From contig CAWVYO010000046.1 in the NCBI GenBank assembly GCA_963934385.1, positions 1 through 17,464 of the forward strand: a stretch of DNA of 17,464 nucleotides, read 5' to 3'. The notes under the pieces were generated by a model. That model was not told the origin of the DNA, did not search any database, and saw only the letters and a list, made by a program, of their open reading frames with translations. Positions 1-17,464 of this stretch are shown piece after piece. Position numbers and translations under genes: made by a program. Source of the DNA: an uncultured bacterium (GTDB lineage: Bacteria; Myxococcota_A; UBA796; CAJQPC01). Positions within the stretch are counted from its first letter, which is position 1, and each line of letters starts with the position of its first letter.

Positions 1-31
1 TAGGTTTGAGAAATAGCCCTTAGCCCTAGAC

Positions 32-832
32 TCACGGTGCTGGCAGACAGACCATAAACCTCGTGCCTGTACGTGTCGGAATTATACGCATCTGACCTCC
101 AGCCTCGAGAACATTCTTGTGCATTCTTCGGATCGCCAGAATAGCCAAATCATGTGTTTCGCTATCAGACAATACATCCTCAGGGTCTATTGAATGGTTG
201 TGAGACCCCGAGTCTTCAACCCCTATCCAGAGCCCTGACTGACCCTGTGTAACGGTAACATGCACTCCTGTGCCCCCACCGTTTCGATCTATCACATCCA
301 GGGCTCCCTCTAATAGATGATCTACGACGTCCTGTACTAAGCGTGGATCTCCAATCACCCGACTAGGCTGAATATCTAATATTAGCGCCACACCGCGATG
401 CCTAAAGGTGTCTCTTGCGGACTTTACTGCTCGCATAGCAGCCGCCTGTGCATCTGCACCACCTTCACCTACCCACCGCTTGGGTCTTGGTGACTTAGGA
501 GCTATCCACGACCCATCATCCAAAAGCCCAAGTAACTTCTCGCCCCTCCTAACCAGTAAAGGCCTGTGAGCTGGGAGCTTGTCAACAGCTGTCGCGCCAT
601 CTACATAGAGCGCTGTTCGACCTCCGCGTATCATATCCAAGATCATTTCCGAGTCAGCTTGCTCAACTAGCGCACCAGACAAAACTCGAGCCTTTCCCGC
701 ACCATCTTGTACAGCAACATAAATTGCACCACCCTGCACTGATGCTAAAATGTCTTGAACCCTCTCAATACCCCAAACTTCCACAACAGAGGAAAGAGGT
801 AGGTCAGCTACTGAAGGTACGTGTTTTTCCAT
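32..832 (-). CDS. GHKL-family ATPase domain protein of the anti-sigma-factor / RsbW / SpoIIAB serine-kinase type (HATPase_c_2-like), with an uncharacterised ~130-aa N-terminal domain
   Basis: Complete ORF with an ATG at 830-832 and a TGA at 32-34. The C-terminal ~130 aa shows an N-box-like 'LLEGALDVIDRNGGG' and a G1-like 'LWIGVEDSGSH'. The C-terminal 'IPTRTGTRFMV' resembles SpoIIAB 'TPGKGTRVIL'. The G2 box is degenerate ('THDLAILAI'). No HisKA H-box is present, so this is not a classical sensor kinase. All of this is motif recall; no search was run. Confidence 0.5.
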   Translation of the reverse strand: MEKHVPSVADLPLSSVVEVWGIERVQDILASVQGGAIYVAVQDGAGKARVLSGALVEQADSEMILDMIRGGRTALYVDGATAVDKLPAHRPLLVRRGEKLLGLLDDGSWIAPKSPRPKRWVGEGGADAQAAAMRAVKSARDTFRHRGVALILDIQPSRVIGDPRLVQDVVDHLLEGALDVIDRNGGGTGVHVTVTQGQSGLWIGVEDSGSHNHSIDPEDVLSDSETHDLAILAIRRMHKNVLEAGGQMRIIPTRTGTRFMVCLPAP

Positions 833-994
833 TTTTCAATCTCTTCAATTATTACCACTACATTTAGCCCTGTATCCTAGGGAATCAAGATAGTATTGTC
901 GGGTTCTTGGCAGCGAAGCAAATACTACTATAGCTTGTCACAAAATTCATTATTGTTAAGCTTGATATCCATATTATTATAACCGGAGGTTCTC
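833..994. promoter_or_regulatory. AT-rich divergent intergenic region, presumed to hold promoters for the 32-832 (-) and 995-2299 (+) genes; a GGAGG ribosome-binding site sits at 985-989, 5 nt before the ATG at 995
   Basis: The 162-bp non-coding gap between divergently oriented genes is markedly AT-rich compared with its flanks. Candidate -35-like hexamers are TTGTCA (935-940) and TTGTTA (953-958), and A/T-rich -10-like hexamers lie at 972-981. None makes a clean sigma70 pair, so the exact promoter is unresolved. The RBS is clear. Confidence 0.35.
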
Positions 995-2299
995 ATGGGC
1001 TTATTTGACAGAATAAAAGGCCAATTTCTTGATGTTATCGAATGGCTAGATGACTCGAGGGATACAATTGTTTGGCGATTCCCTGTAGAAAACAACTCCA
1101 TCCAAGATGGCGGAAAACTAGTCGTCAGAGAGGGACAGGCTGCCATTTTTATTCAAGAGGGCAAGCTCTCAGATGTTTTTGGTCCCGGAACATACGAACT
1201 ATCGACCAGACTAAAAGCCATCTCGGGGTTCTTTGCGAGTATCAAATACAGCTTCAATGACCCATACAAAGGCGATGTATACTTCATTAATACCCGAAGA
1301 TTTATTGATCAAAAATGGGGCACACCTAACCCTTTTACCATGAGAGACCCGGACTTCGGACTAGTGCGCGTAAGGGCTTTTGGTAACTTCACATACAAAA
1401 TTACCGATCCCGCGATGTTCCTTCGTGAAATTGTTGGAACCGATGGCAACTTCACTACAAGCGAAATCAACGGTCAATTGAAGTCAAAGTTACTGGCTGG
1501 ATTTATCTCGTCTGTAAAAGAATCGGGCATAGGTGTTGTAGATCTTTGTGGCGCTTACATGGATCTAGGCGACAAACTTACGGATGATATTTGTCCGATT
1601 TTCCAAGACAAGTACGGTATCGCGCTGACCGATGTAAACGTGAGCAATATTTCCCCACCCCCCGAGGTAGAGGAAGCTATCGACAAGCGCAGCTCAATGG
1701 GTGCCTTGGGCAACATGAACACTTACACTCAATATCAAGCGGCCAACGCAATTGAGGCGGCAGCAAAGAACCCTGGCGGAGGAGGAACAGCAGCGACAAT
1801 GATGAGCGCTGGAATGGGCTTGGCTATGGGCAATGTAATGACTAACCAGATGTCACAGAGCTCGGCTCCCCCTCCTCCCCCAACTAGCGCGACCTACCAC
1901 TACAACGGCGATGACGGACAAGGTCAGTTTTCGACAGCACAGTTAGCTGCAAAGATCCGCGCGAACCCAACCGGAACACATAACGTATGGCAACAGGGCT
2001 GGGCGGGATGGAAGTCATGGAGTGAAGTCTCTGAGCTCTCCGGACTGGTACCCCCTCCAGCACCACCCGTAGCCCCAGAGTCCTCTACTTACCACTACAA
2101 CGGACCATCTGGAAAGTCTGAGATGTCGGCGACAGAAGTCGCTGCCAAAGTCTCGGCAGACCCTAGCGCAGAGCACCTCGTATGGAAGGAAGGGTTCGCG
2201 GGCTGGAAGGCTGCGGGAGATGTCCCTGAGATAGCGAGTTCTATGTCATCTGGACCACCACCACTACCTAGCGGCGGGCCGCCCCCTCTCCCTAAATAG
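995..2299 (+). CDS. SPFH (Band 7, Band_7_1/YdjI-like) domain protein carrying two C-terminal DUF4339/GYF_2-like domains separated by proline-rich linkers
   Basis: The ATG at 995 has a GGAGG RBS. The N-terminal 230 aa is collinear with B. subtilis YdjI: 'MGLFDRIKGQFLDVIEWLD...TIVWRFP', 'REGQAAIFIQEGKLSDVF', 'PPEVEEAIDKRSSMGALGNMNTYTQYQ', and a Met/Gly-rich 'TMMSAGMGLAMGNVMTNQM' segment. The C-terminus has two ~45-aa repeats, 'YHYNG..G.[FM]S..[QE][LV]AAK[IV].A.P...H.VW..G.AGWK', that match the DUF4339 consensus YYxxxGxxxGPxxxxEL...TLVWxxGMxxW. The PPPPP, PPPAPPVAP and C-terminal PPPLP tracts are proline-rich. Confidence 0.85.
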   Translation: MGLFDRIKGQFLDVIEWLDDSRDTIVWRFPVENNSIQDGGKLVVREGQAAIFIQEGKLSDVFGPGTYELSTRLKAISGFFASIKYSFNDPYKGDVYFINTRRFIDQKWGTPNPFTMRDPDFGLVRVRAFGNFTYKITDPAMFLREIVGTDGNFTTSEINGQLKSKLLAGFISSVKESGIGVVDLCGAYMDLGDKLTDDICPIFQDKYGIALTDVNVSNISPPPEVEEAIDKRSSMGALGNMNTYTQYQAANAIEAAAKNPGGGGTAATMMSAGMGLAMGNVMTNQMSQSSAPPPPPTSATYHYNGDDGQGQFSTAQLAAKIRANPTGTHNVWQQGWAGWKSWSEVSELSGLVPPPAPPVAPESSTYHYNGPSGKSEMSATEVAAKVSADPSAEHLVWKEGFAGWKAAGDVPEIASSMSSGPPPLPSGGPPPLPK

Positions 2300-2304
2300 A
2301 CGCT

Positions 2305-2320
2305 AACGCCACTGCGTTTT
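2305..2320 (+). terminator. Weak candidate intrinsic terminator: 5-bp stem AACGC/GCGTT, loop CACT, followed by TT, between convergent genes
   Basis: It lies 6 nt after the TAG stop at 2297-2299. The stem is short with only 3 GC pairs, and the U-tract is only 4 nt if the stem's own Ts are counted. This is marginal. Confidence 0.2.
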
Positions 2321-2339
2321 CGAAATTACCAGGGAAATA

Positions 2340-4103
2340 TCAGACGTTTTTCACCGACAATTCAACCAGTTGTACGGCTTCGGCTGACGATGGTGCCCCA
2401 GACAATAAACACTGTGCCTTTGTCGTCTTAGGGAATGCTATTACATCGCGGATGTTCTCAGTAGAGGCCAAAAGCATCGCACAGCGATCAAACCCAAAGG
2501 CTATACCTCCGTGTGGAGGCGCACCGTTACGTAGAGCGTCAACCAAGAAGCCGAATTTTTCTGTAGCCTCTTCTGGGCTTAGACCCAACGCTGTGAACAC
2601 CTGGCTCTGAACATCTGGGTTGTGAATACGAATACTACCGCCAGCTATCTCATAGCCATTGCACACTAGGTCATACGCATCGGACAATACGTCACTCTCA
2701 CGACCTGAGCTAAGATATTCAACATGCTCCTTTTTAGGAGATGTAAATGGGTGGTGACACGCTACCCAGCGGTTTGAATCGTCGTCGAACTCAAACGCAG
2801 GGAAGTCAACAACCCAACAGAAAGAGAACTTTTCTCTAGGGTAAAGTGTAAGCTCCTTACCAAGATGTGCCCTAAGGCGCCCAAGACCTGCCTGAACACT
2901 CTTCTCAGCTCCAAGCCCCAGCAATAGAAGGTCGCCCTCTTCGGCGTTAAGCTTGGCCCCTACAACCTCGCGCTCAGACTCGGACAAGAGCTTGCCCATT
3001 GGACCACTCCAACCATCTGCGTTGACCTTACCCCACATAAGTCCACCCATTCCGTAGCGCCTAACAAACTCAGTCCAACGATCGATAACCTTCCGTGAGC
3101 TGGTACCAGCGGCACCTTTTACGTTCATGGCTTTTGCGATTCCACCATCAGAAATAGCACCCCCCACTATACGGGACTCCGACTTTGAGAGCTCATCGGT
3201 GAGGTATACATGCTCCATAGCAAATCGGGTATCCGGTGCGTCAACCCCAAAGCGATCCATGGACTCCTGCCAGGTAATACGGACAATATCTGGGATCTCA
3301 ATCCCACGAACACTGCTCCACATTGACCGCAACACACCTTCGGCGAGCTCAATCACCATCTCCTGTGTAGGAAACGACATCTCAATATCGATCTGAGTAA
3401 ACTCTGGCTGACGGTCTGCTCGAAGATCCTCGTCTCTAAAACACTTTACGATTTGAAAATACCTATCTAAGCCTGACACCATTAGCAGCTGCTTGAAGAT
3501 TTGAGGACTCTGAGGCAACGCATACCACTGACCTGCGTGGACACGAGATGGTACCAAGTAGTCACGAGCCCCCTCTGGGGTCGCCTTAGTGAGTACCGGT
3601 GTCTCGATCTCAAGGAACGACTCTGAGTCTAGATACCCGCGAACAGCCTGTGCTGCCTTATGTCGAATAACCAGGTTTTTCTGAAGCTCTGGACGACGCA
3701 GGTCGAGGTAACGATACTTTAGGCGTGTCTCCTCGTGTGCATTAGCGGCGCTCTCTGGTGTAAACGGGAGAGGTGGCGTATTAGACAACTGTGTAAACTC
3801 GCTAGGAACGATCTCTATCTCTCCTGTTGGGATCTTCTTGTTGGGATTTGATCGCATAACGACCTTGCCTGTCACCTCAACAACGAACTCCTGACGAACC
3901 TTGGCAGCCAGCTCGCGAACATTATCCGCACACCGCTCATCAACAGTCACCTGAACCTTCCCGTAACGGTCTCTAATATTTAGAAACGTCACGCCGCCGA
4001 GGTTGCGATAGCTATCAACCCAACCCTGAATTGTTACCGTAATACCGTTGTTATCGGCGGTTAATTCCCCACACACATGAGTGCGTCGCGCATTCTTGAG
4101 CAT
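2340..4103 (-). CDS. aspS: Aspartate--tRNA ligase (aspartyl-tRNA synthetase, class IIb, bacterial type with insertion domain)
   Basis: 587 aa. The N-terminal OB-fold reads 'RTHVCGELT...IQGWVDSYRNLGGVTFLNIRDRYGKVQV'. Class II motif 2 'FQIVKCFRDEDLRADRQPEFTQIDIEMSF' is near-identical to E. coli AspRS. Motif 3 is 'GGIAFGFDRCAMLLASTENIRDVIAFPKT'. The ATG is at 4101-4103, with a GGAGG RBS 6 nt upstream on the minus strand (4110-4114). Confidence 0.97.
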   Translation of the reverse strand: MLKNARRTHVCGELTADNNGITVTIQGWVDSYRNLGGVTFLNIRDRYGKVQVTVDERCADNVRELAAKVRQEFVVEVTGKVVMRSNPNKKIPTGEIEIVPSEFTQLSNTPPLPFTPESAANAHEETRLKYRYLDLRRPELQKNLVIRHKAAQAVRGYLDSESFLEIETPVLTKATPEGARDYLVPSRVHAGQWYALPQSPQIFKQLLMVSGLDRYFQIVKCFRDEDLRADRQPEFTQIDIEMSFPTQEMVIELAEGVLRSMWSSVRGIEIPDIVRITWQESMDRFGVDAPDTRFAMEHVYLTDELSKSESRIVGGAISDGGIAKAMNVKGAAGTSSRKVIDRWTEFVRRYGMGGLMWGKVNADGWSGPMGKLLSESEREVVGAKLNAEEGDLLLLGLGAEKSVQAGLGRLRAHLGKELTLYPREKFSFCWVVDFPAFEFDDDSNRWVACHHPFTSPKKEHVEYLSSGRESDVLSDAYDLVCNGYEIAGGSIRIHNPDVQSQVFTALGLSPEEATEKFGFLVDALRNGAPPHGGIAFGFDRCAMLLASTENIRDVIAFPKTTKAQCLLSGAPSSAEAVQLVELSVKNV

Positions 4104-4182
4104 TTCTGGCCTCCATAGTCGCAGGTCTTCTATCTGGTAATGCCTCGGGACGCACCGTTTCAGTCCCAGGCACCTCTACATA

Positions 4183-7100
4183 CTACTGCTCAGCGTTATC
4201 CCAGCCAGAGGCACATTCAGGATCTTGAGAATCCGAGAAACCATCAAAATCATTATCCAAGCTGTCATTACACTGGTAAGCGACGTTGTAACCGCCCTGC
4301 TCAGTGGCCGTTGTAGATGTTGGGCAGTCGGGATCATCTGTGTCCACCCAACCGTCAGAGTCGTTATCTAGCGTGTCATTACACTCAGTGATTGGATCCG
4401 CTTCATCTGAATCAACTGCATCAGCACAGCCCAGGTCATCGGAGTCAATCAAACCGTCGCTGTCATCGTCCAACCCATTGTTACACACATAAGAAGAACT
4501 GTAGCCCCCTTGCTCGTAAAGAGTAGCCGAAGTTGCGCAGTCGGGATCATCTGTGTCGTACCAACCATCACCATCGTTGTCGATCGTGTCAGCACACTCC
4601 GCCAAGTGGCTCTCATCGGCGTCAAACGCCGACTCACAACCAAAGTCATCGGCGTCAGTGTAGCCGTCGGCGTCATCGTCAGTCCCGTTGTTACACACAA
4701 ACGAGGTCTCATAACCTAGCTCTGTTGCACTCCAAGAACAGTCAGGATCGTCTGAGTCGTACCAACCATCGCCGTCGTCGTCTGCACCATCGGAACAGGT
4801 TGCGTCAGCCACTGTCGCCTCGAGGTTATCCCAAGCGTCAAGACACTCACTGTCTTCACTATCTACAAGAGCATCCCCGTCATCATCTACGCCATTGTTA
4901 CACTCCGCAGCACCTGTGTACCCAGCCTCAGCGGTCGAGGTAACACAGTCGGGATCTTCGTCGTCAATCCAGCCGTCGCTATCGTTGTCACTGGAGTCAC
5001 TACATACGGATCCAGGGTTGGTCTCAAGGCTATCCCATGCGTTGTCGCAACCTGTATCGTTACCGTCAGTGTAGCTGTCGTTGTCGTCATCGGCGCCGTT
5101 GTTGCACTCACTAGTTATAAAGCCAACCTCTTCGCCCACATACCAGCAGTCTGGATCATCGTCGTCGATCCAGCCATCGCTATCATTGTCAGATTGGTCA
5201 TCACAAGAGGTACCATCGCCCTCTATTACATCAAACCCCGAGTCACAGTCGCTATCGGTTGAGTCCGCATAACCGTCTGAGTCGTTATCCAGTCCATCGG
5301 AGCAAGCCACTTGCCAGGAGCCATCCTCGGCGTAACCTAACAAGCAGTCTGGATCGTCATCGTCAGTCCAACCGTCGCCGTCGTTGTCACTCGAATCAGA
5401 GCAGGTGACGTCACCGTCCACCTCTGTATCCATTAGTGCCTCTAGGCAACCTGGATCCTCCGCATCGGCGTAGCCATCGAGGTCGTTATCAACACCGTCG
5501 TTACAGGCTGAAGGGAAGGCCCCTCGCTCGGCGTTACCAAACATACAGTCCGGATCAGTGTCGTCCACCCAACCATCGAGGTCATCGTCAATGGCGTTGA
5601 TACAGCTACCTGCCGCAAGGGCGTCCTCCTGGTTAGCCCAAGCGTTCAGACACTGAGGATCGTCACCATCTACAAAGCTGTCTAAATCGTTATCAACACC
5701 ATCGTGGCAGGCTGTCGATGCGAAGCTGTTGTCCTCTGAAACTCCCAACACACAGTCGGGATCATCCCCGTCTATCCAGCTGTCAAAGTCATTATCTAAT
5801 AGATCGGAACACGTAGAATCTGGATCGGACTCATTACTGTCAATCGCAAGCGCGCAGCCCGAGTCCTCAGCATCAACAAGAGAATCTGAGTCGTCGTCGA
5901 TACCATTCCCACAGACAGAAGTGCCCCAACCCAACTCAAGACCGTATACACCACAGTCAATATCGTCCGAATCGATCCAACCATCGGAGTCATTGTCTAA
6001 CTCATCCGAGCATGGGTCAGTCGACGACGCACTCAGCTCGAGGTTGTCCCACGCGTCGTCACAACCGGTATCGTTTGCGTCGATGTCACCGTCGGAGTCG
6101 TTGTCAACTCCATCGTTGCATTCAGCCAAACCAGCAGCACCACCGGACTCAACGCCACCATTAAAGCAGTCAGGGTCCTCATCGTCAACCCAACCGTCGG
6201 AGTCATCGTCCGTACCGTCCAAACAGGTGGCGTCTAGAGAGTCCTCATCTTCATCGAGCGCGTCTTCACAATCCGAATCGTCCGAGTCTATGTCTCCATC
6301 GGAGTCGTTATCAATGCCATCGTTACAGACGACAGTGGTGAACCCGACCTCCTCACCGCTAAAACTACAATCTGGATCATCTGTATCGACCCAACCATCG
6401 GAGTCATTGTCTTCAAAATCTGTGCAGACTGGCTCTGCTTGCTCGTAGTCCTGCCAAGCCACTATGCAGTCTGAGTCGGCTGCATCTATGGTGCCGTCTG
6501 AGTCGTTATCCAGCCCGTCATTACAAGCGAAACTTGTAGTTGCAGACTCATTCCCCGTAGATAGGCAGTCAATATCATCTGCGTCTGACCAGCCGTCTCC
6601 GTCATCGTCAGAGCCGTTCTCGCAGTCATCCGCATTGTCGTCTTCGACAGTGTCATAGGCGCTATCGCAACCTGTATCAACTTCGTCTATTAGCAGGTCG
6701 CCGTCGTTATCCACGCCATCGTTACACTCGGAGTCACCGTACCCCAGCTCATCCTCATCTTCGTCGCAGTCGGGATCTTGGTCGTCGATCCAACCATCGG
6801 AGTCATTGTCTAGACCGTCGCCATAGCAGGTGCCATCTACCTCATCGTCATCGAAACCGTCGTCGCAACCGATATCGTCGAAATCAACGTCACCGTCACC
6901 GTCATTGTCGCTATCGTCATTGCACTCGCTAGATGAGGTTCCTAACTCTTCGGTTCCGGTTGAGCAGTCTGGATCTAAATCATCACGCCAACCATCTTCG
7001 TCGTTGTCTTCGCCGTCAGTACAGTCAGTCGACGAGGAGCTCTCTACGTCATCTAGGGCATCAAAGCATTCAGAGTCATCAGTATCCACAGATCCATCAG

Positions 7101-9261
7101 AGTCATTATCTAGTCCGTCGTTACACTCGGTTGCACCAACACCTGACTCAACATCCGTCCCGTCACAGTCGGGGTCTTCAGCATCTATCCAGCCATCAGA
7201 ATCGTTGTCCTGAAGGTCGTTACAATCAGTAGAGATGTCTGTTTCGTCGTTGTCACTACCCTCGTTACAACCAGGATCTTCTGAATCAACAAGCCCATCT
7301 AAATCGTTGTCGCTACCGTCATTACACGCAGACGAAGAAGTTGACGGTCCCTCTTGATTATCAGTTGCCGTACCGTTGCAGCCCGGATCGTCATCATCTA
7401 TCCAGCCATCGGAGTCATTGTCCACCGAGTCGGAACATGCATACTCTTGCTCATAGAGGTCACCAGCATCATCGCAGTCATCGTCAGCAGAGTCGATGTC
7501 GCTGTCGCTGTCATTATCGACACCGTCGTTACACTGAGTTCCCGAATACCCCGTCTCTGTGCTACCTGTGACACAGTCCGGGTCTTCAGCATCTATGTAA
7601 CCATCGGAGTCGTTGTCCAACAGATCTTCACACTCACCTGCCTCAACCGTATCACTGGCTGCAGTACAGACCGTATCGAGAGCGTCTATATAGAAGTCTC
7701 CATCGTTGTCTATCCCATCGTTACACTCAGTTGAGCCCCAACCACTCTCGGAGCTGCCAACCGAGCAGTCTGGGTCATCCGCATCGATCCAGCCATCGGA
7801 GTCATTGTCCACCGAGTCTGAACAGTAGTCTTCCTCAGCGTCGTCCAGCGCATTGTCACAATCTACGTCATCAGAGTCGACCTTTCCGTCAAAGTCGTTG
7901 TCCGATCCATCGTTACACTCAGTAGTGCCGTAGCCCGCCTCGGTATCTCCTGCATCACAGTCCGGATCGTCTAAATCGATCCATCCGTCGGAATCGTTAT
8001 CCAATGAATCAGAACAGGCTTCTGCCTCGGTATCGTCGGCTGATGAGTCACAGTCAACGTCGAAACCGTCGATATCACTGTCACCGTCGTTATCTAAACC
8101 ATCGTTGCACTCAGTTGAGCCCTCAAAGCCAGATCCTTCGCTCTCGCCGTAGATACTGCCAAGACAACCCAGATCGTCAATATCAATCCAAGAGTCTGCG
8201 TCGTTATCCAGCCCGTCTTCGCAGTCGTTAAACTCGGTGTCATCTAAGGCATCGGCACAACTAGGATCAAAGAAGTCAGTAGACAGATCACCGTCGTTAT
8301 CAACACCATCGTTGCACTCAACTGAGCCATAACCGACCTCTTCATCCCCAGTCGTACAATCGGGATCGTACACGTCAGTCCAGCCATCGCCGTCGTTGTC
8401 TACCTCATCGGAACATCCCGGCAGAAACTCTGTAGCTAATGAATCGATACACTCTGGATCATCGGAATCAGTGAGACCGTCGTTATCGTTATCCAGACCA
8501 TCATTGCACTCATAATCGGTATAGTCGCCGTTCTCTACACCCGCTACTAGGCACTCTGGGTCGTCGGCATCAGTCCAGCCATCGAAATCGTTGTCTAGAC
8601 CGTCGTCACAGATACTTATTTCTGATTCATCAGTTGCGACATCGCACTCTTCGTCCTCACGATCAATGAGACCATCTTCGTCGTTATCTAGACCGTCATT
8701 ACACTCGCCATCGCCAAAACCAGTCTCCTCAATCGAAGAGTCGCAGTCGGGATCTTCCTCGTCAACCCAACCGTCTAAATCGTTATCGTCTCCGTCATTA
8801 CAGGGGTGAATTGGCGTATCTAAGAGTGAAAACCCTGTGATCGTCACCTCTTGAACGGTCTGATCAGCAAAGGAGTATTCTTCGGTTGCTGGAGAAGATG
8901 CGATCAAAGTCACACCACTCCAACCAAGGGCCAAGAAGCTCATAGAGGGACTGTTGTTCCCCTGCTTCAGCTCTAATATTTTAAACCCCTCGTCCAGATC
9001 ATACAGATAGGCGGCCTCTAACTCGGGGTCGTCTTCTACCCAGTCAGCGAACAATAGAGCGCCCTGCTCTCCAGCCACTATCTCATCTCCAGACGAATCT
9101 AAAAACGGGCTGCTTGGATCTATAATAACACCAACAGCATCTGCCATTCCCGATAGGGCGCTAGCCTCCTCAGTATCGATTCCAACCAAAATGGAAGTGG
9201 GGGTCTCTGGAGCCGTACAGGCAGACAACAAGATCGCCAATGGGATAATATTTAACTTCAC
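4183..9261 (-). CDS. Giant (1692 aa) highly acidic tandem-repeat lipoprotein built from about 46 Cys-bracketed DxDxDG-type putative Ca2+/metal-binding 21-mers (MopE-like / thrombospondin-type-3-like motif), preceded by a ~150-aa N-terminal domain of unknown function
   Basis: The GTG start at 9259-9261 has an AGAGG about 9 nt upstream. A lipoprotein signal 'MKLNIIPLAILLSAC' gives a lipobox L-S-A-C. Residues 154-1690 consist of repeats with core 'C-[NS]-D-G-x-D-N-D-x-D-G-x-x-D-x-x-D-P-x-C', alternating between a 'DGW[IVT]D..DPDC' subtype and an 'ECNDG.DND' subtype. Asp and Glu are extremely abundant, Lys and Arg almost absent, and there are about 93 Cys. A long ORF running through a repetitive region with no frameshifts argues that this is a real gene. 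Confidence 0.9.
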   Translation of the reverse strand: MKLNIIPLAILLSACTAPETPTSILVGIDTEEASALSGMADAVGVIIDPSSPFLDSSGDEIVAGEQGALLFADWVEDDPELEAAYLYDLDEGFKILELKQGNNSPSMSFLALGWSGVTLIASSPATEEYSFADQTVQEVTITGFSLLDTPIHPCNDGDDNDLDGWVDEEDPDCDSSIEETGFGDGECNDGLDNDEDGLIDREDEECDVATDESEISICDDGLDNDFDGWTDADDPECLVAGVENGDYTDYECNDGLDNDNDGLTDSDDPECIDSLATEFLPGCSDEVDNDGDGWTDVYDPDCTTGDEEVGYGSVECNDGVDNDGDLSTDFFDPSCADALDDTEFNDCEDGLDNDADSWIDIDDLGCLGSIYGESEGSGFEGSTECNDGLDNDGDSDIDGFDVDCDSSADDTEAEACSDSLDNDSDGWIDLDDPDCDAGDTEAGYGTTECNDGSDNDFDGKVDSDDVDCDNALDDAEEDYCSDSVDNDSDGWIDADDPDCSVGSSESGWGSTECNDGIDNDGDFYIDALDTVCTAASDTVEAGECEDLLDNDSDGYIDAEDPDCVTGSTETGYSGTQCNDGVDNDSDSDIDSADDDCDDAGDLYEQEYACSDSVDNDSDGWIDDDDPGCNGTATDNQEGPSTSSSACNDGSDNDLDGLVDSEDPGCNEGSDNDETDISTDCNDLQDNDSDGWIDAEDPDCDGTDVESGVGATECNDGLDNDSDGSVDTDDSECFDALDDVESSSSTDCTDGEDNDEDGWRDDLDPDCSTGTEELGTSSSECNDDSDNDGDGDVDFDDIGCDDGFDDDEVDGTCYGDGLDNDSDGWIDDQDPDCDEDEDELGYGDSECNDGVDNDGDLLIDEVDTGCDSAYDTVEDDNADDCENGSDDDGDGWSDADDIDCLSTGNESATTSFACNDGLDNDSDGTIDAADSDCIVAWQDYEQAEPVCTDFEDNDSDGWVDTDDPDCSFSGEEVGFTTVVCNDGIDNDSDGDIDSDDSDCEDALDEDEDSLDATCLDGTDDDSDGWVDDEDPDCFNGGVESGGAAGLAECNDGVDNDSDGDIDANDTGCDDAWDNLELSASSTDPCSDELDNDSDGWIDSDDIDCGVYGLELGWGTSVCGNGIDDDSDSLVDAEDSGCALAIDSNESDPDSTCSDLLDNDFDSWIDGDDPDCVLGVSEDNSFASTACHDGVDNDLDSFVDGDDPQCLNAWANQEDALAAGSCINAIDDDLDGWVDDTDPDCMFGNAERGAFPSACNDGVDNDLDGYADAEDPGCLEALMDTEVDGDVTCSDSSDNDGDGWTDDDDPDCLLGYAEDGSWQVACSDGLDNDSDGYADSTDSDCDSGFDVIEGDGTSCDDQSDNDSDGWIDDDDPDCWYVGEEVGFITSECNNGADDDNDSYTDGNDTGCDNAWDSLETNPGSVCSDSSDNDSDGWIDDEDPDCVTSTAEAGYTGAAECNNGVDDDGDALVDSEDSECLDAWDNLEATVADATCSDGADDDGDGWYDSDDPDCSWSATELGYETSFVCNNGTDDDADGYTDADDFGCESAFDADESHLAECADTIDNDGDGWYDTDDPDCATSATLYEQGGYSSSYVCNNGLDDDSDGLIDSDDLGCADAVDSDEADPITECNDTLDNDSDGWVDTDDPDCPTSTTATEQGGYNVAYQCNDSLDNDFDGFSDSQDPECASGWDNAEQ
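4186..8802 (-). repeat. Imperfect coding tandem repeat: about 23 di-repeats of ~200 bp (about 46 21-codon motif units plus linkers) inside the giant lipoprotein gene
   Basis: The first repeat Cys is residue 154 (codon at 8800-8802) and the last repeat ends just before the stop. The nucleotide sequence is GAC/GAT/AAC/GGN-rich and recurs with period ~100 and ~200 bp. Copies are diverged, with no long identical stretches, which is consistent with an old array under selection. Confidence 0.85.
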
Positions 9262-10343
9262 GGTAGCAACACCTCTACATCACCAGTTGGTGCCGGTTCA
9301 GGCTTCATTGATTCGGCGACAACTGCCCCCGTGACACCCACTCCTACAGTTCCAGCACCTACAGCAGCCCAGAAGGTCCAGCGAGATGTAAGCGGGGATA
9401 TAATCTCCAGAGTCGAGCTGTCTGGTGATCCCTCCTGAAACAACGTGGCCCTGTAGCTTACTCTTCCCTCTCTAGGGACCCTCACCGACCGCTCAACAAC
9501 CTGAACTCCAGGAGCTTCTACCCTTACAAGGTAAGTCCCTCGAGCAATATCTAAAGAGACCTTAGGACCCTCTCCAATTAGATGACCGTCCACATAGACC
9601 AGGGCACTATCGTTTCCCGTCTTAACCAGAAGCTCGGGCGAATCGGCCACCATTGTGACCTGTACATCCCCCCTAGTACCATCAGACGTGTCGACCTCGC
9701 GCAGCGCTGTGCCATAACCTTCTAATTGGATACGCACGCGGTGAGCCCCACTCTCAATCTCTGTTAGACTCAGGGGAGTTACACCAACAAGTTCGCTATC
9801 TAGATATACATTTGCACCGCTTGGGTTCGAGCCAAAAGAGAACAGACCTTGGGATGACTGTAACTGCTCAAAAATGAGTACATTGGCTCCATCCGTGTAT
9901 GTGAAGCTTCCAGAGACTGGTTCGTGCTGCGGCGCAATCAATGTGAACTCGTGATCGCCAACGGGCATGTCACTAAGCCTAATAGGAGCGCTACCCATAG
10001 CCTGACCATCAACTGTTACTGTCGCGCCAGTTGGGGTCACCATAAACTCTACTGTACCGCTGCCAGAGAATAGCTCTGCAGATACTTCACTGGGAACGCC
10101 CTCCGATATACCAACCCTAGTCGCCCAGGGAGTGAAGTTATCCGCCACGATCCTTATTGAGTGACTACCTACAGTCAACTCACCTTCATACGGGGTGACT
10201 CCGACCTCTACGTAATCGACGTAAACATTAGCGCCATCAACGTTTGAAACAACCGATATTGTTCCCATTGGATCAGCCAAGGCAGAGGATCCTACGAATA
10301 GGCATATAGGCAGCAGGTGTTTGATGGTTCTTATCAAGCTCAT
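9258..10343 (-). CDS. PEGA-domain protein (4 tandem PEGA domains) with N-terminal signal peptide and C-terminal transmembrane anchor
   Basis: The ATG at 10341-10343 has an AGGAGA about 11 nt upstream. The signal peptide is 'MSLIRTIKHLLPICLFVGSSALA'. Four segments fit the PEGA pattern G-A-x-V-Y-V-D-G-x-x-[LV]-G-x-T-P...G-x-H-x-[VI]-R-[IV]: 'GANVYVDYVEVGVTP..GSHSIRI', 'GATVTVDGQAMGSAP..GDHEFTL', 'GANVYLDSELVGVTP..GAHRVRI' and 'ALVYVDGHLIGEGP..GTYLVRV'. The C-terminal hydrophobic stretch is 'WTFWAAVGAGTVGVGVTGAVVA'. The TGA stop at 9258-9260 overlaps the GTG start of the downstream giant gene. Confidence 0.85.
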   Translation of the reverse strand: MSLIRTIKHLLPICLFVGSSALADPMGTISVVSNVDGANVYVDYVEVGVTPYEGELTVGSHSIRIVADNFTPWATRVGISEGVPSEVSAELFSGSGTVEFMVTPTGATVTVDGQAMGSAPIRLSDMPVGDHEFTLIAPQHEPVSGSFTYTDGANVLIFEQLQSSQGLFSFGSNPSGANVYLDSELVGVTPLSLTEIESGAHRVRIQLEGYGTALREVDTSDGTRGDVQVTMVADSPELLVKTGNDSALVYVDGHLIGEGPKVSLDIARGTYLVRVEAPGVQVVERSVRVPREGRVSYRATLFQEGSPDSSTLEIISPLTSRWTFWAAVGAGTVGVGVTGAVVAESMKPEPAPTGDVEVLLP

Positions 10344-10405
10344 TGGGCCAGTTTTCTCCTTTGAACAGCGATCGACACCTTACCACAGAGTAGAGGAAAC
10401 CACAG

Positions 10406-11206
10406 CTATCTGATCGCAATTCCATCGTGATAGATAGCCCAATAAACAGATCCTGCACCTAGAGAGAGTATTATCGGCAATGCTACTGCCCCCCATTGAG
10501 AGGGAGTAACACTCAAAATAACTGGCTCATAAACTGGAGCAGATCGCCCTGTCCTGGACGGCAACAGAGTCACCACCTCGACCCTATCCTCCATCCTGGC
10601 TCCTTCAACCTGGACTAAGTGACGCCCCGGAGAAAGCGATGAGATTTCCACTAATTCTTGATTTGAGATATTGCGCGTAACGCCATCAACTATCAACCTT
10701 GCAGCTGCTGGCTCTAATTCTACAATTAGATCGGCTGTGGTGCTAAACAGTAAGCCCGCTGCTGCCAGGTCGACCCCGCCTCCACGAGGTAGGTTCATCT
10801 GTAAAGGCTCTACAAGGAGCGCTCCTTCGGCTCCAAATATCTGTGTGTAGCCTATCTCTCTTGTACCCAAAAAACCTAATTCCACCCTCACCAGTAAATC
10901 CAAACCAAGGGACGTTACAGCGTCACGCCAACAAACTCCTCGTTCTCCGCAGCGCTCTCCTAAACTGGCAAGAATCCCCGCGTTAGAGCTTCCGTCCGAA
11001 AGCGAGGAGGTCAATTCGTAGTTGACGCTACCTCGAAAAAACTGCTCAAACCCCTCTACTGTCTTGGGGCTAACGGACACCGGAAGAGAGGCGTCATCAA
11101 CCACAGCCACCCCAACGCCCAAAGGCGCAGGCCAGCTCTCTACAGACTCTACAGCCTGTGAAACTCCACTCAAAAGGAACATGGGGATCAAGAGTTTCAA
11201 GCACAC
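10406..11206 (-). CDS. Secreted, membrane-anchored hypothetical protein with one PEGA-like segment
   Basis: The GTG start at 11204-11206 has an AGGA just upstream. The signal peptide is 'MCLKLLIPMFLLSGVSQA'. The PEGA-like stretch is 'ARLIVDGVTRNISNQELVEISSLSPGRHLVQVEGAR'. A C-terminal TM segment reads 'WGAVALPIILSLGAGSVYWAIY'. No other recognisable domain is present. Confidence 0.65.
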   Translation of the reverse strand: MCLKLLIPMFLLSGVSQAVESVESWPAPLGVGVAVVDDASLPVSVSPKTVEGFEQFFRGSVNYELTSSLSDGSSNAGILASLGERCGERGVCWRDAVTSLGLDLLVRVELGFLGTREIGYTQIFGAEGALLVEPLQMNLPRGGGVDLAAAGLLFSTTADLIVELEPAAARLIVDGVTRNISNQELVEISSLSPGRHLVQVEGARMEDRVEVVTLLPSRTGRSAPVYEPVILSVTPSQWGAVALPIILSLGAGSVYWAIYHDGIAIR

Positions 11207-11220
11207 TTTCCTAAAGCCCG

Positions 11221-11736
11221 CTACTGTAACAACCCTGACAATTCGGACTCAAGCTCGGACTCGAGCTGCCCGGCGTTCGGGGCTCCGACTGCAAACAGGT
11301 CGCCACTGGGGTCGATAATAAAGGTCATTGGCAGCATAGATACACCGTACCTCGCCGCAACAACACGATGATTGTCACGCAACACAGGGAAGTCTAGTCC
11401 CTGACCCTCGATCCAATTCGAAAGCTCACCGAGCTCGCCCTGATCAACGCTTACTCCAAAAACCTGAAGCCCGTCACGACGGTGGGAATTATAGACTGAA
11501 TTAAGTTCAGCCAACCCACTACCACCGCTATCTTTAGCAAAGAAATAGAGAACTACACTGCTTCGATTAGAAGGATCATCTGTAATCTCTGCCAAAGATA
11601 TCCTAGAGCCAGACGCTTCTGTTGTCGCCTCGTTAATAGCCGGAAGACTAAAAAGACTCGCTGGCTCACCTACACTTGGGACCTGAGCATTTGCGGCAAG
11701 AGAAAATAACAATGGAAATATTAGGCTCACGAACAC
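11221..11736 (-). CDS. Thioredoxin-fold (TlpA/ResA/redoxin-like) secreted protein with the CxxC active site replaced by SGGS, predicted redox-inactive
   Basis: The signal peptide is 'MFVSLIFPLLFSLAANA'. The protein is collinear with the TlpA/AhpC-TSA redoxin pattern: 'VVLYFFAKDSGGSGLAEL' corresponds to 'vLvnFWAsWCgPCr.E.P', so Ser sits at both Cys positions. Then 'GLQVFGVSVD', 'GLDFPVLRDNHRVVAARYGVSMLPMTFIIDPSGDL' and the cis-Pro 'LP' before the beta-strand are conserved. The annotated start is the GTG at 11736. The GTG two codons downstream (11728-11730) has better AAGAGG spacing and may be the true start. Confidence 0.7.
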   Translation of the reverse strand: MFVSLIFPLLFSLAANAQVPSVGEPASLFSLPAINEATTEASGSRISLAEITDDPSNRSSVVLYFFAKDSGGSGLAELNSVYNSHRRDGLQVFGVSVDQGELGELSNWIEGQGLDFPVLRDNHRVVAARYGVSMLPMTFIIDPSGDLFAVGAPNAGQLESELESELSGLLQ

Positions 11737-11821
11737 CTCTTAGTGGATAGGCTACCGAGTAGTGAGAGTATCTCTTATAGTATGCTCGGTAAACCCCTTG
11801 CTTTCAAGTTGAGCCAAAATA

Positions 11822-13054
11822 ATGATGCCAATTCCATCACTTGTCGCCAAACTGGCGCTCTCGATATCAGCCGAAGGAGGGCGACTGTTTGCTGTGGGCG
11901 GATGGGTTAGAGACAACATCGCTATGCGCGGTTCAAAGGATGTTGATCTAGAAGCTCACAAAATTTCCAGCGAGGATCTTGAGAGAGTTCTGCTAGCCCA
12001 CGGTAGAGTCGACTTTGTGGGGAAGAGCTTTGGGGTATACAAGGTCACAATAGGAGATCAAACGCTGGACGTATCACTACCTCGACGCGACTCATCCCCT
12101 ACATCTGTGCAGCCTGACCCTTTCATGGGAGTATCTGAGGCCGCCCGGCGCAGGGACATCACCATAAACGCTATAATGCTAGACCCCATCTCACAGGAAA
12201 TAGTCGATCCGTTCAACGGAGTTTCAGATCTAAAAAATGGGATTCTAAGAGAGGTGGACGCATCACTCTTTGGTGACGACCCCTTGAGGGTATTGCGCGT
12301 AGTCCGGTTCGCCTCTATTTTCGAATTCGAAATAACGGAATCGTTAGCCACGCTGTGTAGAGGTTGCGACCTTTCAGGGATACCCGTAGAGAGAATTCTT
12401 ACGGAATTGCACCGCATAATGCTCGAGTCACCAAACCCTCAGACCGCCTTAAAAGTACTTGAAGACCTAGGCCAACTCAACACGGTGATCCCATTCACCG
12501 CTGGAGCCTCTTTGGATCAAATGTACGACAACTGGAGCGCTGCGTCTGAATTGCGCGCTGATCTTAAGAGTGACGCTCAGCGGTTAGTTCTTATGTGGGG
12601 TGCCCTTTTACACGCATCTGGCAACCCACCTACTAAAGCACTTAGCTACTTTAAGATTCGTCGTTACGGAAAAGCACCATTAGTAAAACAGGTCACAGGT
12701 CTGCTTGAAACACTGCGTTCGGGTACCGAAGATCTAAACACACTTTTGCGTACAATGGCTGAGCACTGTGACATTTCGGCTGGACTAGCTCTCTATATTG
12801 CTACCAATTCCAGCGTAATACCTGGGTTAGATAGAACAGAGCTGTACGGTCGCGCAAAGACCCTAAATATAGTAGATGGTCCACTCCCTGTACTTATAGA
12901 CGGGCAGACCTTGAGTGACCTAGGTGTTGCAGATGGTCCGGATATGGGTCACTGGATAAAAGCAGTTCGCAAAGCTCAACTATCGGGAAGGCTCTCCACA
13001 AAGACAGAAGCCAGTAACTGGCTTGTAAACCAACTAGACCTCACTGGAGATTAG
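11822..13054 (+). CDS. tRNA nucleotidyltransferase (CCA-adding enzyme) / poly(A) polymerase family protein (class II polymerase-beta-type head domain; no obvious HD domain)
   Basis: The head-domain motifs are 'AVGGWVRDNIAMRGSKDVDL' (the GGxVRD nucleotidyltransferase motif with catalytic D..D) and 'RRDITINAIMLD' (the RRD-[FI]-T-I-N-A motif). Length is 410 aa. The ATG is at 11822 with a second ATG in tandem, and the RBS is weak. Confidence 0.8.
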   Translation: MMPIPSLVAKLALSISAEGGRLFAVGGWVRDNIAMRGSKDVDLEAHKISSEDLERVLLAHGRVDFVGKSFGVYKVTIGDQTLDVSLPRRDSSPTSVQPDPFMGVSEAARRRDITINAIMLDPISQEIVDPFNGVSDLKNGILREVDASLFGDDPLRVLRVVRFASIFEFEITESLATLCRGCDLSGIPVERILTELHRIMLESPNPQTALKVLEDLGQLNTVIPFTAGASLDQMYDNWSAASELRADLKSDAQRLVLMWGALLHASGNPPTKALSYFKIRRYGKAPLVKQVTGLLETLRSGTEDLNTLLRTMAEHCDISAGLALYIATNSSVIPGLDRTELYGRAKTLNIVDGPLPVLIDGQTLSDLGVADGPDMGHWIKAVRKAQLSGRLSTKTEASNWLVNQLDLTGD

Positions 13055-13057
13055 GAA

Positions 13058-14587
13058 ATGTTACCCCTTTTTATTTGCCAACTTGTAATAGCGGGGGCTT
13101 TAGCACAGGAGGTGTCGACTACACAGCCTGTGAGCCCAATGGTGGTTACATCGGATCCTGCAGAGGAGATAGACCAACCTTTCGAGCTTCGGGGGGATCT
13201 TCGAGCAGAGTACCTTATCGGGCAACCAATCATCGTAACACTGACAGTAAACAACACCAGTTCTGAGCCCGCTACCTTCCAAAACCTGTCCGCTCGGCCC
13301 TGGCTAGTCCGATTCAAAGTCGAAACTGTTGACTCTCGGGGAAACTCGGGTCAAACACAGACCAGGTTTACAACCCCACCAGAGGTCGACCCCATGACCC
13401 TCTGGACTATTCAACCACGGGGCATGAGGACTGTAGACATTGAGATCCCTTCTGGAGCCAGCCTGGGTCTCGGTGATTACAATATTTCAATTGAGGTAGA
13501 TGGCCAAGCTGGGCTCTTCGAGATCCCCACAACCCAGGTATCGATACAGGTCACAAATCCTGTAGCAGATCATCTCCCTTCTGAGGTAATGGGAATAGAG
13601 AGAACAGGGCTTCACGCTACCTGGCTTCACCGAGCTGGTGAAGGTTATGACCTCTACATACACTCGGTGAGTGGTAATCAGATTGACGGAGATAGCTTCA
13701 ACACCCACATTGCTCACCTATCTGACCCAATAGACCCCACTCTTTCGCGCTCCTTACCGGCCCAAGCCCTAAACAGGTTCATATACTGGAGACATGGCGA
13801 ACGAGGAATCGGCTTTATTGAAAGTAACGGATCGTCGCAGAACAGAGTCGACACAGTGGATCTGCCTTACCCACAGGTTGAGCTGCTAGCCCGCGGGATA
13901 ACAACAACATCTGGCGAGCTACTAATACCTCTTTGGATACCGTCACCAGCGGGCATTACCGGAGAGGTTAGAGTCGCAGAGATAAAAAATGGCAGACTCG
14001 AGGCCATCACATCGGTTGTAAGGATGCGCTCCAAACCAGTCTGGACCGAATCAGGTATCGACAGCTCTGGGGCTTTGAGGCTTCTCTTAGGGCACAGTGA
14101 AGGAGTTGACCTATACACCCTATCTGCCGCCACAGGACTCCCTGCCCGTGGACTAAGGGTGATCCAAGGTCGTGGAACCTCGACCAGAGGATCCTTTGGG
14201 ATCTCAACTTACGAAGAGCAGCAGGGGCTCTCTGTAATAACTGCCAACATTTCTGTGGGTGAGGCAGTAGATACTGAACAACCCACAGATGTGATCGCCA
14301 CTCAATGGTGGACACTCAATGGTAATCTCATCGATACCCCAACTCCTGTTGCGTTACCGGGCAACGGGAATCAAATAGAGAGCCTATTGGCTGGCCCCGA
14401 AGGGGCTTGGGTGCTCAACTATAACAGCGAGTCAGGTGTGAGTATGTTTGCGGACCAACAGGGTGAATCCAGCTCCATTGAACCTTGGGCGAACCTTATT
14501 TGGGACGCCAACGGAGATCTATGGATCCGTACCGTTAACGGGCTCGCTTTTGGAACCGCTCCTATCTCTGTCCAACCACCAAACTAA
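13058..14587 (+). CDS. Secreted hypothetical protein (509 aa) of unknown function
   Basis: The ATG is 4 nt after the stop of the preceding gene, with GGAGA upstream. The signal peptide is 'MLPLFICQLVIAGALAQE'. I recognise no conserved motif. It ends with TAA at 14585-14587. Confidence 0.7.
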   Translation: MLPLFICQLVIAGALAQEVSTTQPVSPMVVTSDPAEEIDQPFELRGDLRAEYLIGQPIIVTLTVNNTSSEPATFQNLSARPWLVRFKVETVDSRGNSGQTQTRFTTPPEVDPMTLWTIQPRGMRTVDIEIPSGASLGLGDYNISIEVDGQAGLFEIPTTQVSIQVTNPVADHLPSEVMGIERTGLHATWLHRAGEGYDLYIHSVSGNQIDGDSFNTHIAHLSDPIDPTLSRSLPAQALNRFIYWRHGERGIGFIESNGSSQNRVDTVDLPYPQVELLARGITTTSGELLIPLWIPSPAGITGEVRVAEIKNGRLEAITSVVRMRSKPVWTESGIDSSGALRLLLGHSEGVDLYTLSAATGLPARGLRVIQGRGTSTRGSFGISTYEEQQGLSVITANISVGEAVDTEQPTDVIATQWWTLNGNLIDTPTPVALPGNGNQIESLLAGPEGAWVLNYNSESGVSMFADQQGESSSIEPWANLIWDANGDLWIRTVNGLAFGTAPISVQPPN

Positions 14588-14597
14588 AAACCTACTT

Positions 14598-14638
14598 ACG
14601 CCAAAAACAAGAAGGGCCGACCCGGTTGGGGTCAGCCC
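14598..14638 (-). terminator. Rho-independent terminator, mainly for the minus-strand lipoprotein operon and possibly bidirectional: GC-rich hairpin 14614-14638, then a T-run on the minus strand
   Basis: GGGCCGACCC-GGTTG-GGGTCAGCCC forms a 10-bp stem with one mismatch and a 5-nt loop. On the minus strand it is followed by 'TTCTTGTTTTTGG', the reverse complement of 14600-14613. On the plus strand the downstream sequence 'TCACTAAATAAAAG' is not U-rich. It sits between convergent genes whose ends are at 14587 (+) and 14666 (-). Confidence 0.55.
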
Positions 14639-14665
14639 TCACTAAATAAAAGCCGAAACCCTTAC

Positions 14666-15514
14666 CTATTCTTCGTCACCACAAAGGTCTGGGTTAGCTG
14701 TGCAGAACTCAAAGAGATTGTTGTTACAGAACGCTGATTCAAGAGCTTCGAACGGCTCGTGCGCCAAATCCATATTATCTGCATCGCGAGCTTCCGATGG
14801 CATAGTACACTCGGTTAGACCGCCAATAGAGCTAGCGATATCATTACATGCGCCATCTACGATAGCGAAAGCGTAATCTACCAATCCATCATCAAGGGGT
14901 ACTGAGAAGGTGTTGAGTACAACTGTGTAGCTCTTACCAGGGTGTACAGAGGTGTCAATTGTACAATACTCAATGGCACCGCGACCACCGTGGGCATCGG
15001 GAAGGTTACCGTAACCCGCCATGTAGCACTCGTTGAACTCAAGGCGGACCTCGTTCCCGAGAGAATCCTCGTAAACAGCAGCAAAGTCGCCCATTTCGTA
15101 ACCTGGCGAGCCTGTATAGTAAGCAGTAAGACCTACCTCTAGGTCAATGTCACCATCATCTTTGTAGTTGTCTTGGTATGAATAGTTTTCGGTTGGAGAC
15201 TGCGCACTTACAGACTCGTTCCAAAACACTGCTTCTGGGTCGACCATAACGCAAACCTCTCCGCCTGTTCCAGCGAAAGTCAAGGTCGTTCCACCGTACG
15301 TCCCTGCATCTGCAGCTCCAATGCGACCGTAGTGGATCACCTCTGTACGAGAGTCCTGGAAGTCTCCAAGCTCAATAACACCCATCTCTCCTAGATCCTG
15401 AACACCTGGGTAGTTAGGGTTTGGCTCTGAGAGATATGTACGACCTTCACGGTCACAAGCTGCCAGCGTTAAACCGACAACAGAGATGGAAACAATAGCC
15501 TTAGATATAGTCAT
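14666..15514 (-). CDS. Cys-rich lipoprotein of unknown function
   Basis: The ORF track extends to a TTG at 15533-15535 (the bases are CAA on the + strand). The ATG at 15512-15514 gives a canonical lipoprotein signal 'MTISKAIVSISVVGLTLAAC' with lipobox L-A-A-C, and an AGAGGA lies 8-9 nt upstream. That start also removes the overlap with the upstream gene, leaving a 4-nt gap. The mature protein has about 8 further Cys. Confidence 0.7.
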   Translation of the reverse strand: MTISKAIVSISVVGLTLAACDREGRTYLSEPNPNYPGVQDLGEMGVIELGDFQDSRTEVIHYGRIGAADAGTYGGTTLTFAGTGGEVCVMVDPEAVFWNESVSAQSPTENYSYQDNYKDDGDIDLEVGLTAYYTGSPGYEMGDFAAVYEDSLGNEVRLEFNECYMAGYGNLPDAHGGRGAIEYCTIDTSVHPGKSYTVVLNTFSVPLDDGLVDYAFAIVDGACNDIASSIGGLTECTMPSEARDADNMDLAHEPFEALESAFCNNNLFEFCTANPDLCGDEE

Positions 15515-15518
15515 AATA

Positions 15519-16436
15519 TTAATCCTCTGCTCCAACTAGATAGTCCATTCGAACACTTACCTCTGAAGCAGATAACTCGGCTGCCCTGTAGGAATCAGCA
15601 TCTGGCTCAGTGAAAACATACGGTGCTTGTACCGTCCAATCTCCGTCGTAAATGTACTTACTCGGGAAGTTGATAAGGTCTGTAAAGTTAGCACCGTAGT
15701 AGTAATCGTTAGAATACTCGTTATTCTCCTGACCACGATCTAGATCGCAAGTTGAAAAGGTGAAGTTCTCACTAGGTGAGTCCATCCAACCCCAAATCTT
15801 CATGTCTTTTTCGTAGGTAACCTGCCAAAGGTCGAACTCTGCCTCGTAGTCACCATCAGCATTCTGCTGAAAGTCCAGATCTGAGACTATGTTGCCATCG
15901 GTGTCTAGATATTCTGACAGGAACGACAACTCACGGTCTGTGGTCATCTCAAAGAGTTCGTAGCAGTATGCTCGGAAATACTCATCGGAATCTACAACCT
16001 GCCCGAACTCATCGACAACAGGGTCACCCAAGGTGTCGCTGTACCAGTTCAAGATGTCATCGAAGTTCTTAAAGCGACCAGTGACGATCCTACAGGAGAG
16101 GTCCGAGAAACAGGCAAAGTCGTAACGACCAACTGTTCCGCCACCATATGGGTAGGTGTTACCAGGGGTTCCATCTACAATGATGGGGCCCATCTCGGGG
16201 TGTGGGTAACCGAAGTCGTCAGTGCTTACACTTGGAAACACACCGAGGATAACAGGGCCGATAGCCCTCACATCTTCGACTTCTTCCGTATCGCCTGTCT
16301 TTGCGTCAGTAACGGTAAAGACCGCTGCTTCACGTGGTAGAACGACTGTACCGCGAACATCAACCTGAGGGAGGTGCTCGTCAAAGGTGCAGCCTGTGAT
16401 CGCGATAACCGCGAGAGATAAAACAAGTGTCCGCAT
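15519..16436 (-). CDS. Lipoprotein of unknown function
   Basis: The ATG is at 16434-16436. The signal is 'MRTLVLSLAVIAITGC' with lipobox I-T-G-C. Only 2 nt separate the upstream gene's TGA (16439-16441) from this start. There are 5 further Cys and an Asp/Tyr-rich C-terminal half. I recognise no family. Confidence 0.7.
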   Translation of the reverse strand: MRTLVLSLAVIAITGCTFDEHLPQVDVRGTVVLPREAAVFTVTDAKTGDTEEVEDVRAIGPVILGVFPSVSTDDFGYPHPEMGPIIVDGTPGNTYPYGGGTVGRYDFACFSDLSCRIVTGRFKNFDDILNWYSDTLGDPVVDEFGQVVDSDEYFRAYCYELFEMTTDRELSFLSEYLDTDGNIVSDLDFQQNADGDYEAEFDLWQVTYEKDMKIWGWMDSPSENFTFSTCDLDRGQENNEYSNDYYYGANFTDLINFPSKYIYDGDWTVQAPYVFTEPDADSYRAAELSASEVSVRMDYLVGAED

Positions 16437-16438
16437 AA

Positions 16439-17464
16439 TCAGTACTCGTATTTAAGTGAGAGGGCGATTTGAAGTGGGCTCTGGCGAGAGTAGATGAACC
16501 AACGGTTCTGTGTACCAATACCAGTATTTACAGAGTCAGCCTGCTGCGCGTTTATAGAATTCTGCAGCTGACCAATCAGCCACAGTTTTCCTCGACGAAC
16601 GTCGATAGCTTGCTGAGCCATCAGGTCGATGTAGTAGGTTGGCTCAGTTCTAGCATAAGTTCCAACGTGGTCTTTCAACTGTGCATTTCCGCCGTACCCT
16701 ACAGTGTAGTAGTAACGGGTAACAGGGTAGCCAGAGAAGTATGAGAACTGGAACCCAAGACGCGTAGTCCAAGGATCGTTAGGGAAGTCATACGACCCTG
16801 CCATCTTGATTTGGTGACGAATATCAGTTGGAAGGTTTCCGTATTTCAGCTCGTATTGGGGTGGAATAGCCAACCCTGAATCTGAGCCCGTCTGGATGGT
16901 ACCACGTGAGACGACATAGGAATATGTCGAGAGCAGCTGCCATCTGTCGGAGAAGTTCTTCTTTAGTGATACGTCTGTCTGGTAGTAGTCACGACGAGAC
17001 ACTGTTGGTGTCCTTAGTCGTAAGTACTGAGCAGTATTACCGTTTGAGGTACCTACGAAGCTGTAACCATCTTGATCCCAAACAACGTTTGTCTCATCAA
17101 ACACGTAGACATTTGATGTGAACTTTGCAGAGAAGTTCACGTCGAATACGATGTCTTGGTAAAGCTCACGAGCACCACCAATTGTGAACTCGTCTGAGTG
17201 TGGTGCCGTAAGGTGCTCACCAACTCGGTTTGTGTTCTCTAGTGGAACCTGATCGGCCTCTTCAACAGAAGAGCTTGTGAAGTTGTCGAACAACTCGCCA
17301 ACAAAGAGCTTGTAACCAAACCCCGATTGAGAGAGGTCATTCGCAACACCGAGGTTTGAGATGCTGTTAAAGCGACCATAACCACCACGGATAACCGTAC
17401 GCTCATCACCCCAAGGGTCCCAAGCCATGTAGAATCGTGGTCCAAGAACGCTAACATCGACAAC
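16439..17464 (-). CDS. Outer-membrane beta-barrel protein, C-terminal portion (5' end lies beyond the window); possibly TonB-dependent-receptor-like or another large OMP
   Basis: The reading frame stays open to the window edge: upstream of the first Met the frame reads '...VVDVSVLGPRFY' with no stop. The sequence alternates aromatic and hydrophilic residues in the manner of amphipathic beta-strands and is rich in Y, G, N, T and S. The C-terminus '...LSLKYEY' ends in an aromatic residue, the typical beta-barrel assembly signal. The family call is tentative. Confidence 0.6.
   Translation of the reverse strand, partial: VVDVSVLGPRFYMAWDPWGDERTVIRGGYGRFNSISNLGVANDLSQSGFGYKLFVGELFDNFTSSSVEEADQVPLENTNRVGEHLTAPHSDEFTIGGARELYQDIVFDVNFSAKFTSNVYVFDETNVVWDQDGYSFVGTSNGNTAQYLRLRTPTVSRRDYYQTDVSLKKNFSDRWQLLSTYSYVVSRGTIQTGSDSGLAIPPQYELKYGNLPTDIRHQIKMAGSYDFPNDPWTTRLGFQFSYFSGYPVTRYYYTVGYGGNAQLKDHVGTYARTEPTYYIDLMAQQAIDVRRGKLWLIGQLQNSINAQQADSVNTGIGTQNRWFIYSRQSPLQIALSLKYEY

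What the first reader, a model, noticed from the sequence alone, without database searches (positions are those of the whole stretch)
4183..9261. Giant polyanionic lipoprotein built from about 46 Cys-bracketed DxDxDG loops, a candidate high-capacity Ca2+/metal-binding envelope protein
**Motif.** After a lipoprotein signal and a ~150-aa N-domain, about 1540 aa consist almost entirely of a 21-residue unit 'C-x-D-G-x-D-N-D-x-D-G-x-x-D-x-x-D-P-x-C'. I count 46 by eye. The embedded D-N-D-x-D-G-x-x-D is the classic DxDxDG calcium-binding loop found in thrombospondin type-3 repeats and many bacterial Ca-binding repeats. The 'C.DG.DNDxDG' core also resembles the MopE-like putative metal-binding motif, which in its canonical form reads CDGxDNDCDG. 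Here the internal Cys is absent and a Cys pair brackets the loop instead.

**Scale.** With two Cys per unit, each loop is plausibly closed by a disulfide. The protein would carry roughly 600 acidic residues, almost no Lys or Arg, and about 46 potential metal sites tethered to a membrane by an N-terminal lipid anchor. That is reminiscent of calsequestrin or phosphophoryn-like ion buffers, or of biomineralisation or S-layer-associated proteins. I do not recognise a bacterial protein with this exact architecture and length.
Basis: partly seen in the sequence, partly recalled or inferred. Interest (0 to 1): 0.85.

Follow-up and report, generated by a model that had tools for sequence, protein, structure and literature searches.

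The report
Giant calcium-binding repeat lipoprotein of Myxococcota
This gene encodes a real 1692-residue membrane-anchored protein made of 46 small acidic loops, each closed by one disulfide and matching a module shown by crystallography to bind calcium in animal teneurins; the repeat is already catalogued and widespread, so this is an extreme member of a known but unstudied family.

Summary
ORF 4183..9261 (-) encodes a 1692-aa protein: signal peptide with lipobox (Cys15), a 139-aa N-domain, then 46 units of 20 aa (C-x-D-G-x-D-N-D-x-D-G-x-x-D-x-x-D-P-D-C). There are 564 acidic and 7 basic residues.

The repeat is not new. NCBIfam NF033662 ("acidic double-disulfide repeat") matches at E=1.9e-194, and a profile of the repeat finds 10,306 protein clusters.

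A profile of the units hits only teneurin C-rich domains in the PDB (7PLP, E=6.8e-6; hhalign 97.8%). In that 1.5 Å structure the same Asp/Asn positions bind three Ca2+. The two Cys that correspond to the unit's bracketing Cys form a disulfide. Calcium binding is therefore well supported by homology, at about 92-138 sites rather than 46.

About 24 uncultured Myxococcota MAG species carry orthologues with the same lipobox, N-domain and 28-49 units. About half of the units are positionally orthologous. A translationally coupled PEGA-domain partner gene is also conserved.

The units are a 2-Cys variant of the 4-Cys family type. The biological role (structural stalk or layer versus calcium buffer) is untested. 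I rate it a new member of a known kind, of moderate interest.

The parts
4183..9261 (-). Whole gene: 1692-aa acidic repeat lipoprotein (GTG start at 9261, stop at 4183-4185)
   Evidence: ORF list and translation. NF033662 E=1.9e-194 with 45 stretches. Orthologues cover residues ~1-1692 in 20+ MAG species.
9217..9261 (-). Signal peptide with lipobox (MKLNIIPLAILLSA|C; Cys15 is the predicted lipidated residue)
   Evidence: Read from the sequence. Lipobox-type L-x-[GA]-C is present at the same place in 21 of 24 orthologues. Lipidation itself is inferred.
8803..9216 (-). Lineage-specific N-domain (residues 16-153), membrane-proximal, of unknown fold
   Evidence: Aligned across 19 orthologues; invariant P38, E83, G87, F117. 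No Pfam hit and no PDB sequence hit. Also present at residues 48-187 of the LTD-containing relative P0001.
4213..8802 (-). Array of 46 disulfide-bracketed 20-aa acidic units (residues 154-1683), alternating type B and type A, in 23 super-repeats of about 67 aa
   Evidence: Profile vs PDB hits only teneurin C-rich domains. hhalign 97.8%. AF2 with a repeat alignment gave pLDDT 67 with almost no secondary structure.
8743..8802 (-). Unit 1 (residues 154-173, CNDGDDNDLDGWVDEEDPDC)
   Evidence: Positionally orthologous to unit 1 of L001, L002 and L011.
4213..4272 (-). Unit 46 (residues 1664-1683, CNDSLDNDFDGFSDSQDPEC)
   Evidence: The terminal unit is conserved in orthologues.
4183..4212 (-). Short conserved C-terminal tail (ASGWDNAEQ plus stop); no distal domain and no sorting tag
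   Evidence: Nearly all orthologues end about 10 aa after the last unit with C-x-x-G-x-D-N-x-E.
9258..10343 (-). Partner gene: 361-aa secreted protein with 4 PEGA domains and a C-terminal hydrophobic helix. Its TGA stop overlaps the giant gene's GTG start (GTGA).
   Evidence: Pfam PEGA E=1.5e-48, 4 stretches. Sequence and junction. Found immediately upstream of the giant gene in about 27 of 38 related loci. The 4-nt overlap recurs in 12 or more loci.
9261..9389 (-). Conserved C-terminal module of the PEGA partner: RWTFW, then a Gly/Ala-rich hydrophobic helix, then PEPAPTGDVEVLLP-COOH
   Evidence: The same module, always ending in LP, is present in about 20 orthologous loci.
9272..9275 (-). Shine-Dalgarno-like GAGG, 10 nt upstream of the GTG start and inside the PEGA coding sequence
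   Evidence: Read from the junction sequence. Function is inferred.

Best explanation
The gene encodes a Sec-exported, N-terminally lipid-anchored protein whose functional part is a chain of 46 small calcium-dependent knots.

Proposed mechanism:
1. After export into the oxidising envelope, the two consecutive Cys of each 20-aa unit form a disulfide (C1-C20).
2. The invariant D6, D8, D10, D14 and D17, with N7 and backbone carbonyls, wrap two Ca2+ ions as in thrombospondin type-3 repeats and the teneurin C-rich domain.
3. In about half of the units D3, D19 and an upstream acidic residue could complete a third site. That gives roughly 92-138 bound Ca2+ per chain.
4. Calcium is therefore structural. 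It turns an otherwise self-repelling polyanion (net charge -558) into a string of rigid beads joined by short acidic linkers.
5. The lipid anchor, the membrane-proximal N-domain and the co-translated PEGA-domain partner hold this string in the cell envelope.

I consider it most likely a calcium-stiffened structural stalk or polyanionic, cation-loaded envelope layer, rather than a dynamic calcium store.

Shown: the architecture, the family membership by HMM, the homology to a crystallographically defined Ca2+ site, the conservation and the gene pairing.

Inferred: lipidation, disulfide pairing, Ca2+ stoichiometry, localisation (periplasm or surface) and the biological role.
For: Architecture and motif statistics.

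Family: NF033662 scores 628.9 bits against a cut-off of 41.

Homology to a solved Ca2+ site:
- Only teneurin C-rich domains are hit in the PDB (7PLP E=6.8e-6, also Ten-m and Ten2).
- hhalign gives 97.8% probability, E=8.9e-13.
- Identity to eukaryotic cores reaches 16/20.
- The Ten4 crystal structure shows 3 Ca2+ bound by D840, D843, N844, D845, D847, D851, D854, D856 and E835, and a C838-C857 disulfide. These map onto unit positions 3, 6, 7, 8, 10, 14, 17, 19 and C1-C20. Every invariant acidic position of the unit (D6, D8, D10, D14, D17) maps onto a Ca2+ ligand.

Conservation:
- About 24 species-level orthologues have Cys = 2n+1, a lipobox and 23-30% Asp.
- 23 of 46 units are positionally orthologous to L002, against about 1 expected by chance.
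- The array-only C-terminus is conserved.

Stalk-like use in relatives:
- P0001 has the same N-domain, then units, then LTD domains.
- Other family members combine the repeat with PKD, DUF11, PPC, TIG, VWA and beta-helix domains.

Partner: the PEGA gene is syntenic and overlaps the giant gene by 4 nt.

AF2: the model is loop-only, with moderately confident units (pLDDT 70-80) and weaker linkers.
Against: - There is no experimental datum for any bacterial member. Literature searches found none.
- Fold searches with the AF2 model returned nothing, so the link to teneurin rests on sequence profiles of a 20-aa, compositionally biased motif.
- The third Ca2+ site is uncertain. The E835 equivalent is not in register, and D19 is D or E in only 31 of 45 units.
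- The protein has no distal domain to display, which fits a pure cation-binding role as well as a stalk.
- Localisation is unresolved. The residue after the lipidated Cys varies among orthologues, and the partner's hydrophobic helix has its basic residues on the unexpected side.
Confidence: 0.55

Rival explanations
1. High-capacity divalent-cation sink. The protein would act mainly as a calsequestrin-like Ca2+ (or Mg2+/metal) buffer, a periplasmic Donnan polyanion, or a nucleator of mineral formation. The number of sites would be the selected property, not the shape.
For: There are about 92-138 predicted Ca2+ sites plus 165 further acidic residues in the linkers, and net charge is -558. The chain has no distal functional domain. 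The unit number differs between clades, from 28 to 49.
Against: Unit number and order are conserved within clades (46 or 38), with positional orthology. That is more than capacity alone would require. The homologous sites in teneurin and TSP are structural, fully coordinated sites. In relatives the array links domains like a spacer. No calsequestrin or thioredoxin-fold domain is detected in the protein.
Confidence: 0.25
2. Adhesin or bridging fibre. The Ca2+-loaded acidic array would itself be the adhesive element, binding other cells, prey, exopolysaccharide or mineral surfaces through cation bridges. This requires it to be displayed on the cell surface.
For: The repeat co-occurs with adhesin-type modules (PKD, TIG, DUF11, VWA, LTD, beta-helix) in many family members, including DPANN archaea and CPR bacteria that lack a classical periplasm. 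Teneurin uses the homologous domain in a Ca2+-dependent protein interface.
Against: No surface-export signal or sorting tag was detected. The partner appears to be anchored in a membrane by a C-terminal helix, which would favour a periplasmic complex. There is no direct evidence for any ligand.
Confidence: 0.14
3. Copper or other transition-metal binding, in the manner implied by the name of Pfam PF11617 (Cu-binding_MopE).
For: One type-A unit shows sub-threshold similarity to PF11617 (16.2 bits, E=0.012). The motif resemblance was noted by Tucker et al. 2012.
Against: PF11617 does not reach its gathering score (27 bits) and does not hit the whole protein. MopE binds Cu through His132, His203 and kynurenine-130, not through the Asp/Cys motif, and calcium stabilises MopE. 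The protein has only 3 His and 5 Met in 1692 residues. Its Cys are predicted to be tied up in disulfides.
Confidence: 0.04
4. Artefact: a mis-assembled or non-coding low-complexity stretch.
For: None was found.
Against: There is no DNA-level tandem repeat. Full-length orthologues at 40-58% identity occur in about 24 independent MAGs, three of them with about 46 units (46, 46 and 45 detected). Units show positional orthology. The partner gene and the start/stop overlap are conserved.
Confidence: 0.01

Closest known systems
NCBIfam NF033662, 'acidic double-disulfide repeat-containing protein' (curated repeat model; no publication found)
   Same: The model matches 45 of the 46 units (628.9 bits, E=1.9e-194). 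Both share the acidic C-x-D-G-x-D-N-D-x-D-G-x-x-D-x-x-D-P-D-C core and a secreted or lipoprotein context.
   Different: The 4-Cys members have E-x-C-x-D-G-x-D-N-D-x-D-G-x-x-D-C-x-D-P-D-C-x5-C with a period of about 32 aa; from the model's name and 32-position length I infer, without having seen the model, that these are the type NF033662 was built on. The window units have only the outer Cys pair, longer linkers (11-18 aa) and an A/B alternation. With 46 units it is among the longest arrays seen; the maximum was 49, in orthologue L010.
Teneurin C-rich domain (human Teneurin-4 residues 834-871, PDB 7PLP; Meijer et al. 2022, PMC9058538)
   Same: The 20-aa core is homologous (E=6.8e-6; 97.8%; up to 16/20 identity). 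All Ca2+-ligand Asp/Asn positions are conserved, as are the Cys1-Cys3 disulfide positions. NF033662 itself scores the Ten4 core at 36.2 bits.
   Different: Teneurin has a single copy with six Cys (1-3, 2-5, 4-6) and a conotoxin-like C-terminal half. It sits between EGF8 and the TTR domain of a eukaryotic type II receptor. The window protein has 46 copies with two Cys each and no YD-shell context.
Thrombospondin type-3 repeats (TSP-1 and TSP-2 'wire'; PDB 1UX6, as cited in PMC9058538)
   Same: Both have the DxDxDGxxDxxD motif that binds two Ca2+ per motif, and a loop-only architecture stabilised by Ca2+ and disulfides. The Ten4 authors state that Ca sites I and II match T3 repeats. The window protein has 42 exact DxDxD[GS]xxDxxD matches.
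   Different: There is no hit to Pfam TSP_3 or to TSP structures, even at E<=10. The Cys placement differs: bracketing within a unit here, rather than the disulfide pattern of T3 repeats (the latter from general knowledge).
Pfam PF11617 Cu-binding_MopE ('putative metal-binding motif')
   Same: Shares the C-x-D-G-x-D-N-D-x-D-G half-motif. The resemblance of the teneurin core to PF11617 has been published.
   Different: The match is below threshold (16.2 vs 27 bits). The internal Cys (DNDCDG) is absent: 4 of 2360 units in the family sample carry it. The MopE copper site is elsewhere in that protein.
Ca2+-rigidified repeat extenders of giant bacterial adhesins (for example RTX adhesins with Ca2+-dependent Ig-like repeats); comparison from general knowledge only
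   Same: The concept is shared: many tandem Ca2+-dependent modules forming a long extender anchored at one end. Relatives of the window protein place the array between an anchor domain and distal domains.
   Different: The fold and motif are unrelated, there is no T1SS signal, and the window protein has no distal ligand-binding domain.

Membership tests
NCBIfam NF033662 acidic double-disulfide repeat | HMM score above the curated cut-off (41 bits) | tested here: met
   628.9 bits, E=1.9e-194, 45 stretches. A 4-unit fragment scores 86.3 bits.
NCBIfam NF033662 acidic double-disulfide repeat | Four Cys (two disulfides) per repeat of about 32 aa, as the family name implies and as seen in 4-Cys members | tested here: not met
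   Window units have exactly 2 Cys: 93 Cys = 1 + 2x46. The 4-Cys subtype (Cys15 plus a Cys 6 residues after C20) is seen in 23 other proteins. The model's own description could not be read.
Teneurin C-rich domain | Core motif C-x-D-x-x-D-N-D-x-D-G-x-x-D-x-x-D-P-D-C with the Ca2+-ligand residues | tested here: met
   PDB profile search E=6.8e-6. hhalign 97.8%. Ligand positions are invariant or nearly so.
Teneurin C-rich domain | Six Cys with 1-3, 2-5, 4-6 pairing and the consensus tail CCxxxxCxxxxxC | tested here: not met
   Only the equivalents of Cys 1 and 3 are present. The full 6-Cys pattern is absent from all 241 family proteins sampled.
Teneurin C-rich domain | Ca2+ actually bound, and the C1-C20 disulfide actually formed | not testable with these tools
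   Inferred from 7PLP. The AF2 model carries no ions and its coordinates could not be inspected.
Thrombospondin type-3 repeat (Pfam TSP_3) | Match to the family HMM | tested here: not met
   No TSP_3 hit for the whole protein, for fragments or for single units at E<=10. No TSP chain appears in the PDB profile search.
Thrombospondin type-3 repeat (Pfam TSP_3) | DxDxDGxxDxxD calcium motif | tested here: met
   All 46 units have the five Asp, and 42 match DxDxD[GS]xxDxxD, against 0.46 expected in shuffles.
Pfam PF11617 Cu-binding_MopE | HMM gathering score (27 bits) and the internal Cys of C-x-D-G-x-D-N-D-C-D-G | tested here: not met
   The best score is 16.2 bits, on one type-A unit, and there is nothing on the whole protein. 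No internal Cys is present.
EF-hand | Helix-loop-helix HMM match above threshold | tested here: not met
   EF-hand_7 scores only 16.1 bits against a cut-off of 30 on one fragment. The AF2 model has almost no helices.
Bacterial lipoprotein (Sec/SPII) | N-terminal signal peptide with lipobox [LVI][ASTVI][GAS]C | tested here: met
   MKLNIIPLAILLSAC. An equivalent lipobox is present in 21 of 24 orthologues. This is pattern matching only; no dedicated predictor was available and lipidation is untested.
Calsequestrin-like Ca2+ buffer | Thioredoxin-fold domains with low-affinity, high-capacity surface acidic sites | tested here: not met
   No Pfam domain of any kind is detected in the protein. The sites are discrete, motif-defined loops.

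The most novel reading that the evidence does not exclude
In this uncultured Myxococcota lineage the giant lipoprotein and its PEGA partner would form a dedicated envelope structure built from a calcium-loaded polyanionic protein with more than 100 Ca2+ sites per chain. The length of the chain would be under selection, as suggested by arrays of 46 or 38 units kept in register between species. It would act as a molecular ruler or spacer, or as a protein analogue of anionic envelope polymers, docked through an interaction between C-rich units and a transthyretin-like (PEGA) domain that parallels the C-rich/TTR contact in teneurins.
Probability: 0.15. Interest if true: 0.65.

Novelty: new member of a known kind. 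Interest (0 to 1): 0.4.

Why it matters
The protein gives a concrete, testable handle on a very large family (more than 10,000 clusters) of secreted prokaryotic repeat proteins that has no experimental characterisation. Its unit can now be tied, residue by residue, to a crystallographically defined three-calcium site in animal teneurins.

If the predicted stoichiometry holds, this orthologous group would be among the most calcium-dense polypeptides known. That would make it a natural model for how calcium and single disulfides turn a polyanion into a defined structure in bacterial envelopes.

The comparison also bears on the origin of the teneurin C-rich domain. Its Cys 1, 2, 3 and 5 spacing is exactly that of the abundant bacterial 4-Cys repeat.

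The repeat itself and its likely metal-binding nature were already catalogued, however, so the finding refines existing knowledge rather than overturning it.

Tried and rejected
1. Pfam scans of the whole protein, of four fragments and of single units gave no family above threshold. Only weak EF-hand_7 and PF11617 matches appeared.

3. An exact-sequence look-up of the neighbouring AspRS found no source contig. The window's own genome is not among the species representatives; the best orthologue is 58% identical.

4. The N-domain has no Pfam hit and no PDB hit. The word-indexed profile search found only two fragments.

5. I considered that the thioredoxin-like gene at 11221..11736 might be a dedicated disulfide oxidoreductase. 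I rejected this because it has SGGS in place of CxxC and is not syntenic in related loci.

6. Literature searches for the NCBIfam name, NF033662 and PF11617 in bacteria found nothing beyond Tucker et al. 2012. A broad 'MopE' search was mostly noise. The PEGA domain literature is limited to its 2004 description and incidental mentions.

7. Copper binding is rejected on composition and on the known MopE site.
Full report

Yes. The window has a 1692-codon ORF on the minus strand at 4183..9261 with a GTG start. It begins with a typical lipoprotein signal (MKLNIIPLAILLSAC).

The protein has 93 Cys: the lipobox Cys15 plus 46 pairs. Of the 46 Cys-to-Cys units, 45 are exactly 20 residues long and one is 21. 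Linkers are 11-18 residues.

In the 45 canonical units C1, D6, D8, D10, D14, D17 and C20 are invariant. D3 is D in 38 and N in 7. N7 is N in 36 and D in 9. The strict motif occurs 45 times, against 0.001 expected in composition-preserving shuffles.

Asp makes up 26.1% of residues. D+E is 564, K+R is 7, and the net charge of the mature chain is -558.

This gives 23 super-repeats of about 67 aa with conserved Glu, Gly and aromatic positions in the linkers.

**2. Is it an artefact?**

No. Tandem Repeats Finder detects no DNA-level repeat in the gene, so the units are old and diverged.

A scan of species-representative genomes found 38 related loci. All are from uncultured Myxococcota or 'Deltaproteobacteria' MAGs; some carry obviously wrong NCBI labels. 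Many of them match the query from residue ~1 to 1692 at 40-58% identity.

The extracted orthologues are 1180-2091 aa long with 28-49 units, with modes at 38 and 46. Complete genes typically have Cys = 2n+1, a lipobox and 23-30% Asp. Nearly all end about 10 aa after the last unit with a conserved tail.

Window unit i finds its best match at unit i of the 55%-identical L002 protein in 23 of 46 cases, where about 1 is expected by chance. The A/B parity is preserved. The array is therefore ancient and static, not expanding or being homogenised.

**3. What is the repeat?**

Pfam finds nothing above threshold in the whole protein, in fragments or in single units. The only matches are EF-hand_7 at 16.1 bits and PF11617 at 16.2 bits against a cut-off of 27. 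TSP_3 never hits.

NCBIfam has a curated model, NF033662 'acidic double-disulfide repeat-containing protein'. It matches 45 units at 628.9 bits (E=1.9e-194).

The family is large. The word-indexed search returned more than 1383 proteins with partner domains LTD, PKD, DUF11, PPC, TIG, VWA, beta-helix and CarboxypepD_reg. They come from Myxococcota, DPANN archaea and CPR bacteria. An exhaustive profile search of 1.84 billion cluster representatives found 10,306 proteins at E<=1e-3 and 876 at E<=1e-30.

**4. Link to a solved structure**

A profile of the 45 canonical units hits only teneurin C-rich domains in the whole PDB: Ten4 7PLP at E=6.8e-6, 7BAM and 7BAN at 6.9e-4, fly Ten-m at 0.019 and Ten2 at 0.15.

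Profile-profile comparison with 11 teneurin, diatom and Volvox cores gives 97.8% probability, E=8.9e-13. Individual window units are up to 16/20 identical to the C. elegans Ten-1 core. NF033662 itself scores the human Ten4 core at 36.2 bits.

Meijer et al. 2022 (PMC9058538) solved this domain at 1.5 Å. Three Ca2+ ions are coordinated by E835, D840, D843, N844, D845, D847, D851, D854 and D856, plus the carbonyls of A837, K842 and L849. The authors report that sites I and II match thrombospondin type-3 repeats and that site III resembles LDL-receptor A modules. The disulfides are 1-3 (C838-C857), 2-5 and 4-6.

Mapping C838 to unit position 1 places the ligands at positions 3, 6, 7, 8, 10, 14, 17 and 19, and places C857 at position 20. 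Every invariant acidic position of the window unit therefore maps onto a Ca2+ ligand.

By homology each unit is closed by a C1-C20 disulfide and binds two Ca2+ through DxDxDGxxDxxD. All 46 units are complete for this motif. In the 23 units that also have D/N3, D/E19 and an upstream acid there may be a third ion. That makes about 92-138 sites per chain.

**5. Subtypes**

In a sample of 241 family proteins (2360 strict units), 19% of units carry Cys15. This is always a whole-protein trait and is seen in 23 proteins.

These proteins have the unit E-x-C-x-D-G-x-D-N-D-x-D-G-x-x-D-C-x-D-P-D-C-x5-C with a period of about 32 aa. This explains the 'double-disulfide' name. The spacing is that of teneurin Cys 1, 2, 3 and 5.

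The window protein and its closest relatives are the 2-Cys subtype. All 46 of their predicted disulfides join consecutive Cys. From general knowledge, this is the pattern most easily formed by DsbA-type oxidation during export; this point is an inference.

**6. Structure prediction**

Single-sequence AF2 failed (pLDDT 43). With an alignment of in-protein repeat windows the model reached mean pLDDT 67. Units scored about 70-80, linkers scored lower, and there was almost no secondary structure.

**7. Genomic context**

The gene immediately upstream (9258..10343, -) encodes a secreted protein with four PEGA domains (E=1.5e-48) and a C-terminal hydrophobic helix. Its TGA stop overlaps the GTG start of the giant gene, and a GAGG lies 10 nt upstream.

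A PEGA gene is immediately upstream in about 27 of the 38 related loci. The 4-nt overlap recurs in at least 12 loci. The PEGA proteins share a conserved C-terminal module: RWxFW, a Gly/Ala-rich helix, then PxPxPxGDxxVxLP-COOH.

The other upstream genes are not syntenic elsewhere. They are a 266-aa secreted protein and a thioredoxin-fold protein. The latter has SGGS where CxxC should be, so it is not a dedicated oxidoreductase.

The N-domain (residues 16-153) is conserved among orthologues but has no Pfam or PDB relatives. It recurs in P0001, where it is followed by about 30 units, a 650-aa region with LTD domains, and then more units. There the array clearly acts as a spacer between an anchor-proximal domain and distal domains.

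**8. Mechanism and function**

The best-supported account is the one given under the best explanation: export, lipidation, one disulfide per unit and 2-3 structural Ca2+ per unit. The result would be a calcium-stiffened polyanionic string held in the envelope by the lipid anchor, the N-domain and the PEGA partner.

I favour a structural role (stalk, spacer or cation-loaded layer) over a dynamic buffer for three reasons:
- The homologous sites are structural.
- Unit number and order are conserved within clades.
- Relatives use the array as a linker.

The lack of any distal domain keeps the buffer or sink reading alive.

Copper binding of the MopE type is unlikely. MopE's Cu site is His/His/kynurenine, and this protein has only 3 His.

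Localisation, whether periplasm or surface, cannot be decided from the sequence.

**9. Comparison with what is known, and novelty**

The motif class has been noticed before. Tucker et al. 2012 aligned the teneurin core with a diatom glucosidase, a Volvox gametolysin and PF11617. Jackson et al. 2019 repeat this. NCBIfam curates the bacterial repeat.

No paper on a bacterial member was found. A 2026 paper on bacterial teneurin-like proteins does not discuss the C-rich domain.

What is new here:
- Recognition of a conserved orthologous group (lipobox, novel N-domain, 28-49 single-disulfide units and nothing else, with a coupled PEGA partner) in uncultured Myxococcota.
- The residue-level mapping of its units onto the Ten4 calcium sites.

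I classify it as a new member of a known kind, with variant features (2 Cys, A/B alternation, extreme copy number). Interest is moderate: a striking protein with a now well-grounded biochemical prediction, but not a new principle.

Noticed in passing
window 9261..9389 (-); also L001-L026 immediately upstream of the giant gene: The PEGA partner proteins all end with the same unexplained C-terminal module: [RK]WxFW, a Gly/Ala-rich hydrophobic helix, then P[ED]PxPxGDxxVxLP-COOH. The basic residues lie on the N-terminal side of the helix. It is not a sorting tag I recognise. Part of the conservation may reflect the downstream gene's ribosome-binding site.
   Followed up: partly
family proteins P0051, P0079, P0123, P0127, P0144, P0224 (not in the window): Bacterial 4-Cys units (E.C.DG.DND.DG..DC.DPDC.....C) have exactly the spacing of teneurin Cys 1, 2, 3 and 5. 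NF033662 scores the human Ten4 C-rich core at 36.2 bits. This suggests the teneurin C-rich domain could derive from this abundant bacterial repeat rather than from a diatom or algal gene as proposed in 2012. The full 6-Cys teneurin pattern was not found in the 241 bacterial and archaeal proteins sampled.
   Followed up: partly
window 11221..11736 (-): A secreted AhpC/TSA (ResA-like) thioredoxin-fold protein has no Cys at all; the CxxC position reads SGGS. It is presumably redox-inactive. It is not syntenic with the giant gene in related loci.
   Followed up: partly
window 10406..11206 (-): A 266-aa ORF has a signal peptide, a C-terminal hydrophobic helix and a stretch that looks PEGA-like by eye. 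It has no Pfam or NCBIfam hit and is not conserved next to the giant gene elsewhere.
   Followed up: no
window 14666..17428 (-): Two adjacent acidic predicted lipoproteins (289 and 305 aa, with LTLAAC and AITGC lipoboxes) sit beside an ORF ending in ...LSLKYEY, which resembles the C-terminus of an outer-membrane beta-barrel. None has a Pfam or NCBIfam hit. A weak homologue of the last ORF lies near the giant gene in L004.
   Followed up: no
window 32..2299; L023, L025, L027: The SPFH/Band-7 plus GYF_2 protein (995..2299, +) and the 266-aa ORF (32..832, -) are found elsewhere next to a second, shorter paralogue of the acidic repeat protein. In contig CAZRYF010000002 that paralogue lies about 20 kb from the long one. 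The lineage therefore carries at least two repeat-protein loci.
   Followed up: partly
family proteins P0052 and P0100 (Myxococcota); window 9258..10343: The repeat is fused to CarboxypepD_reg (transthyretin-like) domains in some Myxococcota proteins, and it is operon-linked to PEGA here; the PEGA protein also gives a sub-threshold CarboxypepD_reg match. In teneurin the C-rich domain packs against a TTR domain. This may be a recurrent C-rich/TTR-like partnership, but it is untested.
   Followed up: no
L001-L038 record titles: Several MAGs that carry clear orthologues are labelled Enterobacterales, Klebsiella pneumoniae or Rickettsiales in their NCBI titles. This is inconsistent with the Myxococcota or Deltaproteobacteria labels of the other loci, and the labels are probably taxonomic mis-assignments.
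   Followed up: no

Follow-up and report, generated by a model that had tools for sequence, protein, structure and literature searches.

Two strictly alternating subtypes of an acidic, potentially calcium-binding repeat in a predicted lipoprotein of an uncultured bacterium

The window analysed here, i.e. the whole stretch of 17,464 nucleotides, contains on its reverse strand a long gene for an acidic repeat protein and, directly upstream of it, a gene for a protein with PEGA domains. The parts of this locus are the following, with L002, L003 and P0001 denoting orthologs of the repeat protein:

4183..9261, minus strand: whole gene of the acidic repeat lipoprotein, 1,692 residues, GTG start (from the list of open reading frames and the translation)
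9217..9261, minus strand: predicted lipoprotein signal peptide with lipobox, MKLNIIPLAILLSA directly followed by the cysteine Cys15 (read by eye from the sequence)
8803..9216, minus strand: N-terminal non-repeat domain, residues 16-153, lineage-specific, aligning with the N-termini of L003, L002 and P0001
4186..8802, minus strand: array of 46 units, or 23 di-repeats of one W-type and one N-type unit, residues 154-1692
7918..8016, minus strand: example of a W-type unit (unit 9, residues 416-448), CSDSLDNDSDGWIDLDDPDC with the linker DAGDTEAGYGTTE
7825..7917, minus strand: example of an N-type unit (unit 10, residues 449-479), CNDGSDNDFDGKVDSDDVDC with the linker DNALDDAEEDY
5107..6012 (bounds approximate), minus strand: units 29-37, residues 1084-1385, containing the eight units without a counterpart in L002
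9258..10343, minus strand: upstream PEGA gene (Pfam PEGA, E 1.5e-48, four stretches)

The predicted lipobox, judged by eye, follows the pattern L-x-x-C (MKLNIIPLAILLSAC), and a lipobox-like L-[SA]-A-C or L-G-A-C is kept in L003, L002 and P0001. A word-indexed homology search with the N-terminal domain alone returned no homologs, and a Pfam search with the whole protein gave no family even at E<=1. The array starts at residue 154 (nt 8802) and runs to the last codon (nt 4186). Each unit consists of a Cys-x18-Cys core (x19 in one unit) and a linker of 9-18 residues, so that successive units are spaced by 31-38 and successive pairs by 64-71 residues. The composition of the array is extreme, with 27.9% Asp, 7.1% Glu, 92 Cys and 539 acidic compared to 4 basic residues. 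Four open reading frames on the plus strand within the array (4533-4943, 5729-6448, 6830-7213 and 7354-7734) were considered as genes and rejected because they lie opposite a frame under strong purifying selection.

The product of the PEGA gene is secreted and combines four PEGA domains with a membrane helix at its C-terminus. Its stop codon and the start codon of the repeat gene share a 4-nt GTGA overlap, and both genes are probably translationally coupled. The order PEGA gene, repeat gene, aspS is conserved in the orthologous loci L001, L002 and L003. A Tara contig is 100% identical to the PEGA neighbour over the covered part, and the source of the sequence appears to be marine.

If the units are numbered along the protein, odd and even units differ at several positions. 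Trp is found at position 12 of the core in 22 of the 23 odd units and in none of the 23 even ones (Fisher 6e-12), and the sole odd unit without it has Tyr instead (unit 13). Pro at position 18 (20 odd versus 6 even units) and Asp at position 19 (20/23 versus 6/23) favor the odd, W-type units, while Asn at position 2 occurs in 3 odd and 20 even, N-type units. The linkers differ as well: Ala is found in 1 odd and 17 even linkers, Asp in 1 and 19, and the motif “E.G” in 19 and 1. The mean identity is 0.48 within and 0.37 between the subtypes, a difference reached by none of 10,000 label permutations, and the identity by lag oscillates (0.38, 0.50, 0.37, 0.49 and so on) out to lag 12. Unlabelled average-linkage clustering gave groups of 24 and 22 units, placing a single even unit wrongly, and this split was unchanged after the W and N columns had been taken out. 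The W/N pattern is thus real, and it is ancient. Across the units the residues at positions 12 and 18 are coupled (odds ratio 3.5), which suggests that Trp12 may pack on Pro18 of its own unit.

A preliminary description of this DNA had counted 23 alternating pairs between 4186 and 8802. Count and coordinates proved to be exact, no exception to the alternation occurs in the 46 units, and the unsupervised clustering recovers both classes. The two motif strings given in that description are too narrow as strict patterns, being matched by 1 of 23 W-type and 5 of 23 N-type units, but they hold as a consensus and never matched a unit of the wrong parity.

The number of units was compared in three orthologs. 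Scanning contigs with the PEGA neighbour led to one distant locus, L002, and the corresponding scan of metagenomes to L003 and a short Tara fragment. The window gene and L003 both possess 46 units, L002 possesses 38 and L001 about 35. Alternation is perfect also in L003 (82% amino acid identity). The distant but syntenic L002 is colinear unit for unit with units 1-28 and 38-46 according to unit-level dynamic programming, and it is short by exactly eight units (29-34 and 36-37), an even number, which appear as gaps of 138, 68 and 70 residues in a global alignment. Two subtype-trained HMMs reported at least 90% alternation in 41 out of 120 homologs, among them a family of ~950 residues with exactly 16 units. 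In some related arrays the lag-2 identity is 0.70-0.75 compared to 0.30-0.38 at lag 1, which indicates a recent amplification of di-repeats. Inside the window gene a co-duplication of W- and N-type neighbours left no significant signal (Mantel r about 0-0.14), and the concordance of best partners between W and N units (1/23) equals chance. The internal duplication history is erased, as the paralogous divergence is too old.

These observations bear on the earlier proposal that a composite of ~200 bp is the unit of expansion. The alternation, the eight-unit gap in L002, the 41 alternating homologs and the amplified di-repeats of related arrays agree with it, while a trace of joint duplication within the window gene is missing; we infer growth by di-repeats for this gene from its alternation and from one distant ortholog comparison. 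It could alternatively be argued that the single 33-residue repeat was the unit of duplication, and that selection or convergence imposed the alternation later because neighbours must differ in order to fold or pack. The absent co-duplication signal is in line with this argument, and so are arrays of a single subtype elsewhere in the family, in which the identities at lag 1 and lag 2 are about equal (0.6-0.75) and which demonstrate that amplification of single units does happen. Although W- and N-units may pack into a composite fold, as the preliminary description suggested, the existence of such arrays also means that alternation is not obligatory for the fold. However, the same subtypes with the same linkers alternate in homologs of unrelated architecture, L002 differs by eight units, visible as gaps of 68, 70 and 138 residues, and young di-repeat copies exist in related arrays, so that duplication of single units strikes us as very unlikely. 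Because the subtypes always alternate, the pair of W- and N-type units with its ~67 residues would be the module of evolutionary gain and loss.

A periodicity of this order might be expected to be accompanied by unstable DNA, and the preliminary description had anticipated assembly collapse and variation of the copy number between strains. Neither near-identical copies long enough for slippage or unequal recombination nor, in the comparison with L003, differences in length, the marks of an unstable tandem repeat locus, were found. Tandem Repeats Finder detected no array in the window, the nucleotide identity between units averages 0.51 with a maximum of 0.68, and synonymous sites of paralogous units differ to the extent that codon usage predicts. 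The longest exact repeat in the array, linking units 11 and 15, has 32 nt, and the protein of 1,692 residues recurs unchanged on an independent ENA contig; the expected fragility and collapse are not supported by these results. Variation of the copy number is not supported either, as L003 has the same 1,692 codons without an indel in 5,079 nt, at 75% nucleotide identity and with synonymous sites near saturation. Even peculiarities of single units are kept in L003, e.g. the Tyr that replaces Trp in unit 13 and the additional residue of unit 21. With a pN of 0.10 between both genes, and a dN of 0.10 for the array next to 0.065 for aspS and 0.14 for the PEGA neighbour, the array is under strong purifying selection and its length is fixed. 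One could still picture a recombination-prone array in which a strain-variable copy number tunes the length of a surface stalk, and the unit numbers of the distant orthologs (46, 38 and about 35) as well as the 32-nt exact repeat would fit such a picture. In the light of the saturated divergence between the copies and the unchanged length we give it hardly any credence; over evolutionary time the array has been stable, not variable.

The protein is a member of an already catalogued family, NCBIfam NF033662 (“acidic double-disulfide repeat”, acid_disulf_rpt). It scores 628.9 bits (E 1.9e-194) compared to a curated cut-off of 41 bits, and the repeat profile of 32 positions matches 45 of the 46 units in 45 stretches. 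NF033662 describes a single unit of ~32 residues, and the two alternating subtypes, the length of 46 units and the lipoprotein and PEGA context apparently lie outside the family definition. While the family name speaks of a double disulfide, the units in the window hold one Cys pair each and a W+N pair four Cys. A literature search under the family name found no describing paper, one on the DNDGDG motif and PF11617 found teneurin papers only, and no metal-binding experiment on a bacterial member of the family was found in the searchable literature. A profile built from a triplet of units retrieved 10,667 proteins at E<=1e-3 among 1.84 billion representatives.

The homologs carry the repeats fused to domains typical of surface proteins (LTD, PKD, DUF11, IPT/TIG and pre-peptidase C-terminal). 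Together with the predicted lipid anchor this could be taken as a hint towards an adhesin, in which the array, once loaded with calcium, would attach to polysaccharide, particles or other cells in the way of the calcium-dependent repeats of many surface proteins. Yet apart from the small N-terminal domain no recognisable binding domain is present in the window protein, and the repeat number of adhesins usually varies among relatives, in contrast to the number fixed between the window and L003. We consider an adhesin quite unlikely.

The only significant relative in the PDB is the C-rich domain of teneurin-4, 7PLP (phmmer E 0.0055; profile E 9.6e-5 over 29 residues). The alignment falls on the N-type unit of the profile and spans only ~21-29 residues. 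In the 1.5 A structure of the human domain by Meijer et al. 2022 (PMC9058538) three Ca2+ are held by E835, D840, D843, N844, D845, D847, D851, D854 and D856, and C838-C857 form a disulfide. The teneurin domain and the units share the motif C-x-D-x-x-D-N-D-x-D-G-x-x-D-x-x-D-P-D-C. Teneurin, a eukaryotic adhesion protein, contains it in one copy, with six Cys in three disulfides (1-3, 2-5, 4-6) and a conotoxin-like tail, whereas the window protein contains 46 tandem copies with two Cys each, equivalent to C838 and C857. Teneurin C852, C858, C863 and C869 have no equivalents in the units, and the position of C852 is not Cys. The unit can thus be aligned with the N-terminal loop of the teneurin C-rich domain, not with the whole domain.

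Within the array D6, D8, D10, D14 and D17 are invariant in 46 of 46 units, as are C1 and C20. At position 3, 39 units have D and 7 have N; at position 7, N (37 units) prevails over D (9 units). The equivalents of the teneurin ligands D840, D843, N844, D845, D847, D851 and D854 are therewith conserved. At position 19, the equivalent of D856, Asp is present in 20/23 W-type units but in only 6/23 N-type units. An equivalent of E835 is not located at a fixed position; both subtypes have a conserved linker Glu (19/23 and 22/23), which does not occupy the -3 position of E835. The text of Meijer et al. does not assign the ligands to the individual ions. Because position 19 and the E835 equivalent are not kept throughout, the third calcium site may be absent in half of the units.

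An AlphaFold2 model of a W-N-W triplet beginning with unit 9 reached a pLDDT of 87 and a pTM of 0.65, with the linkers at 84-93 and almost without helix or strand; these models contain no ions. A Foldseek search of the PDB returned no match for the better model 2 and only weak teneurin-4 matches for model 1.

We propose the following explanation. The interval would encode the repeat array of a cell-envelope lipoprotein in a marine, probably Gram-negative bacterium belonging to the former “Deltaproteobacteria”. Its unit of ~33 residues, a Cys-bracketed, Asp-rich loop (C-x-D-x-x-D-[ND]-D-x-D-G-x-x-D-x-x-D-x-x-C), is a homolog of that half of the teneurin C-rich domain which binds calcium. Each loop could be closed by a C1-C20 disulfide, and the invariant Asp may hold two, possibly three, Ca2+ per unit, leading to roughly 90-140 ions per molecule. 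Loaded with calcium, the two old, always alternating subtypes could form a continuous and ordered chain of fixed length, mostly neither helical nor stranded. Such a chain might have a structural role in the envelope or at the surface, in concert with the presumably co-transcribed PEGA-domain membrane protein. Taken as a whole, i.e. as a calcium-loaded array of two subtypes with the W+N pair as the module of gain and loss, we regard this explanation as reasonably probable.

The abundance of acidic residues (28% Asp, hardly any basic residue) also allows for a simpler function as a cation sink, metal buffer or mineral-nucleating polyanion, for which the number of acidic sites would matter and not their geometry. 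The presence of calcium-type ligand motifs and the seemingly marine source are compatible with this. However, indels and substitutions should do little harm to a generic polyanion, yet every unit and every linker is conserved individually and the length is fixed. Seawater contains about 10 mM calcium, which would keep the sites permanently filled and leave little room for buffering. A sink or buffer therefore appears unlikely to us.

A more far-reaching version of the envelope element would be a fixed-length “molecular ruler” or scaffold of 23 calcium-binding hetero-pairs, each position being constrained, in place of a loose stalk of variable length, with the module as the source of the teneurin loop. 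In this version the W-type units might possess the complete three-calcium site, while the N-type units would hold only two ions. We consider this version doubtful. If true, the half of the animal teneurin C-rich domain that binds calcium, previously traced to an algal or diatom donor (PMC3278476), would descend from this module, which is widespread in prokaryotes (more than 10,000 protein clusters).

The family is very common (more than 10,000 protein clusters at E<=1e-3), and its bacterial members are uncharacterised in the searchable literature. The gene described here is a clean and long example from which concrete predictions arise: two to three Ca2+ and one disulfide per unit, hetero-pairs and a PEGA partner. 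It further illustrates that a high-order periodicity of the protein does not imply unstable DNA, since change between the copies has reached saturation and the length has stayed the same. The relationship to teneurin provides a structural template and bears on the origin of the animal domain. Beyond these points the finding is descriptive and stays within a catalogued family.

Other known systems resemble the array in part. The EF-hand loops of calmodulin and troponin C share a D-x-D-x-D-G-x-I-D pattern and appeared as marginal profile matches (E 0.002-0.14). Unlike EF-hands, the units are without a helix-loop-helix in the AlphaFold2 models, Cys-bracketed and predicted to be extracytoplasmic, and the likeness is a motif resemblance only. 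The putative metal-binding motif PF11617 (“Cu-binding_MopE”) has the DG-x-DND-x-DG core in common with the units, and one homolog (P0097) is annotated with it; the window protein itself gave no PF11617 match in Pfam at E<=1. In the MopE-type motif a Cys lies within the DNDCDG core. The teneurin core was aligned with PF11617 by Tucker et al. 2012 (PMC3278476).

The thrombospondin type 3 repeats (Pfam TSP_3, PF02412; TSP-1 structure 1UX6) are also built from Asp-rich DxDxDGxxDxxD loops that are almost without secondary structure, wrap around Ca2+ and are stapled by disulfides. Their Cys spacing and motif lengths are unlike those of the units in the window, and their disulfides join neighbouring repeats instead of closing one unit. 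TSP_3 was not matched in Pfam at E<=1, and thrombospondins are absent from the best 60 PDB profile matches. Two of the teneurin calcium sites have nevertheless been described as TSP-type-3-like (PMC9058538). The type 3 repeats of TSP and COMP moreover comprise two motif subtypes, termed N-type and C-type (PMC10702128), and represent the nearest precedent for a calcium “wire” made of two subtypes.

The repeats belong to a single protein, and the interval 4186-8802 corresponds exactly to its residues 154-1692:

4183..9261, minus strand: repeat lipoprotein, a single long open reading frame with GTG start, 1,692 residues
8803-9216, minus strand: its N-terminal non-repeat domain (residues 16-153), 31% identical to P0001, the homolog at locus L001

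At the N-terminus, MKLNIIPLAILLSAC reads as a signal peptide of the lipoprotein type, lipobox included; the non-repeat domain of about 138 residues comes next, and then the array. This domain was detected in the syntenic orthologs only, and a word-indexed search of 5.8 billion proteins returned no detectable relatives of it. Plus-strand open reading frames within 4186-8802 were rejected as genes and are regarded as shadows of the opposite strand frame, which is under strong purifying selection.

Parsed by its Cys...Cys spans, the array consists of 46 units and contains 539 acidic versus 4 basic residues. The core of each unit comprises 20 residues (C-x18-C; 21 residues in unit 21), the linkers 9-18 residues, and the start-to-start distance is 31-38 residues for units and 64-71 residues for pairs. 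In the MAFFT alignment of all 46 units C1, D6, D8, D10, D14, D17 and C20 are invariant, and odd (W-type) and even (N-type) units are set apart at many columns.

Residues distinguishing odd and even units (units with the residue)
Trp, core position 12: odd 22/23, even 0/23 (Fisher 6e-12)
Asn, position 2: odd 3/23, even 20/23
Gly, position 4: odd 8/23, even 21/23
Pro, position 18: odd 20/23, even 6/23
Asp, position 19: odd 20/23, even 6/23
Linker Ala: odd 1/23, even 17/23
Linker Asp: odd 1/23, even 19/23
Linker Glu, alignment column 27: odd 19/23, even 2/23
Linker Gly, alignment column 29: odd 17/23, even 0/23
Linker Glu, alignment column 29: odd 2/23, even 22/23

Unit identity is 0.48 within and 0.37 between subtypes, a difference reached by none of 10,000 label permutations, and its oscillation with lag persists to lag 12. 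Unlabelled clustering of the units returned the parity classes with one error, also after the W and N columns were dropped. The strict alternation over 23 pairs claimed in the preliminary description holds without exception, and two HMMs, one built from odd and one from even units, label the protein WN x 23. The literal motif expressions of that description were too strict, with exact matches in just 1/23 and 5/23 units, but they never matched the wrong parity.

A Pfam scan of the lipoprotein returned no family. In NCBIfam, 45 stretches match the model NF033662 ("acidic double-disulfide repeat-containing protein"), at 628.9 bits and a cut-off of 41. The lipoprotein is therefore a member of an already catalogued repeat family, for which our literature search found no paper. 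This type of repeat is common in environmental prokaryotes: from 1.84 billion representatives a W-N-W triplet profile retrieved 10,667 proteins with E<=1e-3, and 955 with E<=1e-30, and in homologs the repeats are fused with many surface-type domains, including LTD, PKD, DUF11 and IPT/TIG. The literature searched has no description of the two-subtype organization of this bacterial family, of the 46-unit length or of the strict length conservation; these features are refinements of a known kind and do not establish a new one.

For comparison we used three syntenic loci, all with the order PEGA neighbor (the gene upstream), repeat gene, aspS:

L003, marine metagenome: 1,692 residues, 46 units
L002, "Deltaproteobacteria bacterium" MAG: 1,426 residues, 38 units
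L001 (protein P0001), JGI metagenome: 2,209 residues, about 35 units plus LTD domains

Across all 1,692 codons the alignment to L003 is free of gaps; identity is 82% for amino acids and 75% for nucleotides, and pN is 0.10. Of the conserved Asp codons 56% are identical (50% expected), which indicates that synonymous sites are near saturation. L003 even keeps oddities of single units, for example the Tyr that replaces Trp in unit 13, the additional residue of unit 21 and the unusual residues in unit 6. The gapless alignment, the low pN and these oddities place the array among the more constrained stretches of this locus (dN 0.10, with 0.086 in cores and 0.127 in linkers; aspS 0.065; PEGA neighbor 0.14), and each unit is individually conserved. 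Tandem Repeats Finder reported no tandem repeat. The longest exact repeat has 32 nt (13-22 nt in codon-shuffled controls) and lies in W units 15 and 11 (7400-7431 and 7787-7818), which share CSDSVDNDSDGWID. The L003 counterparts of both units are less similar to each other, which suggests that gene conversion took place on a small scale in the lineage of the window. A second contig, in an ENA assembly, encodes the identical 1,692-residue protein. Taken together, these results speak against the instability previously proposed for this DNA. They also contradict a variable, fragile array with functional consequences. The length is equal in L003, and with three orthologs compared, copy number differs between distant ones only.

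The proposal that the di-repeat is the unit of expansion finds support outside the repeat gene but left no trace inside it. Nucleotide identity between units averages 0.51 (0.54 within subtype, maximum 0.68), identical residues share their codon in a fraction of 0.48, which equals the expectation from codon usage alone, and Mantel tests and best-partner concordance for co-duplication of W/N neighbors in this gene were at chance. The duplication history inside the gene is erased. In L002, units pair one to one with units 1-28 and 38-46, often as reciprocal best matches, while eight window units lack a partner (alignment gaps of 138, 68 and 70 residues). Exactly at the site of the missing units lies an unusual pair (L002 ~14257-14445, residues 1078-1140): the linker of its W-type unit is cut down to 9 residues, and the N-type unit after it bears Trp12. 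The pair probably marks a past deletion or recombination.

The W/N module, with the same linkers, alternates to at least 90% in 41/120 homologs, and many of these, of about 950 residues, have exactly 16 units. P0015-P0035, P0049, P0053 and P0060 form a separate family of ~940-1,000 residues with 16 units in perfect WNWN... order, arranged as an N-terminal lipoprotein-like region, the array and a C-terminal globular domain; unit number seems to be fixed there as well. A period-2 signal occurs in 22/57 long arrays, and identities in some of 0.70-0.75 at lag 2 versus 0.30-0.38 at lag 1 indicate young di-repeat copies. As a counter-example, the family includes single-subtype arrays with about equal identity at both lags (0.6-0.75), so alternation is common yet not required by the fold. 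From these sequence comparisons, an old W+N module, with units gained or lost in pairs, is well supported, though not proven for the repeat gene itself.

AlphaFold2 reached pLDDT 73 and pTM 0.38 for four units, with an alignment of 22 rows taken from the gene's own repeats, and pLDDT 87 and pTM 0.65 for a W-N-W triplet, whose alignment of 74 rows included 54 from homologs. In the triplet model linkers score equal to cores and helix or strand is nearly absent, which would suit a "wire" that depends on calcium and disulfides and has a defined geometry from unit to unit. A hint that Trp12 may pack inside its own unit arises from the coupling of a hydrophobic position 12 to Pro18 within units (odds ratio 3.5, p 1e-21, over 1,211 distinct, non-independent family units). 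Fold comparison proved uninformative: Foldseek matched model 1 to teneurin-4 only, at E about 1 (for 7ban, 23 columns with an rmsd of 1.1 A), and returned no matches for model 2.

The sole solved relative is human teneurin-4's C-rich domain, 7PLP (E 0.0055 with the protein, 9.6e-5 with the profile, of which the N-type unit is the aligned portion). In this 1.5 A structure E835, D840, D843, N844, D845, D847, D851, D854, D856 and three backbone carbonyls hold three Ca2+, two of them in thrombospondin-type-3-like sites, and C838 and C857 form a disulfide (PMC9058538). In the 21-residue teneurin-4 segment C838 and C857 correspond to C1 and C20, and D840, D843, N844, D845, D847, D851 and D854 to unit positions 3, 6, 7, 8, 10, 14 and 17, which are invariant or D/N across the 46 units. 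By homology, it is thus quite probable that the array binds Ca2+. At position 19, the equivalent of D856, 20/23 W-type units have Asp but just 6/23 N-type units do. The subtypes may therefore differ in a third Ca2+ site, which we infer only, since the text of PMC9058538 does not assign ligands to individual ions.

The surroundings of the gene include the following:

995-2299, plus strand: SPFH/Band-7 protein with a C-terminal GYF_2 domain, an uncommon-looking fusion; divergent, near aspS
10406-11206, minus strand: 266-residue secreted protein with signal peptide and C-terminal membrane helix, between the thioredoxin-like and PEGA genes
11221-11736, minus strand: thioredoxin-fold secreted protein, 171 residues (Pfam AhpC-TSA; NCBIfam ResA-like, below cut-off)
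13058-14587 (plus strand), 14666-15535, 15519-16436, 16439-17428 and 32-832 (minus strand): open reading frames without NCBIfam match

The product of the PEGA neighbor is secreted and has four PEGA domains and, C-terminally, a membrane helix; the stop codon of this gene overlaps the start codon of the repeat gene by 4 nt (GTGA), and aspS lies downstream. The 266-residue protein matched no Pfam or NCBIfam family, and L003 has an open reading frame of similar size at the equivalent place. With no cysteines and KDSGGSG in place of CxxC, the 171-residue protein reads as a redox-dead thioredoxin fold; its gene lies two genes upstream of the repeat gene, whose product has 92 Cys predicted to form disulfides. 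A Pfam scan of the last-listed frames, all but 16439-17428, returned no match. Frames 14666-15535 and 15519-16436 share 17 nt; L003 likewise has open reading frames of these lengths, 289 and 305 residues.

On our preferred reading, the repeat lipoprotein would be a chain of fixed length, anchored by lipid, saturated with calcium and stapled by disulfides, which together with the PEGA protein would serve structurally in the envelope or at the surface. The array might instead be a generic polyanion, a buffer or a variable adhesin, yet its conservation position by position and its fixed length agree better with a defined assembly. Resting on these two features, we propose the structural role tentatively and with less confidence than Ca2+ binding. 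The W/N pattern gives a testable stoichiometry.

The array also points to a possible prokaryotic source of the teneurin loop; Tucker et al. earlier drew a relation of the teneurin core with both the MopE motif and a diatom enzyme (PMC3278476). With the teneurin C-rich domain the units have the calcium loop in common, but not the whole domain. EF-hand proteins give marginal profile matches via the DxDxDGxID loop. Thrombospondin type 3 repeats have a similar working mode, although the array is not a member of their Pfam family, and there too two motif subtypes occur, named N-type and C-type (PMC10702128).

What the first reader, a model, noticed from the sequence alone, without database searches (positions are those of the whole stretch)
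9255..9264. GTGA start/stop overlap translationally couples the 4xPEGA membrane protein to the giant repeat lipoprotein
The PEGA gene's TGA at 9258-9260 (minus strand) shares two bases with the giant gene's GTG start at 9259-9261. Such 4-nt overlaps are typical of stoichiometrically co-expressed, physically interacting partners. This supports reading the two as a functional pair, with a type-I membrane PEGA scaffold plus a lipid-anchored polyanionic Ca-binding fibre.
Basis: seen in the sequence. Interest (0 to 1): 0.55.

Follow-up and report, generated by a model that had tools for sequence, protein, structure and literature searches.

The report
Overlapping PEGA and calcium-repeat lipoprotein genes
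Two neighbouring cell-envelope genes share a four-base stop/start overlap, which is a very common arrangement, but this pair stays together in every related bacterium examined, so it is a genuine two-gene unit of unknown function.

Summary
The GTGA overlap is real. On the minus strand the 361-aa 4xPEGA gene ends at TGA 9260-9258, and the 1,692-aa lipoprotein gene starts at GTG 9261-9259. That GTG is the first start codon after an in-frame TGA 21 nt upstream. It gives a normal lipoprotein signal peptide ending at the lipobox Cys15. A GAGGTG Shine-Dalgarno-like hexamer lies 8 nt upstream.

On its own the overlap is ordinary. In related loci, 7 of 65 other same-strand gene pairs also overlap by 4 nt.

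The conservation is what carries weight. In all 18 orthologous lineages found (named records mostly Myxococcota MAGs; PEGA identity 31-77%), the PEGA gene is directly followed by the orthologous lipoprotein gene, although the flanking genes differ. Twelve lineages keep an ATGA/GTGA overlap and six have 2-12 nt spacers.

This is therefore a conserved, probably translationally coupled, two-gene envelope module. Physical interaction and fixed stoichiometry remain inference.

The lipoprotein has a conserved ~135-aa N-terminal domain followed by 46 loops, each bounded by two cysteines (presumably a disulfide) and 45 of them exactly 20 residues long. The loops carry the Ca2+-coordinating pattern of the teneurin-4 C-rich domain and thrombospondin type-3 repeats (NCBIfam NF033662).

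The coupling mechanism is known. The module itself is uncharacterised.

The parts
9258..9261 (-). GTGA: GTG start of the lipoprotein gene (9261-9259) overlapping the TGA stop of the PEGA gene (9260-9258)
   Evidence: Read directly; ORF table. The same ATGA/GTGA junction is present in 12 of 18 orthologous lineages.
9270..9275 (-). GAGGTG, a Shine-Dalgarno-like hexamer inside the last codons of the PEGA gene, 8 nt before the GTG
   Evidence: duplex with the 16S 3' tail is -9.7 kcal/mol, and 12% of random window positions reach <= -8. Lineages that keep the overlap score -5.4 to -10.8; those without it score -0.6 to -7.1. The stretch GTAGAGGTGTT(G/A)CTACCGTGA is conserved between the window and L001, although synonymous sites are otherwise about 43% identical.
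9280..9282 (-). TGA in the lipoprotein reading frame, 21 nt upstream of its GTG; it closes that frame, so no earlier start is possible
   Evidence: upstream stop at distance 21, no upstream in-frame start; sequence.
9258..10343 (-). Gene for the 361-aa PEGA protein: signal peptide (residues 1-23), four PEGA beta-sandwich domains (about residues 25-315), hydrophobic helix (residues 322-345, coordinates 9309-9380), conserved acidic tail ...PEPAPTGDVEVLLP
   Evidence: Pfam PF08308, 163 bits, 4 stretches. AF2 mean pLDDT 88.6, above 94 over residues 25-315, helix at 322-345. Kyte-Doolittle peak 1.63 at 324-344. 33 orthologues aligned.
10356..10361 (-). AAGGAG Shine-Dalgarno motif of the PEGA gene itself, in the 62-nt spacer after the upstream gene; this suggests independent initiation for the first gene of the pair
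   Evidence: -8.9 kcal/mol; ORF spacing.
4183..9261 (-). Gene for the 1,692-aa acidic lipoprotein (pI about 4, 26% Asp, 93 Cys, 7 Lys+Arg)
   Evidence: NCBIfam NF033662 acid_disulf_rpt, 628.9 bits, 36 stretches.
9217..9261 (-). Lipoprotein signal peptide MKLNIIPLAILLSAC with lipobox L-S-A-C (Cys15)
   Evidence: Translation. The Cys is invariant in the 16 aligned orthologues, and L023 also has a lipobox.
8803..9216 (-). Family-specific N-terminal domain of the lipoprotein (residues 16-153), the proposed docking region
   Evidence: Conserved in the 16 aligned lineages (A3). Only 20 representative proteins among 1.84 billion match at E<=1e-3, always at their N-terminus. No Pfam or NCBIfam model covers it.
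4213..8802 (-). 46 Cys-to-Cys loops (45 of them exactly 20 residues: C-x-D-x-x-D-N-D-x-D-G-x-x-D-x-x-D-x-x-C), alternating between two types with a period of about 64-66 aa
   Evidence: The only PDB sequence match is the teneurin-4 C-rich domain 7PLP (E 0.006-0.007). Seven Ca2+-coordinating positions are Asp/Asn in 45 of 45 loops.

Best explanation
The GTGA is the junction of a conserved two-gene envelope operon found in a lineage whose named records are mostly Myxococcota.

Shown:
- The two genes are co-directional and overlap by 4 nt.
- The GTG is the first start codon available to the lipoprotein gene and gives it a normal signal peptide.
- An SD-like GAGGTG lies 8 nt upstream, inside the PEGA gene.
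- The pair is kept in all 18 orthologous lineages, with junctions of -4 to +12 nt.

Inferred mechanism: the genes are transcribed together. A ribosome terminating at the PEGA UGA re-initiates on the overlapping GUG (termination-reinitiation), helped by the embedded SD. Lipoprotein synthesis is thereby tied to PEGA synthesis in time and place.

Inferred fate of the products: both are exported by Sec. The PEGA protein is a stalk of four beta-sandwich domains held in the inner membrane by its C-terminal helix. The lipoprotein is lipidated at Cys15 and carries a long array of 46 Ca2+-binding loops, each bounded by two cysteines that presumably form a disulfide.

The two most likely act together. 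Contact, if there is any, is probably through the lipoprotein's conserved N-terminal domain, in a Ca2+-dependent envelope or surface structure. The biological role of that structure is unknown.
For: Junction and start codon.

SD-like element: (-9.7 kcal/mol). Six of eight synonymous third positions are conserved in the last 8 codons, against 43% gene-wide, placing this window in the top 5.6%.

Synteny: the PEGA gene is followed by the lipoprotein gene in the window, L001/2, L003/4, L005/6, L007 (=L015), L008, L009, L010, L011, L013, L014, L016-L021 and L023. The flanks differ between lineages: selB, GNVR/Wzy, aspS, Band_7, xanthine-dehydrogenase-like genes.

Junction lengths: -4 nt in 12 lineages and +2, +2, +7, +7, +9, +12 nt in the other six, all close to the -8..+10 nt class that PMC10666635 treats as predictive of termination-reinitiation. 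By comparison, 11% of other same-strand pairs in these loci are at -4 and 45% lie within -8..+12.

Orthology of the partner: a lipobox Cys and a ~135-aa N-terminal domain are conserved in the 16 aligned lineages.

Specificity: a 29%-identical PEGA paralogue (L012) has no such neighbour, and an acid-repeat protein lacking the N-terminal domain (P0085, L022) has no PEGA neighbour.

Ca2+ reading: with the teneurin-4 crystal structure described in PMC9058538.

Separate proteins, not a fusion: every downstream gene starts with its own signal peptide and lipobox, and the frame offset between the two genes differs among lineages.
Against: There is no expression data, so co-transcription and coupling are inferred.

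Six of the 18 lineages lack the overlap. One of them (L023) has a canonical GGAG in a 9-nt spacer, so independent SD-driven initiation is clearly workable.

The start region is not unusually structured: mean unpaired probability is 0.36 against a background of 0.39 +/- 0.11. Nothing therefore forces dependence on upstream translation.

The SD-like GGTG motifs lie in conserved Val/Gly codons of the PEGA tail, so protein-level constraint and RNA-level constraint cannot be separated.

The 18 lineages are related, so retained overlaps are not independent events.

Only about 30-45% of tightly spaced pairs in model organisms encode complex partners.

The PEGA C-terminal helix is only moderately hydrophobic (Kyte-Doolittle 1.63). 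It has its Arg on the N-terminal side and an acidic tail after it, which is atypical for a type-I anchor.

The fold match of the loops to the teneurin C-rich domain is not significant (Foldseek E about 1).
Confidence: 0.7

Rival explanations
1. The genes form an operon, but the overlap has no coupling role. They are co-transcribed and functionally related, the lipoprotein gene is initiated independently through its own SD, and the 4-nt overlap is simply the default tight packing of same-strand genes.
For: The -4 overlap is the commonest spacing in prokaryotes (PMC6728339, PMC10666635), and 7 of 65 other pairs in these loci have it. Six of the 18 lineages have 2-12 nt spacers instead. A good SD is present, and no structure occludes the start.
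Against: The junction never drifts beyond +12 nt in 18 lineages whose PEGA proteins are as little as 31% identical to the window's. In contrast, 33 of 65 other same-strand pairs sit more than 20 nt apart. Native pairs tested experimentally at such spacings were tightly coupled. Synonymous sites at the junction are more conserved than in the rest of the gene.
Confidence: 0.2
2. The lipoprotein actually starts at the TTG 21 nt downstream (codon 8, giving MAILLSAC...). There would then be no overlap, only a 17-nt untranslated gap.
For: Equally short lipoprotein signal peptides are the only option in some orthologues: MIALFFLAC in L010/L011 and MLLLLAC in L020. TTG is an allowed start codon.
Against: The GTG gives a normal n-region (Lys2) and a 10-residue hydrophobic core. 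It has an SD at the ideal 8-nt spacing, whereas the TTG has none. The nearest relative L001 has GTG-ATG at the same place. Eleven other lineages have ATG or GTG exactly at the overlap position.
Confidence: 0.07
3. Chance adjacency: two unrelated envelope genes happen to abut in this genome.
For: There is no functional data on either protein, and a single 4-nt overlap is common.
Against: The adjacency holds in 18 of 18 orthologous lineages with otherwise reshuffled neighbourhoods, and the partner's N-terminal domain is conserved. Paralogues of either gene lack the partner.
Confidence: 0.03

Closest known systems
Co-directional gene pairs with a 4-nt stop/start overlap (AUGA/GUGA), coupled by termination-reinitiation (Huber et al. 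2019, PMC6728339; 2023, PMC10666635)
   Same: Same geometry, with an SD motif inside the 3' end of the upstream gene. The spacing class (-8..+10 nt) is essentially held across orthologues (one lineage is at +12). Such pairs are enriched for subunits of one complex.
   Different: Coupling has not been measured here. The start is GTG rather than ATG in the window. One third of the lineages use short spacers. Both products are exported, so any assembly would take place after secretion rather than co-translationally in the cytoplasm.
Teneurin C-rich domain (PDB 7PLP; PMC9058538) and thrombospondin type-3 repeats
   Same: A 20-residue C-x-D-x-x-D-N-D-x-D-G-x-x-D-x-x-D-x-D-C loop. Positions equivalent to D840, D843, N844, D845, D847, D851 and D854 are Asp/Asn in 45 of 45 loops. 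The two Cys align with C838 and C857, which form a disulfide in teneurin-4. This is the same core motif that Tucker et al. (PMC3278476) noted in teneurins, a diatom enzyme and MopE.
   Different: Teneurin has one such domain with six Cys (three disulfides) and a conotoxin-like extension. Here there are two Cys per loop and 46 loops in tandem. Sequence E-values are only 0.006-0.007 over 21 residues and the fold match is not significant. There is no Pfam TSP_3 or MopE hit.
NCBIfam NF033662, acidic double-disulfide repeat-containing protein
   Same: The lipoprotein scores 628.9 bits against a cut-off of 41, with 36 matched stretches. The repeat is widespread: 1,028 proteins at E<=1e-10 in many architectures.
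   Different: The family is defined by the repeat alone. The lipobox, the specific N-terminal domain and the obligatory PEGA neighbour mark out a small subfamily that this library does not describe.
Myxococcus xanthus TraA/TraB (PMC12045341)
   Same: An operon-encoded pair of myxobacterial envelope proteins that form a 1:1 complex. One partner (TraA) is a Cys-rich surface protein (background knowledge), and the other (TraB) carries Ca2+-binding thrombospondin type-3 repeats.
   Different: No sequence relationship was found. TraB is a beta-barrel/OmpA protein and TraA a PA14/MYXO-CTERM receptor. This is an analogy of organisation only.
PEGA-domain proteins (Pfam PF08308; Adindla et al. 2004, PMC2447325)
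   Same: Four clear PEGA domains. The predicted beta-sandwich string resembles pilins, adhesins and S-layer stalks.
   Different: PEGA is a generic surface module with no assigned function. The C-terminal helix plus the invariant ...GD-V-x-V-x-LP tail is specific to this orthologous group.

Membership tests
Termination-reinitiation-coupled overlapping gene pair | Same strand, with stop and start codons sharing bases (NTGA, -4 nt) | tested here: met
   GTG 9261-9259 and TGA 9260-9258, both on the minus strand.
Termination-reinitiation-coupled overlapping gene pair | SD-like motif for the downstream gene inside the 3' end of the upstream gene | tested here: met
   GAGGTG at 9275-9270, 8-nt spacer, -9.7 kcal/mol.
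Termination-reinitiation-coupled overlapping gene pair | Downstream translation depends on upstream translation | not testable with these tools
   Needs a reporter assay or ribosome profiling. The RNA-accessibility calculation was uninformative.
Termination-reinitiation-coupled overlapping gene pair | Both genes lie on one transcript | tested here: inconclusive
   Promoter-like and terminator-like hits in 2200-12000 do not exceed the shuffled expectation, and none lies at the junction. No RNA data are available.
PEGA domain protein (PF08308) | Score above the Pfam gathering threshold | tested here: met
   163 bits against 20.8, four stretches. AF2 shows four beta-sandwich domains.
Acidic double-disulfide repeat protein (NCBIfam NF033662) | Score above the curated cut-off; tandem acidic repeats with paired Cys | tested here: met
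   628.9 bits against 41, 36 stretches. 46 Cys-Cys loops.
Bacterial lipoprotein (signal peptidase II substrate) | N-terminal signal peptide ending in a lipobox [LVI][ASTVI][GAS]C | tested here: met
   MKLNIIPLAILLSAC. The Cys is invariant in the 16 aligned orthologues. No dedicated predictor was available, and lipidation itself is not testable here.
Thrombospondin type-3 repeat (PF02412) / MopE metal-binding motif (PF11617) | Match to the Pfam model | tested here: not met
   No Pfam family at E<=0.01 for the 1,692-aa protein. The protein is therefore not filed as a member, although the Ca2+-site pattern is shared.
Teneurin-type C-rich Ca2+-binding domain | Acidic/Asn side chains at the Ca2+-coordinating positions, within a Cys-closed 20-residue loop | tested here: met
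   Seven positions are Asp/Asn in 45 of 45 loops, and the eighth in 31 of 45. The coordinating residues are taken from PMC9058538.
Teneurin-type C-rich Ca2+-binding domain | Six Cys forming disulfides in the pattern 1-3, 2-5, 4-6 | tested here: not met
   There are only two Cys per loop, equivalent to C838 and C857. The loops may work like the teneurin domain but are not members of that family.
Known C-terminal sorting signals (PEP-CTERM, MYXO-CTERM, GlyGly-CTERM, LPXTG) | Motif, then a TM helix, then a basic cluster; match to an NCBIfam model | tested here: not met
   No such NCBIfam hit for the PEGA protein. The order here is Arg, then helix, then an acidic PxPxPxGDVxVxLP tail.

The most novel reading that the evidence does not exclude
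The pair builds a Ca2+-rigidified envelope spacer or 'ruler'. The membrane-anchored PEGA stalk docks the lipoprotein's N-terminal domain, and the rod of Cys-bounded Ca2+ loops sets a fixed distance.

The loop number is held at about 46 (45-47 C-x18-C loops) in seven lineages whose PEGA partners are only 38-77% identical to the window's, and it is reset to about 21, 28 or 36-39 in others. This looks like selection on length.

Beta-sandwich modules of the PEGA / carboxypeptidase-regulatory type associate with these loops in three settings: across the two genes here, within one polypeptide in Myxococcota proteins P0126 and P0174, and as the C-rich/TTR contact in teneurins. This would point to an ancient bacterial interaction module that was later reused in teneurins.
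Probability: 0.12. Interest if true: 0.65.

Novelty: new member of a known kind. Interest (0 to 1): 0.35.

Why it matters
The overlap teaches nothing new about translation. Its value is as a pointer to a strictly conserved two-gene unit in poorly studied, mostly uncultivated Myxococcota.

The unit combines a membrane-anchored PEGA stalk with a lipoprotein that could bind on the order of a hundred Ca2+ ions, through 46 loops of the type seen once in teneurins and several times in thrombospondins.

If the two proteins form a complex, this would give PEGA domains a first defined partner. PEGA is a widespread surface module with no assigned function. It would also provide a tractable bacterial model for tandem T3-like Ca2+ loops.

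The conserved loop number raises a testable question about length control in the cell envelope.

Tried and rejected
1. Fusion by frameshifting at the overlap. Rejected: every downstream gene starts with its own signal peptide and lipobox, and the frame offset between the two genes differs among lineages (-1, +1 and 0, with a stop between them).

2. RNA structure hiding the start, which would enforce coupling. The start region has average accessibility (0.36 against 0.39 +/- 0.11), so this was uninformative.

3. Promoter and terminator scan of 2200-12000. Hits do not exceed the shuffled expectation, so the scan gives no evidence for or against co-transcription.

4. Homologue search with the lipoprotein's N-terminal 174 aa in the word-indexed database. 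It found nothing. The full-length query returned only repeat-sharing proteins and none of the syntenic 1,69x-aa orthologues seen in L001-L017; the top hit P0075 did turn out to be PEGA-linked. The exhaustive HMMER search found 20 mostly fragmentary representatives. The giant genes are probably broken in most assemblies, as in L005, where the gene is split into three calls.

5. AlphaFold of the N-terminal domain using orthologues from the fetched loci.

6. AlphaFold of two repeat periods, using the protein's own 20 periods as the alignment. The model had pLDDT 74 and was mostly coil. Foldseek returned only non-significant hits, the top three all to the teneurin-4 C-rich domain.

7. Foldseek of the PEGA model. 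It returned generic tandem beta-sandwich proteins; teneurin ranked only 24th (E 1.9e-3), so there is no specific link.

8. The upstream 266-aa protein as a second PEGA protein. hhalign gave E 0.0036 and probability 9%, which is inconclusive.

9. The wider operon (the AhpC-like gene and the 266-aa gene) as part of the unit. These genes are conserved only in the closest relative (L001) and not in the other lineages, so the core is the pair alone.

Full report
OBSERVATION

On the minus strand the sequence reads ...GTT GCT ACC GTG AAG TTA... in the lipoprotein frame. In the PEGA frame the same bases read ...TTG CTA CCG TGA. The 361-aa ORF 10343..9258 ends with TGA at 9260-9258. The 1,692-aa ORF 9261..4183 begins with GTG at 9261-9259.

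A start-like triplet overlapping a TGA is trivial in itself, because three of the four possible preceding bases create one. Three other facts carry the weight:
- The GTG opens a 1,692-codon frame.
- That frame is closed by a TGA 21 nt upstream (9282-9280), and no ATG/GTG/TTG lies between that stop and the GTG.
- The product starts MKLNIIPLAILLSAC: a basic residue, a hydrophobic core and an L-S-A-C lipobox.

The only alternative start is a TTG at codon 8. It would leave seven residues before the lipobox Cys and no basic residue.

The PEGA stop is equally secure, because all 33 aligned orthologues end in an invariant Leu-Pro. A relative whose PEGA protein is 77% identical has the same CTA CCG TGA junction (L001/L002), so a sequencing error is not a concern.

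HOW UNUSUAL IS IT?

Not at all, as a single case. The literature reports that -4 nt is by far the commonest distance between same-strand genes in 1,695 prokaryotic species, and that about 15% of co-directional pairs overlap in most groups (PMC10666635, PMC6728339). I tabulated 65 other same-strand neighbouring pairs from the related loci fetched here. Seven (11%) overlap by 4 nt, 29 lie within -8..+12 nt, and 33 are more than 20 nt apart.

A homology search with the PEGA protein found about 40 orthologue-like proteins of 345-382 aa. I fetched their contigs, scanned one genome per GTDB species and followed the best hit of the lipoprotein.

In every one of 18 distinguishable lineages, the PEGA gene is followed directly on the same strand by a gene for an acidic, Cys-rich lipoprotein. 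PEGA identity to the window ranges from 31 to 77%.

Where the records name an organism it is usually 'Myxococcota bacterium' or 'Deltaproteobacteria bacterium' MAGs. Two records carry other labels, which I could not check.

The downstream proteins are true orthologues. In the 16 lineages I aligned, they share the lipobox Cys and a ~135-aa N-terminal domain with invariant residues (A3).

The flanking genes differ. selB lies upstream in L003/L006/L007, with GNVR/Wzy genes downstream in L003/L006. aspS lies downstream in the window, L001, L010 and L011. A xanthine-dehydrogenase-like gene lies upstream in L009. L023 has selB-PEGA-lipoprotein-aspS. The pair is therefore the conserved unit.

The AhpC-like gene and the 266-aa gene upstream in the window recur only in the closest relative (L001).

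Specificity holds in both directions. A 29%-identical PEGA paralogue (L012) has no such neighbour. An acid-repeat protein lacking the N-terminal domain (P0085, L022) has no PEGA neighbour.

THE JUNCTION ACROSS LINEAGES

Twelve lineages have an ATGA or GTGA overlap: the window, L001, L003, L006, L008, L009, L010, L011, L016, L018, L019 and L021. Six have short spacers: CTGA+2 nt (L013, L020), TTGA+7 nt (L014, L017), TAG+9 nt with a GGAG in the spacer (L023), and TTGA+12 nt (L007/L015).

In L001 an ATG follows the GTG immediately, so a -1 overlap (TGATG) is an equally possible reading there.

The junction never exceeds +12 nt. All values lie in or right beside the -8..+10 nt class that Huber et al. 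use as predictive of termination-reinitiation, and reinitiation in their native pairs fell off steeply beyond about 14-20 nt.

If the lineages were independent, 12 of 17-18 at a background rate of 11% would be extremely unlikely. They are related, so this is not a proper probability. It still indicates retention, because synonymous sites are near saturation: third-position identity at identical codons is 43% even between the two closest sequences.

RIBOSOME-BINDING CONTEXT

GAGGTG (9275-9270) lies 8 nt before the GTG and pairs with the 16S 3' tail at -9.7 kcal/mol. Only 12% of random positions in the window reach -8. Lineages with the overlap score -5.4 to -10.8, and lineages without it score -0.6 to -7.1.

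Between the window and L001, six of eight synonymous third positions are conserved in the last eight PEGA codons. This places that window in the top 5.6% for the gene.

These motifs sit in the conserved G-D-V-x-V codons of the PEGA tail, so RNA-level and protein-level constraint cannot be separated.

The PEGA gene has its own AAGGAG (10361-10356) after a 62-nt spacer, consistent with independent initiation of the first gene of the pair.

The start region of the lipoprotein gene is not unusually structured. Promoter and terminator scans are at chance level.

THE TWO PROTEINS

The PEGA protein matches Pfam PF08308 four times (163 bits). AlphaFold with 33 orthologues gives four beta-sandwich domains at pLDDT above 94 (residues 25-315), an N-terminal helix (the signal peptide), a helix at 322-345 and a disordered tail. 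The nearest solved structures are generic tandem beta-sandwich stalks such as pilins, adhesins and S-layer SlaB.

The hydrophobic helix is Gly/Ala/Val-rich (Kyte-Doolittle 1.63), is preceded by Arg, and is followed by a conserved acidic tail P-x-P-x-P-x-G-D-V-x-V-x-L-P. This layout is the reverse of known sorting signals, and no NCBIfam sorting model matched. 'Type-I membrane protein' remains the most economical reading, but the tail is unexplained.

The lipoprotein (pI about 4, 26% Asp, 93 Cys, 7 Lys+Arg) matches NCBIfam NF033662, 'acidic double-disulfide repeat' (628.9 bits), and no Pfam family.

After Cys15 and the N-terminal domain it contains 46 Cys-to-Cys loops. Forty-five are exactly 20 residues long, with the pattern C-x-D-x-x-D-N-D-x-D-G-x-x-D-x-x-D-x-x-C. 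They alternate between a '..DGW.D..DPDC' type and a 'CNDG.DND.DG' type with a period of about 64-66 residues.

The only solved structure with detectable sequence similarity is the teneurin-4 C-rich domain (7PLP; E 0.006-0.007 over 21 residues). Its crystal structure shows three Ca2+ ions. Two of them are coordinated as in thrombospondin type-3 repeats, by D840, D843, N844, D845, D847, D851, D854 and D856, and C838-C857 form a disulfide (PMC9058538).

In the window protein, the seven positions equivalent to D840-D854 are Asp/Asn in 45 of 45 loops, and the eighth in 31 of 45. The two Cys align with C838 and C857. The 'Ca-binding polyanionic' reading is therefore well grounded in sequence, although it is unmeasured.

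An AlphaFold model of two periods was of middling confidence. It gave only non-significant Foldseek hits, the top three all to the teneurin C-rich domain.

The same core motif was noted in teneurins, a diatom enzyme and MopE by Tucker et al. (PMC3278476). The repeat is widespread: 1,028 proteins at E<=1e-10, in many architectures.

The N-terminal domain is rare. It has 20 representatives among 1.84 billion proteins, always at the N-terminus of the matching protein.

MECHANISM

The most likely picture is as follows. One mRNA carries both genes. Ribosomes finishing the PEGA gene re-initiate on the overlapping GUG, assisted by the embedded SD. Both products are secreted by Sec.

The PEGA stalk is then anchored in the inner membrane. 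The lipoprotein is lipidated at Cys15. Its +2 residues (Thr here; Ala, Gly, Tyr or Asn elsewhere) would favour onward sorting under E. coli-type rules (background knowledge, not tested).

The two proteins probably act together, but a scaffold running along the fibre is unlikely. PEGA length is constant (345-382 aa, four domains) while the partner ranges from 829 to 2,209 aa. Any contact is best sought at the partner's conserved N-terminal domain.

Everything in this picture beyond the sequence anatomy and the synteny is inference.

RIVAL EXPLANATIONS

The main rival is an operon without functional coupling, in which initiation is independent and SD-driven. It cannot be excluded, given the six spacer lineages and the unstructured start. 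A downstream TTG start is unlikely. Chance adjacency is effectively refuted by the synteny.

COMPARISON WITH KNOWN SYSTEMS AND VERDICT

The junction is a textbook member of the -4 overlap class. The proteins are members of PF08308 and NF033662. The loops work like teneurin C-rich / T3 Ca2+ sites but fail the membership criteria of those families: there is no Pfam TSP_3 or MopE hit, and each loop has two Cys rather than six.

The nearest organisational analogue is the myxobacterial traAB operon, whose products form a 1:1 surface complex and include T3 repeats (PMC12045341). There is no homology to it.

The finding is a correct observation of an ordinary feature. Its inference of a functional pair is upheld by comparative genomics, while the claims of stoichiometry and physical contact remain open.

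The module itself has not, as far as I could find, been described. Five literature searches turned up no paper on this pairing.

One feature deserves follow-up. The loop number is held at about 46 (45-47 C-x18-C loops, 93-94 Cys, 1,692-1,710 aa) in seven lineages whose PEGA partners are only 38-77% identical to the window's. This suggests selection on the length of the rod.

Noticed in passing
window 9261-9308 (-), PEGA residues 346-361; alignment A1: Every PEGA orthologue ends with a conserved acidic tail P-x-P-x-P-x-G-D-(V/T)-x-V-x-L-P-stop after the C-terminal hydrophobic helix. An Arg sits before the helix and there is no basic cluster after it. This is the reverse of the positive-inside rule and of known CTERM sorting signals. 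The tail is kept even where the gene overlap is lost.
   Followed up: partly
window 4213-8802 (-); L001, L003, L006, L007, L014, L017: The number of Cys-Cys loops is held at about 46 (45-47 C-x18-C loops, 93-94 Cys, 1,692-1,710 aa) in seven lineages whose PEGA partners are only 38-77% identical to the window's. Other lineages have 12, 21, 28, 34 or 36-39 loops. This suggests that the length of the rod is under selection.
   Followed up: partly
window 11221-11736 (-): A 171-aa AhpC/TSA / ResA-like thioredoxin-fold protein with a signal peptide but no cysteine at all, so it cannot be redox-active. It lies two genes upstream of a 93-Cys lipoprotein gene on the same strand. It is conserved only in the closest relative (L001).
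   Followed up: no
window 10406-11206 (-): A 266-aa protein with a signal peptide and a C-terminal hydrophobic helix but no family match. Residues 165-208 resemble a PEGA domain weakly (hhalign E 0.0036, probability 9%).
   Followed up: partly
L010 8755, L011 11038, L020 9083: In these orthologues the lipoprotein signal peptide is only 6-8 residues before the lipobox Cys (MIALFFLAC, MLLLLAC) and has no basic residue. No alternative in-frame start lies nearby. This is unusually short for Sec/SPII export.
   Followed up: partly
P0126, P0174 (Myxococcota MAG proteins): The same acidic Cys loops are fused in a single polypeptide to carboxypeptidase-regulatory-like beta-sandwich domains (Pfam PF13620, PF13715). 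These hit the same beta-sandwich regions as PEGA in this protein family (PF13620 also matches the PEGA protein weakly). This Rosetta-stone-style hint echoes the C-rich/TTR contact in teneurin-4.
   Followed up: partly
L023 (JGI 3300028844 contig), 2824-14613: The gene order is selB - PEGA - 2,209-aa lipoprotein (with an extra LTD domain) - aspS. This joins the two kinds of flank seen separately in other lineages and may be the ancestral arrangement.
   Followed up: no
L005 11137-16318 (GCA_964481655.1): The giant gene is called as three genes (399, 791 and 547 aa), whereas the same protein is intact (1,710 aa) in L006. Frameshifts or assembly errors in the repeats probably explain why full-length orthologues are nearly absent from the protein databases.
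   Followed up: partly
window 4449-7734, + strand ORFs (e.g. 5729-6448, 239 aa, Ser-rich): Long ORFs on the opposite strand inside the giant gene are most likely antisense shadows of its Asp-rich repeats rather than genes.
   Followed up: no
window 14666-17428 (-); L001 1188-5686: The C-terminal part of a TonB-dependent-receptor-like barrel is followed by two small lipoprotein-like genes (305 aa with ..ITGC.., 289 aa with ..LAAC..). The first two are 2 nt apart, and the last two overlap by 17 nt if the TTG start is used. The same trio is present in L001.
   Followed up: no
window 995-2299 (+): A Band_7 protein with Pro-rich linkers and two C-terminal GYF_2-like repeats. A Band_7/GYF_2 gene also lies close to the pair in L001, L009 and L011, which looks like residual synteny.
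   Followed up: no

Follow-up and report, generated by a model that had tools for sequence, protein, structure and literature searches.

Whether four consecutive genes of an uncultured bacterium form a single envelope system, and if not, which of them belong together, is the question raised by the window, by which we mean the entire 17,464-nt stretch of DNA analyzed. The genes, named A to D from 5' to 3', lie co-oriented on the minus strand, and their longest ORFs are separated by 14, 62 and -4 nt. A hydrophobic signal-like segment is predicted at the N-terminus of all four products, and B and C each carry a second, C-terminal hydrophobic segment. The ORFs and hydrophobic N-termini confirm this part of an earlier note on the same DNA, which described four minus-strand genes for exported proteins at these spacings; the span given there for the module (9258-11736) covers A, B and C only, with D outside it. 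The same note counted three GTG starts among the four genes. This is plausible but not certain, because B may begin either with the GTG at 11206 or with the TTG at 11200, and its N-terminal extension is kept as an ORF in homologues. D starts with GTG, no other start yielding a signal peptide; A starts with GTG at 11736 or, more likely, at 11730, five nt after AAGAGG; and C starts with ATG. A simple terminator scan detected no terminator-like site between A, B, C and D or between D and the aspS gene of the window, and did not call the hairpin behind the D stop codon as a terminator. Sigma-70-like matches in the 85-nt spacer upstream of A are not enriched over shuffled sequences. Coordinates are collected in Table 1.

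Table 1. Features of the four-gene block, in positions of the window
Feature	Position	Strand	Basis or remark
Sigma-70-like hexamers TTGAAA-17-CATACT upstream of A	11779..11807	-	Consensus match only, in 85-nt divergent spacer
Gene A, cysteine-free TlpA/ResA-like thioredoxin-fold protein, predicted exported, 171 aa	11221..11736	-	ORF, AhpC-TSA, ResA structures
SGGS of A (aa 70-73), in the position of the active-site CxxC	11518..11529	-	Aligned with WC(K/G)PC of distant homologues
Gene B, clade-specific protein, predicted exported, 266 aa, TM near C-terminus, tail DGIAIR-COOH	10406..11206	-	ORF
Candidate PEGA-like domain of B, aa 160-218	10553..10729	-	Custom HMM, 15.1 bits
Gene C, signal peptide, 4 PEGA, one TM helix and short conserved tail, 361 aa	9258..10343	-	Pfam, orthologue alignment
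Tandem array of the four PEGA domains of C, aa 26-304	9432..10268	-	Pfam, orthologue alignment
Transmembrane segment of C, aa 322-344	9312..9380	-	After invariant R321 and W322-T-F-W325
Tail of C, Pro-rich then GDVxVxLP-COOH	9261..9311	-	LP invariant in 28/28
GTGA overlap, C stop / D start	9258..9261	-	Translational coupling
Gene D, acidic predicted lipoprotein, 1692 aa	4183..9261	-	ORF, NF033662, position directly 3' of C orthologues
Predicted signal peptide and lipobox of D (MKLNIIPLAILLSAC, Cys15)	9217..9261	-	Sequence; lipobox LLSAC
N-terminal non-repeat domain of D, aa 16-153	8803..9216	-	Specific to C-linked subfamily
46 predicted disulfide-bracketed 20-residue loops of D	4186..8802	-	C-x18-C, types I and II alternating
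12-bp hairpin right behind D stop codon, without U-tract	4139..4174	-	z = -0.24 vs shuffles

Conservation of the gene neighborhood, by which the earlier note had proposed to judge the module, holds for C and D and fails for A and B. D directly follows C in all 19 diverged loci examined, the C proteins being 32-44% identical to that of the window where measured. Fifteen of these loci were found through C (L005-L008, L010-L014 and L016-L021) and four through the repeats of D (L026, L031, L033 and L037). The distance between the two genes ranges from -4 to +12 nt over the 17 junctions read, and in 11 of these the stop and start codons overlap as ATGA or GTGA. A reverse search in metagenome loci gave the same association: C lies upstream of every repeat protein that has the N-terminal domain of D (4/4), and upstream of none of the at least 12 repeat proteins that lack this domain. 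The suggested pairing of a PEGA protein with a giant acidic repeat protein is therefore real, and we found no published description of it. The conserved unit across distant Myxococcota is C and D only, not the four-gene block. The genes upstream of the pair vary between A-B, selB, LEA_2 and divergent redox genes. In 13 of the 19 loci selB directly precedes C, so that the synteny partly reflects vertical descent of a housekeeping gene order; aspS lies 3' of D on the same strand in five of the 19. Co-transcription with aspS, which the earlier note named as evidence against its module, may occur, but the pair is also present without aspS.

The order A-B-C-D is kept only in four loci (L001-L004) that are at least 67% identical; aspS, Band_7 and a CCA-enzyme gene are collinear there as well, and the synteny of these loci is uninformative because the whole neighborhood is preserved. 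No A- or B-type gene was detected within 10 kb of the pair in the 15 diverged loci by BLAST and profile HMMs, nor by profile HMMs in the sequence covered around the four loci found through D, and the proposed four-gene module is not supported at this distance. The products themselves are only partly as described before. A is indeed a redoxin-like protein with SxxS in place of CxxC: it matches AhpC-TSA of Pfam with 62.5 bits (cut-off 26) and ResA structures with an E-value of 4e-8, scores 48 bits against the ResA model of NCBIfam (cut-off 170), retains the cis-Pro loop in the family alignment and has no cysteine at all. The CxxC motif is also missing in approximately 30 of its nearest homologue clusters; A belongs to a widespread cysteine-less family, and the only homologue read on a contig longer than 1.2 kb has an unrelated context with PP2C and TGT genes. 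B has no match in NCBIfam or, at E <= 0.1, in Pfam, and only six homologues, each at least 69% identical. Scored with an HMM built from the PEGA domains of the C family, B and five of its homologues reach 14.8-21.1 bits, compared with 8.2 bits for the best of 200 shuffles, hhalign gives a probability of 42% for the match to PEGA, and the AF2 model (pLDDT 38.7) is too poor for use. Of the two PEGA-type proteins claimed, C thus has its four domains and transmembrane anchor, while for B the anchor is present and the PEGA-like label is weakly supported, given these scores and the lack of a Pfam match.

A single four-component envelope system, with A as a thioredoxin-fold helper and B as a second PEGA anchor, is unlikely, though its chances are appreciable. 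The tight, terminator-free spacing, the gene order in the four close relatives and the predicted export of all four products agree with it; moreover, B would repeat the plan of C, with a PEGA-like domain, a transmembrane segment and a short conserved tail, and D would need 46 disulfides, next to a protein that keeps the thioredoxin fold and cis-Pro loop. However, A cannot form disulfides because it is devoid of cysteine, its cysteine-less relatives also occur away from C-D, and A and B accompany the pair only where all neighbors are collinear, being absent from the 15 diverged loci and the four additional ones. The membership of A in the C-D system is uncertain, and so is that of B; roles of A as a redox-inert holdase for a substrate with 92 cysteines and of B as a second anchor are speculative. 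The coherent set of exported envelope proteins seen by the earlier note is coherent in the window and contains a real pair, but A and B are not conserved beyond close relatives.

The two constant members have clearly delimited architectures. C matches Pfam PEGA (PF08308) over four stretches with 163 bits and an E-value of 1.5e-48 (cut-off 20.8 bits); a weak CarboxypepD_reg match (E 4.1e-07) stays below its cut-off. C was aligned with its orthologues (28 members), and the amino acids of the tail motif are kept while the codons vary. The predicted periplasmic part of C is acidic to neutral, with a mean pI of 5.7, and simple charge pairing with D is therefore unlikely. D is a predicted bacterial lipoprotein with a lipobox of the signal peptidase II type. 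A lipobox-type cysteine behind a hydrophobic stretch is present in 16 of the 16 orthologues read, and the residue at +2, where visible, is never Lys. The N-terminal domain that follows is kept across 17 aligned orthologues and has no match in PDB or Pfam. The rest of the protein consists of 23 double repeats of approximately 66 aa, in which loops of type I (CxDxxDNDSDGWxDxDDPDC) alternate with loops of type II (CNDGxDNDxDGxxDxxDxxC), and the polypeptide stops 9 residues past the last loop with no further domain. Forty-five loops have twenty residues and one has 21. In the twenty-residue loops C1, D6, D8, D10, D14, D17 and C20 are invariant (45/45), position 3 is Asp in 38 and position 7 Asn in 36 of the 45, and among 22 type I loops 19 have Asp at position 19. 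The linkers contain no cysteine, so that the total of 93 equals the lipobox cysteine and two for each of the 46 loops, an odd count that fits one lipidated cysteine and otherwise paired ones.

All 46 loops belong to the NCBIfam repeat NF033662 (acid_disulf_rpt), which D matches over 42 stretches with 628.9 bits (cut-off 41), and the scores of the six products tested from L001 and L005-L007 range from 100 to 718 bits. The earlier label of a MopE-like repeat finds no support: D has no Pfam match at E <= 0.1, including TSP_3 and the copper-binding MopE-type repeat PF11617. NF033662 denotes a repeat and assigns no function to it, and a full-text literature search for its name returned no paper. 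Elsewhere the repeat is used in extracellular architectures, fused to TIG, Big_9, cadherin-like, LTD, subtilase or teneurin-like modules and not paired with C. At the DNA level, the loop copies of D are only 60-75% identical, a single pair reaching 87%, and no array is reported by Tandem Repeats Finder.

The number and order of the loops are maintained over long divergence. Five lineages of D at approximately 50-55% identity share 93 cysteines and a length of 1692-1707 aa; three others have 77-78 cysteines, and some lineages have 38 loops. When the window protein is compared with those of L006, L014 and L018, 22-27 of the 46 loops have their best match in the loop of the same rank, whereas approximately 2 of 46 would be expected by chance if loops of the same type are taken to be interchangeable. 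The retention of 46 loops and of their order at approximately 50% identity points to a structure of fixed length. This bears on the reading of D as mainly a store or buffer for calcium and other cations, or a mineral-nucleating polyanion, with C merely its tether, which we regard as distinctly unlikely. In its favor, D has 26% Asp, only seven Lys and Arg residues, a net charge near -557 and up to about 100 predicted calcium sites, and it comes from a marine metagenome. A bulk ion exchanger, however, needs neither a fixed number nor a fixed order of loops. Seawater contains calcium at approximately 10 mM, which would keep the sites of D saturated. Genes for transporters, carbonic anhydrase or other mineralization functions are unlinked to C-D in every locus, and the same repeat occurs elsewhere in a spacer-like manner with adhesin-type and enzyme domains. 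For the biomineralization-like system envisaged earlier, no gene or motif points that way. It is also quite improbable that the adjacency is simply inherited order within a selB...aspS housekeeping stretch, with D an independent adhesin and C an unrelated PEGA protein: selB and aspS do flank the pair in 13 and five of the 19 loci, respectively, and acidic repeat proteins do exist without C, but the pair persists in loci with other genes on both sides (the window clade, L007, L008 and L010), the stop codon of C overlaps the start codon of D in most loci, and searches from either side always found the N-terminal domain of D together with the C family.

We tentatively favor, at somewhat less than an even chance, the interpretation of C-D as a translationally coupled, non-enzymatic envelope pair, in which a calcium-stiffened bead chain formed by D is docked by the PEGA stalk of C. 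C would be a bitopic inner-membrane protein, its four PEGA beta-sandwich domains forming the periplasmic stalk. Each loop of D would be closed by a C1-C20 disulfide and carry the ligands of the teneurin C-rich domain and thrombospondin type-3 repeats (D3, D6, N7, D8, D10, D14 and D17), to which type I loops would add D19; with two to three ions per loop, the array could hold roughly 90-140 calcium ions. D would then be a stiff bead chain of defined length and not a floppy acidic polymer, and the stalk may dock or organize it at approximately 1:1, most likely via the N-terminal domain of D. A point against such docking is that, if D is surface-exposed, the inner-membrane partner could touch it only during biogenesis. 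The outcome would be a structural or adhesive element of the envelope without a catalytic role, a pair built of known modules, with A and B presumably added upstream in the window clade, where most relatives have selB.

Several known systems share parts of this arrangement. ResA and TlpA resemble A in the thioredoxin fold, export and the cis-Pro loop, but have CxxC. TraA and TraB of Myxococcus xanthus are likewise a two-gene surface pair with 1:1 stoichiometry, one member being anchored by lipid and bearing a Cys-rich stalk stiffened by disulfides, the other carrying TSP3 repeats that bind calcium (PMC12045341). TraA, however, has MYXO-CTERM and a variable head of the PA14-like type, and TraB forms a barrel in the outer membrane and has an OmpA domain, whereas C-D combines an N-terminal lipobox with a predicted inner-membrane PEGA protein; D lacks a C-terminal hydrophobic tag of the MYXO-CTERM kind, and a search of D for TraA-type Cys-rich repeat models returned only NF033662 from NCBIfam and no homology. 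Thrombospondin type-3 repeats have the calcium motif DxDxDGxxDxxD; all 46 loops of D contain the core D-x-D-x-D-x3-D-x2-D, in most cases with Gly behind the third Asp, and D has no match to PF02412 at E <= 0.1. The D loops exceed these repeats in length and by far in number, and they alternate regularly. Intra-repeat disulfides are reportedly required for calcium binding by bacterial OmpA-like T3 repeats (Dai et al. 2017, Cell Calcium).

The closest resemblance is to teneurins. The best and only near-significant PDB sequence match of the D loops is the C-rich domain of teneurin-4 (7plp), with 13 of 20 residues identical to a type I loop, and when four loops were modeled with AF2 (pLDDT 70.8), Foldseek retrieved only teneurin-4 and teneurin-3. 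In the crystal structure of the human teneurin-4 domain (residues 834-871, PDB 7PLP), three calcium ions occupy positions aligned with the D loops, sites I and II are T3-like, and the C838-C857 disulfide is the counterpart of C1-C20 (PMC9058538). Both have the 20-residue loop C-x-D-x-x-D-N-D-x-D-G-x-x-D-x-x-D-P-D-C, and at sequence level the eight in-loop side-chain ligands and both bracketing cysteines are all present in D. By contrast, the teneurin domain has six cysteines with disulfides 1-3, 2-5 and 4-6, the D loops have two; it is followed on the same chain by a TTR domain, while D has no TTR, NHL or YD-shell and instead consists of 46 tandem loops with a separate PEGA protein, C. PEGA and the teneurin-type TTR domain (TTR_TEN1-4) show no sequence similarity, with an hhalign probability of 0.1%. 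A bacterial teneurin-like lipoprotein (L051) carries the NF033662 repeat 15 times, the array stopping 70-100 aa ahead of its TTR domain, together with TTR_TEN1-4, RHS and YD-shell domains; its loops keep a cysteine at position 15 that those of D lack. There is a slim chance that C-D is a prokaryotic, free-standing counterpart of the teneurin C-rich loop and transthyretin-like module, acting as an envelope strut in the manner of a ruler or brace. If so, the strut, rigidified by calcium and fixed in length at 46 loops, or 38 in some lineages, would span from the inner-membrane PEGA stalk to the lipid anchor as a ruler or brace of the Myxococcota envelope, and no bacterial sequence would be more clearly related than the 46-loop array to this calcium-binding domain, which has so far been described in teneurins only.

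Four adjoining minus-strand genes, A to D, lie in a row in the window, a complete contig of 17,464 bp from a marine metagenome with a G+C content of ~50%. The intergenic gaps A/B, B/C and C/D measure 14, 62 and -4 nt, the C/D overlap being a GTGA stop/start. All four proteins have a signal-like start, C in addition a C-terminal anchor and D a lipobox, which confirms the earlier observation of four consecutive exported-type genes; the interval assigned to them in the earlier note spans A, B and C, but leaves D outside. The exact product of B is on record in NCBI, ENA and Tara sources.

Coordinates of the genes and other features discussed in the text
Feature	Locus	Position	Strand	Remark
266-aa protein	window	32-832	-	
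SPFH/Band_7_1 protein	window	995-2299	+	two GYF_2 domains, poly-proline linkers
aspS	window	2340-4103	-	79 nt beyond D, same strand
D	window	4183-9261	-	ORF, 1692 aa
Repeat region of D	window	4186-8802	-	46 C-x18-C loops
Ser-rich ORF, antisense to D	window	5729-6448	+	239 aa, rejected as gene
C	window	9258-10343	-	ORF, 361 aa
C terminus of C	window	9261-9311	-	GDVxVxLP-COOH
B	window	10406-11206	-	ORF, 266 aa
C-terminal tail of B	window	10406-10429	-	DGIAIR-COOH
A	window	11221-11736	-	ORF, 171 aa
CCA/poly(A) polymerase-family gene	window	11822-13054		divergent, upstream of A
509-aa protein	window	13058-14587	+	signal-like N-terminus
Barrel (3' part), then two predicted lipoproteins	window	14666-17428	-	
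MopE-type gene	L007	7398-7754	-	118 aa
Lipoprotein with TTR_TEN1-4	L051	9119-20012	+	>3,631 aa
selB	L005, L006, L011-L014, L016, L018-L021, L031, L033		same as C	just upstream of C

The four genes had been proposed to form one envelope module, and the comparison of gene neighborhoods upholds this for C and D only. In close relatives (L001-L004, at least 67% identity) the order A-B-C-D is kept, but so are aspS, the Band_7 gene, the CCA-enzyme gene and all else; since the whole neighborhood is collinear, synteny of the four genes there is uninformative. A homologue search with C produced a graded series down to ~32% identity, and the contigs encoding C homologues, together with a scan of species-representative genomes, yielded 15 distinct diverged loci, several of them titled Myxococcota. 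In all 15, C is immediately followed by a D-type gene, whereas BLAST and profile HMMs found no A- or B-type gene within 10 kb of C-D in any of them. The C stop and D start overlap (ATGA or GTGA) in 11 of the 17 junctions read, the remainder being gapped by up to 12 nt. A PEGA paralogue in locus L009, with 29% identity over ~70% of the query, has no D. We also ran the test in reverse by scanning metagenomes with the repeat pattern of D, which returned 37 loci: C stands directly upstream of all four repeat proteins that carry the N-domain of D, and neither this domain nor an upstream C is present for at least 12 repeat proteins that begin inside the locus. Judged from these sequences, the N-domain is the only feature dividing C-linked from C-free repeat proteins. 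Clustering of neighbors across 19 loci found C and D in every one, aspS downstream of D in five and a Band_7/GYF gene in three. In 13 of the 19, C is directly preceded on its own strand by selB (selenocysteine elongation factor; read at 600-733 aa); the clade of the window has A-B at this position, which selB fills in most relatives. Taken together, the C-D adjacency, the reverse test and the 19-locus counts define the conserved unit as C plus D with its N-domain. The two genes are obligately adjacent, frequently translationally coupled, and often embedded between housekeeping genes. Four candidate genes are thus narrowed to two: the real feature is a conserved C-D envelope cassette of marine and other Myxococcota, made of known modules and apparently undescribed.

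Genes A and B may be accessories to this cassette within the clade of the window, as their position and the C-like plan of B would allow. A, labelled earlier as an SxxS redoxin-like protein, matches AhpC-TSA with 62.5 bits (cut-off 26) and ResA structures with E 4e-8, contains no cysteine, and aligns an SGGS motif to the WCxxC of distant homologues. Approximately 30 of the nearest homologue clusters (27-49% identity) likewise have no CxxC motif and keep the cis-Pro loop, placing A in a family of exported, redox-inert thioredoxin-fold proteins. The contexts recovered for A homologues were short contigs only and held nothing tying them to PEGA or D. B is matched by neither Pfam nor NCBIfam and has only six homologues, each at least 69% identical. 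It combines a signal-like N-terminus, two invariant cysteines (86 and 92) and a C-terminal transmembrane segment; as in C, a short conserved tail ends the protein. Its PEGA-like character is weakly supported: an HMM built from the PEGA domains of the C family scores B and its homologues at 14.8-21.1 bits over residues 160-218 (best of 200 shuffles 8.2), but Pfam gives no match and hhalign reaches a probability of 42%. The AF2 model of B, built on the six close homologues, was too poor for a fold search (pLDDT 38.7).

Among the genes around the four, the Band_7_1/GYF_2 protein likewise has orthologues in the vicinity of D or aspS in L008 and L010. The 266-aa protein at the window's start matches HATPase_c only weakly (19.3 bits, below the cut-off), lacks HisKA, and is a possible sensor kinase-like protein, degenerate or partial. 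The 509-aa protein has no family match and adjoins the CCA-enzyme gene in L001 too. The barrel, of which the window holds the 3' part, is of the TonB-dependent outer-membrane type (OMP_b-brl_4), and its L001 counterpart has 893 aa with CarboxypepD_reg and Plug; the two predicted lipoproteins that follow it, of 305 aa (lipobox ITGC) and 289 aa (lipobox LAAC), have no family match. The Ser-rich ORF on the strand opposite D is interpreted as a mirror-frame by-product of the Asp-codon-rich repeats, and Rfam detected no RNA families over the window. One sigma-70-like site was found upstream of A and no terminator-like sites from A to aspS, in a promoter and terminator scan whose counts were no higher than in shuffles. 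D is followed by a 12-bp hairpin that has no U-tract and whose stability does not exceed that of shuffled sequence. The D transcript could conceivably read through into aspS; C-D is also found without aspS.

Pfam finds four PEGA stretches in C (163 bits), in agreement with its description as a 4xPEGA protein. The 28 aligned orthologues of C, sharing 31-77% identity with the window protein, display one layout throughout: signal peptide, four PEGA domains, a transmembrane segment and a Pro-rich tail. The transmembrane segment is Gly/Ala-rich and entered via an invariant R-W-T-F-W, and the LP of the C-terminal motif is invariant in all 28. The codons of the tail vary while the tail itself is conserved, so the constraint acts on the protein. 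Neither PDB nor Pfam yielded a match in profile searches with the C family. Charge complementarity between C and D was rejected, as the periplasmic part of C is acidic to neutral (mean pI 5.7), and a sequence kinship between PEGA and the teneurin TTR domain was dropped after the C family, compared by hhalign with the TTR domain encoded in locus L051, gave a probability of 0.1%.

D begins with the lipobox LLSAC (Cys15), directly followed by a 138-residue non-repeat domain whose profile finds no relatives in PDB or Pfam. A homologue search with the N-terminal 154 aa gave no match though orthologues exist, a word-index miss. In Myxococcus, Lys at position +2 of a lipoprotein marks it for inner-membrane retention; the +2 residue of D is Thr in the window, and Lys in no orthologue where the position could be read. 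The protein is 26% Asp with 7 Lys+Arg, a net charge of approximately -557. The earlier description of D as MopE-like found no support: Pfam gives no match, MopE and TSP_3 included, and the NCBIfam model NF033662 (acid_disulf_rpt, 'acidic double-disulfide repeat') scores 628.9 bits. The 118-aa protein of L007, encoded ~2.2 kb upstream of C-D, does have a true Pfam Cu-binding_MopE match, and its gene is not kept in other loci.

The repeat loops of D strictly alternate between type I (CxDxxDNDSDGWxDxDDPDC) and type II (CNDGxDNDxDGxxDxxDxxC). Exactly 93 Cys (46 loops) in 1692-1707 aa are found in five lineages (the window with L001; L006; L011; L014; L018), among which D is only ~50-55% identical; three further lineages have 77-78 Cys in 1416-1419 aa. 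In comparisons with L006, L014 and L018, 22-27 of the 46 window loops have their best match in the loop at the same position, where ~2 would be expected by chance by our estimate, taking same-type loops as interchangeable, and the mean match score is 109 on the diagonal and 80 ± 16 off it. Within D, loop copies are 60-75% identical at the DNA level, with a single pair reaching 87%; no array was reported by Tandem Repeats Finder. By these comparisons the loop array is old and its loops positionally orthologous, with selection acting on their number. Conservation of the 46-loop count and order at ~50% identity, unusual for tandem repeats, suggests a length-defined structure. Predicted to be closed by a disulfide each and to bind calcium, the loops would together form a stiff bead chain, which the four periplasmic PEGA domains of C may dock or organize, probably via the N-domain of D. 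Such a pair would be structural or adhesive rather than catalytic.

The best PDB sequence match to a four-loop stretch of D is the teneurin-4 C-rich domain: CGDSKDNDGDGLVDCMDPDC, with 13/20 identical positions and E 0.023. The 1.5 Å structure of this domain has three bound calcium ions, with ligands E835, D840, D843, N844, D845, D847, D851, D854 and D856 and a C838-C857 disulfide, and two of its calcium sites are thrombospondin type-3-like (PMC9058538). In loop numbering the ligands fall at 3, 6, 7, 8, 10, 14, 17 and 19 and the disulfide at C1-C20; D loops have invariant C1, C20 and Asp at 6, 8, 10, 14 and 17, and most of them also keep positions 3 and 7, as most type I loops keep position 19. 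Structure-based tests lend limited support: for an AF2 model of four loops, with the other loops as alignment (pLDDT 70.8), a Foldseek search of 350,542 chains matched teneurin-4 and teneurin-3 only, over 25 columns with 56% identity, rmsd 2.6 Å and a non-significant E of 2.2. At the level of sequence, the link between the D loops and the teneurin C-rich calcium-binding loop is well supported, and it offers the teneurin C-rich/thrombospondin type-3 calcium site as a concrete structural model for the unstudied NF033662 repeat. In other proteins this repeat occurs beside TIG, Big_9, cadherin-like, lamin-tail and subtilase domains, company that would fit an extracytoplasmic spacer. The L051 lipoprotein provides an independent link: it carries TTR_TEN1-4 (39.1 bits, cut-off 27), RHS repeats and a teneurin YD-shell, by which it is classed as a bacterial teneurin-like protein; such proteins are reportedly enriched in Myxococcota and lipoproteins there (bioRxiv 10.1101/2025.11.11.687626). 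In its N-terminal half, 12 or more loops have the teneurin-type extra Cys, CDDGEDNDVDGTTDCADADC being one example; they are matched by NF033662 in 15 stretches (280.7 bits), and the last of them stand 70-100 aa ahead of the TTR domain. The D loops, with two Cys and no extra one, thus belong to this module as its two-Cys form, and the presence of this loop ahead of TTR in a bacterial teneurin-like protein bears on the origin of the teneurin C-rich domain.

Follow-up and report, generated by a model that had tools for sequence, protein, structure and literature searches.

What does a protein do that has the fold of an extracytoplasmic thiol-disulfide oxidoreductase and contains no cysteine, and is its role tied to a very cysteine-rich lipoprotein encoded in the same gene string? 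This question is raised by an open reading frame in a 17,464-nucleotide stretch of DNA from an uncultured bacterium (hereafter ‘the window’). A preliminary description of the window proposed that the encoded protein is a thioredoxin-fold redoxin in which serine has replaced both catalytic cysteines, and that it might act as a holdase or anti-scrambling factor for the lipoprotein. We examined the reading frame, its homologs and its genomic neighbors computationally.

Coding sequence and predicted export

The reading frame (positions 11221–11736, minus strand), as given in the ORF list, encodes a protein of 171 amino acids at longest. The likelier start is the GTG at 11730, indicated by both a database gene call and a ribosome-binding site, which yields a protein of 169 residues. 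A Shine-Dalgarno-like AAGAGG, read from the sequence at 11736–11741 (minus strand), is separated from that codon by a 5-nt spacer; because the same AAGAGG abuts the GTG at 11736, the latter is disfavored as a start. A homolog with 99% identity to the window protein (P0001) is 169 amino acids long. Residue numbers given here follow the window numbering (171-aa ORF); the clade column statistics were originally numbered 2 lower. A promoter and terminator scan returned no terminators and, at 11807–11779 upstream of the thioredoxin-like (Trx-like) gene, a single weak promoter-like site, a result no better than shuffled controls, and an Rfam scan of the window gave zero matches.

The N-terminus displays a hydrophobic core followed by A-N-A (read by eye), and residues 1–17 (11686–11736, minus strand) are predicted to form a Sec signal peptide; we infer that cleavage would occur after A-N-A, between MFVSLIFPLLFSLAANA and QV. 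Typical signal peptides are found in homologs (for example, MKALPLL...A.A).

A cysteine-free protein of the TlpA/ResA fold

Profile and structural comparisons bear out the earlier assignment of the window protein to a TlpA/ResA-type thioredoxin fold. The protein matches Pfam AhpC-TSA (62.5 bits, E = 4.9e-17, with a cut-off of 26), and a profile of the Cys-less family to which it belongs matches ResA (4nmu; HMMER, E = 5e-14). An AF2 model of the window protein, with a core pLDDT of ~90, contains the TlpA-type N-terminal hairpin and central insert, and its top Foldseek matches are to ResA (4nmu and 1st9; E = 3e-11, TM 0.81); confidence in the model is low at residues 30–56, though part of that stretch is highly conserved. 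The same variant of the fold, with hairpin and insert, is present in ResA, TlpA, CcmG (DsbE) and StoA (CDD cd02966), of which ResA is the top match in both HMMER and Foldseek. These proteins are exported, as the window protein is predicted to be, and share with it the cis-Pro loop and the block ‘FPVL.D....v..RYgv..lP.tf.iD..G’.

Unlike these proteins, the window protein contains no CxxC and indeed no cysteine at all (a count of zero), and its active-site turn is two residues shorter. It further lacks the conserved Pro and Glu of helix alpha1 (the Glu corresponding to ResA Glu80), and its pI is acidic (4.25; net charge −13), not basic as in those proteins. Judged from its sequence, it is incapable of the reaction that defines the ResA/TlpA/CcmG family; the preliminary description was correct in stating that the protein, without cysteine, is unable to catalyze thiol-disulfide exchange and that no alternative CxxC is found elsewhere in it. 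The window protein scores 48.2 bits on the NCBIfam ResA model (NF002854), below its cut-off of 170 bits, and all 31 family members fall far under the curated cut-offs for ResA (NF002854), TlpA (NF047696), DsbE (TIGR00385) and StoA (NF041202).

Homologs also carry a JGI ‘peroxiredoxin’ label, which is an annotation artefact. The BCP/PrxQ peroxiredoxins have Pfam AhpC-TSA in common with the window protein, and its FFAKD...E bears a superficial resemblance to their FYPKD.TPGCT.E; unlike them, however, it has no peroxidatic Cys, and its cis-Pro ‘LP.T’ loop is TlpA-like. Matches on the peroxiredoxin side are weak (24 bits on NCBIfam thiol peroxidase NF006960, with a cut-off of 140, and E = 5e-5 to PDB 3drn). 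A peroxiredoxin register was ruled out by the far stronger ResA-type matches, by the TlpA-like cis-Pro loop, and by the CxxC that the nearest relatives carry.

Remodeling of the former active site

The former active-site segment, F65-F-A-K-D-S-G-G-S-G-L-A76 (11509–11544, minus strand), was placed by HMMER, MAFFT and hhalign alignments. It contains the F-F-A-K-D-S-G-G-S-G originally noted, with neither an in-frame TGA nor a frameshift. The nearest relatives that possess a CxxC are of the FFATYCEPCKKELP type (for example, P0081, P0088 and P0096; hhalign probability 99.9%, 165 columns, 30% identity). All share an FPVL.D....RY..LP block with the Cys-less family, and P0081 has an N-terminal LF(S/T)LPAINE as in that family. 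These relatives keep Cys-x-Pro-Cys, as well as the Glu and the Pro, and are basic, with pI values of 8.6–9.3 versus 4.3–5.8 across the Cys-less clade.

In all three alignments, the loop corresponding to the CxxC is two residues shorter in the window protein than in ResA or in these nearest relatives. S70 is positioned opposite the first Cys or inside the gap, G71 opposite the second Cys, and S73 opposite the Lys that follows the motif. An ungapped register equating DSGGS with WCGPC is ruled out by this two-residue deletion, on which the three aligners agree. The claim that serine has isosterically replaced cysteine at both positions therefore does not hold, since two residues are missing from the loop and only the closest relatives of the window protein share the serines. 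Nor is SxxS a conserved motif: two proteins with 89–90% identity to the window protein (P0002 and P0004) read ESGGA at the former active site, and farther family members carry K, E, R, H, A, D or T at the serine positions (as in KGGE or RGGD). Gly-Gly is the sole conserved pair of the SGGS stretch across the family. In the AF2 model, Gly71-Gly72 sits at the N-terminus of helix alpha1, which begins at G72. The alpha1 Glu and Pro, found in 94% and 78% of the CxxC relatives, correspond to G74 and A76 in the window protein and to variable positions across the Cys-less clade.

A conserved clade under strong constraint

The Cys-less state is universal in ~70 clusters (defined at 50% identity). CxxC is absent from 30 of 30 homologs and from 69 of 69 representatives, and nowhere in the 69 is there a conserved Cys; 41 family representatives were recovered at E < 1e-30, and every single-domain match above ~107 bits is without a CxxC. 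The 14 GTDB species matches are all uncultured MAGs, six of them labeled Myxococcota and four Deltaproteobacteria, with the remaining four labeled Proteobacteria, ‘uncultured proteobacterium’ or Enterobacterales. The possibility raised earlier, that orthologs with a uniform SxxS would point to a known non-redox subfamily, was borne out in part: the orthologs are uniformly non-Cys and correspond to a non-redox subfamily, but one that is not SxxS and not a named subfamily. No specific account of a Cys-less TlpA-like family, or of the repeat protein, turned up in the literature searched. On the evidence of these comparisons, the Cys-less family is a conserved clade of non-enzymatic redoxins of uncultured Myxococcota.

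Comparison of the Trx-like gene with its counterpart in locus L030 gave a dN of 0.093 with saturated dS, so that any dN/dS ratio is only approximate; the dN of aspS is 0.065, and those of the neighboring p266, polyA_pol and p509 genes are 0.22–0.26. The Trx-like gene is under strong purifying selection, with a dN close to that of aspS.

These data bear on an alternative in which the absence of cysteine is only apparent (faulty sequencing, a frameshift or recoding as selenocysteine would each produce it) or the gene is a decaying relic. A weak NCBIfam match to a ResA-like selenoprotein family (WAxxUGC, E = 6e-4) would fit the first of these; however, the codons of the active site (aaa gat agc ggt ggt agt ggg) include no TGA and the frame is unbroken, and the same Cys-less loop recurs in >60 independent clusters from many samples, by which selenocysteine, frameshift and sequencing error are effectively refuted. 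A pseudogene or relic is ruled out by a dN about as low as that of aspS, together with deep conservation. We consider this alternative vanishingly improbable. The protein is functional and not the product of a decaying gene, so the non-catalytic role suggested in the preliminary description is a sensible one to propose.

Conserved features outside the former active site

The N-terminal hairpin motif VGEPASLFSLPAINE (residues 22–36; 11629–11673, minus strand) is conserved in alignment A1, in which F29, L31, A33 and N35 are invariant; in the column statistics, conservation of P32, A33 and A37 is specific to the Cys-less clade. The cis-Pro loop L135-P136-M137-T138 (11323–11334, minus strand; the cis form is putative) is retained, with P136 invariant in both A1 and the CxxC relatives. 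The loop G151-A-P153, which connects beta5 to the C-terminal helix (11278–11286, minus strand), shows conservation specific to the Cys-less clade, and we take it to be located at the position of Gly92 in the E. coli thioredoxin structure. G151 is found in 90% of Cys-less members, and the figure for the CxxC relatives is 22% (as Asn). The column statistics further indicate that D121, R129, Y130 and P136 are kept in the Cys-less clade. R129 and D121 are common to the CxxC relatives, and only closer relatives conserve an RDNHR motif.

One alternative reading of the remodeled site is that it binds a small ligand or ion (Ca2+, another cation, or an anion at the Gly-Gly N-cap), in which case the protein might act as a periplasmic buffer or sensor, loosely in the manner of calsequestrin. 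Anions are commonly bound at a Gly-Gly that begins a helix, and such a pair is present at the N-terminus of alpha1; the shift to an acidic pI extends to the whole Cys-less clade. Redox-inactive thioredoxin-fold domains without a CxxC exist, calsequestrin being a non-redox example (PMC7949104). The net charge per residue within the clade is, however, modest at about −0.03 to −0.09, the column statistics reveal no conserved clade-specific group of ligand residues, whether acidic or basic, and R129 and D121 are, as noted, shared with relatives that retain the CxxC. We regard a role in ligand or ion binding as improbable.

Gene context and candidate partners

Directly downstream of the Trx-like gene lies p266 (10406–11206, minus strand), encoding an exported 266-residue protein whose C-terminus carries a transmembrane segment. 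The same strand encodes a 361-residue protein with four PEGA domains (9258–10343; Pfam PEGA, E = 1.5e-48, four stretches) and a giant acidic lipoprotein of 1692 residues with double-disulfide repeats (4183–9261; NCBIfam NF033662, 628.9 bits with a cut-off of 41, 42 repeats). The lipoprotein, estimated earlier to contain about 93 cysteines, has exactly that number: one belongs to the lipobox (LLSAC), and the 92 repeat cysteines make up 46 pairs, with spacings that alternate between 19 (in one case 20) and 12–19 residues. Asp and Glu account for 33% of its composition. The housekeeping gene aspS comes next in the same string. On the plus strand, divergent from the Trx-like gene, are a PolyA_pol/CCA-adding-like gene (11822–13054; Pfam PolyA_pol) and p509 (13058–14587), the latter encoding a 509-residue exported protein; the pair spans 11822–14587.

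Synteny was surveyed by tblastn across 29 loci. PolyA_pol adjoins every homolog that has enough flanking DNA, and the divergent PolyA_pol–p509 pair, located inside a long syntenic block, comprises the only universal neighbors of the Trx-like gene; this synteny may come from common descent and not from a common function. For P0081, the sole CxxC relative whose context was examined (on contigs of only 2 kb), the flanking genes are not PolyA_pol. The giant Cys-rich gene is found downstream in only one monophyletic sub-clade (the window, L030, L001, L011 and L016), and in a neighbor-joining tree this context is monophyletic and derived. The p266 gene adjoins the Trx-like gene in three sub-clades (the window, L030, L001, L002, L011, L016, L004-6/L020 and L012/24), and in L004-6/L020 and L012/L024 it lies downstream without the giant gene. 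About 15 lineages have neither the giant gene nor p266, and have a convergent PP2C gene directly next.

This distribution bears on the proposal that the 93-Cys lipoprotein, whose gene lies three genes downstream, has the Trx-like protein as its dedicated holdase or anti-scrambling factor, which would bind the repeats non-covalently while the 46 disulfides form. No terminator-like site separates the two genes, which lie on one strand and in one string; the string is kept in L030, L001, L011 and L016 (with Trx-like identities of 48–88%), and the cis-Pro loop, which contacts the substrate backbone in redoxins, is retained. A shared string is nevertheless weak evidence of shared function, because housekeeping aspS sits in it as well. 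The functional tie to the lipoprotein is also weak because ~70 clusters are Cys-less while the giant gene is downstream in one sub-clade only; the Cys-less state is older than, and independent of, that adjacency, as the ~15 lineages with neither gene illustrate. Moreover, because both proteins are strongly acidic, direct non-covalent binding between them would be electrostatically unattractive unless cations bridge them. We give little credence to a dedicated holdase; as read from gene order across the homologs, adjacency to the giant gene is a late, lineage-specific arrangement and not the cause of cysteine loss.

A second neighbor-based explanation is that the Trx-like gene and p266 form a two-gene module, in which the Trx-like protein would be a periplasmic subunit or assembly factor that docks, for example, on a domain containing C86 and C92-W93 of p266. 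These residues, along with LPRGGG, are invariant in p266 proteins (alignment A2), and the C-terminal half is PEGA-like in look; p266 matched no Pfam or NCBIfam family, and the homolog search recovered only six close relatives. In addition to their adjacency in three sub-clades, the start of p266 overlaps the Trx-like gene by 20–38 nt in the gene calls for five loci (L001, L002, L005, L006 and L012), an overlap suggestive of translational coupling, and L012/13 is basal in the tree, so that the pairing may be ancestral. Against such a module, p266 is absent within 8–10 kb in ~15 lineages, it evolves much faster than the Trx-like gene (66% versus 89% identity to L030; dN 0.238 versus 0.093), and its AF2 model, built from six sequences, has a pLDDT of 38.7. 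We hold this explanation to be unlikely; if a dedicated partner is encoded by a neighboring gene, p266 is a better candidate than the giant lipoprotein.

A proposed role in non-covalent binding

The reading that we favor, with a probability of roughly 55%, is that the window protein is a redox-inert, exported member of the TlpA/ResA branch that serves as a non-covalent binding module for a partner in the cell envelope. Its YCxPC turn would have lost two residues and both cysteines in an ancestor of the clade within uncultured Myxococcota; helix alpha1 would now be N-capped by a Gly-Gly from the former turn, and its redox-tuning Glu and Pro would have been released from constraint. Elsewhere on what had been the substrate-contact surface, the R129-Y130 helix, the cis-Pro loop, the LFSLPAINE hairpin and the G151-x-P153 loop, among others, would have been kept or newly fixed. 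The product would be a soluble, Sec-exported periplasmic protein, constitutively redox-inert, that may use the remodeled glycine-lined surface for adaptor- or chaperone-like non-covalent binding of a cell-envelope partner. Both the role in binding and the choice of partner are inferences; positions of the former active site other than Gly-Gly vary, so the functional surface could lie elsewhere.

A more speculative extension, which we consider doubtful, is that a hitherto undescribed ‘pseudo-TlpA’ family, its CxxC turn converted into a glycine-lined docking surface, provides dedicated periplasmic envelope-assembly adaptors or chaperones in uncultured marine and freshwater Myxococcota. Such a family would have been paired ancestrally with p266, and in one marine sub-clade it would have been co-opted into the operon of a giant Ca2+-binding, disulfide-stapled surface lipoprotein.

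The b/b' domains of PDI, ERp29, ERp27 and calsequestrin have a thioredoxin fold without a CxxC and act by non-covalent binding. They are eukaryotic, belong to other branches of the fold and have no detectable sequence relationship to the window protein, which they likely resemble in mode of action only.

The finding opens no long-standing question, and experimental testing is limited because the organisms are uncultured. Family members are labeled in databases as either ‘TlpA disulfide reductase family protein’ or ‘peroxiredoxin’; both labels are wrong, because the protein is without cysteine, and inventories of redox capacity for these MAGs will be overstated as a result. The clade represents a clean natural case of an extracytoplasmic redoxin turned non-catalytic: two residues were deleted, the tuning Glu and Pro were lost and the charge was reversed, with the cis-Pro surface retained. 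Its partner, if identified, would provide a bacterial periplasmic counterpart to the redox-inactive thioredoxin-fold binding domains of eukaryotes.

A cysteine-free TlpA/ResA-fold protein

The thioredoxin-like open reading frame at 11221..11736 (−) encodes 171 residues in the window, and its translation contains zero cysteines, as had been described. An AAGAGG sequence at 11741..11736 (−) touches the first GTG (11736) and lies 5 nt upstream of the second (11730); because of this spacing, and because a database protein 99% identical to the product (P0001) is 169 residues long and begins MSLIF, the true start is probably the GTG at 11730. The N-terminus, (MF)VSLIFPLLFSLAANA|QV, resembles a Sec signal peptide, and homologues carry more typical ones (for example MKALPLLAAVVGLALAPAASA).

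The preliminary assignment to a TlpA/ResA-like thioredoxin fold was borne out by family, profile and structural comparisons. Pfam AhpC-TSA matches residues 22–146 (62.5 bits, E 4.9e-17, cut-off 26). The top NCBIfam match, a ResA subfamily model, scores 48 bits where the cut-off is 170; all 31 aligned members of the cysteine-free family likewise fall far under NCBIfam cut-offs, and no curated NCBIfam model covers the family as represented by those 31. A phmmer search of the PDB found Bacillus ResA (E 4e-8) through residues 78–150 only, with the active site outside the alignment, and the family profile matched ResA 4nmu (E 5e-14) with the active site included. An AF2 model computed from the 31-sequence alignment has a mean pLDDT of 75 (∼90 for residues 60–170, <50 for residues 30–56), with a strand at 61–67 and a helix at 72–88. 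Its best Foldseek matches in the PDB are all ResA, DsbE or StoA-type proteins, led by 4nmu (E 3.3e-11, TM 0.81 normalised to target).

The former active site is a remodelled turn

The preliminary description had placed F-F-A-K-D-S-G-G-S-G without gaps on F-W-A-S-W-C-G-P-C-R, so that serine replaced both cysteines of WCxPC. Three independent methods (HMMER, MAFFT and hhalign) contradict this register. In the HMMER profile comparison ResA carries a two-residue insertion (‘wc’) and its second cysteine falls on the first glycine of the family's Gly-Gly; by hmmalign of 179 sequences, all canonical relatives (FFATYCepCKKELP) have two additional residues at the active-site turn. MAFFT sets VVLYFFAK--DSGGSGLAEL opposite VVVSFFATYCEPCKKELPVL, and hhalign, matching the cysteine-free alignment to 24 CxxC relatives with a probability of 99.9% over 165 columns, pairs FFAKDS--GGSGLAELN with FFATYCEPCKKELPVLQ.

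In every alignment L75 and L78 match the conserved hydrophobic positions of helix alpha1. G71 takes the position of the second cysteine, S73 that of the lysine two residues beyond the CxxC motif, G74 that of the conserved glutamate (the counterpart of ResA Glu80) and A76 that of the conserved proline of helix alpha1; S70 lies opposite the first cysteine in HMMER and hhalign and beside the gap in MAFFT. Because these four residues align in this way, with a two-residue deletion, the former CxxC site is a turn that has been shortened and remodelled; it did not arise by isosteric exchange of both cysteines for serine.

SxxS also fails as a motif, since the serines are not conserved among relatives. 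Two proteins 89–90% identical to ours (P0002 and P0004) have ESGGA, and more distant members have DKGGE, EKGGQ, NKGGK, QRGGA, ARGGD, AHGGE and others; Gly-Gly, present in ∼70% of members, is the sole conserved element of the site. Selenocysteine recoding, hinted at by a weak NCBIfam WAxxUGC match, is excluded because the active-site codons (aaa gat agc ggt ggt agt ggg) include no TGA; the frame is unbroken.

Cysteine loss is fixed across a constrained clade

A word-indexed search returned 30 homologues at 38–99% identity, 30/30 without the cysteines. Searching 1.84 billion representatives exhaustively with the profile gave 41 proteins at E<1e-30; CxxC was absent from every single-domain match above ∼107 bits, canonical FFATYCEPCKKELP proteins first appeared under ∼105 bits, and filtering left 69 cysteine-free clusters at 50% identity. 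Of the two states considered earlier for orthologues, CxxC or SxxS, neither describes the family: the 30 homologues and 69 clusters are cysteine-free throughout. Five proteins of ∼690–1280 aa (P0065, P0070, P0083, P0116 and P0164), with 3–5 tandem TlpA-like domains and CxxC-type sites (FFAPNCGYCKK), score against the cysteine-free profile nearly as high as single-domain members.

Column statistics were computed for the 69 cysteine-free members and, for comparison, 36 CxxC relatives (residue numbers as printed there run 2 below those of the window). Kept in both groups are G23, A26, F29, L31, N35, F65, F66, L75, L78, P117, V118, L119, D121, V126, R129, Y130, P136 (cis-Pro), D142 and G145. Cysteine-free members have lost both cysteines, the glutamate (94% in CxxC relatives) and the proline (78%), and have newly fixed P32, A33, A37 and G151. 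The last (90% versus 22% of CxxC relatives) lies in the loop joining strand beta5 and the last helix, at what we take to be the position of E. coli thioredoxin Gly92, on the substrate-contact surface beside the cis-Pro loop. The cis-Pro loop is kept, and the adjacent loop is newly conserved. We also observed a clade-wide charge reversal, from basic in the nearest CxxC relatives (pI 8.6–9.3) to acidic across the whole cysteine-free clade (4.3–5.8); the window protein is its most acidic member (pI 4.25, net charge −13).

Throughout a sizeable clade of uncultured Myxococcota, the redox-inert state has become fixed. The 14 matches among GTDB species representatives all come from uncultured MAGs, labelled Myxococcota (6), Deltaproteobacteria (4) or, for the other 4, Proteobacteria, ‘uncultured proteobacterium’ or Enterobacterales, the last label probably being wrong. 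Two MAGs titled ‘uncultured Enterobacterales bacterium’ (L020, CAZCVP010000019.1; L022, CAYXGP010000003.1) carry the Myxococcota-type syntenic locus, and these titles are probably taxonomic mislabels. The window is probably marine, since Tara Oceans is among the sources of the neighbouring protein.

Selection was gauged against the close relative L030, whose thioredoxin-like protein is 89% identical. For this gene dN is 0.093, with dS saturated (ratio ∼0.03); dN is 0.065 for aspS, 0.238 for p266, 0.219 for PolyA_pol and 0.255 for p509. The gene is as constrained as aspS and far more than the other three; it is functional and not a relic.

Genomic neighbourhood

A 14-nt gap separates the thioredoxin-like gene from that of a 266-residue protein, p266 (10406..11206, −). 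Genes for a protein with four PEGA domains (9258..10343, −), a 1692-residue lipoprotein (4183..9261, −; 4-nt overlap with the PEGA gene) and aspS (2340..4103, −) follow, and we found no terminator-like sites in 9000–12100. Farther along are a 434-residue SPFH/Band_7 protein with two C-terminal GYF_2 domains and Pro-rich linkers (995..2299, +; its counterpart in L030 comes after aspS) and a 266-residue protein with a weak HATPase_c-like C-terminus (32..832, −; 19 bits, under cut-off), a type also found beside aspS in L001 and L011.

The giant protein had been described accurately as a lipoprotein with about 93 cysteines and about 46 disulfide loops. It has exactly 93 cysteines, one of them in the lipobox (LLSAC); the other 92 lie alternately 19 (once 20) and 12–19 residues apart. 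Its NCBIfam match is NF033662 (‘acidic double-disulfide repeat’; 628.9 bits, 42 repeats), and no Pfam family matches. Asp and Glu make up 33% of it, and its ∼46 C-x18-C units carry D-N-D-x-D-G-type acidic motifs resembling Ca2+-binding thrombospondin type-3 or MopE-like repeats. L001, L011 and L030 have orthologues of ∼1620–1690 aa; the L016 copy is cut by the contig end. Antisense plus-strand ORFs within the gene (e.g. 5729..6448, 239 aa, Ser/Pro-rich) are most likely by-products of repetitive GAY/AAY/TGY codons, not genes.

We examined 29 further loci. A divergent PolyA_pol gene (11822..13054, + in the window) lies upstream of the thioredoxin-like gene in every locus with sufficient flanking DNA, p509 (13058..14587, +) is seen at all of these except two short contigs, and an OMP-p305-p289 block is present wherever the contig extends far enough. 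Among L001–L030 the syntenic block (11822..17428) is conserved across loci whose thioredoxin-like proteins share only 35–50% identity. Its members are a TonB-dependent-receptor-like OMP (CarboxypepD_reg, Plug, OMP_b-brl_4), two Cys-containing lipoproteins (p305 and p289), and p509 (509 aa, exported, without family) and PolyA_pol, both divergent from the thioredoxin-like gene.

Downstream, p266, PEGA and giant genes occur together only in the window, L030, L001, L011 and L016, with aspS next wherever the contig reaches. L004–L006/L020 and L012/L024 have a p266 homologue only (its start overlapping the thioredoxin-like gene by 32–38 nt in some gene calls), with convergent PP2C and then TGT beyond it; in ∼15 other lineages the thioredoxin-like gene leads directly to PP2C and TGT. 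In an approximate NJ tree rooted on CxxC relatives, giant-gene loci form one derived clade, and p266-only loci its sister plus a basal branch. Since the giant-gene loci are one derived clade and other cysteine-free lineages have no giant gene downstream, cysteine loss is older than, and independent of, adjacency to the Cys-rich protein. At L002 (ERZ23487349 scaffold_16846), a second contig bearing a protein (P0012) identical to that of L001, the C-terminus of the p266 homologue differs and is Cys-rich, and UbiA and flavoprotein genes follow in place of PEGA and giant genes; either the locus has truly been rearranged or the assembly is chimeric.

Function of the cysteine-free family

The protein is an exported TlpA/ResA-fold protein whose redox chemistry was lost when two residues were deleted and both cysteines, Glu and Pro disappeared, and it is under strong constraint; the view of it as redox-dead and non-catalytic was right. 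Non-covalent binding may proceed through the remodelled former substrate surface, and the protein would serve in the periplasm as an adaptor or chaperone-like factor.

The partner proposed earlier, with the protein as a possible holdase, was the adjacent 93-Cys lipoprotein. This is a weak candidate because the adjacency is restricted to one lineage, both proteins are acidic and the housekeeping gene aspS lies in the same string; the link is at best a lineage-specific add-on. The most plausible local, neighbour-encoded partner is p266, though it is not universal. Besides its signal peptide it carries a transmembrane segment at the C-terminus, its C-terminal half is PEGA-like, and it matches no family in Pfam or NCBIfam; C86-x5-C92-W93 and LPRGGG (139–144) are invariant in lineages only 32–36% identical, and its AF2 model (pLDDT 38.7) is unusable. 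Binding of an ion or small ligand by the thioredoxin-like protein is possible.

Proteins with a thioredoxin fold but no CxxC, and with a non-redox role, form an established category, exemplified by calsequestrin (PMC7949104). We found no cysteine-free TlpA-like bacterial family described in the searchable literature. The protein is a catalytically dead thioredoxin-fold protein, a known kind, and for such cysteine-free proteins the annotations ‘TlpA disulfide reductase’ and ‘peroxiredoxin’ are misnomers.
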